A stretch of DNA of 64,000 nucleotides, from contig CAVUYS010000017.1 of NCBI GenBank assembly GCA_963745745.1, positions 17,734-81,733 of the forward strand. The letters are read 5' to 3'. Both the position numbers and the translations under genes were made by a program. The DNA is from an uncultured Spirochaetota bacterium (lineage in GTDB: Bacteria > Spirochaetota > Spirochaetia > SZUA-6 > DRHE01). The notes under the pieces are model-generated. The model ran no database searches. It was not told the origin of the DNA and saw only the letters and a program-made list of their open reading frames with translations. Shown in pieces: positions 1 to 64,000 of the stretch (positions are counted from its first letter, which is position 1; the number at the start of each line of letters is the position of its first letter).

Positions 1-529
1 TGGCGGACGTGGCTCGTCGGCGACCAGCGATTCGCCCACATGCGCCCCGATGTCCTCAGCTGGGAGAGCGAAGCGCTGGCCGAGGACGTCACCGTCACCG
101 GGAGCATCACGGCCAGGCTCTTCGCTTCGACGACGGGGACCGACAGCGATTGGGTGGTCAAGCTCATCGATGTCTACCCCGAGGACTATCCCGCGGAGCC
201 GCTGATGGGCGGCTACCAGTTGATGGTCGCCAACGAGGTCTTCCGCGGCCGCTTCCGGAAGAGCTTCGAGAAACCCGAGCCACTCGTCCCCGGAGAAGTC
301 GCGGAGTTCGCCATCGATCTGCATGCGGCGCGACCACCGCTTCCTCAAGGGCCACCGGATCATGGTCCAGGTCCAGAGCACCTGGTTCCCGCTCATCGAC
401 CGCAATCCGCAGACGTTCGTCGAGAACATCTTCCTGGCCGAGGCCTCGGATTACCGCCCGGCGACCCAGCGCGTCTACCGGTCCGGGAAGCACGCCTCGC
501 ACATCGTCCTTCCGGTCCGCGTCCGCTGA
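1..529 (+). CDS. CocE/NonD-family (S15 X-Pro dipeptidyl-peptidase-like) hydrolase, C-terminal part; 5' end outside window; apparent frameshift near 320
   Basis: ORF 40-924 frame gives DWVVKLIDVYPEDYPAEP...RGRFRKSFE (CocE/NonD C-terminal beta-sandwich). It continues in ORF 323-529 (HRFLKGHRIMVQVQSTWFPLIDRNPQTF...RVYRSGKHASHIVLPV) after a frame change. Confidence 0.55.
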
Positions 530-539
530 TCCGGAAGGG

Positions 540-636
540 ACCTGGTCTTCGCTTCCCCGCCAACGCGCGGCCGAATGCGAAGACCTGGTCCCTCCTGGTC
601 CAGGCGGGAATTCGCGTTTGCGAAGACCTGGTCCCC
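540..636. terminator. Imperfect hairpin (cctggtcttcgc / gcgaagacctgg) plus direct repeat GCGAAGACCTGGTCCC x2 between convergent genes; probable bidirectional terminator
   Basis: Read directly. Lies between the + strand hydrolase stop (529) and the - strand epimerase stop (637). Confidence 0.4.
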
Positions 637-1635
637 TCAGGAACCGAAATTGTCTCGGTAATAGCGCCAGCCGTCCGCGATCGTCCGGTCGGGATCGATG
701 TAGCTGTGACCGAACTCGCGCCGGCTCTTGGCGTTGTCGTAATAGGCCGTCCAACCGCTCAGCTTGCCGTAGGCCGCGGTGAGGAGAGGCCTGCGCCCGG
801 TGATGCCGGCGACGCGTTCGAAAAGGGCCCCGGCCGCTTTCAACAGGGGGGCCGGGACCGCGAAAGGGAAGGCCCTGCGGCCGCAGGCCCCCGCGATCCG
901 GCGGACGACGTCGCGATAGGGTAGGTTGGCCCCGACGACGAGATAGCTCTCGCCGTCGCGGCCCCGGCCCTCGACGGCCTCGAGGATGATGGTCGCGAGG
1001 TCCCGGACGTCGACGATGGCCAGCCCTCCTGCGAACGAGCCGATCTGGGTCCGGCCGCATATCCTTTTATAGAGCTCGTTGTGCGGCGTCGCCGGATTGT
1101 GGTCGCCCGGGCCCATGATCGAGGCGGGATTGAGGATGACGGCCCGCAGGCCCCGTTCGCGCACCGCCCGTTCGACGATGTCCTGGCCGCGCCGCTTCGA
1201 GCCCATGTAGAGGATGTCCGCGGGCCAGTTGAACGGCACGGTCTCGTCGGCCGGCCTCCCGTCCTCGTGAAATCCGATCGCTCCGACGGACGAGACGTGG
1301 ACGAGCCGCTCGACGCCGCCGGCCAGCGCGGCCTCGACGACCGCCCGCGTGCCGTCCTCGTTGATCCGCCTCAGCTTTTCCTCGTCGCCCTTCCAGTAGG
1401 AGATGAGGCCGGCCATGTGGACGACGCGGTCGTGCCCGGCGACGGCCGCCCGTACGGCAGCCGCATCGGCGATGTCGCCCCTGAACAAGCGCACACCCGA
1501 GTCCCGCCAGGTCGCGGGGATCGCGTCTCCGGGAAGGACGAACGCGTCGACGGCGCCGGCCCCGTGGCGGGCGACGAGCTCCGGCACGAGCACGGCGCCG
1601 ACGAAGCCGGTCGCCCCGGTGACGAGGATCCTCAC
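637..1635 (-). CDS. NAD-dependent epimerase/dehydratase (extended SDR)
   Basis: MRILVTGATGFVGAVLVPEL Rossmann N-terminus, YxxxK region, 332 aa. The ATGA overlap with the upstream gene indicates translational coupling. Confidence 0.85.
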   Translation of the reverse strand: MRILVTGATGFVGAVLVPELVARHGAGAVDAFVLPGDAIPATWRDSGVRLFRGDIADAAAVRAAVAGHDRVVHMAGLISYWKGDEEKLRRINEDGTRAVVEAALAGGVERLVHVSSVGAIGFHEDGRPADETVPFNWPADILYMGSKRRGQDIVERAVRERGLRAVILNPASIMGPGDHNPATPHNELYKRICGRTQIGSFAGGLAIVDVRDLATIILEAVEGRGRDGESYLVVGANLPYRDVVRRIAGACGRRAFPFAVPAPLLKAAGALFERVAGITGRRPLLTAAYGKLSGWTAYYDNAKSRREFGHSYIDPDRTIADGWRYYRDNFGS

Positions 1636-2344
1636 GCCTTCTCCCGTCGCAGGCGACGGCAGGCCAGACTGTCGGTGATGATCCCGACCGCAGCGTGGAT
1701 GACGAGCGGGTAAAAGAAGGAGCCGGTGACATACGCGCCCAGTCCGAAGGCCGGGCCCGAAAGGGCGGCGGAGAAGATCTCCTTGTCGGGATGCCCGATG
1801 TGCATCAGGGTCACGGCCCCCGTCTGGACGGCCAGGGCCGGGATGAGTCCGATCGCCGGCACGAGCGGGAAGAACAGGACGCCCCTGAAGACGGATTCCC
1901 AGGGCAGGTAATAGAAAATAAAGTAGGAAACTTCGTAGCCGACGAACCTCCCCGTCCCTGAACAGGCATCCTTGGCGAACGGATACATCCTGCGCAGACC
2001 GGGATCGCGGGAGCCGGAGAAGCCGGACAGGCAGGCGAGAGGCAGGAGCGCCAGCGTGAGCTTGAGGCCCAGGCCCGACCCGTCCGAAAGTCCATCCGAA
2101 TCCCGCCAGAGTCTCGAGAGGGCGTGCGGACGTGAGGAACGTCAGCGCGCAGGGCGAGGACGAGGAAAAGGCCGAACACGGCCAGGAAGTAGAGCCGCAC
2201 GGCCCCGAGCTCGCCGCGCGTCTCCTTGAGCCTCCGGAAATGGAGCACGGAGGTCAGCAGGGTCACGGCCAGGACGAGCTCCAGGTAGACGAGGGACAGG
2301 GTGATGCCGCCGGGTCCGGCGGCGCGCTCAAGCCAATCCGCCAC
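1632..2344 (-). CDS. Integral membrane protein (GtrA-like C-terminal part 1632-1988; N-terminal TM part in ORF 1811-2344); probably one gene with a frameshift near 2000-2100
   Basis: Hydrophobic helices in both ORFs (VYLELVLAVTLLTSVL..., FFPLVPAIGLIPALAV...). The GtrA-frame reading stays open upstream of M1988. Confidence 0.4.
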
Positions 2345-3340
2345 GGGCTTTCTCCTTTATGTACCAGGCGACGATCTCGGCGAACTGCCGCTCGTAGTCG
2401 TCGTCCGGCCGGTACCCCAGATCGGCGATCGTCCCCGAGATGTCGTAGGTCGTCTCCGAGGTGACGCGCCTGACCCGGTAATAGTTGAGCTTGGGTTCGA
2501 AGCGGGGGAAAACGGCCGCGACGGCGCCCGCGGCCGCGGCCAGGGCCCTGGCGAGCGAGGACGGGCACGTAGATCCTTTGCCTTCTACCCACACCGCGCT
2601 GGAAGGCGTTGAAGAGCTCCTTCCACGTGGGCAGGACGCCATTGGTCACCGTGTAGGCCCGGCCTTCGATCCCCGGCGTGACCAGGGCCAGCTCGGCGGC
2701 CAGGCACAGGTTCCCGATATGGCAGTAGCCGAACCGCCAGCGGCCGTGCCCGGCGATGAGGGGCAGGCCCTGTTCGCAGCCGGCCAGGATCCGGGCGCAG
2801 GAGACCCGGTCGTTCGGGCCGTAGACGTCCCCGGGCCTGAGGATCACGACCGGGAACCCGCCGTGCGCGTGGAGGTCGCGCAGCTCGCACTCGGTCCGGA
2901 TCTTGTGGCGCACGTAGGGCAGGAAGACGGCCGAGCGGCCCGGCCTCTCCTCGGAGATGTCCCGCCTCCCGAATCCGAGGGTCAGCGCCGTGGAGACATA
3001 GACGAAGCGTTGCAGGGGAGCGCCCGACTCCCGGAGCCTCCGGACGAGGCTGCGGGTCGCATCGAAGATGTTCCGGGCGCAGTCCTCGTCGCCGGCCGTG
3101 TCGGAGACGAGCGCGGCGGCGTGGACGACGTGCGTCGTCCCGGCCGGAAGATCGATCCGGTCGGAGAAGCTGAGGTCGCCCTTGATCAGCCGGACGTCGA
3201 GGCCGTCCAGGAAGCGGAGATCGGAGGTTTCCCTGACGAGGGCGTCCACTTCCCAGCCGCGCTCCCGGAACCAGCGGCAGAGATTGGAGCCGACGAAACC
3301 GTTGGCGCCCGTGACCAGCACGCGGCTCACGGCGTCTCTC
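2328..3340 (-). CDS. NAD-dependent epimerase/dehydratase #2 (GTG start about 3340, RBS gggagag); frameshift near 2580-2640
   Basis: VSRVLVTGANGFVGSNL...YVSTALT...YxxxK. The typical C-terminal end (...LGYRPDDDYERQFAEIVAWY) lies in ORF 2328-2642, in a different frame. Confidence 0.7.
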
Positions 3341-3847
3341 CCGGGAGGCGGGCCGTGTTCCGGTTCCAGGCCCTCTCGATGGCCGGCGCGGCGACGATGA
3401 CGAGCCCGGCCGCGGCGATCCCGAGGACCATGTCGGACAGGTAATGGAAGCGGCCGTAGACGGTCGAGACGTAGAGCGAGAGGATGACCGGGGCCAGCCA
3501 GATGAAGCCCCGTTTCGTGTACTTGCGGGCCATGAACCACATGACCGTGGCCACGGCGCAGTGAGGGCTGGGGATGGAGCCGCCGGCGGTGTGGATGTTC
3601 GCCCGGATCCACTCGGCCACCGTGCCGAAGAACCTGGCCGTCAGGGGCTCGGTCAGCTGGACGCGGATCTTCTCGGCCAGTACATGGGGCTGGCCACCGG
3701 GAAGAGGATGAATCCCAGGCCGCAGACGAGGTTGACCAGGCCGAGGTGGAAGAGGTAGTCCTCGTTGGCCTCCTCGCCGTGCTTGAAGAAGATGACGAAG
3801 CCGAGGAGAGGGTAGATGACGACGTAGAAGACGTAGACGAAGAACAT
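3327..3847 (-). CDS. PAP2-family (phosphatidic acid phosphatase type 2) membrane phosphatase; frameshift near 3660-3690
   Basis: PAP2 motifs SIPSPHCAVATV...GRFHYLSDMVLG in ORF 3327-3875. Membrane N-terminus MFFVYVFYVVIYPLLGFVIFF is in ORF 3653-3847. Confidence 0.65.
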
Positions 3848-3849
3848 CC

Positions 3850-5251
3850 ATTCCGACAGCGCGGGCGTGTATCACTTCTGGATGGCGACGACCGGATTGA
3901 CGGAAAGACCGCCGCCTCCCAGGCCAGGACGCGGGCGTCTTGCCAGGGGAAGAGGAGCAGCTGGAGGGCGACGGCCGTCTGATAGATCTGGAGGCAGGTC
4001 AGCTGGACGGACACGGTCCGCACGGCGAAGCGGAGCCACGGCGGGCGCAGAGCGGAGCAGGACGGCCTGGGAGACGATGTAGAGGAGGATGACGGCGAGG
4101 CTCGTTCCGATGTGAAAGCGGGCTTGTCCAGGCGCCCGCGGAAGGCGACGGCGACGAGCGTGAGGACGATGAGTGCGCCGAGCGTCACGAAATCCGCCAG
4201 CCGGATCTCGAGCCCGGCGATGACGAGCCGCCGGCCTCCGGTCAGGCCGCCGGCCTCCGCGCGCGCGCCCGGCGCGGGGTCCGCAGGGGACGCTTCGACG
4301 GCCCGGCGGACCGAATCGCGCATGCCGTACCGGGGCCGGAAACCGAGCTCGCGGCCGATCTTCGAGCCGTCGTACAGCCAGAACTGATCGCGGCCGGCCC
4401 GGACGATCTCTCTGGTCAGCCTGGGCGGGCGCCCGGTCGATGCGGCAGGCCGCCTCGGCCAGGCCGGCGGCCAGGAGCTGGGCGCCGCAGGGGATCGCCG
4501 AGCTTGAATCGCCCGATACCGAGTTCCTCGGCCAGCGCGGCCATGATCTCGGGCCAGGCGTAGGAACCACCGTCCGTGACGAAGTAGGTCTCGCCGACGG
4601 CGCGGGGATGGTCCGCGGCGAGGATGAGGGCGGAAACGAGGTCGTCGACGTCGACGAGGCTCGTCCTGGGCCGCTCGTCGCCGATCACCGGGGCCAGTCG
4701 CCTGCGCAGGAGGCCGATGGCCCCGGCGAGCTCTTTCGAGCCCGGCCCGAGGACGTTCGGCGGCCGGACGATGGTCGCCGGAAGCCGCACGCCCGTCGTC
4801 CCGGACGGCGCTCTCGGCGGCGAGCTTGCTGCGGCCGTAGGCGGAGACCGGTCTCGCGCACGTCGGTCTCGACGACCGGCCGGCCCGCTCCGCTGGGCCC
4901 GGCGGCGGCGATGCTCGAGACGAAGACGAAGCGCTTCAGGCCCGGAGCGGCCCGCAGGCAGGCCCCGACGAGGTTCGCGGTCCCCCGGGTGTTAGCGGTG
5001 GCGAAGTCCGCCTCGTCGAGGGCCTGGACGACGCCGGCCAGATGGAAGACGCGGTCGCGGCCCTTGACGGCGGCGTCAAGGGAGCCGGGATCGCCGAGGT
5101 CGCCGATGACGAGCTCCACGGGGAGATCGCGGAGCGGGGCCGTTCGGCTCGTCCGGCGGACCAGGCAGGCGACCTCGTCGCCCCGGCGGACGAGCTCCCG
5201 GGCCAGCCGCCGGCCGATGAACCCGCTCGCCCCCGTGACAAGGCTTCTCAC
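3850..5251 (-). CDS. NAD-dependent epimerase/dehydratase #3 (start 5251, MRSLVTGASGFIGRRL) with several frameshifts; C-terminus appears to run in frame into a hydrophobic TM tail (about 3850-4300)
   Basis: Epimerase segments are spread over ORFs 4685-5251, 4416-4790 and the start of 2263-4323 (..GFRPRYGMRDSVRRAVEA..). These are followed by RLVIAGLEIRLADFVTLGALIVLTLVAVAF and FHIGTSLAVILLYIVSQAVLL. Confidence 0.45.
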
Positions 5252-5302
5252 GCCGTGATGATAACAGAACGGGGAGGCCGATGAAAGGCAACGGAACGGA
5301 AG

Positions 5303-5395
5303 GGGTCAAACCTACTTTTCATCACTTTCCGACAAATATGTCGGAATCCGGGATCACGTTGCTGTGAAAAGTGATGAAAAGTAGGTTTGACCCCA
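5303..5395. repeat. AT-rich near-perfect 28-bp inverted repeat (ggggtcaaacctacttttcatcactttc ...35 nt... gaaaagtgatgaaaagtaggtttgacccc); MITE-like element or large regulatory hairpin
   Basis: Read directly. 27/28 complementary arms. Local GC is far below the window average. Confidence 0.6.
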
Positions 5396-5424
5396 TCTTG
5401 ATTCCGTGGGATAATCACTGAGAC

Positions 5425-5730
5425 ATGAAAAAGGCTGCGGTCCTGGCTTTTGTCGTCGTTTTCGCCCTCTGTATGTTCCATTACTACTTCGCCGAGGACC
5501 ATTGCCCCGTCCACTGCACCTCGCAGGCCCCAGGCCTCGGCCACGTCCATCCGCATCACCCTTCCGGCGAGACCTGCCTCTGCTTCTGGGTCTCGATGGT
5601 CGGCCCGGAGCCCGTCGATCTCGGTGCGGCGGCGGAGTCCGCGGCGGTTATGTCCGATCCCTCCGAAGGCCGTCCACTCGGCCGGCTGGCCGCCGATATC
5701 GCCCACCCTCCCAAATCCTTCCTCCTCTGA
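5425..5730 (+). CDS. Small His/Cys-rich protein with N-terminal signal/TM helix (MKKAAVLAFVVVFALCMF...CPVHC...HVHPHHPSGETCLC), possible metal-binding peptide
   Basis: GC3-rich codon usage typical of the genome. Hydrophobic N-terminus then an HxH/CxxxC cluster. No homolog recognised. Confidence 0.3.
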   Translation: MKKAAVLAFVVVFALCMFHYYFAEDHCPVHCTSQAPGLGHVHPHHPSGETCLCFWVSMVGPEPVDLGAAAESAAVMSDPSEGRPLGRLAADIAHPPKSFLL

Positions 5731-5776
5731 TCCCTTCTCCGGTTTCGACCCGACGACTTCGACGAGGAGGATTATC

Positions 5777-6190
5777 ATGGCGCTCAAGAGACCGCCGGTT
5801 CTCGCCGCCCTGGCGGCGTTCGTCATTGTTTCCGCGCTTCCCGCACAGGAGGGAGGCCTGACCCTGGAGCGGGCCGTGGAGCTCGCTTTGGCCGGGCATC
5901 CCGAGATCCGGGAAGCCCAGGCACGCATCGAGGCGGCGCGCGGCCGGACCCTCCAGTTCGCGTCCCGTCCCGAACCCCAGCTCACAGCCGGTCTCGAAGG
6001 CATCCCCCTGCCCGGCCTCAGAGAGGAAGGCGACGTGCTCGAGGTCCGCCTCGGGATCGAACAGGTTTTCGAGTATCCCGGCAAGCGCTCTCTCCGGACC
6101 GACATCGGCCGGAAAGGGGAGGATCTGGCCGGCGCCGAGCTCGACCGGGTCCGGTTGCTCCTCGCCGCCCGGGTGAAAACGACCCCCTCC
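5777..6190 (+). pseudogene. TolC-family outer-membrane efflux protein, N-terminal about 138 aa only (truncated fragment)
   Basis: Strong RBS gaggagga, then MALKRPPVLAALAAFVIVSALPAQEGGLTLERAVELALAGHPEIREAQARIEAARGR... (signal peptide plus first TolC repeat). The frame degenerates after ..LLLAARVK. Confidence 0.55.
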
Positions 6191-6471
6191 GCCTGGACGA
6201 TCCATCCCTGGGATTGGCGGCGCTGGCCGAGGTCGGACCGGGCGGCTGCTTCCTGGGTCACGACCACACCCTGGAGCATTTCCGCTGCCTGCTTCCCAGC
6301 GACGTGTTCCAGTCCACGGATTACGACCGCTGGGCGCGGGACGGCCGGAAGCAGGCCGTGCATCTGGCCCATGAGAAGGCCTTGAAGCTCATCGCCGCCT
6401 ACCAGCGGCCGCCGCTGGACGCGGAGTTGGAGGCCGAGATCGATGCATACGCGGAGGTCCACCGGCGATGA
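6190..6471 (+). pseudogene. MttB-family (trimethylamine methyltransferase superfamily) C-terminal remnant, about 93 aa, no start codon
   Basis: ENDPLRLDDPSLGLAALAEVGPGGCFLGHDHTLEHFRCLLPSDVFQSTDYDRWARDGRKQ... matches the C-terminal region of the two intact MttB paralogs in the window (..SSEHTARHFREGWQPTLFDRHHFEGW..). Confidence 0.55.
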
Positions 6472-8655
6472 ACAGGCAAAACCACGATATCTCCCAGGTG
6501 GACGGGCACTGCGGCATCTGCGGCGCCGCCTGCGCCGTACGGGTGCACCTGGAAGGCGGGCGCATCCGTACGCCTGAGCCCGCGGCCGGATCACCCGCAT
6601 GGCATCACCTGCCGCCGCATTACGCGCGTGGAGGACATCGTCTATGCCCCCCAGCGGCTGCTGTACCCCCAGCGCGGCACAGGACCGCGGGGCAGGCGGA
6701 GCCTGGCGCGCATCGGCTGGGACGAGGCGCTGGACCAGGTCGTGCAGGGGCTGCGGGAGGTCGCCCGGCGGCACGGCCCGGAGGCGGTCTGCCTGTACAC
6801 AGGCCGGGGCACTTTCGAGCAGTCGCTGTGGGAGATGCTGTCCCCCGCCGGCGTGCGGGAGACCTCGGCCTGGAGCCTGCTGTTTCCCTTCGGCTCCCCG
6901 AACACCACCGGAGCCGGCGCCAACTGCTACGCCGCCCAGGGGGTGATCGCCCCGGCCCTGCTGAGCGGGGTGTGGAAGCTGGACACCTTCGCCGACCTGG
7001 AACGCACCGAGCTGGTGGTGGTCTGGGGCACCAACCCGGCCAACGCCTCCCCCCCGCTGGCCATGGCCGGCATCCGCCGGGCCCGGGCCCGGGGCGCCCA
7101 GGTGCTGGTGGTGGACCACCGCCGCACCGAAACCGTCCGGGCCGCCGACGCCCGCTGGCTGGCCGTCCGGCCGGGCACCGACGGGGCCCTGGCTCTGGCC
7201 ATGATCCAGGTGCTGATCGAGGAGCGGCTGTACGACCGGCGCTTCGTGGAGGACTGGACCGTCGGCTTTGCAGAGCTGGCGGCCTACGTGCGGGAGTTCA
7301 GCCCGGAGCGGGGGGAAGAAATCACCGGCGTCCCTGCGGCGGACATCCGCGACACGGCGCGCCGGATCGGCCGCGCCCGGGGGGCCTGCCTGCTGCACGA
7401 CACCGGGCTGGAGTACACCAACAGCGCCGTGCAGAACGTGCGGGCCGTGCTGACCCTGTTCGCCCTGGCCGGCCACTTCGACTCCCCCGGGGGCAATGTG
7501 ATCTCCATCCCCCCCTGGAGCTTCCAGGTCAACCGCAGCCGGCGGGTGCCGGCGCCGGCGGGGAAGACCCCGATCGGGGCCGAACGCCACCCGCTGTACA
7601 CGAAATACCGCCACGAAGCCCAGGCCATGGAGCTGCCCAGGGCGATCCTGGAAGGAAAACCCTACCCGATCCGGGCCCTGCTGGTCTTCGGGGCCTCGCT
7701 GCTCACCGCCTACCCGCAGCCGGAGCTGTGGCGCAGGGCCCTGGCCGCCCTGGATTTCCTGCTGGTCGTGGACCGCCTGCCCACCGAGGAGACCCTGTTC
7801 GCCGACGTCGTGCTGCCAGCGGCCACCGCCTTCGAGCACGGCGGCTACATCGTCCAGGGACGGCACGTAGCCGTGCGCCGGCCGGTCATCCAGCCCCTGG
7901 GGGAGGCCCGCAGCGACTGGGACATCGCCATCAGCCTGGCCCAGCGGCTGGGCTACGGTCACCTGTACCCTGGCAGCATCGACGAAATGCTGGAGTGGGC
8001 CTTCGCGGGCACGGGCCTGGACCTGGAAGAGCTGAAGCGTCATCCGGAGGGCATCCAGTTGCCGGCCCCGCCGATGCGCTACCGCAAGTGGGAGCTGGGC
8101 CTGCTGCGCCCGGACGGGCGGCCCGGCTTCGATACCCCCAGCGGCAAGTTCGAGATCGCCTCCGCCCTGCTCGCGGAGCACGGCTACGACCCGCTGCCGG
8201 TGTTCCGGCCTCCGACGGAAGGCCCGCTGGGCTCTCCGGAGCTGGCCCGCGAGTTTCCCCTGGTGTTCAACTCCGGGGCCCGCAACAAGGAGTTCTTCAA
8301 TTCCCAGCACCACCATATAGGGAAGCTTCTGGCCCGCTACCCGCGGCCCCTGGTCTGGCTCCACCCCGCGGACGCCTCACCAAGGGGCATCGCCGACGGG
8401 GACCGGGTGAGCGTGCGCACCCCCCGCGGGCGCGTGCTCTACACCGCGCGCGTGACCGAGGACATCCTGCCCGGGGTCGTGGAAGCCGACGCCCACGGCG
8501 GAGGCCTTTCCGCCGCGCCGGCCTGGCGGGAATGCAACGCCAACGAGCTCACCGACTTCGAGAACCGCGATCCGCTTTCCGGCTTTCCCGTGTACAAGGC
8601 CCTGCTCTGCCAGGTGCTCAAGGAGCCGAGCACGCCAGAGCCGTCAGCTCCCTGA
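6468..8655 (+). CDS. Molybdopterin (bis-MGD) oxidoreductase catalytic subunit, no Tat signal (cytoplasmic); frameshift near 6568
   Basis: N-terminal Fe-S motif HCGICGAACAVRVHLEGGRI, then (other frame) PDHPHGITCRRI; ..TGRGTFEQ.., GTNPANASPP, and C-terminal MopB barrel (PRGIADGDRVSVRTPRGRV). ATGA overlap with the upstream remnant. Confidence 0.8.
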
Positions 8656-9988
8656 CGCTGCCCTGGGCTTCCAGTCCCCTGGCGAGCTGCACCAGCCGGC
8701 CGGCGCGCGCGGAGCCCAGCACCGGGTCCACCAGCCAGTGGAACTTCTCCTCCATGACCTGCTGGTCCCAGCCGGGCTGCGGGAAGCTCAGGCCCCCGCC
8801 GACCCTGCCGGAGCTCAAGGAGCTGCCGTCCTCCAGCTCGAGGGTCACCTCGCTGGCGAAGCGCCCGCGCGGGTCGCCCTTCTCGAACAGGCGGCGCAGC
8901 TCGTCCAGCTCCTCCGATACCTCCACCTCGACCTTCGCGGCCAGCTCCCGGATGCGGGGGTCCCCCAGGCGATGCTCGAGGGTCTGCTCCGGCCCGACCT
9001 CCCCGTCCACCAGCATGGCCGCCACCGGCCAGGCCAGGTTGAACTGGGCCTCCTCGGTGCTCTGCGGAAGGCGGGTGCCCAGCGCCGCGGCCTCCTGGAA
9101 GGTCCGGATGCGGATCCCGCGGATCGAAGCCGGGTCCAGGCGGCGGCTTTCCACCAGCCTGCGGGCCCCTTCCACGGCGGCGTGGGCCCAGCCGCAGCAG
9201 GCATAGCCCTTGGCCTTCCAGGCCACGCCCTCCACCATCAGATAGTTGCTTCCGATGTCGGCGACCCAAGGCGCGTATTCATCGCGGGCCAGGAGACTGG
9301 GAACGCCCGTGAAGCCGCAGGAGGCCAGCTGGGCCGCGTGGATGCCGGTCAGGGCGGCCCAGCCGATGCCGTGCTTGACCATGGCCGGGTGGGCCACGTC
9401 GCGCATCATGGGCAGGTTGGGGGCGTGGTAGTCGGCGATCCCCAGGGCCTGGCGGGCCTGTTCGGCGGGCAGGTCCAGGAGGTGGGCGGCCACCGCCGCG
9501 CAGGCCACCGAGCCCCAGGAGCCGCAGGCCTGGTACACGGCGTGGTCGTCGTGCCAGCAGCGTCCGATGCGGTGGGCCACCTCGTAGCCCACCACCAGCC
9601 CGGCCAGCAGGCGCGCGCCGTCCAGACCCCGCGCTTCGGCCAGGGCCAGCGCCGTGGGGAAGAGCTGGGCCCCCGCGTGCCCGTAGGCGTAGCGGGCGCT
9701 GTCGTCGGAATCCAGGGCGTTGGCGGCCGCGCCGTTGGCGAAGGCCGCGCCCGCGGCGCTGGCCTTCCCGCCCTGCATCAGGATGGTGGCCTCCTCCCCC
9801 GGCAGGTATCGGGCGGCGAACTGCCCCGCGATCCGGCTCACCCGGGCGCGGCCGCCGCTGACCGTTGCCGCCAGGCTGTCCAGCAGGCACAGGCGGGCCT
9901 TGCGCCGCACCGCCTCGGGCAGCTCCGCCCACCGCAGGCCGGTCACGAAGGCCGCCACTCTCCGTTCGGCCTCGGCTCCCTCAGCCAT
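8618..9988 (-). CDS. MmgE/PrpD-family protein (2-methylcitrate dehydratase superfamily)
   Basis: 456 aa; ..LLDSLAATVSG.., ..AANALDSDDSARYAYGHAGAQLFP.. typical MmgE/PrpD blocks. Confidence 0.85.
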   Translation of the reverse strand: MAEGAEAERRVAAFVTGLRWAELPEAVRRKARLCLLDSLAATVSGGRARVSRIAGQFAARYLPGEEATILMQGGKASAAGAAFANGAAANALDSDDSARYAYGHAGAQLFPTALALAEARGLDGARLLAGLVVGYEVAHRIGRCWHDDHAVYQACGSWGSVACAAVAAHLLDLPAEQARQALGIADYHAPNLPMMRDVAHPAMVKHGIGWAALTGIHAAQLASCGFTGVPSLLARDEYAPWVADIGSNYLMVEGVAWKAKGYACCGWAHAAVEGARRLVESRRLDPASIRGIRIRTFQEAAALGTRLPQSTEEAQFNLAWPVAAMLVDGEVGPEQTLEHRLGDPRIRELAAKVEVEVSEELDELRRLFEKGDPRGRFASEVTLELEDGSSLSSGRVGGGLSFPQPGWDQQVMEEKFHWLVDPVLGSARAGRLVQLARGLEAQGSVRELTALACSAP

Positions 9989-10928
9989 AGCGGATCCGCG
10001 GGTTGAGCACCGCGTACAGGATGTCGGCCACCAGGTTGGACAGGCTGTATACCGCGACCACGACCATGCTGCAGGCCTGCACCAGGACCACGTCGCGGCG
10101 CTGGATGGCGTAGACCAGCAGCCGCCCCAGCCCCGGGTAGCCGTACACCTGCTCGGTCACGATCAGCCCGCCGATCAGGTAGCCGATGCCCATGGCCACC
10201 ACGGTGATGGTCGGCAGGAGCGCGTTGCGCAGCACGTGGCGTCTCAGGACCTGCCCGCGCGGCAGGCCCTTCAGGTCGGCCGCCCGCACGTAGTCGGTCT
10301 TCAGCACCTCGATGGTGGTGGCACGGGTCATCCGCGCGACGTAGCCCAGGCTGGTCAGGCTGACGGTGATCGCCGGCAGCACCAGAAAGCGGAAGGCCTG
10401 GGGAAAGCCCGTGTTCGGGGCGATCGAGGAATTGGCCGGCAGGATGGCCAGGCCGATGGCGAAGGCGCTGATCAGCAGCAGGCCGCTGACGAACTCCGGC
10501 AGCCCGACGAAGGCCATGGAGAGGCCCGAGATGGCCTGGTCCAGGGGCTTCTCCCGGTTGAGCGCCGCGATCACCCCCAGCAGGATGCCCACCGGCACGT
10601 AGAACAGCAGCGCCAGCAGGGCCAGCATGGCCGAGTTGCGCATGCGGCCCAGCACCAGCGGGAGCACCGGCTGGCGGCTGGCCAGCGAGTCGCCCCAGTC
10701 CCCCGAGACGAAGCGGCCCAGCCAGCCGAAGTACTGGAGGTAGGCCGGGCGGTCCAGACCCAGCTCCGCGCGCAGGTTGGCCAGCGCGGCGGGGGTGGCG
10801 AACTGCCCCAGCAGCACCTGGGCCACGTCCCCGGGCAGGAGCTGCGTGGCGGCGAAGATCACCACGGAGGCCAGGAGCAGGGTCAGGACGATGAAGCCCA
10901 GGCGGCGCAGCAGGTAGGCGGTCAAGCC
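9981..10928 (-). CDS. ABC transporter permease, DppB/OppB-like (TTG start with AGGGAGGA RBS)
   Basis: LTAYLLRRLGFIVLTLLLASVVIFAATQLLPGD...EVLKTDYVRAADLKGLPRGQVLRRHVLRNALLP. No stop codon separates it from the upstream ATPase in this sequence. Confidence 0.8.
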   Translation of the reverse strand, partial: GLTAYLLRRLGFIVLTLLLASVVIFAATQLLPGDVAQVLLGQFATPAALANLRAELGLDRPAYLQYFGWLGRFVSGDWGDSLASRQPVLPLVLGRMRNSAMLALLALLFYVPVGILLGVIAALNREKPLDQAISGLSMAFVGLPEFVSGLLLISAFAIGLAILPANSSIAPNTGFPQAFRFLVLPAITVSLTSLGYVARMTRATTIEVLKTDYVRAADLKGLPRGQVLRRHVLRNALLPTITVVAMGIGYLIGGLIVTEQVYGYPGLGRLLVYAIQRRDVVLVQACSMVVVAVYSLSNLVADILYAVLNPRIRYG

Positions 10929-12988
10929 TAGTCCTCCCTTACCCTGCAGGCGCAGGAGCTCAGCGGCCGGGATGTGGCAGCTGATCCGGTGCCAGCGGCC
11001 GTGCTCCTGCCAGGGCGGCTCCTGGGTCTCGCAGATCGTCCCGATCTTGCGCGGGCAGCGGGTGTGGAAGCGACAGCCGGAGGGCACGTGCACCGCGCTG
11101 GGCACCCCGCCGTGCAGGCGGATGCCGCTCTGGGCCAGGTCGGGGTCCGGCACGGGCAGGGCCGACAGCAGCGCCTCGGTGTAGGGATGGTGCGGCGGGG
11201 AGAACACGTCCGCGGCCGAGCCGATCTCCCAGAGGCGCCCCAGGTAGATCACGGCGATCCAGTCCGACAGGTGGCGCACGGCGCTCAAGTCGTGGGAGAT
11301 GAACAGGTAGGAGGTGCCCTGCGAGTCCTGCAGGTCGGCCAGCAGGTTCATCAGCGAGGCCTGCACCGACACGTCCAGGGAGGAGAGCGGCTCGTCGCAG
11401 ATCATCAAGGCCGGATCGGTGGCGAAGGCCCGGGCGATGGCCACCCGCTGCTTCTCCCCGCCGGAGAGCTCGTGGGGCAGGCGGTGGATGTAGTCCGGAG
11501 GCAGGTTGACCGCCCGGAACAGCTCCCGCACCCGCTCCCGGATCCGGGCCCGGCTCAAGCCGCCCAGAGCCGCCAGGGGGCGCTCCACGCTGGCCCCCAC
11601 GGAGAACTGGGGATTGAGGGAGGCGTCGGGATTCTGGAAGACCATCTGGATCTTCTTGAGCTGGGCGGGCGAGCGCCGGGCGATGGTCCGGGGCAGCTTC
11701 CCGCCTTCCAGCTCGATCTCGCCCGAGGTGGCCTCCTCCAGTCCGGCGATGCAGCGGGCCAGGGTGGTCTTGCCGCAGCCGCTCTCCCCGACGATGCCCA
11801 TGGTGAAGCGCCGGCGCACCCGCACCGAGATGTCGTCCACGGCGCGCACCATCGGCCGGCCGTGCCGCAGCAGCTCCCGCAGCCCCACCCGCCAGGCGGG
11901 GAAGTACTTGCGGATATGGGCGGCCTCCAGGACCACCTCGCTCTGCACGCCGGCGGCCTCCCGGTATGCGCGTTTCTTCTGCGGCGCGGCGAAAAGGGCC
12001 GGGGAGCCGCGCAGCTCCTGCCAGCGCCGGCAGGCGGTCCGATGGTTCTCCTCGGCGGACTCCAGCGGCGGCCGCCGGTCGCGGCAGGCCTGCTCGACCC
12101 CCGGGCAGCGCGGAGCGAAGATGCAGCCCGGCGGGAGCTGGTCCGCGCGGGGGATGAGGCCCGGAATGGTATTGAGCACGATGTCGCGCTTGTCCACGTC
12201 GATGCGCGGCACGCAGCCCAGCAGGCCCAGGGTGTAGGGGTGCAGCGTGCGCTTGTACACCTCGCGCACCGGGCCCTCCTCCATCAGCTGCCCGGCGTAC
12301 ATCACCGCCACCCGGTGACCCAGGCGGGCCACCACCCCGAGGTTGTGGGTGATGTAGAGCACCGCGGTGCGGTACTCGGCCAGCAGGTCCCGGACCAGGT
12401 CCAGGATCACCGCCTCGGTGGTCACGTCCAGGGCGGTGGTCGGCTCGTCCATGATCAGCAGGCGCGGGTTGGTGGACAGGGCGATGGCGATCAGCACCCG
12501 CTGCAGCTGGCCGCCGCTCAACTGGTGGGCGTAGCGCCGGGCCACGGCCGCCGGATCGCCCATGCGCACCTTGGCCAGCATGTCCAGGGCCAGGGCGGCG
12601 GCCCGCGCCCGGGACAGGCCCAGGTGGGCCCGGACCGTCTCGGCGATCTGCTCGCCGACCATGATCGAGGGATTGATGGCGGTGTTGGGATCCTGGTGCA
12701 CCATGGTGATGCGGGCTCCCCAGGTGCGCCGCATCTGGGCGGCGGACAGCTCCAGCAGCTCGGTGCCGTCCAGGCGCACGCTGCCCGCCAGCACGCGCCC
12801 GTTGGCCGGCAGGTAGCGCACGATGGCCCGGGCCAGCGTCGTCTTGCCCGAGCCGGATTCGCCCACCAGGCCGAAGATCTCCCCCGGGGCGATGGCCAGG
12901 GTCACGCCCCGGACGGTTTCCAGCGGACCTCCCTCGGTGTCATAGGCGATGGTGAGGTCGCGGATCTCCAGCGCCGCCTGGCTCACTC
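10929..12988 (-). CDS. ABC transporter ATP-binding protein with two fused ATPase domains (DppD/DppF-like, peptide/opine/nickel family)
   Basis: GTG start overlapping the upstream stop (GTGA). Two Walker A ([18 protein letters not shown]), two [13 protein letters not shown] signatures, and C-terminal oligopeptide-ABC tails (HPYT...C). Confidence 0.8.
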
Positions 12989-13840
12989 GCTCACCCCTCC
13001 GGGCAGGAGCATGCGCCGCAGCCCGTCGCTCATGAAGCCGATCCCTACCACCAGCAGGGCGATGGCTCCGGCGGGGGCCAGCAGCGGCCACTGGGCCTGG
13101 GTGAAGTAGTTGCGGGCCTCTCCCACCATCAGGCCCCAGTCCGGGGAGGGCGGCTGCACGCCCAGACCCAGGAAGCCCAGCGAAGCCACCAGGAAGATGG
13201 CGTAGGAGAAGCGCATGGAGGCTTCCACGGCCAGCGGCGGCAGCACGTTGGGCAGGATTTCCCGGAACATGATGTAGAGGCTGTTTTCTCCGCGCAGCCG
13301 GGCGGCCTCGACGAACTGCCGGGTTTTCAGGTCCAGCACCACGCTGCGCACTACCCGCGACACCATGGGCACGTACAGGAAGCCGACGATCAGGATCACG
13401 TTCAGCCGGGAGGGCCCCAGGGAGAAGAGGATCAGCATGGCCAGCAGCAGCGGCGGCATGGAAAGCAGGACGTCCACCAGCCGCATGAGGATCTCGTCCA
13501 CCACCCGCCCGAAGTATCCGGAGACCAGGCCCAGGGTCGAGCCGATGAGGATGGCCAGGAAAGTGCCGGACCCGGCCACCACGTACACGTCCCGGCTGCC
13601 GACGATGACCCGGCTGAAGACGTCGCGGCCGAACTGGTCGGTGCCCAGGGGATGGCGGGCCGAAGGGGGCAGCAGGCGCTCCTGCAGCGACTGGTCGGAG
13701 TACTTGTAGGGAGCCACCAGGGGGCCGACCAGGGCCAGCAGCAGGAAGAAGCCGAAGATGGCGAAGCCGGCCAGCGTGGCCGGGTACCGCCGCAGGCGCC
13801 GCCAGGTGATGGCGACCCATCCCTTCCGTTTCGTATCCAT
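12983..13840 (-). CDS. ABC transporter permease, DppC/OppC-like
   Basis: ..LLPPSARHPLGTDQFGRDVFSRVIVGSR.. OppC N-terminal motif; 285 aa, multi-TM. Confidence 0.85.
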   Translation of the reverse strand: MDTKRKGWVAITWRRLRRYPATLAGFAIFGFFLLLALVGPLVAPYKYSDQSLQERLLPPSARHPLGTDQFGRDVFSRVIVGSRDVYVVAGSGTFLAILIGSTLGLVSGYFGRVVDEILMRLVDVLLSMPPLLLAMLILFSLGPSRLNVILIVGFLYVPMVSRVVRSVVLDLKTRQFVEAARLRGENSLYIMFREILPNVLPPLAVEASMRFSYAIFLVASLGFLGLGVQPPSPDWGLMVGEARNYFTQAQWPLLAPAGAIALLVVGIGFMSDGLRRMLLPGGVSE

Positions 13841-13899
13841 AAAAATCCTCCCCCCCGCGCGCCCGGGGGGGAGGTAGGTTTCACCGCGCTCGCCGGCCG

Positions 13900-15468
13900 C
13901 TATTTCTCAAAGTAGACCTGGGCCAGGTCCACCGCCGTGCCCAGATAGCCGGTGGGCACGACCCCCTTCAGCTTCTTGCTGGCGCCCCACAGGCTGTTGC
14001 TGAAGAAGGGCACCAGGATCGGGCCGCGCTCGATGAAGATCCGCTGGACCTTCTTGTAGATCTCGGCCCGCTTGGCCCGGTCCGACTCCCCCGCGGCCTG
14101 CTTGGACAGCGCGTCGATCTCCGGGTCCGCCCAATGGCTCTCGTTCCACTGGGCCGTACTGGTGTAGGCCAGCTCCAGGTAGGGCTGCGGGGTGGCCCGC
14201 GCGCCCCAGTCGGTGATGGCGAAGTCCGCCTCCAGCCACAGGTTGTCCGCGCCATAGTACACGTCAGGCGGCACCAGCTGGATGTCCACGGTCACTCCCG
14301 CCTCGGCCAGCTGCTCCTTGAGGATCGTGGCCATGGCCGGAACCGGGGAGGATTGCTGGGTGGTCAGGGTGACCTTCAGACCGGAAGCGTAGCCCGCCTC
14401 GGCCAGCAGCTTCCTGGCTTTGCTCAAGTCGCGCGGCAGCTCCGGCACGTTCAGGTAGTAGTCGGCGTAGGCCGGCCCGAACGGGGTGTCGCGGCCGGTG
14501 ACTCCCAGGCCCTGGAAAGCGCCGTCCAGGATGGCCTGGCGGTCGATGGCCGCCCGGAAGGCCTGACGCACCCGCACGTCGCCGAACGGCTGGCGATCGC
14601 TGCGCATGTGGACCACGTAGTGGGTGTTGGACGGTTTCTGGTAGACCACCAGGTTCGGGTCCGCCGCGACGGTCTTCACGTACTCGGAGGGCAGGTACAG
14701 CAGGTAGTCCACCTGCCCGCCCCGCAGCGCCTCCACCTGGGCCGAGGCCTCGGCCAGGAAGATGTACTCGATCCCGTCCAGGTACGGGAGCTGATTGCCC
14801 TTGGCGTCCTTGCGCCAGTAGTTGGGATTGCGCTTCAGGATCATGCGGTCCTCGGGCAGGTAGCTGTCGATGAGGAAGGCCCCCGAGCCGATGTGCTCGG
14901 TGGCGAAGTCCCGGGTGCCGCTCCAGACGATGAGGGTGTGGTAGTCCCCCAGGTTGGTGACCAGGTCGGGATTCGGCTGCTTGATCTTGAACACCACGGT
15001 GGCGGCATCGGGAGTGAGGATTTCGGTGATCCCGGCGAACAGGGCCACGGTAGCCGCGCCCACCTTGGGATCGCGCAGCCGGTCGAAGGTGAACTTCACG
15101 TCCTTGGAAGTGAGCTCCTGGCCGTTGTGGAACTTCACGCCCTTGCGCAGGTTGAAGGTCCAGGAGAGGCCGTCGGCGCTGACCGACCACTTCTCCGCCA
15201 GGCTGCGGCTCGGATCCGGCCGCAGGTTCTCGTCGACGTACACCAGGAAGTCGCCCCAGAACCGGCCGATCTCGTCGTCGGTGATGGAGCTGAGGAAGGC
15301 CGGATCCAGGTTGGTGGGCGCGAAGAAGGCCTTCCGGAGCACTCCCCCGTGCAGCCCCCCGCCGGCCGCTCCCGCCGCCGGCTTGGCCTCCTGGCCGCCG
15401 CTGGCCCAGAGCAGGCCCACGGAAAACAACAAAACCATGGATAGGATGGCTGGAAAAGATCTCTTCAT
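13900..15468 (-). CDS. ABC transporter substrate-binding protein, family 5 (peptide/opine/nickel type), secreted
   Basis: Signal peptide MKRSFPAILSMVLLFSVGLLWASG; 522 aa with typical SBP_bac_5 blocks. Confidence 0.85.
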   Translation of the reverse strand: MKRSFPAILSMVLLFSVGLLWASGGQEAKPAAGAAGGGLHGGVLRKAFFAPTNLDPAFLSSITDDEIGRFWGDFLVYVDENLRPDPSRSLAEKWSVSADGLSWTFNLRKGVKFHNGQELTSKDVKFTFDRLRDPKVGAATVALFAGITEILTPDAATVVFKIKQPNPDLVTNLGDYHTLIVWSGTRDFATEHIGSGAFLIDSYLPEDRMILKRNPNYWRKDAKGNQLPYLDGIEYIFLAEASAQVEALRGGQVDYLLYLPSEYVKTVAADPNLVVYQKPSNTHYVVHMRSDRQPFGDVRVRQAFRAAIDRQAILDGAFQGLGVTGRDTPFGPAYADYYLNVPELPRDLSKARKLLAEAGYASGLKVTLTTQQSSPVPAMATILKEQLAEAGVTVDIQLVPPDVYYGADNLWLEADFAITDWGARATPQPYLELAYTSTAQWNESHWADPEIDALSKQAAGESDRAKRAEIYKKVQRIFIERGPILVPFFSNSLWGASKKLKGVVPTGYLGTAVDLAQVYFEK

Positions 15469-15549
15469 CGAACATCCTCCTTCGGTACTGACAATATAGG
15501 ACCCCTCGCTGCCCGTGTCAAAGAGACGATCCGTGTGCCCAGCGCGTTC

Positions 15550-15578
15550 TTGACCCGTGCCGGGCGCGAAAGTATGAT
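15550..15578 (+). promoter_or_regulatory. Candidate sigma70 promoter TTGACC-17-TATGAT immediately upstream of mttB paralog 1 (would give a near-leaderless transcript)
   Basis: Read directly: ttgacc cgtgccgggcgcgaaag tatgat; ATG at 15588. Confidence 0.35.
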
Positions 15579-15587
15579 CGGAGGCCG

Positions 15588-16952
15588 ATGGACGGGCACC
15601 CGGACTCCAGGCCGCGCCTGCGCCTGTTGTCCCCCGAGCACAGCAGGCGCGTGCTGGAGGCCAGCTTCCGGATCCTGGCGGAAACCGGGGTCCTGGTGCG
15701 GGACGCTGAGGCCCTCCGGGCGCTGGCCGGGGCCGGCTGCGCCCAGGGCGCCGACGGGCGGGTGCGCTTCCCGCAGGTCAGGGTGCGTCGCGCCCTGGAA
15801 GGCATACCCCGCCGGCTGGTGCTGTTCGACCGCCACGGGAGGGCGGCGGTGGACACGGCCGACCGGGTTCCCCGCTTCGCCCTGGGCGCCAACTGCCTGC
15901 GCACCCTGGACTGGCGCACCGGCGAGCAGCGCTCCTCGACCCTGGCGGACATCCGCGAAACCGCGCGCCTGTGCGAAAAGCTGCCCAACCTCGAGCTGGC
16001 CGCCACCCTGGGCAACCCCAACGAGCTGCCCGCCCACGAGCAGGCCCTGGCCGCCGTGCGGGCCCTGGCTGAATACACGCGCAAGCCCCTGGTCTTCGCG
16101 GCCCACGACGAAGTGGAGGACGAAGCCATCTGGGGCTGGCTGGCCGGGCAGGCCGGCGGCTGGCAGGCCCTGGCCGACCGCCCCTTCGCCCTGGAGCTGA
16201 CCGGCCCCAGCTCGCCGCTCGAGCTGGGACAGGAGGCCTGCCGCCGCCTGGCCTTCACGGCGCGCCAGCGCCTGCCCGTAGTCTGCTACCCGGCGCTGCT
16301 GCCCGGCTTGAGCGGTCCGGTGACCCTGGAAGGGGCCCTGGCCCAGTCCACCGCGGAGATCCTGGCCGGCCTGGTGGTGCACCAGTTGGCCGGGCCAGGC
16401 TCCCCCGTGCTAACCGGCTCCTCGATCCTGCCCATGGACCTGAAGAGCGGCGGCATCGCCTACGGCTCCCCGGAATACGCCATGGCCGGTCTGGCTGCCG
16501 TGGACCTGTTCTCCGACCTGGGCATCCCCTCCTGGACCGGCGCGGGCTGCTCGGACGCGCACACCGTCGACGCCCAGGCCGCCGCCGAGGCAGGCATGAA
16601 CCTGCACCTGGCGGCGCTCTCGGGCACCGCCTTCATCCACAACCTGGGCTACCTTTCGGCCGGCAAGACCGGATCGCTGGAGATGCTGCTGCTCTGCGAC
16701 GAGCTGGCCGGCTCCGCCCGCCGCCTGGCCGCCGGCCTGACGGTGAGCGACGAGAACCTGGCCGTGGAAGCCAGCGGGCGGGCCGCCGCCGGGAGCTCGT
16801 TCCTGCTCGACGAGCACACCCTGGCCCACATGCGCTCCGCGATGTGGACCCCGGGGCTGTTCGAGCGCTCCGGTCTGGAAGACTGGCAGGGCCGGGGCTC
16901 ACCGGGCCTGCAGAAACGGCTGCGCGGGCGCTTGCGGGAGCTGCTGGGATGA
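15588..16952 (+). CDS. MttB-family methyltransferase (trimethylamine methyltransferase superfamily), non-pyrrolysine paralog 1
   Basis: 454 aa, uninterrupted (no in-frame TAG); ..LLSPEHSRRVLEASFRILAETGV.. N-terminus and ..SSFLLDEHTLAHMRSAMWTPGLFERS.. C-terminus typical of MttB/MtgB-like proteins. Confidence 0.85.
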   Translation: MDGHPDSRPRLRLLSPEHSRRVLEASFRILAETGVLVRDAEALRALAGAGCAQGADGRVRFPQVRVRRALEGIPRRLVLFDRHGRAAVDTADRVPRFALGANCLRTLDWRTGEQRSSTLADIRETARLCEKLPNLELAATLGNPNELPAHEQALAAVRALAEYTRKPLVFAAHDEVEDEAIWGWLAGQAGGWQALADRPFALELTGPSSPLELGQEACRRLAFTARQRLPVVCYPALLPGLSGPVTLEGALAQSTAEILAGLVVHQLAGPGSPVLTGSSILPMDLKSGGIAYGSPEYAMAGLAAVDLFSDLGIPSWTGAGCSDAHTVDAQAAAEAGMNLHLAALSGTAFIHNLGYLSAGKTGSLEMLLLCDELAGSARRLAAGLTVSDENLAVEASGRAAAGSSFLLDEHTLAHMRSAMWTPGLFERSGLEDWQGRGSPGLQKRLRGRLRELLG

Positions 16953-18139
16953 GCACAGCCCTGCTGGAAGAGGCGCGGGCTCTGCTTCCCGAGCTTACTG
17001 CGCTGCGCCGCGAGCTGCACCGCCATCCGGAACTCGGAGGCCAGGAGCGGCGCACCGCCGCGCTCATCGCCGAGCGTCTGAAACGTCTCGGCCTGCAGGT
17101 GCGCACGGGGGTGGCCGGCACGGGGGTGGTCGGCCTGCTGCAGGCCCGGCCCGGGGCGCCGCTGATCGCCCTGCGGGCCGATATCGACGCGCTGCCCGTC
17201 GAGGAGGCCAACGACGTTCCCTACCGCTCCACGGTGCCGGGGGTGTCCCACGCCTGCGGGCACGACGGCCATGCCGCTATTCAGCTCGGCGCGGCCGAGC
17301 TGCTCTGCCGCCACGCCGCGGAGTTGCCCGGCAACGTTCTGTTCCTGTTCCAGCCCAGCGAGGACACCCTGCCGGGGGGCGCTTTGGCCATGCTGCGGGA
17401 AGGAGTGCTGGAGGGCCGGCCGGTGCGGGCCGTGCTCTCCCTGCATCTGAATCCGCGCTTTCCGGCGGGAACGGTGGCCGTGAAGGAGGGCTGGGCCACC
17501 TGTTCCTCCCTCAGCTTTCGCTTGCGAATCACCGGCCGCGGCGGGCATGTGGCCGAGCCCGGGCAAACCGTCAACCCTTTGCTCCTGTCCGCCGCTCTCC
17601 TCACCGAGGCGGAAGCGTTACGCCGGGAGCTGGCCGGCGAGACCGAACCGCTGATCCTGGGGTTCGGCTCGGTGCACGGTGGGACCGCGGCCAACGTCAT
17701 CCCTGATTACGTGGAGGTTGCCGGCAGCCTGCGGGCCCCAACCCCCGAGCTGCTGCAGCTCTCCCTCGCGCGCTTTCAGAAGCTGGCCCGCGCGGTCACC
17801 GAACCGGCCGGGGCCCGCGTCGAGTTCCAGCTGGAGGAGGGCTACCCGCCGGTGTTCAATCATCCCGGCCTGACCGCGCGCTTCCGGGAGTCCGCCGCTG
17901 CGGTTGTCGGGACCGAACGCCTCGCCGCGCTGAAGCAGGTGCTGGCCACCGGCGACGACGTGGCCTATTTCCATCAGCGCGTCCCCGGCGTGTACTGGCA
18001 GCTGGGCTCCGGCGACCCCGCCCGGGGACTGGCCCACCCGCTGCACAGCCCGCGTTTCGACTTTGGCGATGAGCTTCTCGCTTTGGGCGCCGCCGTGCAG
18101 GCCCGGGCAGCCGGGGAGCTGCTGGCCGGGGAGCCCTGA
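16949..18139 (+). CDS. M20-family amidohydrolase (peptidase M20D, N-acyl-amino-acid amidohydrolase / hippurate hydrolase-like)
   Basis: ATGA overlap with the upstream stop; ..RRELHRHPELGGQERRTAALIAERL.., HACGHDGH metal site, 397 aa from MSTALLEEA. Confidence 0.8.
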   Translation: MSTALLEEARALLPELTALRRELHRHPELGGQERRTAALIAERLKRLGLQVRTGVAGTGVVGLLQARPGAPLIALRADIDALPVEEANDVPYRSTVPGVSHACGHDGHAAIQLGAAELLCRHAAELPGNVLFLFQPSEDTLPGGALAMLREGVLEGRPVRAVLSLHLNPRFPAGTVAVKEGWATCSSLSFRLRITGRGGHVAEPGQTVNPLLLSAALLTEAEALRRELAGETEPLILGFGSVHGGTAANVIPDYVEVAGSLRAPTPELLQLSLARFQKLARAVTEPAGARVEFQLEEGYPPVFNHPGLTARFRESAAAVVGTERLAALKQVLATGDDVAYFHQRVPGVYWQLGSGDPARGLAHPLHSPRFDFGDELLALGAAVQARAAGELLAGEP

Positions 18140-18157
18140 GCCGCGGGCCCACTGGAG

Positions 18158-19561
18158 TTGAGCATGGCACTTCGATTCGATTATCTGGACCCCGAGCAGC
18201 AGCGCCGCCTGCACGAGGCCAGCCTGGAGATCCTGGAGCGCGTCGGCGTCTGCCTGCAGGACGAGGAGTCCGTCCGGCTGCTGCGCGCCGCCGGAGCGAA
18301 GGTGGACGAGGGCGGCCGGGTGCGCCTGCCGCCCAAGCGGGTGGAGTGGGCCCTGGCTACGGCCCCCAGGAGCATCGGGCTCTGCGACCGGGAAGGAAGG
18401 CCGAGGCTGCCCCTGGAAAAGGGCAGGGTTTTTTTTGGCCCCGGTTCAGATTGTCTCTACCTCCTGGATCACCGCACCGGCGAGCGCCGGCTTCCCACCC
18501 GGCGCGACCTGGAAGAGGCGGTGCGGTTGTGTGACGGCCTGCCGAACATCGATTTCCTCATGTCCGCGTTTCTCCCGGCGGATGTCGAACCGCAGCAGGC
18601 CAACCGCCTGCAGATGCGGGCCATGCTGGAAGGCAGCAGCAAACCCATCCTGTTCGTGACCAACGACCTGGAGTCCTGCCGGGACGTGCTGCGGGCGGCG
18701 GAGGCGGTGGCCGGCGGGGAGCGGGCCCTGTCCGCAAGTCCCTCCTGCGCCTGCTACATCAACGTCACCGCCCCGCTGCGTCACAATGCCGACTCCCTCC
18801 AGAAGCTGCGCCTGCTGGCGAGCAAGGGCATCCCCACCACCTACACCCCCATGGTCCTGCGGGGGGTCAACGGCCCGGTGACCAGCGCGGGAGCCACCGC
18901 CCTGGCCAACGCCGGGGAGTTGGTGGGGCTGCTGCTGGCCCAGCTGGTCCGGGAAGGGGCGCCGGTCATCCACAGCGGGGGGTACGTCGACGTCTTCGAC
19001 ATGCTGACCATGCAGGACGCCTACTGCGGGCCGGAAAGCTACGGAAGCCGCACCTCCCTGGCCGCCTGGTACGGCCTGCCCTCCTTCGGCCTGGGCGGGG
19101 CCAGCGATTCCAAGCTGCCCGACGAGCAGGCGACGGCCGAGGCGGCCCTCACCCTGCTGATGGAGGGCCTGGCCGGGGTGAACCTGGTCCACGACCTGGG
19201 ATACCTGGAGAGCGGCAAGTGCTGCTCCCTGCAGATGCTGGCCATCTGCGACGAGCTGGCGGGCTGGGTCCGCCATTTCCTGCGCGGCAGCGAAGTGAGC
19301 CCGGAGACGCTGGCCCTGGACCTGATCGCCGAGCTGGGCCCGGAGGGGGACTACCTGTCCAGCGAGCACACCGCGCGGCACTTCCGGGAAGGATGGCAGC
19401 CCACCCTGTTCGACCGCCACCACTTCGAAGGCTGGACGGCGGCCGGAGGAAAGAGCCTGGCCCAACGGGCCCGCGAGCGGGTGGAGGAAATCCTGAGCGC
19501 CCCCGCGCCGGTGCCTCTGCCCCCGGAATCGCGGCGCAGGATCGCGGAGATCCTCGGCTGA
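18158..19561 (+). CDS. MttB-family methyltransferase, non-pyrrolysine paralog 2
   Basis: 467 aa uninterrupted; MSMALRFDYLDPEQQRRLHEASLEILERVGV...SSEHTARHFREGWQPTLFDRHHFEGW. Confidence 0.85.
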   Translation: MSMALRFDYLDPEQQRRLHEASLEILERVGVCLQDEESVRLLRAAGAKVDEGGRVRLPPKRVEWALATAPRSIGLCDREGRPRLPLEKGRVFFGPGSDCLYLLDHRTGERRLPTRRDLEEAVRLCDGLPNIDFLMSAFLPADVEPQQANRLQMRAMLEGSSKPILFVTNDLESCRDVLRAAEAVAGGERALSASPSCACYINVTAPLRHNADSLQKLRLLASKGIPTTYTPMVLRGVNGPVTSAGATALANAGELVGLLLAQLVREGAPVIHSGGYVDVFDMLTMQDAYCGPESYGSRTSLAAWYGLPSFGLGGASDSKLPDEQATAEAALTLLMEGLAGVNLVHDLGYLESGKCCSLQMLAICDELAGWVRHFLRGSEVSPETLALDLIAELGPEGDYLSSEHTARHFREGWQPTLFDRHHFEGWTAAGGKSLAQRARERVEEILSAPAPVPLPPESRRRIAEILG

Positions 19562-19587
19562 AACCGGCCGGCCGTTCTCAGCCAGCG

Positions 19588-19628
19588 GCATCCGGCGGTT
19601 TGACATCCGCCGGATGCATATATATACT
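19588..19628 (+). promoter_or_regulatory. Perfect 11-bp-stem hairpin (gcatccggcgg-tttgacat-ccgccggatgc) whose loop carries a TTGACA -35; TATACT -10 lies 17 nt downstream. Terminator/operator overlapping the promoter of the amino-acid ABC operon
   Basis: Read directly. AT-rich island between mttB paralog 2 and the ABC permease. Confidence 0.4.
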
Positions 19629-20504
19629 GCCGATGACTACCGAACGAATCAACATTCGATGAAAAAGCCAGGCGATGCGGCAAGCAGGGGCGGGCAGGGC
19701 CGGTCCTCGCGGCGGCAGCACTTCCTCCTGCTGCGCTCCCCAGCCCGGGATATCCTCCAGTTCGTTCTCCTGGTCGCCATCCTGATCTGGCTCCTGTTCC
19801 TGGGCGCCTCCCGCTCCGGCTACCGCTGGGAGTGGTACCGGGTTCCCCGCTACATCCTGGGCGTGGCCGAGGGCCGTCTGGTCGCGGGGCCCCTGCTGCA
19901 GGGGCTGGGGCTGACCCTGCGGATATCCGGAATCAGCCTGGTCCTGGCCTTCCTCATCGGCCTGGGCACCGCCCTGCTGCGGCTTTCAGACTCGCTGGTC
20001 GGCCGGGCGGTGGCCCGCGCCTACCTGGAATTGATCCGCAACACCCCGATGCTGGTGCAGCTGTTCGTGATCTACTTCATCCTGGGACCGATCCTCGGCA
20101 TCGAAAGGTTCCTCTCCGCGGTGCTGGCCTTGAGCCTGTTCGAGGGGGCCTACGCTTCCGAGGTGTTTCGGGCCGGCATCGTCTCGATCCAGAAGGGCCA
20201 GTGGCAGGCCTGCTACAGCCTGGGCCTGGGCGCGGTGGACACCTACCGCTTCGTGATCCTGCCGCAGGCCATCCGCCGCATCCTGCCGCCGCTCACCAGC
20301 CAGGCCGTGTCGCTGATCAAGGACTCCTCGCTGGTGAGCCTGGTGTCGCTGACCGACCTGACCCTGCAGGCCGGCATCGTGGTCTCCGAAACTTTCCTCC
20401 CCTTCGAGATCTGGTTCACCACCGCCGGACTGTACCTGTTGATCACGGTCAGCCTGTCCACGGTCGTGAGCAGGATGGAGCAGCGCTTCAAGATAGCGGG
20501 ATGA
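19614..20504 (+). CDS. Polar amino-acid ABC transporter permease (His/Gln/Glu/opine type); true start possibly M at 19659
   Basis: ..IRNTPMLVQLFVIYFILGP.. and EAA-like loop ..ACYSLGLGAVDTYRFVILPQAIRRILPPL.. Confidence 0.75.
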   Translation: MHIYTADDYRTNQHSMKKPGDAASRGGQGRSSRRQHFLLLRSPARDILQFVLLVAILIWLLFLGASRSGYRWEWYRVPRYILGVAEGRLVAGPLLQGLGLTLRISGISLVLAFLIGLGTALLRLSDSLVGRAVARAYLELIRNTPMLVQLFVIYFILGPILGIERFLSAVLALSLFEGAYASEVFRAGIVSIQKGQWQACYSLGLGAVDTYRFVILPQAIRRILPPLTSQAVSLIKDSSLVSLVSLTDLTLQAGIVVSETFLPFEIWFTTAGLYLLITVSLSTVVSRMEQRFKIAG

Positions 20505-20508
20505 GAAC

Positions 20509-21262
<754 letters not shown>

Positions 21263-21280
21263 AGGAAGAGGGAGGAAGAG

Positions 21281-22085
21281 ATGAGGAAAGCATGGGTTCT
21301 GGCGGTGATCGCGCTGGTCGCGATCGCTGGACTCGTCGGGGCGCAGGCCAAGGACAGCTTGATCGACGAGATCGCCAAGCGCGGCGTTCTGAAAGTCGGG
21401 GTGGACGTGTTCGTGCCCTGGGTCTTCAAGGACAAGACCGGCAACCTGGTCGGCTTCGAGATCGACGTGGCCAAGCGGCTGGCCCAGGAGATGGGCGTGA
21501 AGCCTGGAGTTCGTGGAGACCAAGTGGTCGGGCATCATCCCCGCCCTGCTCACCAACAAGTTCGACGTGATCATCGGCGGCATGGGCTCCACCACCGAGC
21601 GCAGCCTCAAGGTCAACTTCACCATTCCGTACGACTACTCCGGCATGTCCATCTGCGCCAACAAGAAGATGGCCCCGGGCTGGACCAGGCTGGAGGACTT
21701 CAACAAACCCAACGTCATCCTGACCGTGCGCACCGGCGCCACCCCCGTGGCCGCGGCCAAGAAGTTCATGCCCAAGGCGCAGGTGCGCCAGTTCGACGAC
21801 GAGGCCCAGGCCTACCAGGAAGTGGTCAACGGGCGCGCCCACGCCTGCGTATCCTCGCAGCCGGGGCCCGAGAACTGGGTCAACGAACACCCGGACGTGC
21901 TGTACCTGCCCTTGAGCGGCAAGACCTTCACCAAGGAGCCCATCGCCTTCGCATTGCGCAAAGGCGACCCGGAAGCGATCATCTTCTTCAACAACTGGAT
22001 CACCCGCATGGAGTGGGAAGGCTGGCTGGAGGAGCGTCACCAGTACTGGTTCACCGGCAACGAGTGGAAAAAACTCACCCAGTAG
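21281..22085 (+). CDS. Amino-acid ABC substrate-binding protein, family 3; frameshift near 21505
   Basis: Signal peptide MRKAWVLAVIALVAIAGLVGA, ..LKVGVDVFVPWVFKDKTGNLVGFEIDVAKRLA.., continuing ..TKWSGIIPALLTNKFDVIIGGMGSTTERS.. in ORF 21513-22085. Confidence 0.7.
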
Positions 22086-22099
22086 GAAGACTGCCTGAA

Positions 22100-22131
22100 C
22101 CGTCCGCCCCGAACGGGGGCGGGCGGTTTTT
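22100..22131 (+). terminator. Rho-independent terminator (ccgtccgcccc gaac gggggcgggcgg + TTTTT)
   Basis: Read directly, just after the SBP stop at 22085. Confidence 0.5.
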
Positions 22132-22141
22132 GGAGCCATAG

Positions 22142-23023
22142 GTGATCGGCCAAAGGGTCCGCTTCCGCTGGCTGGACGCGCTGATCATCGCGTTGCTGGC
22201 GGGCTTCGCCGCGTTCATCGGCTACCGGGTCACGGTGGGCCTGAACTACAAATGGCACTGGGCCTCGATTCCCCAGTACCTCGTGTTCCGGCACCCGGAC
22301 ACCGGCCGCTGGGCGGCCAACTACATCCTGCAGGGCCTGTTCACCACCCTGCGGCTTTCCCTCTGGGCCACCATCCTGGCCACCCTGATCGGGATCGTGC
22401 TGGGTGTGTTCCGCACCACCAGGAGCCTCTTTCTGCGGATGGTCGGGCGCACCTACGTGGAGATCATCCGCAACCTGCCGCCCCTGGTGCTGGTGTTCAT
22501 CTTCTATTTCTTCGTGGCCGACCAGCTCATGCCGCTGCTGGGCCTGGAGCCCCTGGTGCGCGCCCTCTCCCCGCGGACCCAGGCGGTGCTGGGGGCGCTG
22601 TTCGCCCCGGTGTCCCGCTTCACCCAGTTCATCTCCGCGGTGGTCACCATCGCGGTGTTCGAGGGCGCCTACATCACCGAGATCATCCGGGCGGGCATCG
22701 AGAGCGTGGAGCGCGGCCAGCGCGAGGCGGCTTACGCCCTGGGCCTGTCCTGGCTGGACCAGATGCGCCTGGTCATCCTGCCCCAGGCCATCAAGCGCAT
22801 CCTGCCGGCCCTGGCCGGGCAGTTCATCAGCACCATCAAGGACTCGGCCATCGTGGCCGCCATCTCCATCCAGGAGCTCACCTACCAGGGCATGCAGCTG
22901 GCCGTGAGCACCCACTTCACCTTCGAGGTCTGGCTCATGGTGGCCGTGCTGTACCTGGTGCTGACCCTGACCCTGTCCCTCGGAGTCAGCCGCCTGGAAA
23001 AGAAACTGCGCCAGAGCGACTAG
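22142..23023 (+). CDS. Polar amino-acid ABC transporter permease (second permease of the operon), GTG start
   Basis: ..IRNLPPLVLVFIFYFFVAD.. and ..AAYALGLSWLDQMRLVILPQAIKRILPAL..; 293 aa. Confidence 0.8.
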   Translation: MIGQRVRFRWLDALIIALLAGFAAFIGYRVTVGLNYKWHWASIPQYLVFRHPDTGRWAANYILQGLFTTLRLSLWATILATLIGIVLGVFRTTRSLFLRMVGRTYVEIIRNLPPLVLVFIFYFFVADQLMPLLGLEPLVRALSPRTQAVLGALFAPVSRFTQFISAVVTIAVFEGAYITEIIRAGIESVERGQREAAYALGLSWLDQMRLVILPQAIKRILPALAGQFISTIKDSAIVAAISIQELTYQGMQLAVSTHFTFEVWLMVAVLYLVLTLTLSLGVSRLEKKLRQSD

Positions 23024-23693
23024 AACGGACCCGGTTCAGGATCTCGGTGGCCGTGCGCCAGCCCAGCCCGAAGCGGCTGACCCCGCGGCGGGCCATCTCC
23101 AGCAGCGTCTCCAGCCCCCTCACCCCGCCGGCGGCCTTGATGCCGGCCCGCTCGCCCAGGCGCGCCTTGATCAGGGTCACGTTCTCCAGCGTCGCCCCGG
23201 TCTCGGCCCAGCCGGTGCCGGTCTTCACGAAGGCGGCGCCGCCCTCGACGGCCAGGTCGCAGCCGGCCAGGATCTGCTCGTCGCTGAGGTAGTGGCACTC
23301 CAGGATGACCTTCACCGGCAGGGGCCTCACGGCCTGGACCACGGCCCGGATGTCGTCCCGCACTTCGGCGGTCCGCCCGGAGAGCAGCTTGCCGATGTTG
23401 ATCACCATGTCGATCTCGGTGCAGCCCATTTCCACCAGCTCGCGGGCCTGGGCCGTCTTGAGGCGGGTGCTGTCCGAACCGGAGGGGAAGCTGACCACCC
23501 CGCCGGCGGCGGTCGTGGAGCCCTGGCCGAGAAGCTCGACCAGCAGAGGGGTCATGGACGGCAGGACGAAGGCCGCCACGCAGCCGAAGGCCAGGGCGGT
23601 TTCGGCCATCTTCCTCACGTCCTGCTCCGTGTCCTGGGCCTTGACCGCGCTCAGGTCGATCATCCGCGCGATCCGCTCCGCCGTGAGTATCAT
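22986..23693 (-). CDS. deoC: Deoxyribose-phosphate aldolase
   Basis: MILTAERIARMIDLSAVKAQDTEQDVRKMAETALAFGCVAAFVLP...KVILECHYL...FVKTGTGW typical DeoC blocks (catalytic K in FVKTGTG). Confidence 0.75.
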   Translation of the reverse strand: MILTAERIARMIDLSAVKAQDTEQDVRKMAETALAFGCVAAFVLPSMTPLLVELLGQGSTTAAGGVVSFPSGSDSTRLKTAQARELVEMGCTEIDMVINIGKLLSGRTAEVRDDIRAVVQAVRPLPVKVILECHYLSDEQILAGCDLAVEGGAAFVKTGTGWAETGATLENVTLIKARLGERAGIKAAGGVRGLETLLEMARRGVSRFGLGWRTATEILNRVRSSRSGAVSFPGG

Positions 23694-23697
23694 GGGT

Positions 23698-24864
23698 CTA
23701 CAGCCCGTGGGCGGTGGCCCGCTCGGCCACGATGGTCTCCAGCAGGGCCACGATGTTCTCCAGCGGCACGTCCTTCATCACTTCCTGCGACGGGGCGATC
23801 ACGTGCCCGCCCCCCTTGCCCAACAGGCGGATCACCTCCGCCGCCCCCTGGCGCACCTCCTGCGGCGTGCCGAAGGGCAGCAGCTTCTGCGTGTCGATCC
23901 CCCCCTGGAAGGTCAGATGCTTGCCGTACTTCTTCTTGATCAGCGGCAGGTCCATGCAGGGCTGCACCGGCTCGATGTAGTCCAGGCCGATGTCGATCAG
24001 CTCCGGCAGAAAGCTGGTGATGCACCCGCAGGAGTGCATCATCATGTACCAGCCCGCGTCCTTGTACACCTTGAACAGCTTCTTGTACTGCGGCTGCAGC
24101 AAGTCCCGGTACACCTGCGGCGGCACGAACGGCCCCACCTGCGTGCCCAGGTCGTCCCCCACGTGCCCGGCAGGGGCGAAGTCCATCTTCACGAAGCGCT
24201 TGGCCATCTCCACCTTGTAGTGGGTGATCTTGTCCAGCAGCTCGCTCACCATCTTCGGGGCCAGCAGCACGTTCTCGAACAGCCCCGGGATGCTCACCAT
24301 CCCGTAGGCCCGCTCGTACAGCCCGAAGTACCCCGAGGGAAACACGAAGTACTCCTGCCCGTAGGTCTGGATGTCCCGCGCGCACCACTCGAAGTTGCCT
24401 TTATGGTCCGGGTCCGGCGGGGTCCACTTGCGCACCCGCTGCTCCAGCGTGTCGGAGGTCACCGCGTCCCAGATCCGCTCCGGCATCCAGCGCTCGGCGA
24501 ACTTGCGCTCCTGCTTCTTCTCCAGCGGCGAGAAGCAGCAGAAAAACCCGTCCTCCCCGATCCTCACCCCCATGCCCCAGCTGTCGTAGACCACTTTCCC
24601 GGCCTCGTCCACCTTGCAGTAGCCCTCCGCCTCCAGCTCCTTCATCATCTTGAGGTCGTTGCGGAAGAACAGCGGGTAGTCGGCCTTGGCCAGGCTGATG
24701 ATCAGGTGGTTCTCCAGGTAGTCGTCCATGCTCTGGCTGGCCGGCAATTTGAGCGCCGCGTGCAGCTCCTTGTCCCGCGTGCGATCGGCCAGGGTGATCT
24801 GGCTGGGCAGATAGTCCATGTGCTCCCGCCGGATGGTGGCCAGCACCCTCTGTTTCTTGGTCAT
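23698..24864 (-). CDS. Uroporphyrinogen-decarboxylase (URO-D) family protein of the MtaA/MtbA/CmuA methylcobamide methyltransferase type
   Basis: 388 aa; MTKKQRVLATIRREHMDYLPSQI N-terminus and URO-D TIM-barrel blocks (..HSCGCITSFLPELIDIGLDYIEPVQP..). Good RBS ggagaggaga. Confidence 0.8.
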   Translation of the reverse strand: MTKKQRVLATIRREHMDYLPSQITLADRTRDKELHAALKLPASQSMDDYLENHLIISLAKADYPLFFRNDLKMMKELEAEGYCKVDEAGKVVYDSWGMGVRIGEDGFFCCFSPLEKKQERKFAERWMPERIWDAVTSDTLEQRVRKWTPPDPDHKGNFEWCARDIQTYGQEYFVFPSGYFGLYERAYGMVSIPGLFENVLLAPKMVSELLDKITHYKVEMAKRFVKMDFAPAGHVGDDLGTQVGPFVPPQVYRDLLQPQYKKLFKVYKDAGWYMMMHSCGCITSFLPELIDIGLDYIEPVQPCMDLPLIKKKYGKHLTFQGGIDTQKLLPFGTPQEVRQGAAEVIRLLGKGGGHVIAPSQEVMKDVPLENIVALLETIVAERATAHGL

Positions 24865-24879
24865 CAGGCTCTCCTCTCC

Positions 24880-26406
24880 TCACCCCTGGCTGCCGCCGAA
24901 AGCCAGGTGCAGCACGTTTTCCTTGGTGATTCTCTCCCCGGCGAGCTCGCCGGAGATCCGGCCCTGAAACATGACGATCACCCGGTCGCACTCGGCCACC
25001 ACTTCCTCCAGCTCCGAGGACACCAGGATGATCGACTTTCCCTCCTCCTCTTTCAGGCGGCGGAGGATCCTGAAGATTTCCGCCTTGGCCCCCACGTCGA
25101 CGCCGCGCGTGGGCTCGTCCATGATCAGGATTCCGGGATCCGTGGACAGGCTGCGGCCGATGATCAGCTTCTGCTGGTTGCCGCCGCTCAGGTTCTTGAC
25201 GTTCTGGGTCAGGGCGCTCAGCTTGATCGCCAGCCTCTGCACGTACTCTCGCGCGATGGCCAGGATCTTGCGGACCTGGACGAAACTCAGGACGGTGATG
25301 CTCTTATCGTGAATGACCGCCAGGTTGTCCTTGACGTCCAGGTTCCCGAACAGGCCCTGCCGCCTGCGGTCCTCGGGGATGAAGGCGAAGCCGCGGCGGA
25401 TGGCGTCCCTGGGGCTGCCGTTGACCAGAGGCTTCCCGTCCCGCAGCAGCTCCCCCGCGTCCTGCCGGTACATTCCGAACAGGGTCTGCATCAGCTCCGT
25501 GCGCCCCGCTCCCTGCAGGCCGTAGAAGCCCAGCAGCTCGCCGTGGTGCAGGCGGAAGCTCACCTCCCGGAAGTGCTTCCCGCGCGCCAGGCCGCGCACC
25601 TCCAGGGCCACTTCGGGGCAGGCGCAGTCCCGCTGGTGCGCGGGCGCGCCGAACTCCTTGGAGAGCTCCCGGCCGGCGATCAGGCTGACGATTTCCCTCG
25701 GGGTGGTCTTGTCCGCCTCGAAGGTCCCCAGGTACTTCCCGTCGCGCAGGACCGAAATCCGGTCCGTGACCTCGAACACTTCCTCCAGGCGGTGGGAAAT
25801 GAAGATGATGGTCATGCCCCGGGCCTTGAACTTGCGCAGGTTTTCGAAAAGGATCCGCGTCTCGTTGACCGTGAGCGAGGAGGTAGGTTCATCGAGGATG
25901 AGCACTTCGGTGTTCAGGTTGAGCGCCTTGGCGATCTCCACGATCTGCCGCTGGGCGATGGGCAGGCTCTTGACCGGGGCGCGGGTGCTGATGCGCACCC
26001 CGAAGGAGTCCAGCAGCGCCCCGGCCTTGCGGTGCATTTGCGGCCAGTGGATGGAAGCGCCGCGGCGCAGCTCCCGGCCCAGGAAGACGTTCTCCACCAC
26101 GCTCAGGTTCTCGCAGAGCATCAGCTCCTGGTACACGGTGGAGATCCCCAGACTCAAGGCGGCGCTCGGGTCGGGCACCTCGACGGGTCGGCCTTTGAAC
26201 AGGATCCGCCCCTCGTCGGGCGGGTACCAGCCCGAGAGGATCTTCATCAGGGTCGACTTGCCGGCCCCGTTTTCCCCGGCCACGGTGTGGATCTCCCCCC
26301 GGCGGATGGCGAAGCTCACCCCGTCGAGGGCCTGGACGCCGGGGAACTTCTTGGAGATGCCCTGGAAGACCAGGACCTCCTCGGCGCTCACTTCCGGCGC
26401 GACCAT
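24880..26406 (-). CDS. Sugar ABC transporter ATP-binding protein with duplicated NBDs (RbsA/MglA/XylG-like)
   Basis: GENGAGKSTLMKILSG..., LSGGNQQKLIIGRSL, two Walker A/B sets; C-terminal half of ORF 24880-27363. Confidence 0.85.
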   Translation of the reverse strand: MVAPEVSAEEVLVFQGISKKFPGVQALDGVSFAIRRGEIHTVAGENGAGKSTLMKILSGWYPPDEGRILFKGRPVEVPDPSAALSLGISTVYQELMLCENLSVVENVFLGRELRRGASIHWPQMHRKAGALLDSFGVRISTRAPVKSLPIAQRQIVEIAKALNLNTEVLILDEPTSSLTVNETRILFENLRKFKARGMTIIFISHRLEEVFEVTDRISVLRDGKYLGTFEADKTTPREIVSLIAGRELSKEFGAPAHQRDCACPEVALEVRGLARGKHFREVSFRLHHGELLGFYGLQGAGRTELMQTLFGMYRQDAGELLRDGKPLVNGSPRDAIRRGFAFIPEDRRRQGLFGNLDVKDNLAVIHDKSITVLSFVQVRKILAIAREYVQRLAIKLSALTQNVKNLSGGNQQKLIIGRSLSTDPGILIMDEPTRGVDVGAKAEIFRILRRLKEEEGKSIILVSSELEEVVAECDRVIVMFQGRISGELAGERITKENVLHLAFGGSQG

Positions 26407-27363
26407 ATGTCCAGGGCCACCGCGCCGATCAGCACCGCGCCAATGATGACCATCTGCACGAAGGGCGACACGCCCAGCAGCACCAGCCCGTTGCGCAGCA
26501 CGCCGAGCAGCAGCACTCCGATCAGGGTGCCGACGATCGTCCCCTCCCCCCCGCTCAGGCTGGTCCCCCCCAGGATGGTGGCGGCGATCACGTCCAGCTC
26601 CAGGCCCTGGCCGGCCGTGGACTGCACATTGCCGAGGAAGCCCGAGTTGATGGCCCCGCCGAAAGCGGCCAGGAAGCCCAGGATGGCGAAGGCCACGATC
26701 TTCACCAGCCGGACGTTGATGCCCGACACCCGGGCCGCCTCGGCGTTGCCGCCCACGGCGCGCATGCGGTAGCCGATGATGTTCTTCTGGTAGACCACGA
26801 AGCCGAACACCAGGACGAGCAGAAAGGCGATGGACATGGTGGGGACGGTGTCGAAGAGCTTGCCGCGCCCGATGAAGATGAAGGCCTCCAGGGCGGGGTC
26901 CTTGATCAGGCGGGGGATCAGCGGCACGACCATGCCCCCGTTGATCAGCATGGCCACGCCCCGGGCCATGTTCAGCATGCCCAGGGTGACGATCAGCGCC
27001 GGCACCCGCAGGAGGGTCACCAGCACGCCGTTGACCACCCCCGCCGAAGCGCCGATGGCCAGAGCCGGCCAGGATGGAGGCCCAGATCGGGATCCCGCGG
27101 GTCATCAGCACGGACATGGCCACCACGGACATGCCGTACACGGAACCCACCGACAGGTCGATCTCGCCGGAGACGATCACCATGGTCATGCCCACCGCCA
27201 GGATCCCGAGGATGGAGACCTGCCGGACGATGTTCATCAAATTGTCGACGGTCAGGAACACCCGGGTCGACACGGAGAACACGAGGACCAGGATCACCAG
27301 CCCGGCGAAGATCCCCATCTCCTTGGCCTTGAAGAGCGCCGCCAGGGGGCTGCGGGTCTGCAC
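26388..27363 (-). CDS. Sugar ABC transporter permease (RbsC/BPD_transp_2-like); frameshift near 27040
   Basis: N-terminus MQTRSPLAALFKAKEMGIFAGLVILVLVFS... (ORF 24880-27363 start), continuing ..VVNGVLVTLLRVPALIVTLGMLNMARG... in ORF 26388-27038. Confidence 0.7.
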
Positions 27364-27468
27364 CGGAAGTCGATTTGCTCATGGCCTGCCTACCCGTATT
27401 GAAATCGGGGCCGGCCTGTTCGGCCGGCCCCTGGCATTATATCCGATAGCCGGTGGGAAGCCAGGCGC

Positions 27469-28500
27469 TCAGCCGACCGGCTCCCCGTCCTTGATCTTCT
27501 GCAGCCACTCGTCCACGTTCTGCCGGTTCACCTCCACGATGCCGGTGTCGATGACCGTCGGCGGGGTGCCCTGGGTCAGGAGCTCGTAGAGCTGCTTCAC
27601 GGCCTCGTAGCCCTGCTTGTAGGGGTTCTGGCCGTAGGCGGTGGTGGTCCAGCCGTTCTTGATCTGGATGAGCTTCTCCTCGTACAGGTCGTGGCCGCTG
27701 CTCCAGATCGGCTTCTTGGAGTCCGCGTTGCCGACCTTCTTGTTCTCCATCAGGCGCCCCCACAGGTAATCGGTGCCGCCGAAGCTGATGTGGCCGGTGA
27801 CGTCGGGATGGGCGATGAAGGAGTTCTCCAGCGCCGCGTAGGCCGACTGCTCGTCGCCCTCGGCGTTGACCGTGTCCACGATCTTGATGTCCGGGTACTT
27901 GTCCAGCACCGACATGACCCCGTCCTGGCGCTTGCGCGACCAGATCGCGCCGATGGCCACCGAGGAGACGATGACCTTGCCCTTGGGGCCCATCTTGCTG
28001 ATCACGGACTCCGCGGTGGCGGCGCCCGCCAGGAACAGGTCCTCGCCCACGAAGCCGAGGCGGCCGGATTCCGGAGCGTCCACGTTGTTGCAGGTCACGG
28101 GGATGCCCGCCTTGAGGGCCTTCTGGATGACCGGGGTCATGCCCGGGATGTCCAGCACGGCCACGGAGATCCCGTCCACCTTCTTGGTGATCAGGTCCTC
28201 GACCACCTTGATCAGCGGCTCGGTCTCCCAGCTGGTCGGGCCGGTCATGTAGGCCTTGACCCCCAGCTCCTTGGCCGCCGCATCGACCCCCTGCTTGATG
28301 AACTGGGCGAAGGGGACGGTCACGTTCATGTACACGACCGCGATCTCGAGGTCCTTGGGCTTCTTGTTGGGAAGCTTGAACTCGTAGCCGTTCAGGCTGA
28401 CGGTCTTGCCCGAGCCGCCGCCTGCCTTGCTGCAGCCGCCCAGGAAGCCCAGGGTGGCCACGAAGGACAGCGCGATTAACACCGCGAGAAGCTTTTTCAT
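27469..28500 (-). CDS. Sugar ABC substrate-binding lipoprotein (periplasmic binding protein, RbsB-like fold)
   Basis: Lipobox LGFLGGCS after MKKLLAVLIALSFVAT; 343 aa; strong RBS aaggaggagaag. Confidence 0.8.
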   Translation of the reverse strand: MKKLLAVLIALSFVATLGFLGGCSKAGGGSGKTVSLNGYEFKLPNKKPKDLEIAVVYMNVTVPFAQFIKQGVDAAAKELGVKAYMTGPTSWETEPLIKVVEDLITKKVDGISVAVLDIPGMTPVIQKALKAGIPVTCNNVDAPESGRLGFVGEDLFLAGAATAESVISKMGPKGKVIVSSVAIGAIWSRKRQDGVMSVLDKYPDIKIVDTVNAEGDEQSAYAALENSFIAHPDVTGHISFGGTDYLWGRLMENKKVGNADSKKPIWSSGHDLYEEKLIQIKNGWTTTAYGQNPYKQGYEAVKQLYELLTQGTPPTVIDTGIVEVNRQNVDEWLQKIKDGEPVG

Positions 28501-28531
28501 CTTCTCCTCCTTAGGATTGATAATGAAGAGG

Positions 28532-28548
28532 AAGCAAGAACCAGGCCA
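28532..28548 (-). promoter_or_regulatory. Candidate sigma54 promoter (-24/-12: TGGCCTggttcTTGCT on the minus strand) about 35 nt upstream of the sugar-ABC SBP start
   Basis: Read directly; GG-N10-GC spacing matches the sigma54 consensus. An NtrC-family activator is encoded divergently. Confidence 0.4.
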
Positions 28549-28630
28549 GCCGGTCCAGCTCGCCTCGAACTAAGGGAAAAATTCTCTAACTTCATTCCGC
28601 AGAGGGAAATGCCGGAGCATCGAGCAGCAG

Positions 28631-28685
28631 TTGACAGCCGGTGGAAGTCCCCATATGATGGCGGTCGTGTGTAGAAAATACACAC
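28631..28685 (+). promoter_or_regulatory. Sigma70-type promoter TTGACA-17-TATGAT, then palindrome gtgtgta-gaaaa-tacacac at the predicted +1 (operator) upstream of the NtrC-family regulator
   Basis: Read directly. Confidence 0.5.
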
Positions 28686-28713
28686 ACAGTGTAAAATCGA
28701 AACACAGGTACCC

Positions 28714-30069
28714 ATGGCCCCCTGCATCCTGATCGTGGACGATAACCGCCGCCTGTGCGACAGCCTGGCGCAGAATTTCCAGGACCTGGGCCTGCCCACG
28801 GCCTGCGCCGGGAACCGGGCCGAGGCCCTCCGGCAGTTCGGCTCCGGCCGGATCGCGGCCGTGCTTCTGGACATCATGGTGGGCGAGGAGAACGGGATCG
28901 ACATTCTCGTCGACCTCAAGAAGGCCGACCCGGGCGTGCCCGTGATCATGATCACCGGCTATGCCACGGTGGACACCGCGGTGCAGGCCTTGAAACTGGG
29001 GGCCGCGGACTACGTCAAGAAGCCGCTGGACTTCGAGGTGCTGCACAAGATCGTCACCAACGCCATCCGGCTCTCCCGCCTGGCCGAGGAAAACCGGGGT
29101 CTGAAGAACCGCCTGCGGGAGCTGAAGCCCAGGTTCACCACCCGCAGTCCGCGCCTGCTGCAGCTGCTGGAGACGGTGCGCAAGCTGGCCGCCACCGAAC
29201 TGCCGGTGCTGATCACCGGGGAGAACGGCACGGGCAAGGAGCTCATCGCCGACGCCCTGCACGAGGGCTCCTCCCGCGCTTCGCGGAAGCTGCTCAAGGT
29301 GAACTGCGCCTCCTTCCCGGAAAGCCTGCTGGACAACGAGCTGTTCGGCCACGAGCGCGGCTCGTACACCGGGGCCGACTCCGCCTACCAGGGCCTGTTC
29401 GAGCAGGCCGGCGCCGGCACCCTGTTCCTCGACGAGATCGGGGACATGCCGCTGGCCATCCAGGCCAAGATCCTGCGCGCCCTGCAGAACAAGGAGATCC
29501 GCCGCATCGGCGGCACCCAGACCGTGGCCATCGACGTGCGCTTCATCACCGCCACCAACCGCAACGTCGAGAGCCTCATCGCCGCCAACCGTTTCCGCCA
29601 GGACCTGTACTATCGCCTGAGCGCCGCGGTCGTGTCGCTGCCTCCCCTGCGCGAGCACCTGGAGGATCTACCCGAGCTCTCCCGCGCCTTCGTGGAGGAG
29701 TACTGCCTTTCCAACTCCCTCCCCCTCAAGGAGCTGGAGCCGGCGGTGATGGGGGCCTTCCTGCGCCACCCCTGGCCCGGGAACGTGCGCGAGCTGAAAA
29801 ACAGCCTCAACTACGCCTGCGCCATCTGCTCCGGCCCCCGGATTTCCCTGGCCGACCTGCCGCCCGCCTTCCAGGGCGGGGCGGGCCCCGCCGGGAACGG
29901 GCTGAACGTGCGCGAGCAGGCCGAGAGGGACCTGATCATCAAGACCCTGCAGCTGGCCGGCTTCAACAAGCGCGCGGCCGCCCTGCGCCTGGCGATGAGC
30001 CGGAAAACCCTGTACAACAAGATCGCCCGCTATGGAATCGACGCCGGCAGCAACAATCGCGGCCTCTGA
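28714..30069 (+). CDS. Sigma54-dependent response regulator (NtrC family: REC + AAA+ sigma54-activator + Fis-type HTH)
   Basis: ILIVDDNRRL...D (REC), GENGTGKELIADALH, GAFTGA-region equivalent ..ELFGHERGSYTGA.., ..RELKNSLNYAC.., C-terminal ..NKRAAALRLAMSRKTLYNKI.. Confidence 0.9.
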   Translation: MAPCILIVDDNRRLCDSLAQNFQDLGLPTACAGNRAEALRQFGSGRIAAVLLDIMVGEENGIDILVDLKKADPGVPVIMITGYATVDTAVQALKLGAADYVKKPLDFEVLHKIVTNAIRLSRLAEENRGLKNRLRELKPRFTTRSPRLLQLLETVRKLAATELPVLITGENGTGKELIADALHEGSSRASRKLLKVNCASFPESLLDNELFGHERGSYTGADSAYQGLFEQAGAGTLFLDEIGDMPLAIQAKILRALQNKEIRRIGGTQTVAIDVRFITATNRNVESLIAANRFRQDLYYRLSAAVVSLPPLREHLEDLPELSRAFVEEYCLSNSLPLKELEPAVMGAFLRHPWPGNVRELKNSLNYACAICSGPRISLADLPPAFQGGAGPAGNGLNVREQAERDLIIKTLQLAGFNKRAAALRLAMSRKTLYNKIARYGIDAGSNNRGL

Positions 30070-31906
30070 GATCCTCCGCCTCCAGGAGGTTTTCCGGGAC
30101 TACGGGAACATCGAGGCGGTCCGGGGAGTGAGCCTGGCCATCAGGGCGGGGGAAGTCCACGCCCTGGTCGGCCAGCACGGGGCCGGCAAGACGACGCTGG
30201 CCCTGCTGATCAGCGGAAAGCTCCCCCCGAAGTCCGGAAGCATCACCTTCTGTGGCAGGCGCTACGCCTCGCTGAACCTGGGACTCTCCAACCGCCTGGG
30301 CATCAAGATGGTCTACCAGCAGGTGTACCTGAACGATTACTTCACGGTGGCGGAGAACCTGTTCTTTCACGACCCCAGCGTCAACCGCTTCGCCTGGAGC
30401 TCGCCCCGGCGCCTGAATCGGGCCGCGGCGGAACTTTTCGGCCGGCACGGCTTCGACATCGACCCCGGCGCCAAGCTGCGGGCCCTGAGCCTTTCGGACC
30501 GCACCGTGGTGGATATCCTGAAGCAGCTCTACGCCGGGCCGGTCCTGCTGGTGCTCGACGAGGCCCTGGAGAAGCTGTCGCCCGCCGCGCTGGAGCGGAT
30601 CGTCCCCCTGCTGCTGGAGCGCGCCCGGCAGGGCCTGGCCCTCCTGTTCATCACCCACCGCATCGACGACGTGTACCGCTACGCCCACAAGGTCAGCATT
30701 CTGCGCGACGGGCAGCTGATCTTCAGCGGCAGCACCGCCGACATCGACCAGATCAACCTGGTGCGCCTGGCCTACACGCAGTTCTCGGCCCAGGCCAGCC
30801 CCACCGCCGCGAACGCCGAGTTCACCCGCTTCCTGCGCTACAACGAGGCGATCCTGGCCCACCTGCCCCTCAGCCTCCTGCTCACCGACCTGGAGGGCCG
30901 GGTGAAGCTGGCCAACGAGCACTTCCAGAACGCCCTCGGCCGCCCGAGCTCCGGCTACCTGGACCGGCCCGTGCTGGAGGTCCTGGACGGCCTGAGCGGC
31001 GCGGACTCAGGCGAGCTGGCCCAGGCGCTGCAGAGCCAGGCCGACCGGGAGTTCTACAACGTGCGCCTGGCGATGGGCGGGCGGGACACCCTGCACAACA
31101 TCAAGACCCTTTCGGTGTTCGACGGGGAGATGCCCATTGGCACCATGCTGGTCCTGGAAGACATCACGGAGTACGACAAGCTGCAGAAACAGATCCTGCT
31201 GACCGAGAAGCTGGCTTCCGTCGGCCTGCTGGCCGCCGGGGTGGCCCACGAGATCAACAACCCGCTGGAGATCATCTACAACTACCTGGCCACCCTGCGC
31301 AACCGGGCCGCCAGCCAGGGCACCCGCGACACGGTGAACAAGCTGCAGGAGGAGATTTCCTACATTTCCACGATCGTCAGCAACCTGGTGAATCTGGCCG
31401 ATCCCGGCCGCCTGGACCAGGGGGAGCAGGAGCTGAACGAGGTGATCGGCAAAATCCTGGACCTGCTGCGGCAGAGCGCCCGCTCCAGGAGCATCAACAT
31501 CCGTTTCTCCTCCGGCAAGCCCGCCATCCGGGCGTGGGTGAACGCCAACGAGCTGAAGCAGGTCGTTCTCAACCTGATCAAGAACAGCTTCGAGGCCATG
31601 CCCGAGGGGGGCACCGTGGCCGTGGCCACCGACGAGGTGCTGCTGGAGGGGGTTCCTACCGCCCTCATCACGGTCCAGGACGACGGCCCGGGCATCCGGG
31701 CGGACAACCTCATCGACATCTTCCTTCCTTTTTACACAACGAAGAAGGCCCGGGGCAGCAACAGCGGCCTCGGGCTATCGGTCACCTACGCGATCCTGGA
31801 ACGCTACGGCGGCAAGATCACGGCCGAGAACCTGCCCCGGGGCTGCCGCTTCACGATCAGCCTGCCGCAGCGGCCGGTTTCCCCCCCGGTTGCAGGCAAG
31901 CAGTAA
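30032..31906 (+). CDS. Cytoplasmic sensor histidine kinase with N-terminal ABC-transporter nucleotide-binding-domain-like sensor (NBD - PAS - HisKA - HATPase_c)
   Basis: Residues 10-250: Walker A GQHGAGKTT, Q-loop, degenerate signature LSLSDR, Walker B LLVLDEA, H-loop ITHRIDD. Then a PAS-like segment, then H-box GVAHEINNPL and the N/G1/G2 boxes (..LIKNSFEAM.., ..DDGPGI.., ..GSNSGLGLS..). No TM helices. Confidence 0.8.
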   Translation: MESTPAATIAASEILRLQEVFRDYGNIEAVRGVSLAIRAGEVHALVGQHGAGKTTLALLISGKLPPKSGSITFCGRRYASLNLGLSNRLGIKMVYQQVYLNDYFTVAENLFFHDPSVNRFAWSSPRRLNRAAAELFGRHGFDIDPGAKLRALSLSDRTVVDILKQLYAGPVLLVLDEALEKLSPAALERIVPLLLERARQGLALLFITHRIDDVYRYAHKVSILRDGQLIFSGSTADIDQINLVRLAYTQFSAQASPTAANAEFTRFLRYNEAILAHLPLSLLLTDLEGRVKLANEHFQNALGRPSSGYLDRPVLEVLDGLSGADSGELAQALQSQADREFYNVRLAMGGRDTLHNIKTLSVFDGEMPIGTMLVLEDITEYDKLQKQILLTEKLASVGLLAAGVAHEINNPLEIIYNYLATLRNRAASQGTRDTVNKLQEEISYISTIVSNLVNLADPGRLDQGEQELNEVIGKILDLLRQSARSRSINIRFSSGKPAIRAWVNANELKQVVLNLIKNSFEAMPEGGTVAVATDEVLLEGVPTALITVQDDGPGIRADNLIDIFLPFYTTKKARGSNSGLGLSVTYAILERYGGKITAENLPRGCRFTISLPQRPVSPPVAGKQ

Positions 31907-31939
31907 CCCGGCGCCGGCCTTCCGGCGTTTGCCACGCCG

Positions 31940-31968
31940 GCCGCGGGCGGGTATAATCCGGCCCATCA
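31940..31968 (+). promoter_or_regulatory. Strong sigma70 promoter TTGCCA-17-TATAAT; the ATG of the downstream ORF lies about 10 nt after the -10 (leaderless or near-leaderless mRNA)
   Basis: Read directly. Preceded by a short hairpin cgccgg-cctt-ccggcg after the kinase stop. Confidence 0.5.
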
Positions 31969-31978
31969 TGGCCCGCAG

Positions 31979-33098
31979 CATCGAAGTCCTCCGCGTCTCC
32001 GAACGAAGCCCGCAGGAAAAAGAGTTCATCGCCTTCCCCAAGCGCCTGTACCGGGGCTGCCCGCAGTGGGTGCCCTGGTTCGACCTGGACATGCGGATGA
32101 TGCTTCGCCGCAGGCATCCCTACTTCCGTCAGGCCTCCGGGGATTTCTTCCTGGTCCGCGAAAACGGCCGCACCCTGGGGCGGGCCTGCGTGGTGAAAAA
32201 TCCCAGCTACATCGCCCAGCACAAGACCGCCTGCGCCCAGTTCTACTTCTTCGACGTGGAGGAAGACCCGCCGGCGGCCGAGGCCCTGCTGCGGCGCCTG
32301 CAGGAATGGGCCCGGGGGCAGGGGCTGGGGCTCCTGCGGGGCCCCATGCTGCTGGGCGGGGCCTCGGGCAGCGGCATCCTGGTCCAGGGCTTCGAGCACC
32401 GGGCGGCCATGACCATGATGCCCTACAACTACCCCTACTACCCGCGCCTGCTGGAGGAGCTGGGGTTCCGCAAGCACGTGGACCTGTACTCCATGGACCT
32501 GCCGCCGGACAAATTCCGCCTGCCGGAGCGTGTGCGGGCGGCGGCCGGGAAGGTGCTGGCCCGGGGACGCTTCCGCGTGCTGGAGTTCCGCAGCAAGCGC
32601 GACTTGAGGAAGGTGGCCGACCGCATCGCCGGGCTGTACAACGCGACCCTGGCCGACCACCTGGAGGACTACCCCCTGAGCGACGCGGAGCTGGAGCAGT
32701 CCAAGAAGGATCTGCTGGTCATTGCCGACCCCCGCCTGGTCAAGATCCTGGCCTATGACGGGCAGATCGTCGGGTACCTGTTCGGCTTCCCGGACCTTTC
32801 CCGCGCGCTGCAGAAGAACGCCGGCCGCCTGGGCCCCCTCCAGCTGCTGCGCCTGCTCTCGGCGATCCGTTCCAACGACGAGCTGATCCTGAACGGCATG
32901 GGCATCCTGCCCCAATACCAGCGCCTGGGAGGCAATGCCCTGCTGTACCACGAGCTGGAAAAGTCCGCCGCCGGCGGGAGCTTCCGCCGGGCCGAGCTGG
33001 TGCAGGTCTCGGAGCGCACCGAGCTGATGCTGCGCGACATCCAGACCCTGGGTGGCCGCATCTGCAAGGTGCACCGCATGTACGAGAAGGAGTGCTGA
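31979..33098 (+). CDS. Hypothetical protein, about 373 aa, possibly GNAT-fold acyltransferase-like
   Basis: Uninterrupted ORF from MARSIEVLRV with coding-like GC3. No confident family assignment from sequence alone. Confidence 0.45.
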
Positions 33099-33179
33099 GA
33101 GGCGGCCCCTGGACAGACGGCCCGGGGCATGCTATAGTTCCCGCATAGCGAGACGCCGTTTCGCATAGAGAAACCTGGC

Positions 33180-33948
33180 ATGCCGGTCCTATCTTCGGTC
33201 TCCAAAGCCCTGACCCTCCTGGACGCCTTCACCGCCGAGAAGCCGGAGCTCACCCTCACCGAGCTGGCCCGCCAGGCCGGGGCCCACAAGTCCTCCGCCT
33301 TCCGCCTGTTGAGCCACCCTGGAAGCCCACGGCTTCGTGGAGAAGAGCCCCTCCGGAAGGGGCTACCGCCTGGGCTGGAAGCCCCTGGAGCTTTCCGGCC
33401 GCCTGCTGGGCCGCTACGAGCTGCGCGAGCTGGCCGCCCCCCACATGGAGGAGCTGGCCCAGAAGAGCGGGGAGATCGTGCACCTGTCCATCCTGGACGG
33501 GGCGGAAATCGTGTACCTGGACAAGCGCGGGCGCAGCCAGCCGCTGACCGTCTCCACGACCGTCGGCGGGCGCAGCCCGGCCCACGCCTCGGCCATGGGC
33601 AAGGTGCTGCTGGCCGGCCTGCCGCCCGCGGAAGTGCTGCGCCTGCTGGGCGGCCGGCCCCTGAGGCGCTTCACCCCCACCACCATCACGGACCGGCGCC
33701 GCCTGGGCCGCGAGCTGGAAGCCATCCGGCGCCAGGGCTTCGCCCTGGACAACGAGGAAGCCTTCCCCGGCATCCGCTGCGTGGCCGCCCCCCTGCGCGG
33801 GCGCGCAGGGCGGGTGCTGGCCGCCCTGAGCCTGACCGTGCCCGCCCAGCGCATGGGCGCGCGCCGGCAGGCCGAGCTGAAAGACTGGGTCACGGACACC
33901 GCCGCCCGGATTTCCGACCGGATCCGGGCGGGCGGAATCGACGCATAG
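33180..33948 (+). CDS. IclR-family transcriptional regulator; frameshift near 33318
   Basis: HTH part MPVLSSVSKALTLLDAFTAEKPELTLTELARQAGAHKSSAFRLL, then (other frame) ..LEAHGFVEKSPSGRGYRLGWKPLEL.. and the IclR effector domain (..GIRCVAAPL..). Confidence 0.75.
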
Positions 33949-33969
33949 ACGAGCCAAAGGAGAAACGAA

Positions 33970-34608
33970 TGTCGGTACAGGAACTGCAGCAGGCAGTGGA
34001 GGCCGGGGACAAGGACCGCGCCACGGCGCTGGCCCGGGACCTGCTGGGCAAGGGCACGGACGGCCCTGAAGATCATCGAGTCCCTCACCCAGCTGATGAG
34101 CGTGGTCGGCGAGAAGTTCTCCCGCCTGGAGATCTTCCTGCCGGAGATGATGATGGCCGGCGCGGCCATGTCCGCGGTGGTGGAGCTGCTGGGCCCGCAG
34201 CTGAAAGCCAGCAAACAGGGCCAGCCCAAGGGCAGGATCGTGCTGGGCACCGTGATGGGCGACCTGCACGAGATCGGCAAGAACATCGTCAAGCTGATGC
34301 TGGAGACCCAGTTCTTCGAGGTGAAGGACCTGGGGGTCAACGTGGACGCGGTCGTCTTCATCAAGGAGGCCGAGGCCATGGGCGCCAACCTGATCGGCGC
34401 CTCCTCCCTGATGACCACCACCATGCCCCACCAGAAGGAGATCGTGAACCTCCTGAAAGACAAGGGGCTGCGCGCCAAGTACAAGGTCGTGGTCGGCGGG
34501 GCGCCCGTGAACCAGAAATGGGCCGAGGAGATCGGCGCGGACCTGTACAGCCCGGACGCGGGAACCGCCCCGCGGATGATCGGCGAGCTGCTGAAGGAGA
34601 AAGCATAA
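33970..34608 (+). CDS. Corrinoid (B12)-binding methyltransferase partner protein (B12-binding_2 cap + B12-binding Rossmann domain); frameshift near 34060
   Basis: MSVQELQQAVEAGDKDRATALARDLL (cap), then ..RIVLGTVMGDLHEIGKNIV.. (DxHxxG B12 motif), ..GASSLMTTTM.., ..KVVVGGAP.. Confidence 0.75.
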   Translation, partial: CRYRNCSRQWRPGTRTAPRRWPGTCWARARTALKIIESLTQLMSVVGEKFSRLEIFLPEMMMAGAAMSAVVELLGPQLKASKQGQPKGRIVLGTVMGDLHEIGKNIVKLMLETQFFEVKDLGVNVDAVVFIKEAEAMGANLIGASSLMTTTMPHQKEIVNLLKDKGLRAKYKVVVGGAPVNQKWAEEIGADLYSPDAGTAPRMIGELLKEKA

Positions 34609-35990
34609 TGTCCAGTCCATATCGCTTGTGGGAGATCCAGGAACGCTCCAACACCGGTCCGTTCTGCGAGGAGAACGACTTCCTGCCCAAGCTCTTCACC
34701 CCGAAGCTGAAGGAAGTCATCAAGAAGTACCAGATCAAGTACGACCCGAAAAACCCCGTCCCCTCGGACGACGCGCTGGCCGACCGGGTGTGGCAGGCCG
34801 GCTGGGAGCTGTACCGCGAGGTGGGGCTGTACAACACCGACACCCACCGCATCATCAAGGTCAGCGACCAGGAAATCAAGGAAGCCCTGTACATGCACCC
34901 GGGCCAGTACTGGGTGGGGGCGGGCAAGGACGCCGTGCTGTGGAAGCACCGCCAGGTGGAGGACCGCAAGACCCCCTTCGCCCTGTTCAGCCCGGACTGC
35001 ACCTGCTCCGAGGAGCTGCACTACTCCATGTGCCTGGCCTACCTGAAAGAGCCGCTGCTGGACGGGTTCTGCGCCCCGATCCTGGAGGAATCCATGGGGC
35101 AGAAGATCGCCTCCGCCTCCCCCTTCGAGATCAACGGCTGCACGCAGCACATCTACAACCTGCGCCTGGCGGCCAAGCAGGTCGGGCGGCCGGGGACCTT
35201 CTTCGTGGCCGTGGGCACCGCCGAGCACGACAGCGGGCAGATCGCCGTTTCCAACAACGAGTGGGGCGTGCGCACGACGGACGCCAGGATCATCGGCACC
35301 CTGACCGAGTTCAAGACCGCCAACACCCTGCTCAACCGCGTGGTGCACTGCGCCCAGTACGGCTGCTACGCCGGCAACCTCACCGGGGCCATCTACGGCG
35401 GCTGGTGCGGAGGCTCGGAAGGGGTGGCCGTGGCCACCGTGGCCTACTCCCTGAACGGCCTGCTGGCCTACGGGGCGATCTTCAACCAGCACTTCCCCTT
35501 CCACCTGAACTGGGGCTCCAACACCACCCGCGAGCTGCTGTGGCCCATCGCCGTGGCCGGCCAGGCCCTGTCGCGCAACTCCAAGCTGCTGTACACCTCC
35601 AACGGCTTCTCCAACGCCGGGCCCATGACCGAGATGGTGTTCTACGAGACCGCCTGCCACGCCCTGGTGAGCGTGGTGAGCGGCTGGGACCTGTGGGAGA
35701 TGGCCTCGGCGCGCAACAAGCACCGCAACCGGGCCACCCCGCTGGAGGCCCGCCTGGGCATGGAGGTCGGGCACGCCGTGGCCCGCCAGGGCATGACCCG
35801 GGCCCAGGCCAACGAGATCGCCAACCGCATCCTGGCCAAGTACGAGCAGCGGGCCGCGGACGCGCCGATCGGCAGCCGAGTACCAGGACTGCTACCACGT
35901 GGCCACGGCCCTGCCCACCCAGGAGCACCTGGACATGTACCGCCGGGTCAAGGACGAGCTGGCCGGCATGGGGATCCAGTTCCCCTACTG
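34609..35990 (+). CDS. Monomethylamine-methyltransferase (MtmB)-like protein, non-pyrrolysine homolog; frameshift near 35877
   Basis: ..GLYNTDTHRIIKVSDQEI.. (cf. MtmB GIYCTDTHRIVKYTEDEI) and ..HLNWGSNTTRELLWPIAVAG.. (cf. WGSTNTRETLMIAG). The region aligning to the Pyl site of MtmB reads GRPGTFFVAVGTAEHDSGQ with no in-frame TAG. The C-terminal 40 aa are in a shifted frame and end ..GMGIQFPY*. Confidence 0.7.
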
Positions 35991-36002
35991 ACGGGAAGCG
36001 CC

Positions 36003-37890
36003 ATGAGCCGGCTGTTGAGCGGAAACCAGGCCATCGCCTACGCCGCCCTGGAGGAGGGCGTGGCCCTGGTCACCGGTTACCCCGGCACGCCTTCCACGGA
36101 GGCCCTGACCGAGATCGAGCACCTGGCCCGCCGGGGCGAGCCCGCCCCGTACGTGGAGTGGAGCGTGAACGAGAAGGTGGCCTTCGAGCTGGGCGCCGGG
36201 GCCGCCTGGGCCGGCCAGCGCGCGCTGGTGACCATGAAGATGTCGGGGGCCAACGTGGCCCTCGACGCCTTGATCGGGGTGGCCCACTCCGGGGTGAACG
36301 GCGGCCTGGTGGTGTACGTGGCCGACGACCCGGGGGTCGAGGCGGGGATGCCCGAGCAGGACTCCCGCCTGCTGGCCCAGCTCTGCGGGCTGCCTCTGCT
36401 GGATCCCGCGGACCCGGCGTCGGCCTACCGCCTCACCCGCTACGCCTTCGGCCTCTCGGAGCGCACCGGGCTGCCCGTGCTCCTGCGCTCCGTGACCTCG
36501 GTGGCCCACGCCCGCTCTCCCGTGGACTCCACCCGGCGCTGGCGGCCGCTGGACCGTCCGGCCTCCTTCAGCCGCGACATCAGCCGCTACACCAAGGCCG
36601 GTTCGGCCATCTGCCTCGCGCAGCACCGGGAAAACCTGGCCCGCCTGGCGATGGCGGAAGAGGCCTTCCGCTCCGACGGGATCAACGTCTTGTCGCCGGG
36701 CGGCCCCTCGGACGGCGACCGGATCGGGGTGATCGGCGCGGGGGCGGTGATCGCCGGCCTGGCCGAGGCCCTGGAGGAGCGGGAGGCCGCCGGGCAGACG
36801 GTGCCGGCCGGCCTGTTCCTGGAGGGGGTCCTGCCGCTGGAGGAGGGCAAGGTGCGCGAGCTGCTGGCCTCCTGCGGCAGCCTGACCGTGTTCGAGGAGC
36901 TGGAGCCCGTGGTGGAGCGCGAGGTGCGCGGCCTGGCCACGCGCCTGGGCTGGCAGGGGCGCATCCTGGGCAAGATGGACGGCGTGCTCCCGCGCGTGGG
37001 GCGCTACACGCGGCGCGAGATCCTGGCCGGGCTGGCGGCGCTGGATGGCAAGGCCACCACCGCCACCACCGCGGCAACGCCGGAAGCCCCGCCGGTGAAG
37101 CACCCCATCACCTTCTGCGCCGGCTGCCCGCACCGCGGCACCTACCTGGCCCTGAACCGGGCCCTGAAGGCCCTGAAGCTGCCCAAGGAAGAGGTCGTGG
37201 TCACCGGGGACATCGGCTGCACGATCCTGGGCATGAACGCCCCCTTCAGCTCCTGCTGGACGGAGCTGGCCATGGGCTCCAGCCTGGGCCTGGCCCAGGG
37301 CTTCCAGCGGGCCGGCCTGAAGGGGCCGCTGGTGGCCACCATCGGGGACTCCACCTTCTTCCACGCCGGCCTGCCGGCGCTGGTGAACGCGGTGCAGCAC
37401 GACACCCCCCTGGTGCTGGTCATCCTGGACAACGGCTGGACCAGCATGACCGGCTTCCAGGCCAACCCCGGCACGGCCCCCGCGCTGCAGGCCGCCGGCA
37501 GCCGCCGGGTCTCGATCGAGGCCGTGGTGCGGGCCATGGGCGTGGACTTCCTGGAGCGGATGGATCCCTTCGACCAGCCGGCGGCCATCGAGGTGATGAA
37601 GCGGGCCCTCGCGGCCGAAGGGGTGCGGGTGGTGCTGGCCGAGCGGGAATGCGCCCTCACCGTGGCGCGCCGCGAGCCGGAAAGGGAGCTGTACCGCATC
37701 GATGCGGGAAAATGCACCTTCTGCCGGGCCTGCCTGCGCGAGACCGGCTGCCCGGCCCTGAACATGACCCGCAGCGGGCCAGGGCGATGCGGGCAAGGAG
37801 CACATGGCCATCGACGAGGAGCTTTGCACCGGCTGCGGCCTGTGCGCGACCTGCTGCAAGTTCGACGCCATCCACGAGGTGGGGGCATGA
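36003..37890 (+). CDS. iorA: Indolepyruvate:ferredoxin oxidoreductase alpha subunit (TPP- and 2x[4Fe-4S]-containing); frameshift near 37780
   Basis: MSRLLSGNQAIAYAALEEGVALVTGYPGTPSTE N-terminus typical of IorA; TPP region GDIGCTILG..GDSTFFH; CTFCRACLRETGCPA and (other frame) ..IDEELCTGCGLCATCCKFDAIHEVGA* ferredoxin motifs. Confidence 0.8.
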
Positions 37891-38474
37891 ACATCCTGAT
37901 CACCGGGGTCGGCGGGCAGGGCACGGTCACCCTGGGGGACCTGATCGCCGAGCGGGCCGCGGACCTGGGGCTGCCGGTCTCGGTGTTCCACTCCCGCGGC
38001 ATGGCCCACCGCGGCGGCCGCGTGGCCGGGGAGATCCGCATCGCCTCCCGGCCCGGCCAGCGCCTGGCCGCCCGCCTGTCCCCCGGCGGGGCGGACGTGC
38101 TGGTCGGCATGGAAGTCGGGGAGACGATCAACTCCCTGCCCTTCCTGCGCGAGGGAGGGGTGGCTTTGCTGATCGACTACCGTTACGTGCCCTCCGAGTC
38201 GGCGCTCAAGAAGGAGGCCTACCCGGATCTGCAGAAGGCGGTCGAGCTGTTCTCGCGCCGCACCCCGCGCGTCTTCGCCGTGGTGCGCCCGCCGGCGCCC
38301 GTGAACCTGTTCGCCCTGGGCTGCCTGAGCGCGGCGCTGCCGGAGGAAATGGACCCCCAGGGGATCTTCGACCCGCAGGGGCTGGAGGAAACCATCCGCG
38401 GTTTCCTGAAAAAGAACACGGCAGCGAACCTCGAAGTCTTCCGCCGGGGACGCCAGCATGCCAGCCGGGGTTAA
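37887..38474 (+). CDS. iorB: Indolepyruvate:ferredoxin oxidoreductase beta subunit
   Basis: ATGA overlap with iorA; MNILITGVGGQGTVTLGDLIAERA... 196 aa, typical IorB. Confidence 0.8.
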   Translation: MNILITGVGGQGTVTLGDLIAERAADLGLPVSVFHSRGMAHRGGRVAGEIRIASRPGQRLAARLSPGGADVLVGMEVGETINSLPFLREGGVALLIDYRYVPSESALKKEAYPDLQKAVELFSRRTPRVFAVVRPPAPVNLFALGCLSAALPEEMDPQGIFDPQGLEETIRGFLKKNTAANLEVFRRGRQHASRG

Positions 38475-40560
38475 GCGGGCGCTGGACCGCCTGTTTTACC
38501 CGCGGACCGTGGCCGTTTTCGGTTCGGTCAAGGAAGGCAAGATCGCCCACCAGATCGTCACCCAGATGGTGCGGGCGGGCTACGCCGGCCGCCTGGTGGC
38601 GGTGAATCCCAAGGCCGATTCTCCCGATGGCTTTCCCCAGGTGGCGGCCTTCGCCGGCGCGCGTTCGATTGGAGGCATCGACCTGGCCGTGCTGGCGCTG
38701 CCTGCCCAGTTCGCCGAGGACGCCGTGCGCGAGGCCGGCGCCGCCGGGGCGCCGGTGGCCGTGGTGATCACCTCCGGCTTCGCCGAGGCGGGAAACGCGG
38801 AAGGCGAGCGGCGCCTCCTGGCGGCGGCCCGGGAGGCCGGCGTGCGCCTGATCGGGCCCAACTGCGCGGGCATCATGAACACGGCCAACCGCCTGTCGGC
38901 CAGCATCGAGCCGCGGGCCCTGCCGGGGCGGGTGTCCTTCCTCACCCAGAGCGGGGCGGTGGGCGGCGCCGTGCTGGGCCTGGCCGCTGAGCGCGGCATC
39001 GGCTTCGCCAAGTTCGTGAGCTACGGCAACCGGGCCGACCTGGGCGAGCCGGAGCTGCTGGAATACCTGGCCGCGGACCCGGAGACCGGGGTGATCGCCC
39101 TGTACCTGGAATCCGTGGCCGACGGTCAGCGCCTGCTGCCGGTCCTGGCCGCGGCGGCGGCGGCCAAGCCCGTGGTGGCCATCAAGGCCGGGCGCACGAC
39201 CGCCGGGCGGCGCGCGGCCGGCTCGCACACCGGCTCCCTGGCCGGCGCCGACGAGGTGTTCGCCGCCGCCTTCCGCCGGGCCGGGGTGATCCGCGCCGCG
39301 GGCGTGGAGGAGATGCTGGACCTCTGCGACGCCTTCGCCCACCTCCCCGTCCCCGCCGGGCGGAAGGTGGCCATCGTGACCAACTCCGGAGGACCGGGGA
39401 TCCTGGCGGCCGACCGCGCCGAGGAGCTGGGCCTGGAGCCGGCCGAGCCGTCCCCGGAGCTGCGGGCCGGGCTGCGCAGCTTCCTTTCCGAGCGCTGCGC
39501 CCTGGGCAATCCCGTGGACCTGACCGTGGAAGGCACGGGCGCCAACTACGAGCGGGTCCTGCGCCTGCTGCTGGAAGGCGGCTATGACGCGGCCATCGCC
39601 GTCAACGTGGCCACCCCCTTCCTGGACTCGCTGGAGCTGGCCCGCGGGGTGATCGCCGCGCGCGACGCGGTGCCCGGCAAGCCGATCGCCGCCGTGTTCG
39701 CGGCGGGCCAGGTGGTGGCCGAGGCCGTGGGACTGCTGCAGCGGGCCGGCATCCCCTGTTTCCCCAGCGGGGAGCGCGCGGCCCTGGCCCTGGCCCGCCT
39801 GCGCGAGCGCCAGGAGCTGCGGGCCGCCGCGCGGCGCGCGCCGCGAGGGCCGCTCCCCGATCCGCGCCCACTGCCCTGGCCTTCACCGCCGACGGAGCCG
39901 GCCGGCGGCCCCGTCCCCGAGCCGGAGGGCTGGGCGTTCCTCGGCGGGCTGGGCCTGCCGCTGCCCGCCTACCGCTGGTGCCGCACGGCGGAGGAAGCGG
40001 CCCAGGCCTGCGGACAGCTGCCCTCTCCCCTGGTGCTGAAGGTCGTCTCCGCCCAGGTCGTGCACAAGAGCGAGCGGGGCGGGGTCATGCTGAACCTGCA
40101 GGATGCGGCCGCGGTGGGCCGGGCTTTCGCCGAGCTGGCCGGGCGTTTCGCCGGCTCCTCCTTCCGCGGGGGGCTGCTGGCCGAACAGGTGGCCGGCGGC
40201 CTGGAGGTGATCGTCGGCCTCAAGCGCGACCCTTCCTTCGGTCCCGTGATCCTGGCCGGCCTGGGCGGGGTGTGGACCGAGCTGCTGCACGATGCGGCGG
40301 TGCGGCTGGCCCCGGTGGACGAGGCGGAGGCGCTGGAAATGCTGGACGGCCTGAAGTCCGCCCCGCTCCTGAGCGGCTACCGCGGCTCCCCGCCGCGCGA
40401 CCGGCGGGCCCTGGCCGCGCTGATCGCCCGGGTTTCCCTGCTGGCCGTGGAGTACCCGGACATCGCTGAGTTGGACCTGAACCCGGTGCTGGTGCTTCCG
40501 GAAGGCCGGGGCGCCCGCATCGTCGACGTGCGGCTGGTGGCAGGCGAAGCGGTGCGCTGA
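38458..40560 (+). CDS. ADP-forming acyl-CoA synthetase (acetate--CoA ligase [ADP-forming] family: CoA-binding + succinyl-CoA-synthetase-like + ATP-grasp domains)
   Basis: ..FYPRTVAVFGSVKEGKIAHQI.., ..GPNCAGIMN.., ..SQSGAVGG.., C-terminal ATP-grasp ..LVLKVVSAQVVHKSERGGVMLNL..; 700 aa. Confidence 0.8.
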   Translation: MPAGVKRALDRLFYPRTVAVFGSVKEGKIAHQIVTQMVRAGYAGRLVAVNPKADSPDGFPQVAAFAGARSIGGIDLAVLALPAQFAEDAVREAGAAGAPVAVVITSGFAEAGNAEGERRLLAAAREAGVRLIGPNCAGIMNTANRLSASIEPRALPGRVSFLTQSGAVGGAVLGLAAERGIGFAKFVSYGNRADLGEPELLEYLAADPETGVIALYLESVADGQRLLPVLAAAAAAKPVVAIKAGRTTAGRRAAGSHTGSLAGADEVFAAAFRRAGVIRAAGVEEMLDLCDAFAHLPVPAGRKVAIVTNSGGPGILAADRAEELGLEPAEPSPELRAGLRSFLSERCALGNPVDLTVEGTGANYERVLRLLLEGGYDAAIAVNVATPFLDSLELARGVIAARDAVPGKPIAAVFAAGQVVAEAVGLLQRAGIPCFPSGERAALALARLRERQELRAAARRAPRGPLPDPRPLPWPSPPTEPAGGPVPEPEGWAFLGGLGLPLPAYRWCRTAEEAAQACGQLPSPLVLKVVSAQVVHKSERGGVMLNLQDAAAVGRAFAELAGRFAGSSFRGGLLAEQVAGGLEVIVGLKRDPSFGPVILAGLGGVWTELLHDAAVRLAPVDEAEALEMLDGLKSAPLLSGYRGSPPRDRRALAALIARVSLLAVEYPDIAELDLNPVLVLPEGRGARIVDVRLVAGEAVR

Positions 40561-40579
40561 GGGCCTCCTGCGATTTGAT

Positions 40580-40610
40580 TTGACAGGCAAGTATTTTCTT
40601 GCCTATATTC
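40580..40610 (+). promoter_or_regulatory. Promoter TTGACA-18-TATATT with embedded inverted repeat ggcaag-tatttt-cttgcc (likely ArsR autoregulatory operator)
   Basis: Read directly, 2 nt upstream of the ArsR ATG at 40612. Confidence 0.45.
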
Positions 40611-40611
40611 C

Positions 40612-40901
40612 ATGGTGGACATGGACAAGGTGTTCAAGGCTCTCGCCGACCCGACCCGCAGGCGTCTGCTGGACAGCCTGTCGGGCCACGGCGGCCAGAC
40701 CCTGGGAGGCCTTTGCCGGAACACGGAGATGACCCGACAGGCGGTAACGCAGCACCTCAGGCGCCTGGAGGACGCCAACCTCGTGGCGACAATCCGCCGG
40801 GGCCGTGAGAAGCTGTCACTATCTGAACCCGGTCCCACTGCACGAGATCTACGAGCGCTGGATCCGGAAGTACGAGCGGCAGCACCTTGAGCGCCTTGCA
40901 T
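40612..40901 (+). CDS. ArsR/SmtB-family HTH transcriptional regulator; frameshift near 40819
   Basis: MVDMDKVFKALADPTRRRLLDSLSGHGGQTLGGLCRNTEMTRQAVTQHLRRLEDANLV. The C-terminus resumes in another frame as ..LYYLNPVPLHEIYERWIRKYERQHLERLA*. Confidence 0.7.
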
Positions 40902-40932
40902 GAGCTCAAGAAAACACTGGAAGGAGATCCTC

Positions 40933-41376
40933 ATGGCCAAGCCTGATTTCGTATACGTGACCTATATCTCCGCCTCGCCGGAAAAGGTCTGGAAGGCGAT
41001 CGTCGACCCTCAGACGGCGGCCAAGTACTGGCAGCACGTGAACCTGTCCGAATGGACGCCCGGCTCCAGGTGGGAGCACCGGGAGAACGACAGCAAGGGC
41101 AAACTGCGCCTGGTCGGCAGGGTGGTCGAGAGCTCGCCCCCCCGGCGCCTGGTCCTGACCTGGGCCGCTCCGGCCGACGAAGCGGATGAGCGGAAACACT
41201 CGCGGCTGACCCTCGAGCTGCAACCGTTCGGCGAGGTGGTGCGCCTGACGGTGACGCACGACCGCTTCGAGCCCGGCTCCGAGATGCTGGAAAGCATCAA
41301 GGAAGGCTGGCCCAAGGTCCTCGCGAGCCTCAAGTCCCTGCTGGAGACCGGAAAGCCGCTGCCCAGCCTGTGGTAG
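40933..41376 (+). CDS. SRPBCC-superfamily protein (AHSA1 / activator-of-Hsp90-ATPase-like), classic ArsR partner
   Basis: MAKPDFVYVTYISASPEKVWKAIVDPQTAAKYW...; RBS ggaaggaga; 147 aa. Confidence 0.75.
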   Translation: MAKPDFVYVTYISASPEKVWKAIVDPQTAAKYWQHVNLSEWTPGSRWEHRENDSKGKLRLVGRVVESSPPRRLVLTWAAPADEADERKHSRLTLELQPFGEVVRLTVTHDRFEPGSEMLESIKEGWPKVLASLKSLLETGKPLPSLW

Positions 41377-41403
41377 GCTGAACGCCGCCGCGCGCCCGGG
41401 GGG

Positions 41404-42516
41404 CTATTTGCCCTTCCCCTCGCGCAGGGCGGCGGCCTCGCTCTCCAGGGCCTGCATCTCCTCCGCCGTGTCCAGCACCTGGAAGTCGATCTTCAGTGGT
41501 GTAGCTGGACTGCCCGGCCAGCATGGGCAGCTCCCCGCGCTCGCGCAGCACGCCGCGGCCCAGGGGCGTGACGTTCCCGGGCTCCAGGCCCAGCACGTAG
41601 AAACCCCGCAGCGGATTCTTCCACACGGTGAAGGCGGGCAGCTCCCGGCGGTCGAAGCGCATCACCAGGCCCAGCGGCGTCCCGTCGCCCGACGTCCGGG
41701 TTGAGCGAGGCCCACGAAGGTGCGCTCCTGGCGGTCCGCGGCCAGCTCCAGGAAGAAGACCTTCTCCTGATAGTCCTGGATCGGCGCGGGAAAGAGCAGG
41801 GCTTCCTCCACTCCCCGCCCCGCGCGGGCCTGCTCGTCCCGGGGCACCACCCCCCGGATCGGCCCCACCACCCGGGCCCCCGGGCCCAGCAGCGGGAAGC
41901 CGAAGTTGCAGTGGTACAGCAGCATCAGCGGCTGCTCGGCGAAGCCGCGGTTCTCCACCACGTCGTGCAGCGAGAAGCCTTTGGCCCCCAGGCGGGTTTC
42001 CAGCCTGCGGGTCAGGGTCATGTTCTCGCCGGCCAGGGCCTGCACCTCGCGCACCCGGCCCTTCAGCCGGATCAGGTACTCCTCCCCCTGCCACTCCTGG
42101 TCGATGGCCAGGTCCTCCGCCCCGGCGTTGGACACGCGCCCGTGCAGGCCGAAGGGGCGGCCCTGGTCCACGGTCGGGTGCCCGGCATTGGTGATGCCGC
42201 AGGTGGTCAGGAACCCGGCGAAGAAGCCGCGCAGCCAGCTGTCCCCGGGCTCGTCGTAGTAGGCGGGGGAGGTGATGCCGGTGCCGGAGAGGAAGCTCAG
42301 GGCCCGCCCGCGGAAGCTCGCTTCGGCGATGTCCATTCCCCTGCCCGGCAGCACGGTGAAGCTCAAGCCTCCTCCGGTGTCCACCCGGACGCCCTTGACC
42401 CCCTCGGCCTTGCCGTCGGCCAGCACGAAGGGCGTGGCCCCCGCCACTTGCGAGGGGTCCCCGATGAGCGAGAGCAGCTCTTCCTTCTTCCAGTTTCTTC
42501 CCAGGTAGCTTGCCAT
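41404..42516 (-). CDS. Aldose-1-epimerase-like (DUF4432-type) family protein; two frameshifts in the C-terminal third (about 41500 and about 41660)
   Basis: ..GITNAGHPTVDQGRPFGLHGRVSNAGAEDLAID.., ..MLLYHCNFGFPLLGPGARV..; the tail resumes as ..RFDRRELPAFTVWKNPLRGFYVLGLEPGN.. and then ..PLKIDFQVLDTAEEMQALESEAAALREGKGK*. Confidence 0.55.
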
Positions 42517-42534
42517 GTTGTTCTCCTGCCGGCG

Positions 42535-42852
42535 CTACTTGAAGTGGGCCAGCGACAGCTCGGTGCGCCCGATGAGGATGGTATCGGTCAGGGTCAGCCG
42601 CAGGTAGCTGCGCGGCGGCACCCGCTGCCCGTTGACCTGGGTGCCGTTGGTGCTGCCCAGGTCCTCCAGGAAGTACTCCTCCCCGATCTTCTGGATCACG
42701 GCGTGCCGGCGGGAGGCCAGCTTGTCCTCCAGGACGATGTCGTTGGCCTTGTCCCGCCCCAGGCGGATCTTGCCCACCAGCGGCACCCTCCGGCCCTGGA
42801 AGACGATGTAGGTGGTGCCGGCGCTGCGCATCTGGGACAGTCGCTTGCCCAC
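42535..42852 (-). CDS. FHA-domain protein (small, stand-alone)
   Basis: ..TYIVFQGRRVPLVGKIRLGRDKANDIVLEDKLASRRHAVIQKIGEEYFLEDLGSTNGTQVNGQRV.. canonical FHA. The listed start is GTG; the frame is open upstream to about 42920 where an ATG+AGGAGG lies one base out of frame. Confidence 0.7.
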   Translation of the reverse strand: MGKRLSQMRSAGTTYIVFQGRRVPLVGKIRLGRDKANDIVLEDKLASRRHAVIQKIGEEYFLEDLGSTNGTQVNGQRVPPRSYLRLTLTDTILIGRTELSLAHFK

Positions 42853-42955
42853 GTTGCTGTCGTAGAAGATGGTCTGGTTCGGGTCGTCGGGTTCCCGCTT
42901 CAGGGCAGTCCTCCTGGCCCCATTGTAGCCCCCCCGGGCTTTAGCGCAACCGGAG

Positions 42956-44521
42956 TCAGGGCGCGGTCCGGCGGTACACCAGCTGGTCGGACAGCACCAC
43001 CTGCTCCCCCTCCAGGTGCTCCAGGCCCTGGTCCAGCAGCACCGAGCCGCGGCTGACCGCCAGCTCCAGCAGGGCGCCCCGGAAACGGACGATGGCCTGC
43101 AGGAGATCGCGCTGCGACTCGGCGAGCTCCTCCTCGGCCTCGTAGACCCGGTGCATGTCGCTGGTCCCGGCCTCCAGGCGGGCCAGCTCCACCTCCAGCA
43201 GCCGCCGCTTCACGGCCGCCACCCGGCGCAGGCTCTCGATGCGGGCCCGCAGCGTGCCGACCCGCCCGAGCAGGGCCTCGATGCTGCGGCACATCTCGTA
43301 CTCCAGGGCCTCCAGGCGCACCTCCGCCAGCCTCTTCTTCAGCCGGGCCGCCTCCAGCTCGTTGCGCTCCCGGATGCCCAGCAGGAAAGGGGCCCGCATC
43401 TCCAGCCCGAGGGACCAGGTGGGAAAGCGCCCGCCCTCCAGCTTCCCCAGGGACTCTTCCGCCGTTTCGCCCAGACCCCGCAGGCCGTAGCTGCCCTTCA
43501 GGACCAGGTCCGGCAGGGCCTGGCTTTTGCGGTATCCCAGCAGCACGGCCTCCAGCCGCAGCTGTTCCCGGCGCATCATGTAGTCGGGCTGGGCGCGCCG
43601 CGCCCACTGGAGGGAGGAGGCCCGTTCGGCCTCCAGGTCGGCGGCCCCCGGAGCATCCGGCACCAGGGGGTCGGCGGCCACGATCCGCAGGTCCTCTGCG
43701 AGCCGCGCCCCGGCCATCAACAGCTTGAGCTGGGTCACCGCCTCCCGGACGGCCTGCCCCGCGTCGGCCCGCCGGGCCTGCCGGAGGGCCAGCTCGGCCT
43801 CCGCCTGCTGGAGGTCCAGCTCCGACATCTTTCCGCCCTGGACCCAGGCCGCGGCGTCGCGGGCCAGGTTGGCGGCAATCTGCAGGGAATCCTCTTCCAT
43901 GGCCAGGGCGGCCTGGGCCAAGGCGAGATTCCAGTAGGCCTGTTCCGCCTTCAGCAGCGTGTCCATCAGCTGCCGGCGGTACTCGTGGAAGGCGATATAG
44001 CGCTCCTGGCGGGCGGCGCGCAGCGGGGCCAGGGACGCCCCGTGGGTCAGCCCCTTCAACAGCGGCTGCTCCCCGGAAACGCCCACGAAGGACTCGAACT
44101 CCCCCTCATCGGCGTAGGAGTTCTCCATCCTCGTCACCGACCCGCCGAGGCGATAGGTTCCCCCGCCCGGCAGCTTGCCCTCCAGGCCCAGGCCGTATTC
44201 GTCGTTGGTCTCGAAGAACTCCAGGGCGCCCAGTTGCAGGACCTGCTGCAGGGAGGTATTCTCCCGCGTCAAAGAGTCCCGGCGGAAGTGGCCGGCCAGG
44301 GCCGGCTCGAAGGAGCCCCACTCGGAACGGGCCAGGCGGTAGCGGATCAGCCACTGCAGATACGCCTCGTCCACCGCCGGCTGGACCCGCACCGCCTCCC
44401 GCAGGAATTCCGCCAGGGTGAGGTTCAGCAGCGGGGCGTTTTCCTGTGCCGGGAGAAGCGCCGCCAGGCTCAGGCAAACGGCCAGCAGCAGGGTTCGAAC
44501 CATGGAAGTCGATGAATGCAT
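42956..44521 (-). CDS. TolC-family outer-membrane channel protein
   Basis: Signal peptide MHSSTSMVRTLLLAVCLSLAALLPAQE, two TolC repeats with coiled coils, about 520 aa. The extended ORF to 44641 overlaps the divergent hlyD start, so the start is placed at 44521. Confidence 0.8.
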   Translation of the reverse strand: MHSSTSMVRTLLLAVCLSLAALLPAQENAPLLNLTLAEFLREAVRVQPAVDEAYLQWLIRYRLARSEWGSFEPALAGHFRRDSLTRENTSLQQVLQLGALEFFETNDEYGLGLEGKLPGGGTYRLGGSVTRMENSYADEGEFESFVGVSGEQPLLKGLTHGASLAPLRAARQERYIAFHEYRRQLMDTLLKAEQAYWNLALAQAALAMEEDSLQIAANLARDAAAWVQGGKMSELDLQQAEAELALRQARRADAGQAVREAVTQLKLLMAGARLAEDLRIVAADPLVPDAPGAADLEAERASSLQWARRAQPDYMMRREQLRLEAVLLGYRKSQALPDLVLKGSYGLRGLGETAEESLGKLEGGRFPTWSLGLEMRAPFLLGIRERNELEAARLKKRLAEVRLEALEYEMCRSIEALLGRVGTLRARIESLRRVAAVKRRLLEVELARLEAGTSDMHRVYEAEEELAESQRDLLQAIVRFRGALLELAVSRGSVLLDQGLEHLEGEQVVLSDQLVYRRTAP

Positions 44522-44612
44522 GGCTGTGGCCATTATAGGGAAATTTCCACGGATGAAAAGCGATTGCATTCCCGAGCGGCCCGGTCTACAGTAGCGCAAC
44601 GATGAGGAAAGC

Positions 44613-45428
44613 ATGAGAGTCCGGCGACGAATCTCCGCCATTTTCTGCTTCCAGCTTCTGCTCCTTTCCGCCGCCTGGGGTCAGGGCCTGGCCCCGAGGG
44701 GGATCACCGAGCCCTGCCGGGACGCCACTTTGAGCGCCACGGTGGCCGGGACCCTGGCGGTCATCCACAAGAAGGAGGGGGAGCCGGTCCGCGCGGGGGA
44801 GGTGATCCTGGAACTGGAGAGGGACCTGGAGAGCATCGAGGTGGAACGGCGCCTGCTGATCGCGGAGAGCAAGGTGGAGCTGGAGGCGGCCCGCCGGCGG
44901 GCGGAACAGCTTGGCCTGGAGCTTCAGGCCACCCGCCGGCTGTACGACTCCACGGGGTCGGTGTCCCGGGAGCAGCTGCAGCAGAAGGAGCTGGAGGCCT
45001 CGCTGGCCGAAGCGGAGCTGGAGCGCCTGGCGATCGCCGAAAAGAGGGAAATGCTGGAGCTGCGCATCGCCGAGGCCCAGCTGCGGCAGCGCTCGATCGC
45101 CTCGCCGTTCGACGGGGTGATCGCCCAGATCATCCCCGAAATCGGGGAGGCCTGCCACCCGCAGCAGCCCCTGGTCCGCGTCGTGGACACCTCCCGCTGC
45201 CGGCTCATCGTCCATCTGGAAGCGGCTGCGGCGCTCCAGTTGGCGGCGGGAAAGCCGGCCCAACTCCGGTTCGACGGGATCCGCCCCCCCAACCTCGTGC
45301 GCGGCGTCGTGGAGCTGGTGTCGCCCGTAGTGGACCCGGCCAGCGGCCTGGTGCAAATCAAGGTGCTGTTCGACAACCCGGAGGGGCGGATCCGCCCCGG
45401 GTTGAGCGGCACCTTGCTCTTGAAGTGA
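44613..45428 (+). CDS. HlyD/membrane-fusion-protein family periplasmic adaptor (short form)
   Basis: Signal/anchor MRVRRRISAIFCFQLLLLSAAWG, biotin-lipoyl hairpin ..TVAGTLAVIHKKEGEPVRAGEVILELE.., coiled coil, beta-barrel ..IASPFDGVIAQI.. Confidence 0.8.
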   Translation: MRVRRRISAIFCFQLLLLSAAWGQGLAPRGITEPCRDATLSATVAGTLAVIHKKEGEPVRAGEVILELERDLESIEVERRLLIAESKVELEAARRRAEQLGLELQATRRLYDSTGSVSREQLQQKELEASLAEAELERLAIAEKREMLELRIAEAQLRQRSIASPFDGVIAQIIPEIGEACHPQQPLVRVVDTSRCRLIVHLEAAAALQLAAGKPAQLRFDGIRPPNLVRGVVELVSPVVDPASGLVQIKVLFDNPEGRIRPGLSGTLLLK

Positions 45429-47296
45429 AAGGTCAGGACGACGTGAAGGCGGATGCCGGGCAGCGGCCGGCGGAACAAGCAGGCTACCTGCAGGCCCTGG
45501 AAGGCCTGCAGAAGCTCCGCTCCTTCGAGGGCGAGCCTGCCCGCTTCTGGCCCCTGTACGCGCATCACCTGGTGATCGCCGCCGGGGCGGCCAGCGGGCT
45601 GATCGCCGTTCGGGAGGAAAGGCCGCAGCCGCACTGGAGGCCTCTGGCGCTGTCCCCCGCCAACCTGAAGGCGGGAGGCGTCTCCGAGGCCATGCTGGCG
45701 GGAGCCGAGGAGCGCCTGCAGGATTGCCTGCGAGAGGGGGCCGCCCGCTGGGAGCAGGCGGGCAACCAGCTGGCCGCGGTGCGCCTGCAGACGGGCGCCG
45801 GTCAGGAGGTCTGCCTGGCGGTGCTCCTGCTGGAAGCCGGCGATCCCTGCCCGCAGCAGGAGGTCCTGCGCCGCCTCGCCCTGGCTGCCGACATCCCGGC
45901 CGCCTACCAGCTCCTGCGCGTGGCCGCGGAATCCAGGACCCGGGTGGAGCAGCTGGCCAGCGTGCTGGACCTGATGGTCCTGCTCAACGCGGAAAAGAAC
46001 CTGCTGCCGGCGGCCATGCGCCTCTGCAACGAGCTGTGCTCCCGCCACCGCTGCGAGCGGGTGAGCCTGGGCTGGCTGGAAGGGGGCTACGTCCGCCTGC
46101 AGGCCATCAGCCACACCGACCAGTTCGACCGCAAGACCGAGGCCGTGCAGCTCCTGGAGGCGGCCATGGAGGAGGCCCTGGACCAGAACGCGGAGATCCT
46201 CTGGCCGCGGAACGACGACGGCGGCACGGTCCGCCGCGACCACCGCAACTTCGCCCGCGGCCAGGACGTCGCCCACCTGTGCTCCCTGCCGCTGCGGGTG
46301 GACGAGCAGGCCGTGGGCGTGCTGACCTGCGAGCGGGCCGCCAGTCCTTTCGCGGAAACGGAGCTGCGCCTCCTGCGCCTGTCCTGCGACCAGGCCGCCC
46401 GGCGCCTGGCGGACCTGAAGCGCAGCGACCGCTGGCTGGGGGCGCGCCTGGCCGCGGAAGCCAGGGAGGCCCTCGGCCGCCTGCTGGGCTTCGAGCACAC
46501 CTGGTTGAAGCTCCTGGCCCTGCTGGCGGCCGCCGGCCTGGGCTTCCTGTTCCTCGGCCGGGTCCCCTACCGGGTCAAGGCCCCGGTCGCCTTGAGGACG
46601 GACGACGTGGCCTACGTCACCGCCCCCTTCGACGGCCACCTCGAGCAGGTGCGCTTCCGGGTAGGCGATGCCGTGCAACAGGGCCAGGAGCTGCTGAGCC
46701 TGGACCGGACCAGCCTGCTCCTGCGGGAGGCGGAGCTGATCGCCGAGCAGAACCGCTACCTGGGCGAGCTGGAGAAGGCCCGGGCTTACGCCGCCACCGC
46801 CGACATGCGCATCACCCAGGCCATGTACGACCAGGCCTTCGCCCGGCACGAGCTGGTGCGCTACCAGCTGGCCCAGGCGGTGGTCCGCTCCCCGCTGTCC
46901 GGGGTGGTCATCGAGGGGGACCTGGCCGAGCGCCTCGGCACGCCCGTGCAGCAGGGCGACCTGTTGTTCAAGCTGGCGCGCATCGAGCGGCTGTACGCGG
47001 AAGTCGAGGTGAAGGAAGCCGACGTGCAGGAGCTCGCGGAGGGAATGGCAGGCAGGATCAGCCTGGCCAGCCGGCCTCAGGAGAGCTGGCCGATCCGCGT
47101 CCTGCGGGTGGAGCCGGCGGCCGTGGCCCGGGAGAAGGGCAACGCCTTCGTCGTGCGCTGCCTCCTGGAGGGCAGCCCGCAATCCTGGTGGCGCCCCGGG
47201 ATGACGGGCATGGCCCGGCTGGAAGCCGGCCGGCGCAAGCCGGTCTGGGTGCTGACCCACCGGACGGTGGATTTCCTGCGCCTGCGGCTCTGGTAG
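45425..47296 (+). CDS. Bitopic protein: about 370-aa cytoplasmic N-terminal domain (tentatively GAF-like, two Cys-containing subdomains) - TM helix - periplasmic HlyD-like adaptor domain
   Basis: GTGA start overlap; TM WLKLLALLAAAGLGFLFLG; HlyD blocks ..VTAPFDGHLEQVRFRVGDAVQQGQELLSLD.., coiled coil, ..VRSPLSGVVIEGDLAERLGTPVQQGDLLFKL.. Confidence 0.65.
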   Translation: MKGQDDVKADAGQRPAEQAGYLQALEGLQKLRSFEGEPARFWPLYAHHLVIAAGAASGLIAVREERPQPHWRPLALSPANLKAGGVSEAMLAGAEERLQDCLREGAARWEQAGNQLAAVRLQTGAGQEVCLAVLLLEAGDPCPQQEVLRRLALAADIPAAYQLLRVAAESRTRVEQLASVLDLMVLLNAEKNLLPAAMRLCNELCSRHRCERVSLGWLEGGYVRLQAISHTDQFDRKTEAVQLLEAAMEEALDQNAEILWPRNDDGGTVRRDHRNFARGQDVAHLCSLPLRVDEQAVGVLTCERAASPFAETELRLLRLSCDQAARRLADLKRSDRWLGARLAAEAREALGRLLGFEHTWLKLLALLAAAGLGFLFLGRVPYRVKAPVALRTDDVAYVTAPFDGHLEQVRFRVGDAVQQGQELLSLDRTSLLLREAELIAEQNRYLGELEKARAYAATADMRITQAMYDQAFARHELVRYQLAQAVVRSPLSGVVIEGDLAERLGTPVQQGDLLFKLARIERLYAEVEVKEADVQELAEGMAGRISLASRPQESWPIRVLRVEPAAVAREKGNAFVVRCLLEGSPQSWWRPGMTGMARLEAGRRKPVWVLTHRTVDFLRLRLW

Positions 47297-47306
47297 CGGG
47301 GACGGG

Positions 47307-49457
47307 ATGCTCGAAGAACGCAAGGTCTTCCACGAATCCTGGTATCGCATCGCCGGACAGCGCATCGCCCTGCGCTCCAGCGTCAAGGTGCGCCGCCAGA
47401 TGTACCGCGGCTCCCGCTGGTACCTGCTGCACGACCCTTTCAGCAACCAGTTCTACCGCCTGGCTCCGCCGGCCTACGCCTTCGTGGCCCGCTTAGGCCT
47501 GGAGCGGACCCTGGAAGAGGTCTGGCAGGAGAGCATGGCCCAGGACGCGGAGAACGCCCCCGGGCAGGAGGAGGTCATCCACCTCCTGGCCCAGCTCTAC
47601 CATGCCAACCTGCTGCACTACGAGCTGCCCGCGGACAGCCAGAAGCTGTTCGAGCGCTTCCGCGAGCGCAGGCAGAGGACCCGGCAGGCCACTGTTATGA
47701 ACATCATGTTCATCCGCCTGCCCCTTTTTGATCCGGACCGCCTGCTGCAACGCCTGCAGCCGGTGGCCCGCCTGCTGTTCAGCCCCCTGGGCCTGCTGGC
47801 CTGGGGCGCCGTGCTGGCGGGCGCCCTCAAGGTGGCCATCGAGAACTTCCCCGCATTGCGGGTGCAGAGCCAGGGCATCCTGGCCTTGCCCAACCTGCCC
47901 CTGATGTACCTGGCCCTCGTGCTGATCAAGGCCCTGCACGAGCTGGGCCACGCCCTGGCCGTACGCCGCTTCGGCGGGGAGGTGCACACCCTGGGGGTCA
48001 TGTTCCTGATCTTCAGCCCGCTGCCGTACATGGACGCCACCGCGGCCTGGGCCTTCCGCAGCAAATGGCGCCGGGTACTGGTGGGAGCCGCCGGGATGAT
48101 CGCCGAGTTGTTCGCGGCGGGCGTGGCCGTTTTCATCTGGGCCTCCACCGGACCGGGGATCCTGCACTCGCTGGCCTACAACACGATCTTCGTGGCCTCC
48201 CTTTCCACCATCCTGTTCAACCTCAATCCCCTGCTGCGCTTCGACGGCTACTACATCCTCTCCGACCTCCTGGACATCCCCAACCTGCACGCCCAGGCCG
48301 GCCGGCAGCTGCGCCACCTGGTGGAGCGCTTCGCCTTCGGCGTGCGCCAATCCCGCGGTCCGGCGGGCACCCGCAGCGAAGCGTTCTGGCTCTCGGTCTT
48401 CGGGGCCTTGAGCGGCGCCTACAAGCTGGTGGTGTTCTCCACCATCCTGCTGGTGGTGGCCGACCGCTTCCTGCTGGCGGGGGTGATCATGGCCGCGGTT
48501 TGCGCGGTGGCCTGGGTGCCGGCGCCCCTGGTGCGCCTGGGGCGCTACCTGGCGGGAAGCCCGCGCCTGGAGCGCGTCCGCTTGAGGGCCGCGGGGGTCT
48601 GCCTGGGCGCGCTGGCCCTGCTCTTCGGCCTGCTGTGCTTCCTGCCCTTCCCCAACGGCTTCAAGGCGCCGGGAGTCCTGGAGGCCGCCGAGCACATCGT
48701 GGTGGCCAACGGCGTGCCCGGAACCATCGAGCGGATCCTGGCCAGCCCGGGAAGCCGGGTCCGGAAGGGCGATGCGCTGGTCGCCTTGCGCAACGGGGAG
48801 CTGGCCTTCCGCATCCAGGAGGTGCAGGCCAGCCTGCGGCAGGTGCAGGCCACGCGCCAGAAGGCCCTGCTGTCCAGCCGGGCGGACCTGCGCTCCATCG
48901 ACAGCCTGGAGTCCACCTTCCTGCAGCAGTTGGACCGCCTGCGGCAGGACGAGCAGCGGTTGGTGCTCCGCGCCGAGATCGGCGGGCGCTGGTCGGCCCC
49001 GCAGCTCAAGGACTTGCGGGGCATGTGGATCCGCCGCGGCACGCCGCTGGGCCAACTGCTGGACGACCGGGCTTTCGTTTTCACCTCCGTGGTCTCCCAA
49101 CAGGAGGTCTCCCGGCTGTTTTCCGATGCCATCCGCTCCTCCCAGGTCCGCCTGGCCGGCCAGGCGGGGGTGGACCTGGAAGTGCTCTCGATGACCCGCA
49201 TTCCCGCGGAGCTGACCCGCCTGCCTTCGATCTCCCTGGGTTTCGCCGGCGGCGGGGAGGTGGCCGTGAACGTCCGGGAATCCAGCGGCGCGATCGCCGC
49301 CGAGCCTTTTTACGAAGTGAGGATGGAAGTGGCCGGCGGGGCGGCCCTGTATCACGGCCGCTCCGGTCGCGTGCGCTTCCGGCTGGAGCCGGAGCCTCTC
49401 CTGCGGCAGGGCTACCGCCGCCTGCGCCAGCTGCTGCAGCGGCGCTACCAGTTGTAG
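47307..49457 (+). CDS. Peptidase-M50 (site-2-protease-like) polytopic membrane metalloprotease fused to a C-terminal periplasmic HlyD-like adaptor domain, with about 130-aa N-terminal cytoplasmic domain
   Basis: HExxH inside TM (ALHELGHALAV) and M50 second motif NLNPLLRFDGYYIL. C-terminal lipoyl-like hairpin ..GTIERILASPGSRVRKGDALVAL.., long coiled coil, ..YHGRSGRVRFRL.. barrel. Confidence 0.65.
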   Translation: MLEERKVFHESWYRIAGQRIALRSSVKVRRQMYRGSRWYLLHDPFSNQFYRLAPPAYAFVARLGLERTLEEVWQESMAQDAENAPGQEEVIHLLAQLYHANLLHYELPADSQKLFERFRERRQRTRQATVMNIMFIRLPLFDPDRLLQRLQPVARLLFSPLGLLAWGAVLAGALKVAIENFPALRVQSQGILALPNLPLMYLALVLIKALHELGHALAVRRFGGEVHTLGVMFLIFSPLPYMDATAAWAFRSKWRRVLVGAAGMIAELFAAGVAVFIWASTGPGILHSLAYNTIFVASLSTILFNLNPLLRFDGYYILSDLLDIPNLHAQAGRQLRHLVERFAFGVRQSRGPAGTRSEAFWLSVFGALSGAYKLVVFSTILLVVADRFLLAGVIMAAVCAVAWVPAPLVRLGRYLAGSPRLERVRLRAAGVCLGALALLFGLLCFLPFPNGFKAPGVLEAAEHIVVANGVPGTIERILASPGSRVRKGDALVALRNGELAFRIQEVQASLRQVQATRQKALLSSRADLRSIDSLESTFLQQLDRLRQDEQRLVLRAEIGGRWSAPQLKDLRGMWIRRGTPLGQLLDDRAFVFTSVVSQQEVSRLFSDAIRSSQVRLAGQAGVDLEVLSMTRIPAELTRLPSISLGFAGGGEVAVNVRESSGAIAAEPFYEVRMEVAGGAALYHGRSGRVRFRLEPEPLLRQGYRRLRQLLQRRYQL

Positions 49458-49460
49458 GCC

Positions 49461-51446
49461 ATGAGCTTTCTGTCCCGCGACTACCTGCGCACGGACATCC
49501 GGCAGCCGCCGGAGCTGTACCGCGGCCTGGACGCCTGGCTGTTCTCGCTGGTGAACTGGGTGAACCAGGGCCCCGGACCGGTCGGCGAGCATCTGGCCCG
49601 CGCCCGCCTGGTCGACGAGCGGGCGGCGGCCTGGAAGGACCTGAGGGAGAGGACCCTGAGCGCCCGCCTGCTGGAGTTCCGGCAGGCCTTCCGGCGCCGC
49701 CGGCAGGCGGAGGAGCTGCTCCTCGACGCGCTGGCGGCCATCCGCGAGGCGGCCTTCCGCCACCTGGGCCTGCGCCCCTACCCCGTCCAGCTGGCCGGCG
49801 CCCTGGCCCTGCACCGCGGCTGCCTGGCGGAGATGTCCACGGGGGAAGGCAAGACCCTCACCGCGGCCATGACGGGCATCCTTCACGGCTGGACCGGGCT
49901 GCCCTGCCATATCATCACGGTGAACGACTACCTGGCCGGGCGCGACGCGCGTTGGATGCAGCCGCTGTACCGCTTCTGCTGGGTGTCCGCCGGCAGCGTG
50001 ACCTCGGAGATGGGCCCGGCGGAGCGGCGCGAAGGCTACCGCCGGGAGGTGACCTACACCACCAACAAGGAGATCGTGGCCGACTTCCTGCGGGACCGCC
50101 TCTGGCTGGGCGGCCTGCAGGACAGCGGCCGCAGGCAGATCGCCAGTCTGCTGGGCCGCAACCAGCTGATCGAGCAGGGGATGGTCATGCGCGGCATCCA
50201 CGCCGCCATCGTGGACGAGGCCGACAGCATCCTGATCGACGAGGCGGTCACTCCGCTGATCATTTCCCGCGCCTCGCCCAACGCGGTGTTCAGCGAGGCC
50301 TGCCTGCTGGCCCACGAGCTGGCCCGCGGCCTGGAGCGGGACCGCGACTACGCGGTGAATCAAAAACGCCAGGAGATCGAGCTGCACCCCGATCTGGAAC
50401 GACGCCTGGCCGAGCGGATCCGCGGCTCGGGAGCCCGCTACCGGGGCTTGAGCGGCTACCTGGAGCTGGTGCACCAGGCCTTGAGCGCCAGGGAGTTCTT
50501 CCACCGCGACAAGCAGTACGTTCTATCAGAAGGCAAGGTGGTCATCGTGGACGAGTTCACCGGGCGCCAGATGCCGCAGAGGACCTGGCGAGCCGGCCTG
50601 CACCAGTTCATCGAGGCCCGGGAGGGGTTGGCTCTGACCCCGCCTTCGGAAACCCTGGCCCGCCTGAGCTTCCAGCGCTTCTACCGCTTCTTCCGGCGCC
50701 TGTCGGGGATGACCGGAACGGCCCGCGAGGCCCTCCAGGAGTTCTGGGACATCTACCGCCTGCCCACGGTCAGGATCCCGGAAAACCGTCCCTGCCGCCG
50801 GCAGCATCTGCCCACCCTGGCTTTCGCCGACTCCGAATCCAAGTGGCGGGCGCTGGTGGAGGAGATCCGGGGCGTCCACGCCCAGGGCAGGCCGGTGCTG
50901 GTGGGCACGCGGAACGTGCGGGCCAGCGAGAAGCTCTCCGCCCGCCTGACCGGCTTGCGGCTGGAGCACCGGGTGCTCAACGCCGTCCGCCATCAGGAGG
51001 AGGCCCTGATCGTGGCCGGCGCGGGCAGCCGGGGGGCCGTCACTATCGCCACCAACATGGCCGGCAGGGGCACGGACATCCGCCTGGGCGAGGGCGTGGC
51101 CGGGCTGGGGGGGCTGCACGTCATCGCCTCGGAATGCCACGAGTCCCAGCGCATCGACCGGCAGCTCTTCGGCCGCTCCGCCCGCCAGGGCGACCCGGGA
51201 AGCGCCCGCCTGTTCGTGAGCCTGGAGGATGAGATTCCCGGCCGCCACCTTCCGGAAGCGCTGCGGCGCCTGCTTCGCCTGGAGCTGCAGCGCCGCTTTC
51301 CGGCGGCCGGGCTGCAGGCGGCGGCGGCCGTCCGCCTGGCCCAGCTTTCCGCCCAGCGGCAGGCCTACCGACGCCGCCGGGCCGTGCTCGAAATGGACAA
51401 CTGGCTGGAGGATTCGCTCTCCTTCGGCCAGCGGGAGATCAACTGA
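49461..51446 (+). CDS. SecA-like ATPase comprising only the motor core (NBD1 - preprotein-crosslinking region - NBD2); lacks helical-scaffold/wing/C-terminal domains of canonical SecA (661 aa vs about 900)
   Basis: EMSTGEGKTLTAAM (Walker A), HIITVNDYLAGRDARWMQPLYRF, IVDEADSILIDEAVTPLIIS (Walker B / DEAD), GRPVLVGTRNV...VTIATNMAGRGTDIRLG...LHVIASECHESQRIDRQLFGRSARQGDPGSARLFVSLED. Ends about 60 aa into the helical scaffold. Confidence 0.8.
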   Translation: MSFLSRDYLRTDIRQPPELYRGLDAWLFSLVNWVNQGPGPVGEHLARARLVDERAAAWKDLRERTLSARLLEFRQAFRRRRQAEELLLDALAAIREAAFRHLGLRPYPVQLAGALALHRGCLAEMSTGEGKTLTAAMTGILHGWTGLPCHIITVNDYLAGRDARWMQPLYRFCWVSAGSVTSEMGPAERREGYRREVTYTTNKEIVADFLRDRLWLGGLQDSGRRQIASLLGRNQLIEQGMVMRGIHAAIVDEADSILIDEAVTPLIISRASPNAVFSEACLLAHELARGLERDRDYAVNQKRQEIELHPDLERRLAERIRGSGARYRGLSGYLELVHQALSAREFFHRDKQYVLSEGKVVIVDEFTGRQMPQRTWRAGLHQFIEAREGLALTPPSETLARLSFQRFYRFFRRLSGMTGTAREALQEFWDIYRLPTVRIPENRPCRRQHLPTLAFADSESKWRALVEEIRGVHAQGRPVLVGTRNVRASEKLSARLTGLRLEHRVLNAVRHQEEALIVAGAGSRGAVTIATNMAGRGTDIRLGEGVAGLGGLHVIASECHESQRIDRQLFGRSARQGDPGSARLFVSLEDEIPGRHLPEALRRLLRLELQRRFPAAGLQAAAAVRLAQLSAQRQAYRRRRAVLEMDNWLEDSLSFGQREIN

Positions 51447-51465
51447 TGCAAGGGGGAACACCACG

Positions 51466-52053
51466 ATGAAAGCGCAAGCCCGCATCCTGCTGGCAATCCT
51501 GACCCTGACGATCTGCCTTCCCGCTGCCGCCCAGGAAGCGGAATCCAAGGAGCCCTGGCTCTTCGTAGGGCCGCGCGCCGGCGTCACCTGGGCGATGACC
51601 AGCGCCAGCCGCTTCGACCAGGAGCTGCAGACGCTGTATCCCAGCGGGCGCTCCTACTTCCCCCTGTACAGCCAGCTGGGGCTGAGCCTGTCCCAGCACC
51701 TCCGCCTGCGCCCGAGCGGTTACCGGCTGATGATCCAGGAAGGGGCGCTGCTGTCCGGACTGGACCAGAACTACGCGCTGCCCACCCTGAACCTGCTGGT
51801 CGGCCTGCACTTCGCCCTCGGGGTGGAGGCCAGCCTGGGTCCGGAGCTCACCTTCCCGCCCAACGGCGGAGTGCAGGCGGCCCTGGTCTACGCCGTGGGC
51901 TGGAGATTCTCCCTGAAGGCGGCCTCCGTGCCGGTGCTCCTGGTGTTCAGCCCGCTTCCGGAGGACCGGCTGGCGCGGCTCACCCTGCTCTCCGGCGTCG
52001 ACTTCGAGCTCCTGCCGAAGATCCAGAGGAAAAAGACGCCTTTCAACTACTGA
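51466..52053 (+). CDS. Small outer-membrane beta-barrel-like protein (signal peptide, alternating amphipathic strands, C-terminal ...F-N-Y)
   Basis: MKAQARILLAILTLTICLPAAAQEA signal peptide; 195 aa; last gene of the operon. Confidence 0.5.
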   Translation: MKAQARILLAILTLTICLPAAAQEAESKEPWLFVGPRAGVTWAMTSASRFDQELQTLYPSGRSYFPLYSQLGLSLSQHLRLRPSGYRLMIQEGALLSGLDQNYALPTLNLLVGLHFALGVEASLGPELTFPPNGGVQAALVYAVGWRFSLKAASVPVLLVFSPLPEDRLARLTLLSGVDFELLPKIQRKKTPFNY

Positions 52054-52070
52054 CGGCCGGTACGACCGGG

Positions 52071-52421
52071 CTAGTTTCCGCTGGGACTGCCGGGACCGCG
52101 CTTCTTCTCCATCATCTCCACCTGGCTCATCAGCCAGTAGGCCAGGGCCTTGGCCTGCCCCGGGCTCATGATCACCCCCACCTGGGACTGGCGCGTGAAC
52201 GGGGAGTCCTTCGGGCTGCGCTCGATCTCCGGCCCGATCCCGTCCGGGGTGAGGGAGTGCACCGACTCCTCCGGAACTTCCAGGTACTCGATGAAGAGAT
52301 CGAACTTGACGTCCCCCCGGGGGGTGGCGCCTCCAAGCGCGCCGTTGGCGAAGACGATCCGGTACTCCGGGTGCTTCTCGTAGCGGTACACGATCCTCTT
52401 GCGGGCAAACCCTTCTTCCAT
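52071..52421 (-). CDS. Small cytoplasmic protein, DUF3467-like
   Basis: MEEGFARKRIVYRYEKHPEYRIVFANGALGG...VGVIMSPGQAKALAYWLMSQVEMMEKK; about 116 aa, between the giant adhesin gene and the operon end. Confidence 0.45.
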   Translation of the reverse strand: MEEGFARKRIVYRYEKHPEYRIVFANGALGGATPRGDVKFDLFIEYLEVPEESVHSLTPDGIGPEIERSPKDSPFTRQSQVGVIMSPGQAKALAYWLMSQVEMMEKKRGPGSPSGN

Positions 52422-52425
52422 GGGC

Positions 52426-55400
52426 TCAATGATGCCCGCATTTGTCGCCGAAAACCAGCTCCACCCAGTTGCGCCGGCCAAGCCGGGCCGCCGAAGCCGC
52501 GATGTCCTCCAGCAGCCGCTCCAGCCACGGGTTGGCCACCGCGACCAGCACCGGATCCTGGCCGCCGTCGCCCTGCCTTTCCAGATCGCAGCCCGGGCCT
52601 CCGTCCAGGTGGTCGCAGTGGCTGCCGCCGTACAGCCGGTCCGCCCCGTCCTCGCCGAACAGGGCATCCTCGTCGCGGCCGCCCAGCAGCACGTCGTTGT
52701 CAGCTCCACCGTACAACCGGTCGCGGCCTTCCTGGCCGTACAGGATGTCCGCTCCCTCCCCGCCGCCGAGCAGGTCGTCGCCGGAGCGCAGAGTGAAGTG
52801 TCCGTGGTCGCAGTCGTCCCCGCCCGGGCCATAGGGCTGCGCCTGCAGCTCGACGGAGAAGGTCGAGCACTGGTAGGCGAAAACGGGCTTCACTGCGGCG
52901 TTGTCCCCGAAGGCCACATCGTCGCCGCCCTCGCCCTCGATCCGGTCGGCGCCGCTGTGCACGTTGGCCTCCGGCGGCCGGCAGCCGCAACCGCCGCAGC
53001 AGCCATGATCGTGCTCGCCGCCGTGGAAATCGTGCCCGTAGGACGGGTCGGCATGCGCATCGCGGAGCAGGCCCGCCGCGGCGGCCAGCAGGCTGTCGGC
53101 TGCCCGGTTGAGCTCCTCGGCCTCCTGGCGGCTGTCCGGCGCCTGCTGGAGGGCCGGGAGGATCAGCAGGGCGTGGTCACCCACCAGCAGGTCGGCATCC
53201 TCCCCACCGTAGAGCTCATCGTTGCCCACGTGGTACTCGTAGCCGGGCCGGTAAACGATCAGGCGCAGGTCCTTGGCCTTCGGCAGGCCTTCGAGAAGAT
53301 CCTCGTGATCGTGCTTCAGGTGCCAGTACAGCCGGGCGTCCAGTGCCTTGTCCTGGGCGGCGAGCGCCCATTCGGTGCTCTTCAACAGGCACCAATCCAC
53401 CGCCAGCGGATCCACCGTGTGCGCGGCGCTGCCGATGACGACCGGCAGGACCAGCACCGCGCTGTCGCCGACGATGGTGTCCTCCCCCGCCCCGCCGTAG
53501 AGCCGATCGTTGCCCAGGAACAGGCTCCGCAGGGCCAGGTCGACCAGGTCCTTGTCCCGGGGCGGGTGATGGCAGGGATTGTGCGCAATCGCATCGGCGA
53601 CCAGGCCCTGCAGGACTTCCCGGTGGGCCTCGGCCAGCAGGTGCTGGAAGTCCACGGCCACGTACTCGAGGTCGCGCAGGAAGCGATGGAAGTCCAGCGC
53701 CGCCTGCTGGAACTCGCCGGCCGGGACCTCGAAGCGGACGAACCAGGGGGCCAGCAGCGCCGCCTCATCGCCCACGATGGTGTCGTTGCCCGTCCCCCCG
53801 TCGACCGTGTCGCAGCCGATCACCACCGCGGAGGGGGACTGCACCCCCAGGACGACCCGTTCGTACAGGTCGTAGTCCAGCGCTACGTGGCGCATCCAGG
53901 CCAGAAGCTCGGAAAGCTCCTCCGTGAGCTCGCCCAGCGCCCGGTCGATCTCCTTCAGCCCCGTGACCAGCGGAGAGCCCATGGTCACCGGGTCGGCGAA
54001 GATCAGGTCATCCCCTGCGTCCCCCCGCAGCAGGTCGTTCCCGGGCAGGACATCGGGGTGATGGACCACATCGGGGACCAGCTGGATGTAGGCCGAAAGC
54101 ATCGTGCCGTCGCTGCAGGACAGGCGATCGCCCAGGGCGATTTCCAGCAGCGCCGGATTGACGTCGGTGTACAGGGTGAGCTGCGGTTGGAGCGCGGCCA
54201 GCTCATCGGGGACCAGCTGCACGTCGGCCACGATCAGGGAGCCGCCGCTTTCCAGGTCGATGGGCACCGCCGCCCCGGCGGCGATGCCGATCAGGCGCAC
54301 GCCGCTCACGATCTGGGGCAGGTCGGAGGCCAGGCTCATGGTGTTGACCCCGCCGTCCCCGAAGAGCAGGTCCGCGCCGTCCCCGCCGCTGATCGTGTCG
54401 TTCCCGCGCTGGCCGAACAGGACGTCGTCGCCCTCCCCGCCGTCCAGCAGGTCGTCGTCGGCCGGCACCAGGTCGATCAGCAGGGCCTCCGTGCGCCAGG
54501 CCCCATTGTCCGGGCTGGTAGAGCGGCGCGCCGTCCGGCCCGAAGGCTCCGGCCAGCACGATCAGGTCGGCCTGGAACAGGGCCCGGGCCAGCTCCGCCA
54601 GCGGCAGGCCAAGCGGCGTGCGGTCCATGGGCAGCAGCCCGGTGAGGAAGCCCACCTCTTCGAGGAACACATCCCGGTGCCAGGAGCCGTTGGAGTTCTC
54701 AAGCGGCGTTCCGTCCCCGCTCCAGGCGCGCAGGATGAGCCCCACGTCGCCGAGGACGAAATCCCGCCCCTCCTGTCCCCACAGGCTGTCGGGGCCCAGT
54801 TCGCCGTACAGCTCGTCGTCTCCCGAGCCGCCGTACAGCGTGTCCGCCCCGCGCTGGCCGTGCAGAATGTCGTCGCCAGGGCCGCCGAGCATGGTGTCGT
54901 CACCGGCCACCCGGTCGAGGTCGTCGAAGCGGACCAGGTCGCGGATCACGTCGGCGAACGGCGCGGGATAGCGCTCCCATTCGCCCCCGGGCAGCAGGCG
55001 GCGCAAGATCGTCCCGTTGTCGCCCAGCAGCACATCGGCCCCGCTCCCGCCGTCCATGGTGTCGGAGCCGTCCGCGCCGAAGGGGACGTTGTGCCCGCCG
55101 GTCAGGTCGTCCTCGCCGTCCTCACCGCAGAGCAGGTCGTCCCCCTGCTGGCCCAGGATGAAGTCATCCCCCGCACCGCCGAAGATCGCGTCGTTGCCGC
55201 CCGCATCCGTCGGGCCGGTGTAGATCGACTGGAACCTCTGGTTGGCCGGAAGGGCCGTATCCCAGCGCCCATGGTCGCCCAGCAGGATGTCGGAGCCTTC
55301 CCCGCCCAGGATGAGGTCGGCGCCGGTCCCGCCGAACACCAGGTCATCCCCGGCGAGGGCGGAGAGGTCATCGTTGCCGCCGACCAGGGGATCCACCGAG

Positions 55401-58400
55401 AAGATGCGCGCCGGAGCGCGGGCCACCCCGTCCGTCCGGTCCCCGGGCCCGCCGTTGCCAAGCACGGTCACGATTTGGCCGGCCTCGTCCAGGTAGAGCA
55501 CCCGGCCGCGGTCGCCGAACAGGATGTCCGCGCCGGTCCCGCCGGTGATCTGATCCGCGTCCTGGCCGCCGAACACGATCAGCGGCAGGCTGGAGGCCGA
55601 TCCGTCGACGAAGTCCGCATCAGCCAGCCAGGGGAAGGACTGCCAGGGACCCTGGGTGTTGAGCACGAAGAACCCGTCCGTGGCCTCGTCCAGGGCCACG
55701 GTGACCCGGTCGTTGCCCAGACCGGTGTTCAAGGTGGTCACGGTGCGCACGCCGGGGCGCTGGTGGGTGCCGTCGATGGCGATGACCTCCGCGCCCCAGC
55801 CGCTCCACAGCGTGATCCCGTCGGCGAAGTTGCCCTCCGCATCGGCGCGGAAGCCGATCGGCGCCGGCGCCAGGCCAATGATCGAGATCTCGGCCAGGGG
55901 CAGGTCGGCTACCGGCTGGTCGGTGATGAAAACCGCGGCGTCCCCGGCCAGGGCCGCTTCGTCGCTCACCATGAGCAGGTGGCGGCCGGAGCCGGCGTCC
56001 AGGAACAGCGGGCCGAGCAGGCCGTCCAGGTTGCCTTCCAGGAAATCCGTTTCCGCGCCGCTGGCCAGATTCGAGACGTAGATCCGCTCGTCCCCGTCAT
56101 GCAGCCGGATGGAGGTGGCCGCCCGCGTGCCCTGCACGTTCAGCACGTCGGCCCCGGAGCCCAGGTCGAGGTTCAGGATTTCCAGGGCGGCGTAGCGGAT
56201 GCCCGCGGTGCGCAGCTCCGCGACCACCGGGGCGGTCAGACAGCGTCCGTCCACCTGCAGGAGCAGGGCGCCGGCCTGAGGCACGGTGCCGTAGTGCACC
56301 GTGAAGGTGTCGCCGCTGCGGGTGACGTTGATCCCCTCCGTGCCCAGGGCGTCGTTGAGCGCGGCCTGCACCGCCGCGGCCCCCGCGTCGAATCCCAGGG
56401 GACCGGTCCAGCTTCCGCCCAATCCCAGGCGCCAGGTGCCGGCCACGGCGTTCAGGGTGAAGGAGGCGCTGCCCTGGCCCTGCTGGACCTGGGAAACCCC
56501 GCTCACGCTCAGGGCCAGCCCCTGGCCCGCCGCTCCGGCCAGGATGCCCCGATAGCCGACCAGGAAGGCGTTTCCGATCGGCAGCACCGCCACGTCGTCG
56601 AAGCCGGCCGTCTCCAGCCCCGGCAGCGTGCGCAGGGCGTTCAGCAGGGCCAGCTCGACATCCGCGGCGCCCGCGCCCGCGCTCAGCGCGAAGGTGGCGC
56701 CGCCGACGGTGACCTCGTAGGTGCCGAAGGCCGCGTACAGGTCCAGCACCTGCTAGCGGTCCACGGGAGCGGGCTGGGCGACGAGGGCCGGCGCGGCGCC
56801 GGGGGCGGGATCCAGCTGGGCGGCATTCCCGCTCAGCGCCAGAGAGGCGGCCAGCAGCTGCTCATCCCCGCTGAAGGCAATGCGGAAGCAGTCCCCAGCC
56901 CGGTTGACGGTGACCTCCGTCACGTGCGGCAGACCCAGGGCCAGCAGGGCGATGCGGATTTCCGAGGCGCTGGCCCGCAGGGGGAGCGGCGCCGTGGTAA
57001 GGCCCCCAACGCTCAGGGTGAAGGTGCCGCCGGCCGCCCCCTGGATGCTCACGGTCCAGACCAGCGCTTCGGCCAGGTCCAGGCCGCTGAGGGTGGTGCC
57101 GGTCAGCCAGACCACGTCCGCGGTGGCGTCCCCGCCGTCGTTCACGTTCAGCGTGTCCAGCCCGGTCCCGCCGTCCACCACCAGCAGGCCGTCGAGGCGG
57201 TCCACCGCCTGATCGGCCGGCTCCCCCGCGTTGACGAGGTCATTGCCGGCTTCCATCCGCAGCAGGGTGGTCCCCGCGATGCTCTGCACGTCGATCTGGT
57301 CGGCGCCGGGCCCGGCGTACACTTCAGTGGCCCCAGCGTGCGTGGAAAGGATCAGCAGCCGGTCGTTCCCGGAGCCCAGGCGCAGGACCAGTTCCTCCAG
57401 GTCCTGGTAGCCGATCCCCTCCGGCCCCAGGCCCAGCCCGGCCAGAAGGCTCTCGCTGAGGCGTGCCCGTTGTGTCCGCCAGGCTGCCGGTGCTGTAGGC
57501 CCGCAGGGTGTCGACCTGCTCGCACTCCACCGCCTCCAGGTTGGGGTTGGCTTCCCCGACGAACAGGTCCGGATCGCTCTCCCCCAGGTACAGGACCGGT
57601 TCGGGGATTTCCTGCTCCTCCGTGGTTCCGCCGAAGAGCTGCAGCGCTCCCTGGATGCCCTCCAGCGTCCACGGGCTGCTCAATCCGAAACCGACCGGCC
57701 CGGAGCTCCCGCCCACCTCGATCGCGTCGCTGCCCAGGCCGCCGAAGACGCGTGTGACCGCCAGCGCGCTGGTGCCGAGCACCACGATGCGGTCATCCCC
57801 CTCCGCCGCGTCCAGGTCCAGGCTCTCCACCCCGGTGTAGGTCGCGGAGAGGCCGGCCCCGTACACGCCCTGGGCGGTGACCGCGAACAGGTCGGCGAAC
57901 TCCGTGCCGGTCACCACCTGCAGGTCCTGCCCTTCCCCGCCGTCGATGGCCAGCGGCCCGCTGGCCGCGTACAGGACGGAGTCCTCATCGCCGAGGCTCA
58001 GGGGATCGGCGGCCTGCGAGCCCTGCAGGGCGAAGAGGCGCACCGCGAAGCGGTCATCCCCCTGCTCGCCGTTCAGCTGCAGCGCGGCCCCGTTGTGGAA
58101 GACCGTGAAGCGGTCGTCGCCCGGCCCGCCGTTGAGGGTGGCGGCCTGGCTGGTCCCGGCGCTGAGCCAGCCGCGGGTGGTGGTGAGGGTGTCGATCTCA
58201 TCCCCCGCCGCTACCTGGGACCACTCGCGCGGAGACTGGAACAGCTGGCCCACCTGGAAGCGATCCGCTCCTTCGCCTCCGTAGATCGTGGTCGGGGCGC
58301 TGTTGTCGTCCAGGCTGAAGGTGTCGTCGCCGGCGCGCCCGTGGATGGCCAGGCCTTCCAGCGAGGCGTTGTAGTTCACCCGCTCCGCCGTGGGGCTCTG

Positions 58401-61400
58401 GCCGGGGATGGCCGCCGGCAGCAGGGCCAGGAACTCCGCCCGCAGCAGGAAATTGTCGCCCGCCAGCGGGTCGTCCGGCCCGTAGACCACCAGGTAATCC
58501 GCTCCGGCGTCGCTGCCGGTGTCGTCGACGTCGATGAGCGAAACCGGGGTCAGCGCGTCGAAAGGCTGGCCGGCCAGCCAGATCGTGTAGAGGTCCGCCC
58601 CGGCCTGGCCGTCCAGTTCCAGCAGCGCGCCCACCCCGTTTTCCCCATCCACGTTGACCAGCAGGTGGTCCGCGCCGCCTCCGCCTTCCACCCGCGTATA
58701 GCCGGCGATGCGGCGGATGTGGACCGTGTCCGCCCCCGGCCCGCCGTTCAGAAAGGTCGTGCCGGAATGGGTGCCTTCGACCGTGAACAGGTCGGCGCCG
58801 CCGCCCAGGGCGATTGCCAGCGACTCGAACCGCGCGTAGCCGATGGAGCCCGCCATGTCCAGGCCGCTGATCGTGCTGCCGGTGAGAACCCCGGCGTTGC
58901 CGTTCGTGTCGCCGCTGTCGTCGACGTTCAGCGCATCGGCGCCGTCCTGGCCGTCCAGGGTCAGCAGGGCGGAGATCCCGTCCACCACGCCGCCGGCGGC
59001 CGCGGCCAGGCTGCCCACGTTCACCGTGTCGTTCCCGGTCCCGGCCAGCACGGTGGTCGCCCCGGCGATGGTGCGCAGGTTGACCGTGTCCCCCCCGGCC
59101 CCGGCCGCGATCCAGCTGGACCCGGCGTGCGTGCTCAACACGGTGAGGGTGTCGGAGCCCGCGCCCAGCCAGAGGTTCAGGCTTTCGAACAGCGTGTAGC
59201 TGAGCGAGCCGGCCATGTCCAGCCCGCCGATGGCGCTCGCGCTGAGAGTGCCGGCGTTGTCGTTGGCGTCGCCGCTGTCGTCGAGGTTCAGGGTATCCGC
59301 GCCGTCCTGGCCGTTCACGGTGAGCAGCGCGGCGATCCCGTCCACCACCCCGGCCGCGGCCGGGGCCAGGCTGCCCACGTTCACGACGTCGTTGCCCGTC
59401 CCGCAGCCGATGGTAGTGGCCACGCCCAGGGACAGCAGGGCCATCACGTCGTCCCCGCCCAACAGGTACAGGGCGCTGGACTCGATCTGGGCGGTGACGG
59501 CCACCTCGCTGGCGGCCAGGCCCGCGGCCTGCAGGCTGAAGGTGGTCCAGCCGCCGGCCGCTGCGGCGGCGCCGCTGTCGGCCAGCTCGGAGGTGCGGAT
59601 CCCCAGGGCGTCGCTGCCGCCGGCCGCCGCGACCAGCACGCCGTTGCTGTAGAGGCTCTCCTCGTTCACCTCCACCCGGGCGCCGTCCAGGCCGCGCAGC
59701 TCCACCAGGTACTCGTCGTCGCCGCCCACGCCGTTGAGCCTGGCCAGGCCCGTCCAGGCGGTGACCGCCAGATCGGCCCCGTTCACGTTCACCACACCCG
59801 CGGCCGCCCCGACAGCGAACAGGGTGCCCGCCTGGCCGCCGCTCAGCCGGGCCTCCTCGAAGATGCCGCCGATGTTCTCGGCCACCGCGCTGGCGAAGCC
59901 GGCCAGCCGGCGCAGCTCGCCCCTGCCGGTGACATTTGCCACGCCCTCCACCAGCAGGTTGCCGTACAGGCCGAAGTCCCGGACGCCGGCCTCGATCAGC
60001 GTGTCGTAGCCGCCCGCGTCCTGGAAGGTGTCCAGCCCGCCCAGCCCGCTCAGGGTGTCGTTGCCCGCGCCGCCGTCGATGGTGTCGCCGATCGGCGTGC
60101 CGACGATCCGGTCGTTGCCGCCCTCCCCGTAGAAGGAAATCCGGGAGAAGGGGACCTGGGTTACGGCGAGGGAGCACAGCAGGTCGTCCCCGCCGCCGCC
60201 GTACAGGCTCAGGGTGTCCCCGTCCGCCGGATCGGCGCCCAGCAGGTTGAATACGCCGTAGCCGGTCCAGGTGGCCGTCATGCGCAGCGAACCGTCCTGG
60301 GTGAGGTTGGAGAGCTTCAGGACATCCGCCCCGGAGGTGAGCGTGATCTGCACGGCGTCCGCCGAGGCGTCGCTGCCCAGGTTGACGCTCACTTCGGCGA
60401 GCTCCGCCTGGCGGAGATTTCCGGTCAGGTAGAAGCGGTCGGCGCCGCCCTCGCCGTTCAGGGTCAGGCTGTCCAGGTGGGAGGCCAGCAGGTAGCCCAG
60501 CTCGGTGGAGCCGGAATAGCTGCTGATGCGGACCTGCGCCGCGCCCTCGGTCACCGCCCGCAGGTCGTCGGCGGAGGAGCCGCCGGTGATCTCCAGGCGG
60601 TCGTAGCCGGCGCCCCCGTCGAAGCTCTCGCCGGTGGCCAGGTTGCCCACGGATTCGCTGAGGGTGTCGTTGCCCGCGCCGCCGAGCACCGTGTCCCGGC
60701 CGCCGCGTCCCTGCAGGAGATCATTGCCGTCCCCGCCGTCCAGGCTGTCGTTGCCCGGACCGCCGGTGAGGGTGTCGTGGCCCGTGCCGCCATAGAGCGC
60801 GGCGGTTCCCGAACCCGAGTAGCTCAGGCTGTCGTTCCCGTCGCCGCCCTGCAGGTAGGGGGCGCCGACCAGCACGCCGGCCTGCACGTTCAGGGCGTCA
60901 TTCCCATCGCCGAAGTCCGCCCGGATCTCGGTGACCCCGTTGAAGGTTTCCGAAACCCCGAAGGCGGTGATGCGCAGGCTCTCCCCGGATGATGTCCCGC
61001 CCAGGTGGGTGATGGTGAAGCTCTCGTCCCGGGTGCCCGGCTGCTCGTTGCGGCTGCTGGCCCGCGGGCCCACGTTCAGCCACAGCACCCCGCCGCTCAG
61101 AGTGGCCAGGTTCGGCGGCGGCGGCGGGGTGACGGCCAGGGAGGAGGGCAGCTGGATGGTGGCCAGGTGGATGTCGAAGGAGAACAGCTTCTCCACCCAG
61201 GCCATGCTGGGCACCTCCACCTCCACCCACTCCTCGCAGGCCCCGAACCAGGAGAGGATCTCGCAGCCGATGCTGCCCAGCCAGTTCAGGATGGCGTACC
61301 CGGCCGCCGCGGCTGCATCGGCGGTCATGCGCACGACGCTCATGATCGTGTCCCAGACCCAGCCGGAGCCGCTGACGTGCAGGTCCAGGCTGACGCTCTG

Positions 61401-64000
61401 CCCCAGCACGCCGTACACGTCCAGGGAGGTGCTGACCCCCAGCAGCTCGATGTCGGCGAACCTGGCGCTGAAGCTGCCGCCGGCGTTGAAGTGGAAGGTG
61501 GTGCCGTTGAAGGAAGCATTCAGCCAGATGTCCCCCTGCACCCCGGTGCCGGCCCCATAGGAGGGCAGGCCCACGCCGCCGGCGAAATGCAGGTCGAAGT
61601 GGCCCTGGGAGTTCAAGGAACCCCAGCCGGAGATGGACATCATGCCGAACAGACTCGCGCTCAGCTTGCCGCTTTCGGGGATGCTGATCGACCAGGCGTT
61701 GCCGGAAACCGTCACCTTGATCCGCCCGCTCAGGCTGATGGCCCAGAGCACCGTCAGGCTGCCGCGCACGTCCAGGTAGAAGGAACGGGCCGGGATGGAG
61801 ACCGCGACGCCGTCCACGTTGCGGAAGGCGACCCAGCCGGTGGGTCCGTTGAAGCCGGCCAGGGAGCGGTTGGTGGTGTTGACCTGCAGCTTGCCGTCGA
61901 AATCGAAATCGAACAAGGTCAGGAGGTTCAGGTCGAAGGAGACCGCGGCGTCCAGCACGATCCCGTCGGAGAACACCCCGACGAAGGCGGAGGCGGCGAA
62001 GGACAGGGGGCCGACGGAGAAGGTGCCGGCGAAGTACAGCTGCAGCCCCGCGGCGTCCAGGCTGACGTAGCCGGTGGCGCTGGCCTGGGCGAAATTGATG
62101 AAGTTCAGCGTGCCGCTGAAGGCCACCCGGAAGCCGGGCTGGATGCCCATCACCTCGTCCCCGGTGGTGTTGACCTCGAACCAGGCCGAGCCGCCCACCG
62201 AGAAGCCGGCGGTCTGCATGCCGGCCTGCAGCGCCAGAGTGCCGGCCACCCCGGCCCCGGAAATCGACAGGGCGCCGGTCACGGCGATCGAGCCCAGGAA
62301 GCTCAGGCCCAGGTTGGCGCGGAAGTCCATCTGGAACTCGCTCGCTGTGGCGGCCAGCCGGAAGCTGCCGCTGAACTGCCAGAAGCCGGCGATGGTGAGC
62401 TGGCCCGCGAGGGTGGCGACGAGGTAGGGGCCGGCAGGAGCGTTCGTGCCGTCCAGCAGCGGCGCCCCGGCGGCCACCGTGTAGAGCATAAGGCCCGAGC
62501 CATCGCCCGCAGCAGCGAGGCGCGCACGCGCGGTCGCGCTCAGCAGAGGCAGGAAGGCGGCGGGGATGCGCACACTTTGAGCCCCGGAGGTGGTGTTGAA
62601 TATCAACCGGGCGCTGGCGCTGAGCGAGAACAGGCCGTCCAGGACGGAATCCTCGAGGATGCTCACACTCAGGTCGAGGTCACCGGCCACCCCGGCGGGG
62701 CCGATAAGCAGCACGCCCAGGGCGTGCATTTCGAAGAACGAGCCGGAAGGCCCGAAGGACAGCTCCCCGTTGGCGAAGACCTCCAGGCCCTGCGGGCTGG
62801 CGGAGATCGAGAACACGCCGCTCACCGACAGAACGTCGAAGACCTCCATCGCTCCGCCCACGGCCAGGTAGGCGTAAGGGCCGGCGGGCAGGGCCACGTT
62901 CACGTTGTTGATGTAGGCAACCGGCTGCAGGCCGGTGTTCAGCATGAACTCGAACACGCCGCTGAAGGAGAACAGGTCCTCGGCCACGGTATCGGTGGTC
63001 AGGGAGATGCGCGCCGCGATCCCCTGCGGGCCGATCAGCAGCCCCCCGAGCGCGGACACGGACAGCAGCTCCTGGGTGGCGACCAGGACCTTCAGGTCCG
63101 CCGTGGCGCTCATCGCCAGCCCGGCCGGGCTGACCGAGAGGGTGAAGTCCCCGTCCAGCAGGAAGCCGTTTCCTCCGGCCAGCGAGAGCTGCAGGATGCC
63201 GTCCACCTGGACGCGGGCATAAGGACCGGCGGGCAGGGCGACCGCCGTCCCATCGATTGTGGGCACCGCCTGTCCAGTGGTGTTCAACTCCAGCAGGAAG
63301 GTGCCCCCCAGGGTGAAGCCGGGTCCGCTGGCCCCTCCGCCCAGGCTGAGCTTGGCGGCGATGCCGTGCGAGGTGAGCAGCATCGCCCCATCGGCCGACA
63401 CGGAGAGCAGGCTGACGCCGCCGACCACGGCCACCAGCGTGGCATCCGCGGTCACCGCAATGCCGGCGGTGCCCGGATCCAGGGCGCCGGCCTCCAGCGC
63501 GAAGGAGCCGTCCAGGCGGAAGCCCGCCACCCCGCCCAGGATCAGCTGCAGGCTGCCGTCCACGGCGAGGCGCAGGTAGGGGCCGGCCGCCAGGTCCACG
63601 TCCACCCCCGCGATCGTGGGGACTTCCGCGCTGGTGGTGTTCACCGCCAGCTGGAAGTCGCCGCTGAAAGCGAAGGTGCCGGCGGTGGCCGAGCCGGTGG
63701 AGATGTCGATCAGGCCGGCGATCCCCTGATTGCTGATCAGCAGGGCGCCTACGGCATCCAGGCTGAAGAAGCGCTGGCCGCCGATGAGCACCTCCAGGAC
63801 GGAAGTCGTGGTGACGGTCGTGTAGGCGCCCGTGGTTTCGAGGCTGAAGGAGCCGGTCATCAGGAAGCCGTAGCCCGAGACCAGCTGCAGCAGCAGCGTG
63901 CCGCCGGCCGCCACCCGCACGTACGGCCCGGCGGGCAGCTCCAGCGAGAGCACTTCGGTCTCGAGCGTGTTGACCTGCACCAGGACACTAGCCGAAAGAA
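52426..64000 (-). CDS. Giant secreted repeat protein (>3850 aa, N-terminus beyond window): N-terminal about 110-aa tandem beta-rich repeats, central and C-terminal RTX-type calcium-binding nonapeptide repeats (GGxGxDxL/I); disrupted in this sequence at about 57323 (frameshift), about 56752 (in-frame TAG) and about 54480 (frameshift)
   Basis: ORFs 57324-63980, 56753-57322, 54203-56749 and 52426-54468 are contiguous pieces with the same repeat chemistry (..GGDGNDSLSYSGSGTAALYGGTGHDTLTGGPGNDSLDGGDGNDLLQG.., ..GGEGDDVLFGQRGNDTISGGDGADLLFGDGG..). Confidence 0.8.
61900..63980. repeat. Tandem about 330-bp (about 110-aa) coding repeats in the giant adhesin gene (unit motif ..LPAGPYxRxAVDGxLQLxLxGGxGFxLDGxFxLE..)
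   Basis: At least 4-5 copies recognisable in the translated ORF 57324-63980. Confidence 0.45.

Follow-up and report, generated by a model that had tools for sequence, protein, structure and literature searches.

The window, a stretch of 64,000 nucleotides, encodes a soluble histidine kinase of 624 amino acids (30032..31906, + strand) that begins with an ABC nucleotide-binding domain (NBD). Since the kinase gene adjoins both a CUT2 importer and a sigma-54 activator, we propose that this sensor kinase probably reads the transporter directly in order to switch on the transporter's own uptake operon. More specifically, with a probability of about 0.5, it would be a soluble dimeric kinase of the NtrB/AtoS type, whose NBD and PAS input domains control the importer/catabolic operon by engaging the transporter. 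A literature search found no description of this architecture and no characterised example, in agreement with the sequence-only reading of this DNA, which knew of none either. The proposed wiring would be a variant of transporter-coupled two-component sensing.

Domain architecture of the kinase

The kinase ORF is a single continuous frame, whose start overlaps the 3' end of the sigma-54 activator gene by 38 nt, as had been described. It encodes, in this order, an ABC NBD, a flexible linker, a PAS domain, HisKA, and HATPase_c. The NBD, which is of the CUT2 NBD1 type (Pfam, NCBIfam), covers residues 12-248 (30065..30775, +), with the Pfam ABC_tran match at residues 31-179 (E 8e-19, 69 bits against a cut-off of 25). 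It matches ABC NBDs of the PDB at E 1e-31 in phmmer, residues 11-240 are modelled by AlphaFold2 with a pLDDT of ~90, and Foldseek retrieves LptB (TM 0.86), MJ1267, MalK, and MetN for this part of the protein. The ABC fold that the sequence-only reading had assigned to residues 1-250 is thus upheld by Pfam, NCBIfam, AlphaFold2, and Foldseek.

The C-terminal helix of the NBD carries residues conserved only in the kinase family (D239, L243, Y248, Q250), and is followed by the linker (30776..30823, +; residues 249-264, pLDDT <50 in AlphaFold2), which leads to a PAS-proximal helix. The PAS domain occupies residues 275-380 (30854..31171, +; Pfam PAS_4, 1e-7), a region that also adopts a PAS fold in the AlphaFold2 model. 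The HisKA/DHp domain (31223..31402, +; residues 398-457) contains the H-box VAHEINNPL (31241-31267, +), with His406 as phospho-acceptor, and HATPase_c (31544..31873, +; residues 505-614, Pfam 1.2e-21) contains the N, G1, F, and G2 boxes. All the boxes of a class I (HisKA) kinase are therefore present, with HisKA and HATPase_c both above their Pfam cut-offs, and the boxes VAHEINNPL (H406), NLIKNSFE, DDGPGI, FLPFY, and GLGLS are invariant throughout the family. Residues 268-615 align to AtoS in NCBIfam, and the Foldseek matches of this remaining part are the PAS-kinase YF1 and the cytoplasmic domain of ZraS. The PAS-like linker and HisKA/HATPase_c core seen in the sequence correspond to these Pfam domains. 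The kinase has no periplasmic domain and, as had been stated, no transmembrane helix, the Kyte-Doolittle 19-residue mean peaking at 1.38.

Conservation and origin of the NBD

Motif mapping confirmed all of the NBD motifs named in the sequence-only reading and located them as follows: Walker A GQHGAGKTT (30170..30196, +; residues 47-55), the Q-loop with Q96 and the following FTVAENLF helix (30317..30364, +), the degenerate signature LSLSDR (30485..30502, +; residues 152-157), Walker B LLVLDEA with the catalytic Glu177 (30545..30565, +; residues 172-178), and the H-loop ITHR with His209 (30650..30661, +; residues 207-210). Among 119 homologues, G47, H49, G50, G52, and K53 of Walker A, Q96, D176, and E177 are invariant, F104, V106, A107, E108, and N109 as well as the A-loop Tyr24 are at least 90% conserved, and H209, like the Walker A Lys, Q96, and D176/E177, is among the residues that are invariant or at least 90% conserved. 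When a divergent clade is added, E177 is conserved at 0.92; Tyr24 is conserved at 0.81 across the 79 NBDs that include this clade, and the other ATP-site residues remain conserved there. The conservation of these ATPase residues suggests that nucleotide binding by the kinase NBD, and probably hydrolysis too, is under selection. In ABC importers, the Q-loop and post-Q-loop region contacts the membrane subunit.

The closest sequence relative of residues 14-249 is the N-terminal NBD of the CUT2 tandem ATPases (RbsA, XylG, AraG, YtfR, AlsA, LsrA): these residues align to positions 1-235 of YtfR, AraG, LsrA, AlsA, and RbsA in NCBIfam, the kinase NBDs form a clade sister to CUT2 NBD1 in a neighbour-joining tree, the identity is 28% to NBD1 against 20% to NBD2, and the NBD1-like post-Q-loop helix TVAENLF is retained. 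By these comparisons, the kinase NBD derives from the N-terminal half of a CUT2 tandem ATPase. It shares with NBD1 the fold, a consensus Walker A, the Q-loop, the Walker B Asp-Glu, the H-loop, and a non-canonical signature. Nevertheless, it has no second NBD and is not itself a CUT2 tandem ATPase equivalog (best NCBIfam score of 140 bits, against a YtfR cut-off of 850), His49 stands in place of the invariant Walker A Asn, and several features conserved in NBD1 are lost, namely the Pro of DEPT (DEAL in the kinase), Gln158 of the signature, Glu97, and LGRE. The C-terminal NBD helix (AYTQ) also differs from the CUT2 ATPases, being specific to the family and leading into the kinase.

The canonical LSGGQ is absent from the kinase NBD, which has LSLSDR instead, with L-(S/N)-L-(S/P)-(D/E)-(R/Q) as the consensus of the family. 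The sequence-only reading had singled out this degenerate signature, which is indeed present but is not peculiar to the kinase: in the neighbouring CUT2 ATPases the NBD1 signature is degenerate as well (LPIAQRQ, LSLAQIQ, and similar), LSGGNQQK being found in NBD2 only. The degeneration is thus in part an inherited NBD1 trait, which went somewhat further in the kinase copy, where the Gln at position 7 is lost.

The regulator, its promoter, and the importer operon

The gene upstream of the kinase (28714..30069, +) encodes an NtrC/AtoC-type response regulator with Response_reg (REC), Sigma54_activat (AAA+, 5e-65), AAA_lid_14, and HTH_8 domains (Pfam). Its sigma-54 contact loop, at residue 216, reads GSYTGA, whereas GAYTGA is found in most family members. 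With this GAFTGA-type loop, the HTH_8 domain, and a predicted -24/-12 target element (GG-N10-GC), the regulator has the features of an enhancer-binding protein. It scores below the NCBIfam cut-offs for the AtoC, NtrC, and ZraR equivalogs (AtoC 416 against 714, NtrC 353 against 559).

The predicted sigma-54 type element, TGGCCTGGTTCTTGC (28534..28548, - strand), is directed at the ABC operon, 34 nt before the start of the binding protein gene and 166 nt from the start of the regulator. The sigma54-like promoter previously proposed for the divergent importer operon is therefore found in the window as a predicted element and recurs elsewhere, since a -24/-12 element faces the importer in 57 out of 69 intergenic regions, against 4 out of 69 on the opposite strand used as control. 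In these 57 loci it lies 98-294 nt (median ~150) from the regulator start. Between the element and the regulator gene we observe palindromic UAS-like and IHF-like sites. The palindrome GTGTGTA-N5-TACACAC (28667..28685), identified from the sequence, is a candidate UAS for the regulator, and related palindromes occur at the equivalent position in loci L081, L003, L001, L083, L084, and L086. A weak IHF-like TGTCAA-N4 is located near 28624-28636, and an IHF-like TGTCAAgcTTTATTT is kept in L001 and L083-L086.

The divergent sugar-type operon that had been reported is a CUT2 operon in the order binding protein, permease, ATPase, all on the - strand. Its first gene (27469..28500) encodes a periplasmic binding protein (Peripla_BP_4, Pfam 8e-49) with only weak NCBIfam matches, to RhaS, AlsB, and rhizopine binding proteins. 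A 1-nt indel near 27054-27069 interrupts the permease gene (BPD_transp_2, 26388..27363) and leaves it in two frames; three genes of the window, all within 14 kb, are frameshifted, the others encoding an IclR regulator and another ABC ATPase. The tandem ATPase (24880..26406, two ABC_tran domains in Pfam) has a consensus Walker A and the degenerate LPIAQRQ signature in NBD1, with GLQGAGRTE and LSGGNQQK in NBD2, and it remains below the NCBIfam cut-offs of XylG, AraG, YtfR, AlsA, and RbsA. Directly downstream of it, and probably co-transcribed with the importer operon, are genes for a URO-D/MtaA-like protein (23698-24864, -; Pfam) and a DeoC/LacD-like aldolase (22986-23693, -; Pfam).

Distribution and synteny of the family

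The full kinase architecture is common to more than 120 protein clusters (roughly 100 at 50% identity), which share 43-95% identity and come mainly from Spirochaetota, KSB3, and Desulfobacterota MAGs. The synteny survey comprised 89 family genes from independent assemblies. The sigma-54 regulator lies directly upstream of the kinase in 68 of 71 testable loci, the three misses being ORF-boundary artefacts, and all 44 loci whose flanks reach at least 6.5 kb have a CUT2 ATPase and permease next door, in divergent orientation in 41. The search in other genomes thus recovered both the NBD-kinase fusion and its CUT2 neighbour, and the genetic tie to the importer and the NtrC-type regulator, first noticed in this window, recurs across the family. 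Taken together with the predicted promoters, control by the kinase and the NtrC-type regulator of the sigma-54 promoter of the divergent CUT2 importer operon is well supported.

A separate complete transporter ATPase is encoded in all 44 informative loci, so that the idea of the kinase acting in place of an ATPase subunit finds no support at the gene level. In L143 and L144, this partner is a single-NBD ATPase with a canonical LSGGERQ. Several genomes or contigs carry more than one module (L084/L085, L050, L094), each with its own transporter and with different catabolic genes, which points to one sensor per transporter.

Co-diversification with the transporter

Distances between NBDs correlate with those of the ATPase, permease, and binding protein when the kinase core is controlled for (partial Mantel r of 0.48, 0.34, and 0.37, p ~3e-4), whereas those of the kinase core with the NBD controlled for do not (0.09, 0.05, and -0.01), although shared phylogeny and the wider dynamic range of faster-evolving domains inflate partial Mantel values of this kind. 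The NBD co-diversifies most strongly with the ATPase (r 0.72, partial 0.48). PAS divergence follows the transporter as well as that of the NBD does (partial r ~0.3; 0.32 with the binding protein when the core is controlled for), and substrate specificity could accordingly lie in the PAS domain. Judged by these distances, the input domains (NBD and PAS) co-diversify with the transporter and the kinase core does not.

Possible mechanism and alternative explanations

We propose that both NBDs of a kinase dimer would engage the cognate transporter, most likely by contacting the permease dimer at its coupling helices, in the manner of NBD1 of the transporter's own ATPase. Docking of the liganded binding protein on the permease would change the ATP-dependent state and spacing of the NBDs, and this movement would reach the DHp helices by way of the conserved helix that ends the NBD, the flexible linker, and the PAS domain, shifting the balance between kinase and phosphatase activities. 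The phosphorylated regulator would then activate the importer operon, giving positive feedback. Docking of the NBD and the subunit that it would bind are inferred in this scheme, as are the ligand and the sign of regulation. The conserved catalytic residues, the strict synteny, and the tracking of transporter divergence by the NBD and PAS domains bear on such docking indirectly. The kinase, with neither a transmembrane segment nor a periplasmic domain, has no other route to the outside, which favours reading of the transporter. A bolder version, which we hold only tentatively, makes the CUT2 importer chassis itself the receptor: some permease dimers would bear kinase NBDs rather than the ATPase, and docking of the binding protein would be converted directly into kinase output by the same ATP-dependent motion of the NBDs that drives transport in an ordinary importer. 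If so, transporter and kinase would be coupled in a covalent, "Rosetta-stone" manner, and the arrangement would serve as a structural model for how Pst/PhoU/PhoR-like systems read ABC transporters. Some observations count against docking on the permease. The complete ATPase of every locus would compete for the same permease sites, the docking mode may differ from that of NBD1 given the lost NBD1-conserved motifs, and, since sigma-54 promoters have little basal activity, uninduced cells would contain little of the supposed co-receptor. The degenerate signature, which in most members is without the key Ser (consensus LNLSDR), implies that an NBD homodimer cannot form canonical ATP sandwiches, yet a site that does not hydrolyse ATP would hardly be expected to keep the catalytic Glu and His, which are conserved here.

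The same features bear on other explanations. The kinase could be an autonomous cytoplasmic sensor, whose PAS domain recognises a catabolite or the substrate after its import and whose NBD never touches the transporter, being an ATP/ADP switch that acts as an energy gate or an ATP-driven dimeriser. Solubility, the conserved ATP-binding residues, and the PAS divergence, which follows the transporter as strongly as that of the NBD, are consistent with such a sensor, and cytoplasmic NtrB-like PAS kinases are common. We nevertheless find it rather unlikely, because a generic energy sensor leaves unexplained the occurrence of this particular NBD1-type domain only beside CUT2 importers (44/44), the tracking of ATPase and permease by NBD divergence beyond the kinase core, and the retention of several paralogues per genome, and the degenerate signature speaks against ATP-sandwich homodimerisation. 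Somewhat less likely still is the pairing of the kinase NBD with an NBD of the transporter ATPase, not with the permease, so as to follow the ATPase cycle; flux would then be sensed in the true sense. In cis, the kinase NBD offers a full catalytic half-site and no canonical signature, and its ATP site would be completed by a borrowed LSGGNQQK of NBD2 or LSGGERQ of single-NBD partners, with which (L143/L144) heterodimerisation would be easy, and the strong correlation with the ATPase fits this idea; however, NBD2 of a tandem ATPase already has a covalently attached NBD1, against which a partner in trans would lose out, and the correlated distances of two homologous domains may mirror shared substitution behaviour.

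That the kinase replaces the ATPase as the energising subunit, driving transport and signalling as a by-product, is very improbable: the catalytic ATP-site residues are conserved, but a separate complete ATPase is present in all of the informative loci, the canonical signature is missing, and residues conserved in NBD1, such as the Pro of DEPT, have been lost. Finally, the frameshifted genes in the window might suggest that an indel in an error-prone assembly joined a kinase gene to that of an ABC ATPase. This frameshift join, already considered by the sequence-only reading, is refuted by the conservation of the same full-length fusion in more than 120 independent clusters and 89 loci from independent assemblies, including a contig 95% identical to the window that carries the same ORF, and we give it practically no weight.

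Comparison with known systems

Returning to the transporter-reading kinase that we favour, its PAS-HisKA-HATPase_c part and the REC-AAA+-HTH_8 activator resemble the NtrB/NtrC, AtoS/AtoC, and ZraS/ZraR pairs, the cytoplasmic domain of ZraS being 35% identical in the Foldseek match, and the predicted promoter layout (UAS, then IHF-like site, then -24/-12 element) is also that of NtrC/AtoC/ZraR systems. The kinase is, however, neither an AtoS nor a ZraS equivalog (NCBIfam scores of 206 against a cut-off of 646 and 154 against 479, respectively). The input of NtrB is PII, those of AtoS and ZraS are membrane or periplasmic domains, and none of these systems bears an NBD.

In ChvE-VirA, XylFII-LytS, and LuxP-LuxQ, the occupancy of a CUT2-type binding protein by sugar or autoinducer is an input to the two-component system, which often controls a CUT2 transporter. 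The kinases of those systems sit in the membrane and are contacted by the binding protein on their periplasmic domain; the present kinase lacks both kinds of segment, so that a signal from the binding protein could reach it only via the permease. In MalK-MalT, an importer NBD subunit, whose C-terminal extensions hang beneath the NBD dimer, relays the idle or active state of the transporter to a transcription activator, through non-covalent sequestration of MalT by the MalK regulatory domain and without a phosphorelay. Here, the importer-type NBD is fused to a histidine kinase.

A known parallel to the proposed circuit is the BceRS-BceAB type of "flux-sensing" module of Firmicutes, in which the kinase, itself devoid of a sensing domain, takes its signal from the activity or conformation of the cognate ABC transporter (PMC4513084; complex structure in PMC10314905). 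BceS, a protein with two transmembrane helices, makes intramembrane contact with the FtsX-type permease BceB. The pump to which BceB belongs confers resistance and has a single-NBD ATPase, BceA, and the regulator is OmpR-type and sigma-70 dependent (PMC4513084, PMC10314905). In both cases kinase and transporter genes are adjacent, and a transporter-reading kinase, here as a proposal, induces the transporter operon via its regulator. Nevertheless, the present kinase is soluble and has its own NBD, the importer is a binding-protein-dependent CUT2 system, and the regulator is sigma-54 dependent; the absence of a transmembrane helix, the BPD_transp_2 permease, and the NtrC-type regulator exclude a Bce-type sensory module, which combines an intramembrane-sensing kinase with an FtsX-type permease bearing a large extracellular domain.

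In PstSCAB-PhoU-PhoR/PhoB, the state of an importer is relayed on the cytoplasmic side to a PAS-containing kinase via the NBD protein PstB, non-covalently, with the adaptor PhoU between PstB and the PAS domain of PhoR, which is membrane-anchored (PMC9239213, PMC4423584, PMC13577022). A relay of this type was rejected, as no PhoU-like gene is present among the Pfam-annotated neighbours of five family loci and the kinase is not anchored in the membrane. In the family described here, the NBD instead lies covalently ahead of the PAS domain of a soluble kinase.

Domain organization of the kinase

The kinase gene (30032..31906, +) is an uninterrupted reading frame of 624 residues, in which four Pfam domains score above the gathering threshold, namely ABC_tran (residues 31-179, E 8e-19), PAS_4 (275-380), HisKA (398-457), and HATPase_c (505-614). 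Among the NCBIfam models, residues 14-249 align to positions 1-235 of YtfR, AraG, LsrA, AlsA, and RbsA, which correspond to the N-terminal nucleotide-binding domain (NBD1) of the tandem CUT2 ATPases, and residues 268-615 align to AtoS. All of these scores are far under the equivalog cut-offs, and no curated equivalog cut-off is reached; judged by its sequence, the protein is a HisKA kinase from the AtoS/ZraS/NtrB neighbourhood to which a CUT2 NBD1 has been added.

A phmmer search of the PDB sequences with residues 1-273 retrieves ABC NBDs only (best E 2e-31). In the AlphaFold2 model, built on a 119-sequence alignment, the NBD is confident (pLDDT about 90, residues 11-240) and the linker is disordered (pLDDT below 50, residues 249-264), followed by a helix, a PAS fold, two long DHp helices, and the CA domain. 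Foldseek pairs the N-terminal part with LptB (TM 0.86), MJ1267, MalK, and MetN, and the remainder with the PAS-kinase YF1 and the cytoplasmic domain of ZraS; none of its matches in the PDB is a solved chain spanning both parts. The ABC NBD fold which the sequence-only reading had proposed for the first 250 residues or so is thus backed by Pfam, NCBIfam, phmmer, and AlphaFold2/Foldseek, and the motifs it quoted are found in place: Walker A (GQHGAGKTT, 47-55), the Q-loop residue Q96, the degenerate signature LSLSDR (152-157), Walker B (LLVLDEA, 172-178), and the H-loop (ITHR, 207-210). The kinase core has H406 within VAHEINNPL as well as the N, G1, F, and G2 boxes. No hydrophobic segment occurs in the protein (maximal 19-residue Kyte-Doolittle mean of 1.38), as expected from the claimed absence of TM helices.

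Reality and spread of the fusion

The fusion had to be checked because the window has three frameshifted genes within a stretch of 14 kb. These are the CUT2 permease of the importer discussed here (26388..27363, -; indel at 27054-27069), an IclR regulator (33180-33948; indel at about 33310), and another ABC ATPase (20509-21400; indel at about 20870-20900), each split over two frames. Three single-indel splits over such a distance suggest an indel-prone assembly, possibly from long reads, instead of true pseudogenes, and the permease frameshift is probably an assembly error.

Of the 5.8 billion protein clusters searched, at least 120, with lengths of 595-642 residues, cover 95-100% of the kinase at 43-95% identity, all of them with ABC_tran, HisKA, and HATPase_c, and a metagenome contig with 95% DNA identity to the window has the same kinase reading frame. 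With the linker and PAS domain as query (residues 236-390), 79 matches at E <= 1e-10 are found among 1.84 billion 50%-identity representatives; about 100 of the matches listed are proteins of 600-640 residues that match at positions of about 230-390. A contig profile search with the full-length kinase alignment picked up the generic kinase pattern (6 true fusions in 80 loci), and restricting the alignment to the NBD C-terminus, linker, and PAS domain gave a far better recovery in the metagenome contig scan. Given the conserved full-length clusters and the linker and PAS matches, the NBD-kinase family is small but genuine. An assembly artefact, with an ABC ATPase gene and a kinase gene joined by a frameshift, is rejected with near certainty, since the architecture is kept across the at least 120 clusters and the homologous loci.

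Where the sources name the organism, the family members come from MAGs of Spirochaetia/Spirochaetota, the candidate division KSB3 (Moduliflexus, Vecturithrix), and Desulfobacterota; the nearest named homologues of the kinase gene are from Spirochaetia MAGs. Existing automated names for these proteins are 'ATP-binding cassette domain-containing protein' or 'histidine kinase'.

The kinase is accompanied by a CUT2 importer

Five distantly related homologue loci, annotated with Pfam, show the same layout as the window: a regulator gene (REC-sigma54-HTH_8) and the NBD-kinase gene, often overlapping, and a divergent operon encoding Peripla_BP_4, BPD_transp_2, and a tandem ABC_tran ATPase. The catabolic genes that accompany the importer vary (FGGY kinase, GFO/IDH/MocA, aldehyde dehydrogenase, SDR, amidohydrolase).

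Component-wise HMMs were then run over 91 loci from genome and metagenome collections, containing 89 NBD-kinase genes. The regulator lies directly upstream of 68 of the 71 kinase genes with at least 1.3 kb of upstream sequence, the three exceptions being artefacts of stop-to-stop ORF boundaries. Whether the fusion always sits beside a CUT2 system, a point raised from the sequence alone, is answered positively by all 44 kinase genes whose upstream sequence extends over 6.5 kb or more: each has a CUT2 ATPase and permease no further than 7.5 kb upstream or 3 kb downstream, in divergent orientation in 41 loci and on the same strand in two. Several modules also coexist in some cases, each with its own transporter, as on a single 7.3-Mb contig (L084, L085), on the contig of L094 (two modules), and in L050, where two regulator-kinase pairs lie back to back and each faces its own CUT2 operon.

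Predicted sigma-54 control of the importer operon

The sigma-54 type element cTGGCCtggttcTTGCt (28548..28534, -) lies 34 nt before the ATG of the binding-protein (SBP) gene (27469..28500, -) and 166 nt from the start of the regulator gene (28714..30069, +). With two mismatches to TGGCAC-N5-TTGC it is unconvincing by itself, and it is recognised through its conserved position in homologous loci; no match with one mismatch or fewer occurs anywhere in the window. Allowing up to two mismatches with GG/GC fixed, we find that 57 of the 69 regions upstream of regulator genes contain a -24/-12 element directed away from the regulator, compared to 4/69 on the opposite strand as a control. The family elements, of which 13 are perfect and 30 have one mismatch, are located 98-294 nt from the regulator start (median of about 150), and the regions devoid of an element are mostly those of loci with the importer downstream on the same strand. 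The sigma54-like promoter claimed earlier for the importer operon is therefore in place and recurs across the family.

Between this promoter and the regulator gene, near the start of the latter, we observe the palindrome GTGTGTA-N5-TACACAC (28667-28685). Its counterparts are TGTGTA/TACACA variants in L081, L003, and L001, TGTTCA-N5-TGAACA in L083/L084, and TGAGTAA-N3-TTACTCA in L086. An IHF-like site, TGTCAAgcTTTATTT (WATCAA-N4-TTR), occurs halfway from the palindromic UAS to the -24/-12 element in L001 and L083-L086, across phyla, and is weakly present in the window (about 28624-28636). Palindrome, IHF-like site, and -24/-12 element would form the classical layout of enhancer, bend, and promoter. 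The sigma-54 contact loop of the window regulator is GSYTGA, and the family has GAYTGA (22 members), GAFTGA (5), GSYTGA (5), and GSFTGA (2). The conserved promoter layout and contact loop provide good support for the predicted control of the adjacent importer operon by the two-component system via sigma-54.

Nature and origin of the NBD

Among 119 homologues, G47, H49, G50, G52, K53, Q96, D176, and E177 are invariant, and Y24 (A-loop), T208 and H209 (H-loop), and F104, V106, A107, E108, and N109 of the helix following the Q-loop reach at least 90% conservation. All family members have a degenerate signature, with the consensus LNLSDR, and the canonical Ser is mostly missing.

When compared with the two halves of the transporter ATPases encoded next to them (tandem-NBD ATPase at 24880..26406, -, in the window), the kinase NBDs form a single clade, sister to NBD1, with 28% identity to NBD1 versus 20% to the C-terminal half, NBD2. 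The signature of NBD1 in these ATPases is likewise non-canonical (LPIAQRQ, LSLAQIQ, LSVSQQQ), and NBD2 has LSGGNQQK, but with a degenerate Walker A (GxxGxGR) and without the H-loop His. Since the kinase NBD resembles NBD1 and NBD2 supplies the signature, the alignments indicate that the kinase NBD corresponds to one half, the catalytic one, of the only consensus ATP site in CUT2 ATPases, separated from the signature-bearing half.

Compared column by column, 79 kinase NBDs and 55 NBD1s have the ATP-site residues in common. His49 is diagnostic of the kinase NBDs, an invariant Asn being found at this position in NBD1, and the kinase NBDs are missing Pro178 (DEPT), Gln158 (signature), Glu97, and the LGRE motif. 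They have acquired a family-specific conserved C-terminal helix (D239, L243, Y248, Q250), directly before the linker. In a divergent clade of about 29% identity (L050 4947-11791, L005 2607-4139), Walker A reads GEHRAGKS.

Co-diversification of kinase and transporter

Pairwise distance matrices were compared for the 34 loci having exactly one of each component. NBD distances correlate with those of the ATPase (r of 0.72), permease (0.55), and SBP (0.54), and correlations of the kinase core are weaker (0.61, 0.46, and 0.42, respectively). With the kinase core controlled, the NBD retains partial correlations of 0.48, 0.34, and 0.37, none of which is exceeded in 3000 permutations, the PAS domain behaves similarly (about 0.30-0.32), and the core with the NBD controlled falls to 0.09, 0.05, and -0.01, keeping in mind that shared phylogeny makes partial Mantel tests liberal, that faster-evolving domains give more signal, and that NBD and ATPase are homologous. 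These values point to an input half of the kinase that co-diversifies with the transporter and an output half that follows the regulator. Gene conversion of the kinase NBD with the neighbouring NBD1 was rejected, identity being 28.4% to the NBD1 of the same locus and 27.7% to those of other loci, with uniform ranks.

Proposed mechanism and alternatives

We hypothesize that the kinase NBDs engage the cognate transporter and pass binding-protein docking on to the regulator and the sigma-54 promoter, an entire statement to which we give a probability of about 0.5. The kinase dimer would offer two NBD1-like domains to the transporter, the simplest contact being that with the permease dimer at its coupling helices. 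When the binding protein docks in a substrate-dependent manner, the ATP-dependent state and the spacing of the kinase NBDs would shift, and the signal would travel from the conserved C-terminal helix of the NBD through the linker and the PAS domain to the DHp helices; the regulator, once phosphorylated, would turn on the sigma-54 promoter. Such docking is consistent with selection on the ATP-site residues, with the derivation of the NBD from the same transporter family, with the co-diversification of NBD and transporter, with the presence of one kinase per transporter, and with the absence of another path from the kinase to the outside. Against it, a kinase homodimer would be without a canonical signature, though the catalytic Glu and His are kept, some residues conserved in NBD1 are missing, the kinase NBDs would have to compete with the resident ATPase for binding sites, and sigma-54 promoters have low basal expression.

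Alternatively, the PAS domain, whose partial correlations resemble those of the NBD, could detect the imported compound, the NBD being an autonomous nucleotide switch with its conserved ATP site; we regard this as unlikely. Somewhat less probable still, the kinase NBD could pair with an NBD of the transporter ATPase and borrow its signature, such as the one present in NBD2. A natural case useful for probing NBD-NBD pairing is L143 (5259-6146) and its duplicate L144, where the partner ATPase, of about 250 aa, is not tandem: it has one NBD only, and its signature LSGGERQ is canonical. That the kinase itself energises transport, for which the kept catalytic Glu and His could speak and the degenerate signature speaks against, is very improbable.

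Relation to known systems

How a kinase reads the conformation or transport state of an ABC transporter is only partly understood: the Bce contact lies within the membrane, and the Pst/PhoU/PhoR mechanism is still debated. Functionally, the systems nearest to the NBD-kinases are the Bce-type flux sensors, in which an ABC transporter is read by a membrane kinase (PMC4513084, PMC10314905), and the Pst-PhoU-PhoR relay, in which PhoU couples the NBD protein PstB to the PAS domain of PhoR (PMC9239213, PMC4423584, PMC13577022). Unlike Bce modules, the NBD-kinase family has no TM helices, FtsX-type permease, or OmpR-type regulator, and it differs from the Pst relay by having no PhoU. In full-text literature searches, no account of an ABC NBD serving as the input domain of a kinase came up, in agreement with the earlier remark that this is not known as a characterised architecture; such a domain is also absent from a 2021 review of kinase sensing modes, and the papers found to name both domains give domain counts only. 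We regard the NBD-kinase as an uncharacterised form of transporter-coupled two-component sensing.

In this family, the motor domain of a transporter is fused to a kinase, so that the coupling point is set by covalent structure, and about 100 clusters, each with its own importer, provide natural replicates. If the NBD docks on the permease, an ABC importer can serve as ligand receptor for a phosphorelay, and the kinase would be a compact, soluble, engineerable biosensor module, in which transporter and binding protein are exchanged and the kinase is retained. If the NBD is instead an autonomous ATP-dependent switch, it would still add a new class to the input domains of kinases.

Substrate and neighbouring genes

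The SBP of the window importer matches RhaS, AlsB, and rhizopine SBPs only weakly, and its operon runs on into a URO-D/MtaA-like gene (23698-24864, -) and a DeoC-like aldolase gene. A corrinoid-protein gene (B12-binding, 34096-34608, +) is followed by an MtmB-family methyltransferase gene (34620-36050, Pfam MtmB 7e-80). Together, the corrinoid, MtmB, and URO-D genes look like a methyl-transfer pathway of the methylamine or quaternary-amine type beside a 'sugar-type' importer, suggesting that the transported substrate may be other than a plain sugar.

Genes downstream of the kinase are not kept across homologous loci. The 402-aa ORF that follows in the window (31890-33098, +) matches GNAT acetyltransferases weakly; it shares 17 nt with the 3' end of the kinase gene, and the two may be transcribed together. 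A stop-to-stop frame at 9984-13880 (-) has two further ABC NBD matches and possibly encodes another tandem or ABC-F type ATPase.

Follow-up and report, generated by a model that had tools for sequence, protein, structure and literature searches.

A compact gene cluster of a Spirochaetota genome (G+C about 70%) joins a corrinoid protein and a pyrrolysine-free homologue of the monomethylamine methyltransferase MtmB to enzymes of 2-oxoacid oxidation and ATP formation. We put at roughly 50% the probability that this operon specifies a route in which an N-methylated amino acid is demethylated and then transaminated, with oxidation of the resulting 2-oxoacid and formation of ATP. The MtmB homologue would act as the substrate-specific methyltransferase (MT1), taking the N-methyl group from a compound of the amino-acid type and placing it on the Co(I) form of the corrinoid protein encoded just upstream, from which it would pass, presumably to tetrahydrofolate (THF), through an MT2 encoded outside the unit. 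The demethylated product, a free α-amino acid, would be converted to the 2-oxoacid by an aminotransferase, encoded within the cluster in most relatives and here outside the window (the whole 64-kb stretch of DNA that was analyzed). An enzyme of the indolepyruvate:ferredoxin oxidoreductase (IOR) type would then form the acyl-CoA and reduce ferredoxin, an acyl-CoA synthetase (ACD) would release the free acid with formation of ATP, and the IclR-family regulator probably activates the unit when the substrate or an intermediate is present. No published account of this cluster or pathway was found, in agreement with the original prediction, which knew of none. If true, N-methylated amino acids would here be broken down by an anaerobic route that is so far undescribed, and a secondary-amine substrate would constitute a new substrate class for pyrrolysine (Pyl)-free members of the MtmB/MttB families.

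The genes form a single unit of 7.4 kb (33180-40560) on the + strand, in the order IclR, corrinoid protein, MtmB homologue, IorA, IorB and ACD (Table 1). This gene set had been predicted, as had the motifs NTDTHRII, WGSNTTRE and GTFFVAVG, all found in the MtmB homologue; four frameshifts had been overlooked. In the sequence TAATG the stop codon of the corrinoid gene overlaps the start codon of the MtmB gene, so the predicted translational coupling of the two genes is seen in the window, but the overlap is limited to it, with a spacer of about 20-50 nt in metagenome contig L086 and other relatives. The IorA ATG lies 11 nt after the MtmB stop (predicted: within 13 nt), IorA and IorB overlap by 4 nt, and IorB and ACD by 17 nt. 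Two sigma-70-like sites, against 0.2 expected by chance, were found in the segment 32900-41000, and this pair brackets the unit. With its genes overlapping or closely spaced and promoter-like sites at the two ends only, the unit is, to judge from its layout, one functional operon.

Table 1. Features of the predicted operon and its surroundings (positions in the window).
Feature	Position	Strand	Remarks
Upstream block	15588-23023	+	possibly associated; context only, operon membership not shown
non-Pyl MttB homologue	15588-16952	+	
M20 amidohydrolase	about 16950-18139	+	
non-Pyl MttB homologue	18158-19561	+	
polar-amino-acid ABC transporter permease	19614-20504	+	
polar-amino-acid ABC transporter ATPase	20509-21262	+	frameshift near 20866
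polar-amino-acid ABC transporter binding protein	21281-22085	+	frameshift near 21502
polar-amino-acid ABC transporter permease	22142-23023	+	
Promoter-like site	33110-33138	+	TGGACA-17-TATAGT with TG extension, upstream of IclR
IclR-family regulator	33180-33948	+	255 aa after repair; HTH_IclR E=2e-18, IclR_C E=1e-50 (repaired protein)
extra C in IclR	33315		frame shifts after residue 45
Corrinoid protein, MtmC/MtbC/MtgC type	33969-34608	+	212 aa after repair; B12-binding_2 and B12-binding
extra C in corrinoid protein	34061		frame shifts after about residue 31
DxHxxG of corrinoid protein	34261-34278		
Non-Pyl MtmB-family methyltransferase	34608-35991	+	460 aa after repair; PF05369 E=3e-91, profile 4-449 of 450
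Val200 codon of MtmB homologue	35205-35207		aligned with Pyl202
extra C in MtmB homologue	35877		frame shifts after residue 423 of 460
IorA-type subunit, two-subunit 2-oxoacid:ferredoxin oxidoreductase	36003-37890	+	628 aa after repair; POR_N, TPP_enzyme_C, Fer4
extra C in IorA	37779		frame shifts before second ferredoxin-type Cys motif
IorB-type subunit	37887-38474	+	195 aa, intact; PF01558 POR E=5e-20
Fused alpha-beta NDP-forming acyl-CoA synthetase (ACD)	38458-40560	+	700 aa, intact; CoA_binding_2, Succ_CoA_lig, Ligase_CoA_2, ATP-grasp_5
Other sigma-70-like site	40580-40609		just beyond the ACD stop

As assembled, four ORFs of the unit are interrupted, each by a +1 frameshift consisting of one extra C. 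Deletion of one base per site yields proteins that match their Pfam models end to end, the MtmB product likewise matching 460-aa homologues. Precisely these four bases are missing from contig L086, which matches the window at 96.7% identity along 6.1 kb; the IclR insertion is also missing from L003, L004 and L005, the genes are intact in the short-read relatives L004 and L005, and the MtmB homologue has its full 460 aa in L086 and in protein P0001. Insertions of the same type split the DUF4432, molybdopterin oxidoreductase, ABC ATPase and binding protein genes elsewhere in the window. Since at least four unrelated genes are affected in this way, assembly error is a better explanation than decay, and the extra Cs in the unit are likely sequencing or assembly errors. 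An interrupted MtmB frame, which the original prediction held to speak against it, is indeed present in the assembly, and the insertion-free L086 points to a sequencing error. The density of the lesions, four within 4.5 kb (33315-37779), is somewhat above what is roughly estimated for the remainder of the window and could suggest that the cluster was inactivated recently and is now an array of pseudogenes, the four frameshifts being genuine mutations. We regard this as very improbable: all four lesions are of one kind, the sequence 3′ of each is still fully conserved, stop codons or other damage were not found in the cluster, L086 lacks all four, single C/G insertions also break the unrelated genes, and the long-read MAG relative L003 has private frameshifts of its own in IclR and ACD.

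The MtmB homologue carries, as predicted, an ordinary residue in place of pyrrolysine: in a phmmer alignment (E=6e-56) Pyl202 (X) of Methanosarcina barkeri MtmB (PDB 1L2Q) falls on Val200, and Val is invariant at this position in the homologue's clade. The protein is 98% identical to that of L086 and 97% to P0001, whose AF2 model matches the MtmB structures with a TM-score of 0.87 (26% identity in the structural alignment). Val200 sits in a barrel strand of this model, as does Pyl202 in MtmB (PMC9842639). Likeness to M. barkeri MtmB (1L2Q, 1NTH, 1TV2) comprises end-to-end PF05369 similarity, the TIM-barrel fold, a GRPG motif conserved just ahead of the pyrrolysine position and an MtmC-like corrinoid partner. 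In contrast to that enzyme, the window homologue has no in-frame UAG, is bacterial, and lies among amino-acid catabolic genes without a methanogenesis context.

A search recovered 535 homologues, the best 120 of which are 416-471 aa long (nearly all 460 aa) and 70-97% identical. The clade is tight (70-98% identity) and has members from five phyla; in a representative library of 1.8 billion proteins clustered at 50%, the nearest clusters outside it are at most 39% identical, save one Aminicenantes sister at 54%. Its invariant residues (D130, H181, F198, E206-H207-D208, W219, R227, Y263, W266, W360, W363 and R375) lie, in the AF2 model, where the barrel strands end C-terminally or in the loops that come next, the usual active-site face of such a barrel. 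A corrinoid gene precedes the MtmB homologue in all 140 loci with at least 900 nt of upstream sequence. These comparisons support the assignment of the window protein as an MtmB-family methyltransferase without pyrrolysine, paired with a corrinoid protein, and place it in a family of almost unknown function.

Family and fold would also suit an enzyme that demethylates monomethylamine itself and needs no pyrrolysine to do so, and MtqB, the only non-Pyl MtmB of known function (Kashyap et al. 2026), has trace monomethylamine activity (PMC13044021). Pyrrolysine is, however, held essential for monomethylamine activation (PMC9842639, PMC13044021), and the neighbouring genes are for amino-acid transport, transamination and the oxidation of oxoacids rather than for uptake of ammonium or methylamine, so that we give this reading hardly any credence. 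MtqB/MtqC of Methanococcoides methylutens Q3c is a tetramethylammonium/choline methyltransferase (PMC13044021) and shows that the MtmB family has moved to substrates beyond monomethylamine. Like the window pair, it combines a Pyl-free MT1 of the MtmB family with its cognate corrinoid protein; it differs in being archaeal, in feeding methyl-CoM formation, in its quaternary-amine substrate and in that the paper reports no linkage to aminotransferase, Ior or ACD (PMC13044021). The clade would be no more than 39% identical to MtqB, a value that derives from the representative search and not from direct sequence comparison.

The conservation of the neighbourhood favours the original prediction in one branch of the family. 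Among 23 loci of the IclR type, mostly from Spirochaetota, for which 8 kb or more of flanking sequence is available, IorA/B is linked in 18, ACD in 15, an aminotransferase in 19 and any of these in 21, against linkage of IorA in one of 60 non-IclR loci, counts that are phylogenetically non-independent. The aminotransferase is mostly of the HisC/phenylalanine type (passing the hisC model cut-off, with PDB matches that include the putative phenylalanine aminotransferase 4R2N) and in some loci AspC-like; a D-2-hydroxyacid dehydrogenase gene is also linked in 7/23. The prediction of a nearby aminotransferase holds for these 19 loci, but none was found in the 64-kb window, nor in the cluster of the closest relatives (L003-L005, L086-L090). 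Linkage of the pair to Ior, ACD and aminotransferase is kept through at least five gene orders, among them IclR-AT-Corr-MtmB-IorA-IorB-ACD in L006 (gaps of -35 to 48 nt), a divergent arrangement in L010, L012, L013 and L014, and IclR-AT-IorA-IorB-Corr-MtmB in L028. Locus L006 encodes a single methyltransferase and no MttB was found within 10 kb of it, so one demethylation must there yield a transaminatable compound. The linkage of the IclR branch to IorAB and an aminotransferase supports the proposed sequence of N-methylated amino acid demethylation, transamination, oxidation and ATP formation.

Outside this branch the picture differs. Within 10 kb of the Desulfobacterales orthologues (72-83% identical) there are no genes for Ior, ACD or a HisC-type aminotransferase, and the gene association of the original interpretation, supported where the pair shares a unit with IclR, the IOR-type oxidoreductase and ACD, does not extend to them. 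They adjoin instead MttB homologues, a URO-D/MtaA-like gene, GntR, CobW and a molybdopterin oxidoreductase, neighbourhoods that fit a betaine-type demethylation chain equally well. In favour of an amino-acid-type substrate, Desulfobacterales orthologues also adjoin polar-amino-acid ABC transporters (35/60), and the 54% sister clade adjoins OCD/mu-crystallin and PALP enzymes. The lack of linkage in most family members (the Desulfobacterales types), and a second IorAB pair in L017 showing that Ior genes also occur independently, would be expected if an ordinary amino-acid (aromatic or other) fermentation operon of IclR, aminotransferase, Ior and ACD had merely acquired in one lineage a neighbouring corrinoid-MtmB pair whose C1 or nitrogen function has nothing to do with it. 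This seems improbable, as in the window, L006 and L086 the pair is embedded in the operon, with IclR or the aminotransferase before it and IorA after it; the pair follows IorB in L028, is linked too in an Aminicenantes MAG (L032), and stays linked despite rearrangements and IorA divergence to about 42-58% identity.

To our knowledge, all characterized Pyl-free members of the MtmB/MttB superfamily (MtqB; MtgB, MtpB, MtcB, MtyB) have quaternary amines, not monomethyl amines, as their substrates; the fixed charge of quaternary amines removes the need for pyrrolysine (PMC13044021). The MtmB homologue might accordingly be a quaternary-amine methyltransferase, acting on an amino-acid betaine, choline or similar, whose dimethyl product would need further demethylation by MttB homologues or an MtmB paralogue before transamination, unless Ior and ACD act on other compounds. 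MtqB, which demethylates tetramethylammonium and choline, provides the precedent (PMC13044021). MttB genes adjoin the MtmB homologue in 43/60 non-IclR and 11/23 IclR-type loci, two MttB homologues lie in the window 15-19 kb upstream, and L002/L033 has three MT1 genes (MttB, MtmB paralogue, orthologue) and two corrinoid genes in one locus, as expected for a three-step chain. We nevertheless consider this reading rather unlikely: in several IclR-type loci with no MttB in reach, such as L006, L010 and L028, the orthologue is the sole methyltransferase beside aminotransferase, Ior and ACD, and the clade is set apart by its sequence distance and by invariant residues of the pocket that are peculiar to it, among them E206-H207-D208, R227 and R375.

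Under the preferred reading, demethylation of an N-methylated amino acid, the second half of the route has a close parallel. Work of Mai, Adams and Schönheit reportedly describes, in Thermococcales and other anaerobes, the fermentation of aromatic amino acids by three enzymes: an aromatic aminotransferase, indolepyruvate:ferredoxin oxidoreductase and an ADP-forming acyl-CoA synthetase. The enzyme trio, its conversion of 2-oxoacid through acyl-CoA to acid and ATP, and the domain architectures match; here, in contrast, a corrinoid protein and its methyltransferase are encoded in the same operon as the trio, and the assignments are weaker: IorA scores 544 bits against TIGR03336 IOR_alpha (cut-off 651), IorB at most 78 bits against the IorB equivalog models (cut-offs about 237) and ACD 408 bits against TIGR02717 (cut-off 567). 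As all three fall below the NCBIfam equivalog cut-offs, any 2-oxoacid specificity assigned to them is tentative, and the label "aromatic" for this branch derives from family labels only. The corrinoid protein likewise scores 182 bits against TIGR02370 (cut-off 215); neither an MT2 nor a reductive activase was recognized among the genes of the unit.

Oxidative demethylation of N-methyl amino acids is known from N-methyltryptophan oxidase (SolA/MTOX) and sarcosine oxidase/dehydrogenase, flavoenzymes that depend on O2 or an electron acceptor and give off formaldehyde or methylene-THF. Their net chemistry, from N-methyl amino acid to free amino acid, is that proposed here, but sequence and mechanism are unrelated; if the proposal is true, the window system would be their anaerobic, corrinoid-based counterpart. 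The non-Pyl MttB-superfamily systems (MtgB for glycine betaine, MtpB for proline betaine, MtcB for carnitine, MtyB for gamma-butyrobetaine; PMC6855144, PMC13080624, and in part general knowledge) share the three-part logic of anaerobic bacteria, namely MT1, corrinoid protein and methyl-corrinoid:THF MT2. They belong, however, to PF06253 and all have quaternary amines as substrates, and the demethylated compounds are excreted or processed elsewhere, without a co-encoded oxoacid-oxidation branch. Homologues of their MT1 occur in the upstream block of the window and, like SBP_bac_3 transporter genes, beside the MtmB homologue in many loci; in the close relative L001/L003 the genes of this block stand directly upstream of IclR.

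The components encoded by the unit at 33180-40560 are all of known kinds, while the coupling of them is hitherto undescribed. The window has a G+C content of ~70%. Pfam assignments were made on conceptually repaired proteins, and every gene identity proposed in the original prediction was upheld. Features of the six genes are summarized in the table.

Predicted genes of the methyltransferase unit, with the sites of single-base insertions
Product	Position	Strand	Domains and features	Extra C
IclR-family regulator	33180-33948	+	HTH_IclR and IclR_C effector domain (Pfam, repaired protein)	33315
Corrinoid protein	33969-34608	+	B12-binding_2 and B12-binding; DxHxxG present as DLHEIG at 34261-34278	34061
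MtmB-family protein	34608-35991	+	PF05369 (Pfam)	35877
IorA	36003-37890	+	POR_N, TPP domain, two ferredoxin-type Cys motifs (repaired protein)	37779
IorB	37887-38474	+	POR domain; ORF intact	
Fused alpha-beta NDP-forming acyl-CoA synthetase (ACD)	38458-40560	+	CoA_binding, Succ_CoA_lig, Ligase_CoA, ATP-grasp_5	

The MtmB stop codon and the IorA start are separated by 11 nt, and the genes overlap at the IorA/IorB and IorB/ACD junctions. Only two sigma-70-like sites were found in the segment 32900-41000 (0.2 expected by chance), one directly 5′ of the IclR gene (33110-33138) and the other directly 3′ of the ACD stop codon (40580-40609). Their placement at the two ends fits transcription of the genes as one unit. 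The predicted translational coupling of the corrinoid protein and MtmB genes is matched in the window by a stop/start overlap (TAATG), but this arrangement is window-specific: the junction is 18 nt longer in the metagenome contig Ga0299912_10008873 (L086), and other relatives carry spacers of ~20-50 nt. The unit is presumably controlled by its IclR-type regulator; a search for an operator in the form of an inverted repeat upstream of the IclR and corrinoid genes gave none. A 402-aa ORF with a weak match to GNAT acetyltransferases (31890-33098, +) lies directly 5′ of the IclR gene, a position kept in loci L003 and L004, and may or may not be part of the unit. Between IorB and ACD, L086 has an insert of ~420 nt (~6130-6580) that is absent in the window; it seems to carry a gene for a small HicA-like toxin together with a partner ORF.

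In the genes encoding IclR, the corrinoid protein, MtmB and IorA the reading frame changes from 0 to +1 part-way, with one extra C in each gene. Removal of one base at each site yields proteins that align end-to-end with their families and homologs. The genes described in the original prediction are real, but the four frameshifts present in the assembly went unnoticed. An interrupted MtmB-like ORF had been named there as an argument against the proposed function; the ORF is indeed frameshifted in the assembly, but L086 does not have the extra base. The DNA of L086 is 96.7% identical over 6.1 kb and lacks exactly the four extra bases, which are also absent from the more distant relatives L003, L004 and L005. 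Single C or G insertions split other genes of the window as well, i.e. those encoding a DUF4432 protein (~41700, two insertion sites ~30 nt apart), a molybdopterin oxidoreductase (~6560), an ABC ATPase (~20866) and a solute-binding protein (~21502). An epimerase gene and a PAP2-like gene (3.3-5.3 kb) probably carry insertions too, at several sites. All inspected frameshifts of the window are single inserted C or G residues, with no deletions, and the long genes at 9988-12985 and 57462-64000 are free of them. This pattern resembles a systematic artefact in which the sequencing or assembly method inserts bases.

The closest genome match is L003 (‘contig_60251’, uncultured Spirochaetota MFD00709.bin.3.160), a MAG of long-read style whose IclR and ACD genes have private frameshifts; L004 and L005, assembled from short reads, are intact. 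Given the sequences of L086 and L003-L005, the recurrence of the same lesion elsewhere in the window and the private frameshifts of L003, the operon was treated as intact. The four frameshifts are likely an assembly error and not biological decay, and a real, recent inactivation of this operon copy is very improbable. ORF-based readings of the window should allow for split genes. Deletions in minus-strand genes, suggested by a GC3-Viterbi reading, turned out on sequence inspection to be pairs of nearby single-base insertions. A frameshift indicated by tblastn with L003 in the MttB gene at 15588-16952 is more likely an error of L003 itself, the window ORF fitting profile positions 2-444 in one frame. 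Programmed frameshifting was rejected: no slippery motif is common to the sites, and near-identical DNA does not have them.

Against PF05369 the MtmB homolog scores 307 bits (cut-off 25, E=3e-91), the match spanning positions 4-449 of the 450 in the profile. Pyl-type monomethylamine methyltransferase MtmB has an in-frame UAG at Pyl202, whereas the window homolog has none there: in a phmmer alignment with Methanosarcina barkeri MtmB (PDB 1L2Q, E=6e-56), Val200 (codon 35205-35207) stands opposite X202, the pyrrolysine. The original prediction of a non-pyrrolysine enzyme was thus correct, and its sequence motifs were found in the ORF, with GRPGTFFVAVG spanning the pyrrolysine position. This Val is invariant in 46 family members; the residue varies across representatives of the wider superfamily.

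A word-indexed search yielded 535 homologs, from Spirochaetota, Desulfobacterota, Aminicenantes, Gemmatimonadota and Myxococcota; the best 120 of the 535 are 70-97% identical and nearly all exactly 460 aa long. In a representative library of 1.84 billion proteins clustered at 50% identity, the whole family forms one cluster, represented by a 54%-identical Aminicenantes-type protein, and all other representatives share at most 39% identity. The superfamily is large (124 of 150 representatives among the matches listed are at least 430 aa long). Identity between the window and locus L006 reaches 85% for MtmB, as against 64% for the corrinoid protein, 57% for IclR, 58% for IorA, 52% for ACD and 49% for IorB, so conservation is much stronger in the MtmB homolog than in the neighbouring proteins.

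An AlphaFold (AF2) model of P0001, an intact 460-aa protein 97% identical to the window homolog, was obtained with a pLDDT of 83 and a pTM of 0.88. Its best Foldseek matches, 1TV2, 1L2Q and 1NTH (TM 0.87-0.88, E=2e-37), predict the TIM-barrel fold of M. barkeri MtmB. Val200 is located within barrel strand 198-203 of the model, at the place equivalent to that of Pyl202, which in M. barkeri MtmB is anchored to a barrel strand (PMC9842639). Residues N76, S128, D130, H181, F198, E206-H207-D208, W219, R227, Y263, W266, N336, M340, W360, W363 and R375 are invariant in the clade and rare (<10%) in other clades. The majority map either to the C-terminal end of a barrel strand or to the loop after it, a placement based on secondary-structure positions of the P0001 model and not on pocket geometry. 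This suggests a clade-specific pocket, whose mix of acidic, basic and aromatic residues might suit a zwitterionic ligand. NCBIfam provided no substrate clue, giving no name for the MtmB homolog and only generic below-cut-off matches for MttB homologs.

As a check named in the original prediction, gene neighbourhoods were compared: loci were collected from species-representative genomes (80) and metagenomes (80), and their genes were annotated with tblastn, Pfam, NCBIfam and ORF clustering. All 140 loci with enough upstream sequence have a corrinoid gene directly 5′ of the MtmB homolog. In the window this cognate protein has the B12-binding cap, the Rossmann domain and the DxHxxG motif. Two context types were distinguished, which are separated on the MtmB tree as well. 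IclR-type loci come mostly from Spirochaetota; the exceptions are a single MAG of Aminicenantes and another that carries the label Desulfobacterales. When only the 23 of these loci flanked by at least 8 kb are counted, IorA/B genes are present in 18, ACD in 15, an aminotransferase in 19 and any of these in 21; seven encode a D-2-hydroxyacid dehydrogenase. The 60 non-IclR loci with comparable flank, mostly from Desulfobacterales, include one with IorA and one with a HisC-type aminotransferase. Their neighbours are MttB homologs (43 loci), SBP_bac_3 amino-acid ABC transporters (35), molybdopterin oxidoreductases (31, within 10 kb of the MtmB homolog), URO-D/MtaA-like genes (24) and GntR regulators (24).

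The linkage in IclR-type loci is kept through at least five gene orders. All genes of L006 are co-directional (IclR-aminotransferase-corrinoid-MtmB-IorA-IorB-ACD, gaps of -35 to 48 nt). In L010, L012, L013 and L014, ACD-IorB-IorA, with or without the aminotransferase, is divergent from IclR-corrinoid-MtmB; L017 and L029 are similar, but there an aminotransferase gene separates IclR from the corrinoid gene. L028 has the order IclR-aminotransferase-IorA-IorB-corrinoid-MtmB, and in L032 corrinoid-MtmB-aminotransferase faces ACD-IorB-IorA. The window, L086 and L003-L005 share the order IclR-corrinoid-MtmB-IorA-IorB-ACD, in which the aminotransferase is absent. In the IclR-type branch, IorAB, ACD and the aminotransferase thus mostly stay with the corrinoid-MtmB pair despite the rearrangements, an outcome in favour of the original prediction, and the aminotransferase expected there was found within the cluster of relatives. 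Neighbours of the 54%-identical sister clade are an OCD/mu-crystallin enzyme, an MFS transporter and a PALP enzyme, a context that is again one of amino-acid chemistry.

Several recurrent neighbours were also recorded. In 22 Desulfobacterales-type loci a conserved ORF of ~250 aa (e.g. L068, 11235-12077), with a C-terminal Cys-rich motif and no match in Pfam or NCBIfam, is found directly 3′ of the MtmB homolog and is followed by URO-D/MtaA-like and CobW genes. The molybdopterin oxidoreductase gene of non-IclR loci is often directly 3′ of the MtmB homolog; its window homolog (6468-8655, +) encodes a cytoplasmic Fdh-alpha/DMSO-reductase-family enzyme, preceded by a C-terminal MttB remnant (6187-6453, +) covering only profile positions 402-492. 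Spirochaete-type loci (L007, L009, L011, L017, L105-L110) repeatedly have a dipeptide/oligopeptide-type ABC transporter close to the MtmB homolog. The window copy (9987-15471, -), with an SBP_bac_5-like binding protein, two permeases and a double ATPase, adjoins a PrpD/MmgE-family gene (8626-9987).

The predicted IorAB pair has a two-subunit IOR architecture, but both subunits score under equivalog cut-offs: IorA reaches 544 bits against TIGR03336 (cut-off 651), and IorB at best 78 against ~237. The ADP-forming acyl-CoA synthetase was correctly recognized, as its four-domain fused architecture is present; against the acetate-specific TIGR02717 it scores 408 bits (cut-off 567). HisC-family enzymes can double as aromatic aminotransferases. 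The aminotransferase encoded between IclR and the corrinoid gene in relatives scores 300-337 bits against the hisC equivalog (cut-off 277), and its third-best PDB match is 4R2N, a putative phenylalanine aminotransferase. Because IorA, IorB and ACD all fall below NCBIfam equivalog cut-offs, the predicted specificity for aryl-pyruvates, and with it the ‘aromatic’ label, is tentative.

In the simplest reading, which is in line with the original prediction, the MtmB homolog and the corrinoid protein would together provide the substrate-specific part of a corrinoid methyltransferase system, and the former would strip an N-methyl group to leave a free alpha-amino acid. In the IclR-type branch the aminotransferase would convert this to a 2-oxoacid, the IOR-type enzyme the 2-oxoacid to acyl-CoA and reduced ferredoxin, and ACD the acyl-CoA to the acid and ATP; the 2-hydroxyacid dehydrogenase, where present, may act as a redox valve. 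The methyl group would presumably enter C1 metabolism, with the carbon skeleton yielding ATP via IOR and ACD. Neither a methyl-corrinoid:THF or CoM methyltransferase (MT2) nor a reductive activase is encoded within 33180-40560, and the URO-D/MtaA-like MT2 candidate of Desulfobacterales-type loci has no window counterpart at E<=1e-4. These genes may be located elsewhere in the genome.

On this reading the substrate would be an N-methyl amino acid. The main objection is a chemical one: to our knowledge, the Pyl-free members of the MtmB and MttB superfamilies characterized to date all act on quaternary amines. In addition, the Desulfobacterales arrangement resembles a chain for the stepwise demethylation of betaines. 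There the ortholog adjoins MttB homologs and sometimes a 38-42% identical MtmB paralog that is paired with a separate corrinoid protein (L002/L033, L018, L020). A block 11-18 kb upstream in the window itself encodes an M20 amidohydrolase, an amino-acid ABC transporter and two MttB homologs of the non-Pyl type; in L003 this block is found directly 5′ of IclR. Non-Pyl MtmB paralogs (34-42% identical) with their own corrinoid gene often occur within a few kb of the ortholog (L002/L033, L011, L018, L020, L027, L032), and in L002/L033 (5499-11383) an MttB homolog joins paralog and ortholog, making three different substrate-specific methyltransferase genes. L006-like loci, however, have one methyltransferase only, so a single demethylation must give a transaminable compound, which argues for an N-monomethyl amino acid. 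An attractive possibility that reconciles both observations is that the MtmB homolog performs the last step, from monomethyl to free amine, of a putative betaine chain.

We give a probability of about 30% to the tentative reading that the clade represents the first pyrrolysine-independent corrinoid methyltransferase acting on a secondary amine (an N-monomethyl-alpha-amino acid), defining a widespread anaerobic demethylation and oxidation pathway. The pathway would operate in sediment and soil Spirochaetota, and in Desulfobacterota with other downstream enzymes. If so, Pyl-free methylamine methyltransferase chemistry would reach beyond quaternary amines, providing an anaerobic counterpart of flavin N-methyl amino acid oxidases and tying methylated-amine turnover in sediments to amino-acid fermentation and C1 or acetogenic metabolism.

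MtmB homologs that lack pyrrolysine were recognized years ago, but a function has been assigned to only one, MtqB of Methanococcoides methylutens, whose substrates are tetramethylammonium and choline; the authors of that work describe the remainder as ‘of unknown function’ (Kashyap et al., Front Microbiol, March 2026, PMC13044021). Another, of unknown role, is expressed by a DCM-fermenting Peptococcaceae strain (PMC9768040). Judging from the 50% library representatives, MtqB is presumably no closer than 39% to the window clade. The original prediction held the pathway to be undescribed; a literature search found no published description of the clade or cluster, nor any work linking monomethylamine methyltransferase, indolepyruvate and corrinoid. 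The clade is large, spans at least five phyla and is unusually conserved, and its genomic context gives a concrete, testable hypothesis relevant to research on methylamine and quaternary-amine methyltransferases. A cultured carrier is Desulfocicer vacuolatum DSM 3385, with a 74% identical ortholog (L056), and L086, P0001 and L005 offer intact template sequences.

Two further regions of the window are worth recording. The gene at 30032-31906 (+) encodes an unusual fusion of an ABC-transporter ATPase-like N-terminal domain with a PAS/HisKA/HATPase histidine kinase, directly preceded by a sigma-54-type response regulator (28714-30069). The segment 52433-63998 (-), unrelated to the methyltransferase unit, contains very large ORFs, one of more than 2,170 aa, running past the window end, with repeats that resemble the calcium-binding repeats of RTX (hemolysin-type) proteins.

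Follow-up and report, generated by a model that had tools for sequence, protein, structure and literature searches.

Gene content of the locus

The analysed window is a 64-kb (64,000-nucleotide) stretch of DNA from an uncultured Spirochaetota bacterium. Pfam and NCBIfam profile searches of the window yielded the components listed in Table 1. A minus-strand TolC-family gene (OEP) faces away from a tight plus-strand operon encoding a short adaptor (MFP1), a GAF-MFP fusion, an M50-MFP fusion, a short SecA paralogue and a small signal-peptide protein. The initial annotation had proposed an FHA protein, TolC, three HlyD-type adaptors including an M50 fusion, and a SecA-like protein; the profile searches placed all of them where, or close to where, it had put them. 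The close packing that it described (stops and starts overlapping or 3-20 nt apart) was also seen, with a 4-nt overlap followed by gaps of 10, 3 and 19 nt. As it had claimed, no exporter-type ABC transporter or RND pump was detected in the whole 64-kb window, the only ABC genes being those of an Opp/Dpp-type importer (~10-15.5 kb) and an ABC_tran/PAS/HisKA ORF (~30-32 kb). The adjacent giant RTX gene is equally real and lies on the minus strand.

Table 1 Features of the putative export locus and its immediate neighbours
Feature	Position	Strand	Evidence
FHA-domain protein, stand-alone, 105 aa	42535..42852	-	Pfam FHA, E 7.6e-22
TolC-family outer-membrane factor (OEP), divergent from operon	ORF 42956..44641	-	Pfam OEP, E 4e-30, two stretches
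MFP1, short periplasmic adaptor, 271 aa, signal peptide	44613..45428	+	TIGR01730, HlyD_D23, HlyD_3
GAF-MFP, 623 aa	45425..47296	+	Pfam GAF 5.3e-08, HlyD_D23 4.9e-19
RRE-M50-MFP (M50-MFP), 716 aa	47307..49457	+	Peptidase_M50; PqqD in homologues; NF041824 match
Short SecA paralogue, 661 aa	49461..51446	+	Pfam SecA_DEAD 7.8e-90, SecA_PP_bind 1.4e-22, P-loop_SecA 4.3e-52
Small secreted protein, 195 aa	true start 51466, end 52053	+	Signal peptide; no family match
116-aa protein directly downstream of giant gene	52071..52421	-	Conserved in L086, L001
Giant RTX-repeat protein gene, >3,800 codons	52426..beyond 64000	-	HemolysinCabind, E 1.9e-32 and 1.8e-13

The OEP ORF scores 68.6 bits against TIGR01844 (below the cutoff of 225). 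Its signal peptide begins at about residue 37-47, with a signal-peptide-like segment at residues 47-65, and the true start is therefore likely to be at ~44503-44533, just before the signal peptide. MFP1, whose N-terminus with its signal peptide reads MRVRRRISAIFCFQLLLLSAAWG, passes TIGR01730 RND_mfp (121.5 bits, cutoff 94.9), and all three MFPs fall short of the type_I_hlyD (TIGR01843) cutoff. GAF-MFP has a cytoplasmic N-terminus of ~355 residues that includes the GAF domain (197-328), a single TM helix (360-378) and a periplasmic MFP domain. The GAF domain is present in 28/31 homologues, and residues 1-192 have no Pfam match.

A SecA paralogue reduced to its motor core

The short SecA retains NBD1, the PPXD, NBD2 and the scaffold helix up to its midpoint, and has no wing domain, two-helix finger/IRA1 or C-terminal tail. 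Only residues 26-604 of Bacillus subtilis SecA align with it. Against TIGR00963 it scores 564.7 bits, under the cutoff of 800, over model positions 6-618 of 787, and it falls below every SecA2 cutoff in NCBIfam. Across 33 homologues its Walker A, DEAD and Arg-finger motifs do not vary, and the PPXD preprotein clamp is strictly conserved in the family. More than 100 homologue clusters have a length of 661-663 aa at 55-95% identity, and the family possesses its own C-terminal motif, VLRMDTWLDDSLSF, together with its own conserved N-terminal motif. In canonical SecA the two-helix finger is thought to drive or gate translocation; that it is missing here counts against a model of export driven by the SecA-like protein.

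M50-MFP joins a predicted leader-recognition domain, a protease and an adaptor

M50-MFP comprises a cytoplasmic PqqD-like domain (residues ~10-105), about seven TM helices that make up the M50 intramembrane metalloprotease, and a periplasmic MFP domain (447-716) that matches MacA/MexA/AcrA (E ~1e-13). The AF2 model of the full-length protein has a pLDDT of 83.7, and predictions put both the N-terminal domain and the M50 active site on the cytoplasmic side. The protease motifs are HELGH (211-215) and NLNPLLRFDG (305-314), of which H211, E212, H215, N305, N307, P308, D313 and G314 are invariant across 80 sequences. Peptidase_M50 matches at 27.6 bits (cutoff 27.2) and is seen in 21/21 homologues; the system has no PDZ domain.

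Profile and fold prediction identify the N-terminus of M50-MFP as a PqqD-like leader-peptide recognition element (RRE). We base this assignment on PqqD matches in 17/21 homologues (best E 2.4e-5), on the modelled fold, whose top PDB match is the TbiB1 RRE (probability 0.99, TM 0.71 normalised to the target, with a weak Foldseek E of 0.12), and on full-length homology to RiPP leader peptidases. The daptide protease model NF041824 matches residues 23-403 at 166 bits (E 1.4e-48; below its cutoff of 300) over nearly its whole length (positions 4-361 of 379), and the YydH/LiaK model NF058609 matches the RRE-M50 part with an E of 9e-8. TbiB1 is a lasso-peptide RRE that was solved with its leader peptide. 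M50-MFP may gate export by proteolysis.

Five genes form a widely conserved cassette

Relatives of the cassette were found in at least 592 species genomes from many phyla, and the M50-MFP family numbers 4,296 representatives of 50%-identity clusters at E<=1e-30. The five-gene cassette occurs in Spirochaetota, Verrucomicrobiota, Lentisphaerota, Kiritimatiellia, Planctomycetota, Desulfobacterota, Nitrospirota, Fibrobacterota, Chlorobiota, Elusimicrobiota, Margulisiibacteriota and Pseudomonadota. Neighbourhoods were counted in 86 loci from many phyla, with informative loci as denominators. The short SecA directly follows M50-MFP in 62/66 loci and GAF-MFP lies directly upstream of M50-MFP in 64/70; MFP1 was found in 46/54 loci, an OEP homologue in 44/54 (loci whose upstream sequence spans 5 kb or more) and the complete set of five in 38/48. 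Unbiased clustering of neighbouring ORFs of at least 70 aa in the 86 loci returned the five core genes as the only conserved ones. Within 10 kb of these cassettes there is no conserved ABC or RND partner, and a motif scan found ABC-like ORFs in 2/86 loci, none of them adjacent. This arrangement is far beyond chance. The proposal that SecA, M50-HlyD and TolC form a unit is borne out by a gene order kept across phyla.

The initial annotation had also considered the gene combination undescribed. [quoted passage not shown] It comprises a SecA_DEAD protein without wing/scaffold domain, a Peptidase_M50(+HlyD) protein, a GAF+HlyD protein, an HlyD/biotin-lipoyl protein, sometimes an OEP, and no ABC gene, and they proposed the SecA-like protein as the ATPase and the M50 TM domain as the pore (PMC4452313). 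Their report names no substrate and recognises neither the RRE, a LEPR-XLL link nor a SecA-less variant (PMC4452313); the RRE and the LEPR-XLL link are new here.

The SecA-less sister variant consists of a giant Ig-like protein, TolC, MFP, HlyD and M50-HlyD, and is carried by Azospirillum and by plasmids of Escherichia coli and Citrobacter. Its existence means that the SecA paralogue is not indispensable to the architecture, and the energy source may differ.

Two proteins that had been counted as part of the system fall outside the cassette. tblastn finds FHA near a cassette in one other locus only (L045), weakly, and the FHA protein is a neighbour rather than a member of the conserved system. 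Homologues of the small 195-aa protein, which carries a signal peptide, ends in ...TPFNY and has no Pfam or NCBIfam match, are confined to seven Spirochaete-clade loci and directly follow the short SecA only in L001, L006, L008, L009, L086 and L087; it is possibly an outer-membrane beta-barrel and a clade-specific accessory. The 116-aa protein is kept in L086 (97%) and L001 (73%) and could be an accessory protein or chaperone. It matches DUF3467 weakly (E 0.0032, 17.9 bits, cutoff 25), and BLASTP finds no similarity to the DUF3467 protein of the Methylosinus operon described below.

The cassette is associated with giant LEPR-XLL proteins

In 14/59 informative loci the ORF that immediately follows the short SecA in the same orientation carries the N-terminal LEPR-XLL motif (NCBIfam NF012209), and 4 more loci have such an ORF within 10 kb. 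In these cassette-linked ORFs, the motif always lies within 55 residues of the preceding stop codon, and the curated NF012209 cutoff was passed by 8/8 N-termini tested. A reverse scan of 80 metagenomic loci picked by the LEPR-XLL motif alone gave the short SecA as the commonest non-self neighbour (12 loci; ~9/46 of those with enough upstream DNA), followed by M50-MFP, MFP1 and GAF-MFP; ABC-like ORFs occurred in only 2/80. The genomic association is reciprocal, though a LEPR gene adjoins only about one cassette in four and a cassette only about one LEPR gene in five. On plasmid pMSC49a of Methylosinus sp. C49, a single operon encodes an 8,847-aa LEPR-XLL protein, a DUF3467 protein, GAF-MFP, RRE-M50-MFP, short SecA, MFP1 and TolC, and on a plasmid of Rhodobacteraceae bacterium M382 a protein named LEPR-XLL by PGAP adjoins the cassette. 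Both are cultured isolates, and the link is visible there in independent annotation. Methylobacterium extorquens AM1 (META1p2399-2402) is a further culturable carrier of the cassette.

The giant RTX gene of the window converges on the operon, and its reading frame continues past the window end, leaving its N-terminus off-window; no LEPR motif is present inside the 64 kb. In this assembly the frame breaks near 54.4 kb and 57.45 kb and has an in-frame stop near 56.75 kb, while in the 94%-identical contig L086 the gene runs without interruption as a single ORF of 2,431 aa or more. A homologue with 49% identity (P0243) lies downstream of a cassette in L087, where its gene region starts with ERFNLEPLESRLLLSANG (LEPR-8K 21.7 bits, cutoff 17). 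The window's own LEPR-XLL link rests on this one homologue, in an error-prone contig. The earlier suggestion that the machinery serves the adjacent giant adhesin has strong support in sequence comparison from the LEPR-XLL link, and we regard the RTX protein as a candidate substrate. Its C-terminus consists of RTX repeats and a ~60-aa tail; such an end resembles that of classical type I substrates, which exit C-terminus first, and counts against N-terminus-first export.

Model of export and comparison with known systems

We favour, by a modest degree of confidence and from comparative genomics, the reading that the locus encodes a leader-dependent, protease-coupled, SecA-like-driven and TolC-dependent exporter of giant surface proteins with an N-terminal LEPR-XLL leader. 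We infer the mechanistic steps, including stoichiometry, transport direction and leader cleavage, as follows. The leader (consensus basic-x-x-F-x-L-E-x-L-E-P-R-V-L-L-S-A-D) would be bound by the cytoplasmic PqqD-like RRE of M50-MFP. The short SecA, with its ATPase core and preprotein clamp and without SecY-engaging elements, would grip the unfolded giant polypeptide and thread it, N-terminus first, into an inner-membrane platform made of the M50 TM bundle and the GAF-MFP TM anchor, the leader being cut off by the M50 active site, which would sit close to the cytoplasmic face. The adaptor domains of MFP1, GAF-MFP and M50-MFP would build a periplasmic tunnel docking onto the TolC-family channel. 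The cytoplasmic GAF region might make assembly depend on a small-molecule signal or on engagement of substrate or SecA, similar to what HlyD's cytoplasmic N-terminus does in type I secretion.

Such an exporter would share with classical type I systems (HlyB-HlyD-TolC; LapBCE for LapA) a one-step trans-envelope conduit of MFP and TolC-family channel, giant, repeat-rich and often RTX surface proteins encoded beside the machinery, and an MFP with a cytoplasmic N-terminal extension that could sense substrate. It differs from them in that the cassette has a SecA paralogue as sole ATPase instead of an ABC exporter, three distinct MFPs, of which two carry fused modules, and a candidate signal that is N-terminal and probably cleaved, where type I signals are C-terminal and uncleaved. 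PCATs working with MFP and TolC (colicin V/microcin exporters) likewise combine leader recognition, cleavage and export in one machine, but with a cytoplasmic C39 cysteine protease, an ABC motor and peptide substrates, as against an intramembrane M50 metalloprotease with RRE, a SecA-like motor and candidate substrates of thousands of residues. The SecA2 systems of Gram-positives and mycobacteria also reserve a second, specialised SecA for certain substrates, which are frequently large surface glycoproteins or adhesins. SecA2, however, keeps the helical scaffold and IRA1 and works with SecY or SecY2, whereas the short SecA stops halfway through the scaffold helix, is coupled to MFP/TolC instead of a SecY paralogue, is found in diderms and does not reach any SecA2 cutoff. 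RRE-M50 RiPP leader peptidases (NF041824, NF058609) are homologous over the whole RRE+M50 region, with the HExxH and NxxPxxxxDG motifs and the PqqD-like leader-binding domain; the cassette protein differs by its fused periplasmic MFP, its scores below the equivalog cutoffs, the lack of nearby RiPP-modifying enzymes and its giant candidate substrates.

Alternative explanations

Giant RTX proteins might instead exit through a type I system whose ABC exporter is encoded elsewhere, using a C-terminal RTX signal, while M50-MFP, GAF-MFP and the short SecA act on the N-terminal LEPR-XLL segment, either in GAF-signalled anchoring, trimming or release (like LapG/LapD control of LapA) or in quality control by extracting stalled substrates. 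The C-terminal repeats and tail of the window's giant protein would fit, as would the C-terminal RTX and serralysin domains of a Vibrio LEPR-XLL giant protein (PMC10868602), the GAF domain, which suggests regulation, and the dispensability of the ATPase in SecA-less variants. We nevertheless consider this unlikely: no ABC exporter is conserved near either cassettes or LEPR genes, TolC and three MFPs form a full trans-envelope conduit, which trimming alone would not require, the preprotein clamp and the ATPase motifs show strict conservation, and the RRE and M50 active site, being predicted cytoplasmic, would meet the substrate N-terminus before export. Even less probable is a maturase and exporter of a small RiPP-like leader peptide, in which RRE-M50 trims a short precursor, MFP/TolC expels it and the giant genes are incidental neighbours. 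It would account for the RRE fold, typical of RiPP pathways, and for the closest curated relatives of RRE-M50 being RiPP leader peptidases, but these scores stay under the equivalog cutoffs, no modifying enzyme or other gene is conserved beside the cassette among ORFs of at least 70 aa, a short peptide has no need of a SecA-type preprotein motor, and the reciprocal LEPR-XLL association offers a specific alternative substrate.

M50 proteases such as RseP and SpoIVFB classically act in signalling, and the cassette could be read as S2P-like regulated intramembrane proteolysis under a GAF sensor, with MFP/TolC as an envelope scaffold or small-molecule efflux pump. [quoted passage not shown] We hold it to be quite improbable, since neighbour clustering found no conserved anti-sigma factor, sigma factor or other regulator, a PDZ domain is absent, and a conserved SecA motor with PPXD, three MFPs and the LEPR-XLL link would be left unexplained. 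That the SecA-like ORF is merely a truncated or frameshifted canonical secA, a caveat raised at the outset, and that the cluster arose by chance can be dismissed. Frameshift-type assembly errors do occur elsewhere in the window, but the fixed length, intact ATPase motifs and family-specific termini of the short SecA rule this out, as do its constant place beside M50-MFP and a published phylogeny (PMC4452313) in which secondary SecA_DEAD proteins stand apart from the canonical SecA that their own genomes encode. For the exporter that we favour, the SecA-less sister variant on Escherichia coli plasmids provides an experimental handle.

A short-SecA cassette without an exporter ABC

Because the G+C content of the window is ~70%, mechanical ORF lists for it are full of shadow ORFs; the real genes were picked out by domain searches (Pfam, NCBIfam). 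The cassette consists of a TolC-family outer-membrane factor (OEP), three periplasmic adaptors (MFP1, GAF-MFP and M50-MFP) and a short SecA paralogue, and the plus-strand genes are joined by a 4-nt overlap followed by gaps of 10, 3 and 19 nt.

Genes of the cassette, its flanks and two fused ORFs elsewhere in the window
Feature	Position	Strand	Remarks
ABC_tran/PAS/HisKA/HATPase fusion ORF	30032-31906	+	
IclR-HTH/methyltransferase/oxidoreductase fusion ORF	33180-38474	+	1,764 aa
FHA protein	42535-42852	-	105 aa; FHA domain alone
TolC-family OEP	ORF 42956-44641	-	561 aa; signal peptide from about residue 37-47, hence true start about 44503-44533
MFP1	44613-45428	+	271 aa; signal peptide; above RND_mfp cutoff
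GAF-MFP	45425-47296	+	623 aa; ~355-aa cytoplasmic N-terminus with GAF, one TM helix, periplasmic MFP
M50-MFP	47307-49457	+	716 aa; HELGH and NLNPLLRFDG; ~7 TM helices; MFP at C-terminus
Short SecA	49461-51446	+	661 aa; SecA_DEAD, PPXD, P-loop_SecA
Small protein	51466-52053	+	195 aa; signal peptide; no family match
116-aa gene	52071-52421	-	convergent on operon
Giant RTX-repeat gene	52426 to beyond 64000	-	convergent on operon

The gene set, its order and its tight coupling are as the initial annotation had described them, correct in every structural respect, and the absence of an ABC exporter was borne out as well. No exporter ABC was detected in the 64-kb window by motif scan and domain search, the ABC genes being Opp/Dpp-type importer components (~10-15.5 kb) and one odd ABC_tran/PAS/HisKA ORF (~30-32 kb). 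Classical type I secretion, by contrast, relies on an HlyB-type ABC exporter as inner-membrane energiser, of which there is none near the cassette. Generic MFP and OEP domains are common to both, but the MFPs of the window score only 18.7-31.7 bits against the type I HlyD model (TIGR01843, cutoff 208.65) and its OEP 68.6 bits against the type I TolC model (TIGR01844, cutoff 225.15).

The locus is real and ordinary annotation does not account for it; none of the five proteins passes a specific-family model in NCBIfam release 20. The belief that the combination was undescribed was wrong, since Kamneva, Poudel & Ward had already described this type of locus (2015; PMC4452313). In that paper, proteins termed “secondary SecA_DEAD domain proteins”, which no longer have the wing-scaffold domain, share their loci with Peptidase_M50, GAF and HlyD/biotin-lipoyl proteins, in some cases also with an OEP, and with no ABC transporter; ATPase activity was suggested as the role of the SecA-like protein and a pore as that of the M50 transmembrane domain, and the authors called the biological role completely unknown. 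The window likewise encodes a SecA_DEAD protein without wing/scaffold, has M50/HlyD, GAF/HlyD and HlyD/biotin-lipoyl proteins in one operon, and has a divergent OEP and no exporter ABC. It is thus a new member of the locus type of 2015, adding a clade that had not been listed and carrying one further accessory gene. In the literature searched, only PMC4452313 describes the locus; we found no follow-up, and the one paper seen to cite it is unrelated. The system has gone unexamined since that one comparative paper. The present comparison contributes a candidate class of substrates, a putative recognition domain and strains open to experiment.

The five genes are conserved across phyla

Five neighbourhoods from different phyla contain the same genes at near-equal lengths, i.e. 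OEP, MFP (~260 residues), GAF-MFP (~620), M50-MFP (718) and short SecA (~662), the OEP being missing only in the Margulisiibacteriota locus L003. An alignment scan with M50-MFP, taking one genome per species, found relatives in at least 592 genomes, and an exhaustive HMMER search returned 4,296 representatives of 50%-identity clusters at E<=1e-30, the top 150 of which are nearly all ~715 aa long. For synteny, the 80 best loci of the species scan were retained, and the counts were obtained by tblastn of the window's proteins against 85 loci. Short SecA lies directly downstream of M50-MFP in 62 of 66 informative loci and GAF-MFP directly upstream of it in 64 of 70; MFP1 is present in 46 of 54 loci and the OEP in 44 of 54. 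All five genes are present in 38 of 48 loci, and the five core genes of the window align with their homologues over their full length. Conservation of the gene set in other genomes, which the initial annotation had named as a check, is thus found.

We also looked for an ABC pump just outside the window with conserved synteny, as had been proposed at the outset. ABC-like ORFs occur in 2 of 86 cassette loci, none adjacent, by a scan with Walker A/LSGGQ/Walker B regular expressions, which divergent ABCs may escape. When ORFs of at least 70 aa from 86 loci, including the window region, were clustered all-against-all, only the five core families (and their antisense shadows) recurred in more than a handful of loci. 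This unbiased clustering is a stronger case against a conserved ABC than the motif scan.

The genes flanking the cassette fare differently. The FHA gene, initially counted as a component of the system, is not conserved with the cassette across other loci by tblastn; standing alone beside the TolC gene, it may be a local regulatory add-on. The small protein encoded after short SecA is indeed present with its signal peptide, but it falls outside the conserved five and is restricted to seven Spirochaete-type loci (L001, L006, L008, L009, L086, L087 and the window). Its alternating hydrophobic segments and C-terminal ...FNY are compatible with a small outer-membrane barrel.

In three loci (L016, L048 and L057) M50-MFP has no adjoining short SecA, and metabolic or unassigned genes come next instead; in L057 the place of short SecA is occupied by the Entner-Doudoroff/pentose-phosphate genes edd and zwf. 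Their SecA paralogue may be encoded elsewhere in the genome, an arrangement known from some genomes (PMC4452313).

Short SecA is a family of its own

A search of 5.8 billion proteins recovered more than 100 clusters at 661-663 aa with 55-95% identity to short SecA, from Spirochaetes, Verrucomicrobia, Kiritimatiellae, Latescibacterota, Gemmatimonadetes, Margulisiibacteriota, Methylomirabilota and Deltaproteobacteria. No record in the collection queried was identical to the short SecA of the window. The alignment to Bacillus subtilis SecA is restricted to residues 26-604: NBD1, the preprotein cross-linking domain (PPXD), NBD2 and the first half of the scaffold helix are kept, and the C-terminal third, with the wing domain, the IRA1/two-helix finger and the C-terminal tail, is missing. 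SecA_DEAD, PPXD (E 1.4e-22) and P-loop_SecA are its only Pfam domains. The DEAD-like catalytic motor and PPXD are shared with canonical SecA and SecA2, but the full-length HSD, HWD and IRA1 architecture of those proteins is not matched. The score against canonical SecA (TIGR00963) is 564.7 bits for a cutoff of 800, and short SecA also falls below the cutoff of every SecA2 model in NCBIfam.

Across 33 homologues, no variation was seen in Walker A (MSTGEGKT), DEAD, motif VI or the arginine finger, and the family has conserved termini of its own, MSxLTxDYRRT at the N-terminus and VLRMDTWLDDSLSF at the C-terminus. The fixed length, intact motifs and family-specific termini exclude a broken canonical secA, and with it the frameshift truncation that the initial annotation had considered.

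Several short SecAs carry the NCBI/PGAP misnomer “prepilin peptidase” (22198-24114 of the Methylosinus sp. C49 locus L171, and proteins P0047, P0074 and P0119); others are annotated as “hypothetical protein” or “preprotein translocase subunit SecA”.

M50-MFP combines putative leader-recognition and protease domains with an adaptor

The best NCBIfam match to residues 23-403 of M50-MFP is the daptide intramembrane leader peptidase, matched over nearly its full length, and the second is the YydH/LiaK epipeptide protease. The daptide score (NF041824) is 165.9 bits, short of the equivalog cutoff of 300, and no modifying enzymes are conserved near the cassette, which sets M50-MFP apart from that type of peptidase. 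Peptidase M50 (PF02163) is matched at 27.6 bits for a cutoff of 27.2 and in 21 of 21 homologues. H211, E212, H215, N305, N307, P308, D313 and G314 are invariant in 80 M50-MFP sequences; with HExxH in a transmembrane helix and NxxPxxxxDG as third zinc-ligand motif, the protein has the signature of a putative site-2 protease.

An AlphaFold2 model of the whole protein (pLDDT 83.7) falls into four parts: residues 10-105, with three main strands and three helices; a long helix; a bundle of ~7 transmembrane helices with a membrane-reentrant hairpin, corresponding to M50; and an MFP at the C-terminus, with MacA/MexA/AcrA as matches (E ~1e-13). Modelled alone, residues 1-140 (pLDDT 78) give strands 27-33, 36-43 and 48-52 and helices 54-61, 69-79 and 87-99, and the top PDB match is TbiB1, a lasso-peptide RiPP recognition element (RRE) solved with its leader peptide (probability 0.99, TM 0.71 on the target, E 0.12). 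PqqD, the Pfam family of such elements, is matched in 17 of 21 homologues, at best with E 2.4e-5. The N-terminus is therefore predicted to be a PqqD-like RRE, a three-stranded sheet with a three-helix winged fold, that would bind a leader. Foldseek with the full-length model and a PDB profile search returned MFPs only; the M50 and RRE parts thus have no solved relative detectable by sequence. The odd number of transmembrane helices places RRE and HExxH site on the cytoplasmic side and the MFP in the periplasm, according to the topology prediction.

LEPR-XLL giant proteins are encoded next to the cassette

In many loci a giant ORF comes directly after short SecA, and these giants have a common N-terminal motif, basic-x-x-F-x-L-E-x-L-E-P-R-V-L-L-S-A-D. 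All eight N-termini tested, that of L087 and those of seven other cassette-adjacent giants, score above the cutoff of NF012209 (“LEPR-XLL domain-containing protein”). LEPR-XLL proteins, often ~8,000 aa long, occur commonly in Verrucomicrobiota, Planctomycetota and many Proteobacteria; in the literature searched, the term turned up only as a passing mention in two papers.

Scanning six frames with a regular expression and the HMM located a LEPR-XLL ORF in 18 cassette loci, in every case with the motif at most 55 residues from the preceding stop codon and with scores cleanly apart (motif at least 28 bits, noise at most 9). In 14 of the 59 loci with usable downstream DNA, short SecA is followed on its own strand, at a distance of 150-1,200 nt, by the start of the LEPR gene; the LEPR gene is upstream and divergent in three loci and 4.5 kb downstream in one. 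The LamG protein beside the L001 cassette has no LEPR motif at its called N-terminus. In a reverse test, metagenome contigs were scanned with the motif alone, using a six-sequence alignment biased to ExLEPR[VI][LM]LS variants. Short SecA was the commonest non-self neighbour family (12 of 80 loci, or about 9 of the 46 with at least 2.3 kb upstream), its end usually lying 150-350 nt before the motif, followed by M50-MFP, MFP1 and GAF-MFP. ABC-like ORFs were near LEPR genes in 2 of 80 loci.

Annotated genomes of cultured strains agree with this link. Plasmid pMSC49a of Methylosinus sp. C49 encodes, on one strand, an 8,847-aa giant with N-terminus FDTLEPRVLLNAD (29.8 bits), DUF3467, GAF-MFP, a “PqqD family protein” (the RRE-M50-MFP), short SecA, MFP1 and TolC. 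A plasmid of Rhodobacteraceae bacterium M382 carries a protein of 3,472 aa named LEPR-XLL by PGAP and a second giant ORF, then GAF-MFP, M50 and SecA.

Two LEPR-XLL or giant genes can stand in tandem by one cassette, as in L024 (about 14283-15100 and 15295-21203) and in L169 (1453-11871, with an ORF spanning the plasmid origin, L168 3-11945), which suggests several substrates per machine.

A sister system lacks SecA

More distant M50-HlyD proteins, with ~29-31% identity over the RRE/M50 part, are encoded in Azospirillum (A. brasilense p2, NZ_CP032347.1; loci L173/L174) and on IncF-type plasmids of Escherichia coli and Citrobacter (E. coli plasmid NZ_CP104683.1; loci L175/L176). Among 5,426 complete E. 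coli genomes, 24 have the system, mostly on plasmids. The context comprises a giant Ig-like protein (3,383-4,457 aa), TolC, an MFP (~260-290 aa), an HlyD (~450 aa) without GAF and the M50-HlyD (~710-730 aa), and in neither lineage does it include a SecA paralogue. The sister giants begin with a divergent LEPR-like motif: the Azospirillum N-terminus, MALEPRFMFDAAG, scores 14.9 bits, just below the NF012209 cutoff, and the E. coli one, RFALESRQLFDGAA, gives no match to that model. Since these giants adjoin M50-HlyD without SecA, the giant-protein link follows M50-MFP. With two lineages, the pattern is only suggestive of short SecA and the GAF domain being a module added together; energy might also come from a source other than the SecA paralogue, which need not be obligatory.

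A model for leader-dependent export of giant proteins

The most economical reading, and the one towards which we lean, is that the cassette is dedicated to exporting giant proteins in one step and in a leader-dependent manner. From domain content, conservation, topology prediction and genomic association we infer the following steps. The LEPR-XLL leader would be bound by the RRE, and the unfolded chain clamped and driven by short SecA; M50 would cut the leader at the cytoplasmic face; the three MFP types would build a tunnel to TolC; and the GAF region might couple engagement or a signal to assembly. The giants might instead exit by an ABC-driven type I route via their C-terminal RTX end, the cassette only processing or releasing the N-terminus. 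We consider this improbable, given the absence of ABC exporters near both cassettes and LEPR genes, the full conduit that the cassette itself carries and the cytoplasmic placement predicted for the RRE. Less good fits to the data are a role in small-peptide export, in signalling or in efflux.

More tentatively, and with somewhat less than an even chance in our estimate, dedicated export of giants by the cassette could amount to a distinct, widespread type of double-membrane secretion, unlike T1SS-T11SS. In it, the N-terminal LEPR-XLL leader on giants of thousands of residues would be read by the RRE and cut by M50, a SecY-independent SecA paralogue would drive the chain N-terminus first through a heteromeric three-MFP tunnel into TolC, and the SecA-less form of E. 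coli plasmids would be a simpler relative. Should the export model hold, a large class of giant surface proteins, spread widely across phyla, would have a dedicated export route outside textbook schemes, the SecA motor would be separable from SecY and open to being plugged into a TolC-type tripartite conduit, and leader recognition of the RRE type, known from peptide natural products, would serve protein secretion. The substrate link, the RRE and the culturable and plasmid-borne examples make the system directly testable and worth experimental attention.

The giant gene of the window and its small neighbour

The giant gene runs off the end of the window with its frame open, so its N-terminus lies beyond position 64000, and no LEPR motif occurs anywhere within the 64 kb. 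The protein ends in RTX repeats and a ~60-aa tail, which might or might not act as the uncleaved C-terminal signal of classical type I substrates. Only one long homologue comes with genomic context, P0243 (49% identity over 98% of a 733-aa query); it is encoded downstream of a cassette and on the same strand in contig L087, where the gene region starts with ERFNLEPLESRLLLSANG (21.7 bits, NF012209 cutoff 17). Membership of the window's giant in the LEPR-XLL class, judged from the P0243 region, is a supported inference and not proof, because L087 is an error-prone assembly.

The window copy has apparent frameshifts at ~54.4 kb and ~57.45 kb and an in-frame stop at ~56.75 kb; in contig L086, 94% identical, the gene reads through without a break for at least 2,431 aa. 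The gene could be a pseudogene, but assembly indel errors are the more likely cause of the breaks because other window genes also look frame-shifted. The 1,764-aa ORF joins an IclR-HTH, an MtmB-like methyltransferase and three 2-oxoacid:ferredoxin oxidoreductase domains, split by stretches that look out of frame. Together with the ORF fusing ABC_tran to PAS/HisKA/HATPase, it suggests frameshift errors or stop-poor overlapping frames in an assembly of 70% G+C.

The 116-aa protein, whose gene comes immediately downstream of that for the giant, has conserved counterparts in Spirochaete-type loci (L001 12669-13004; L086 6564-6914) and may be a substrate chaperone. Its assignment to DUF3467 was rejected, the match being sub-threshold and without BLASTP backing against a bona fide DUF3467 neighbour. 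Methylosinus has such a bona fide DUF3467 gene between giant gene and cassette, and small genes similar in kind lie just upstream of GAF-MFP in loci L071, L073 and L082.
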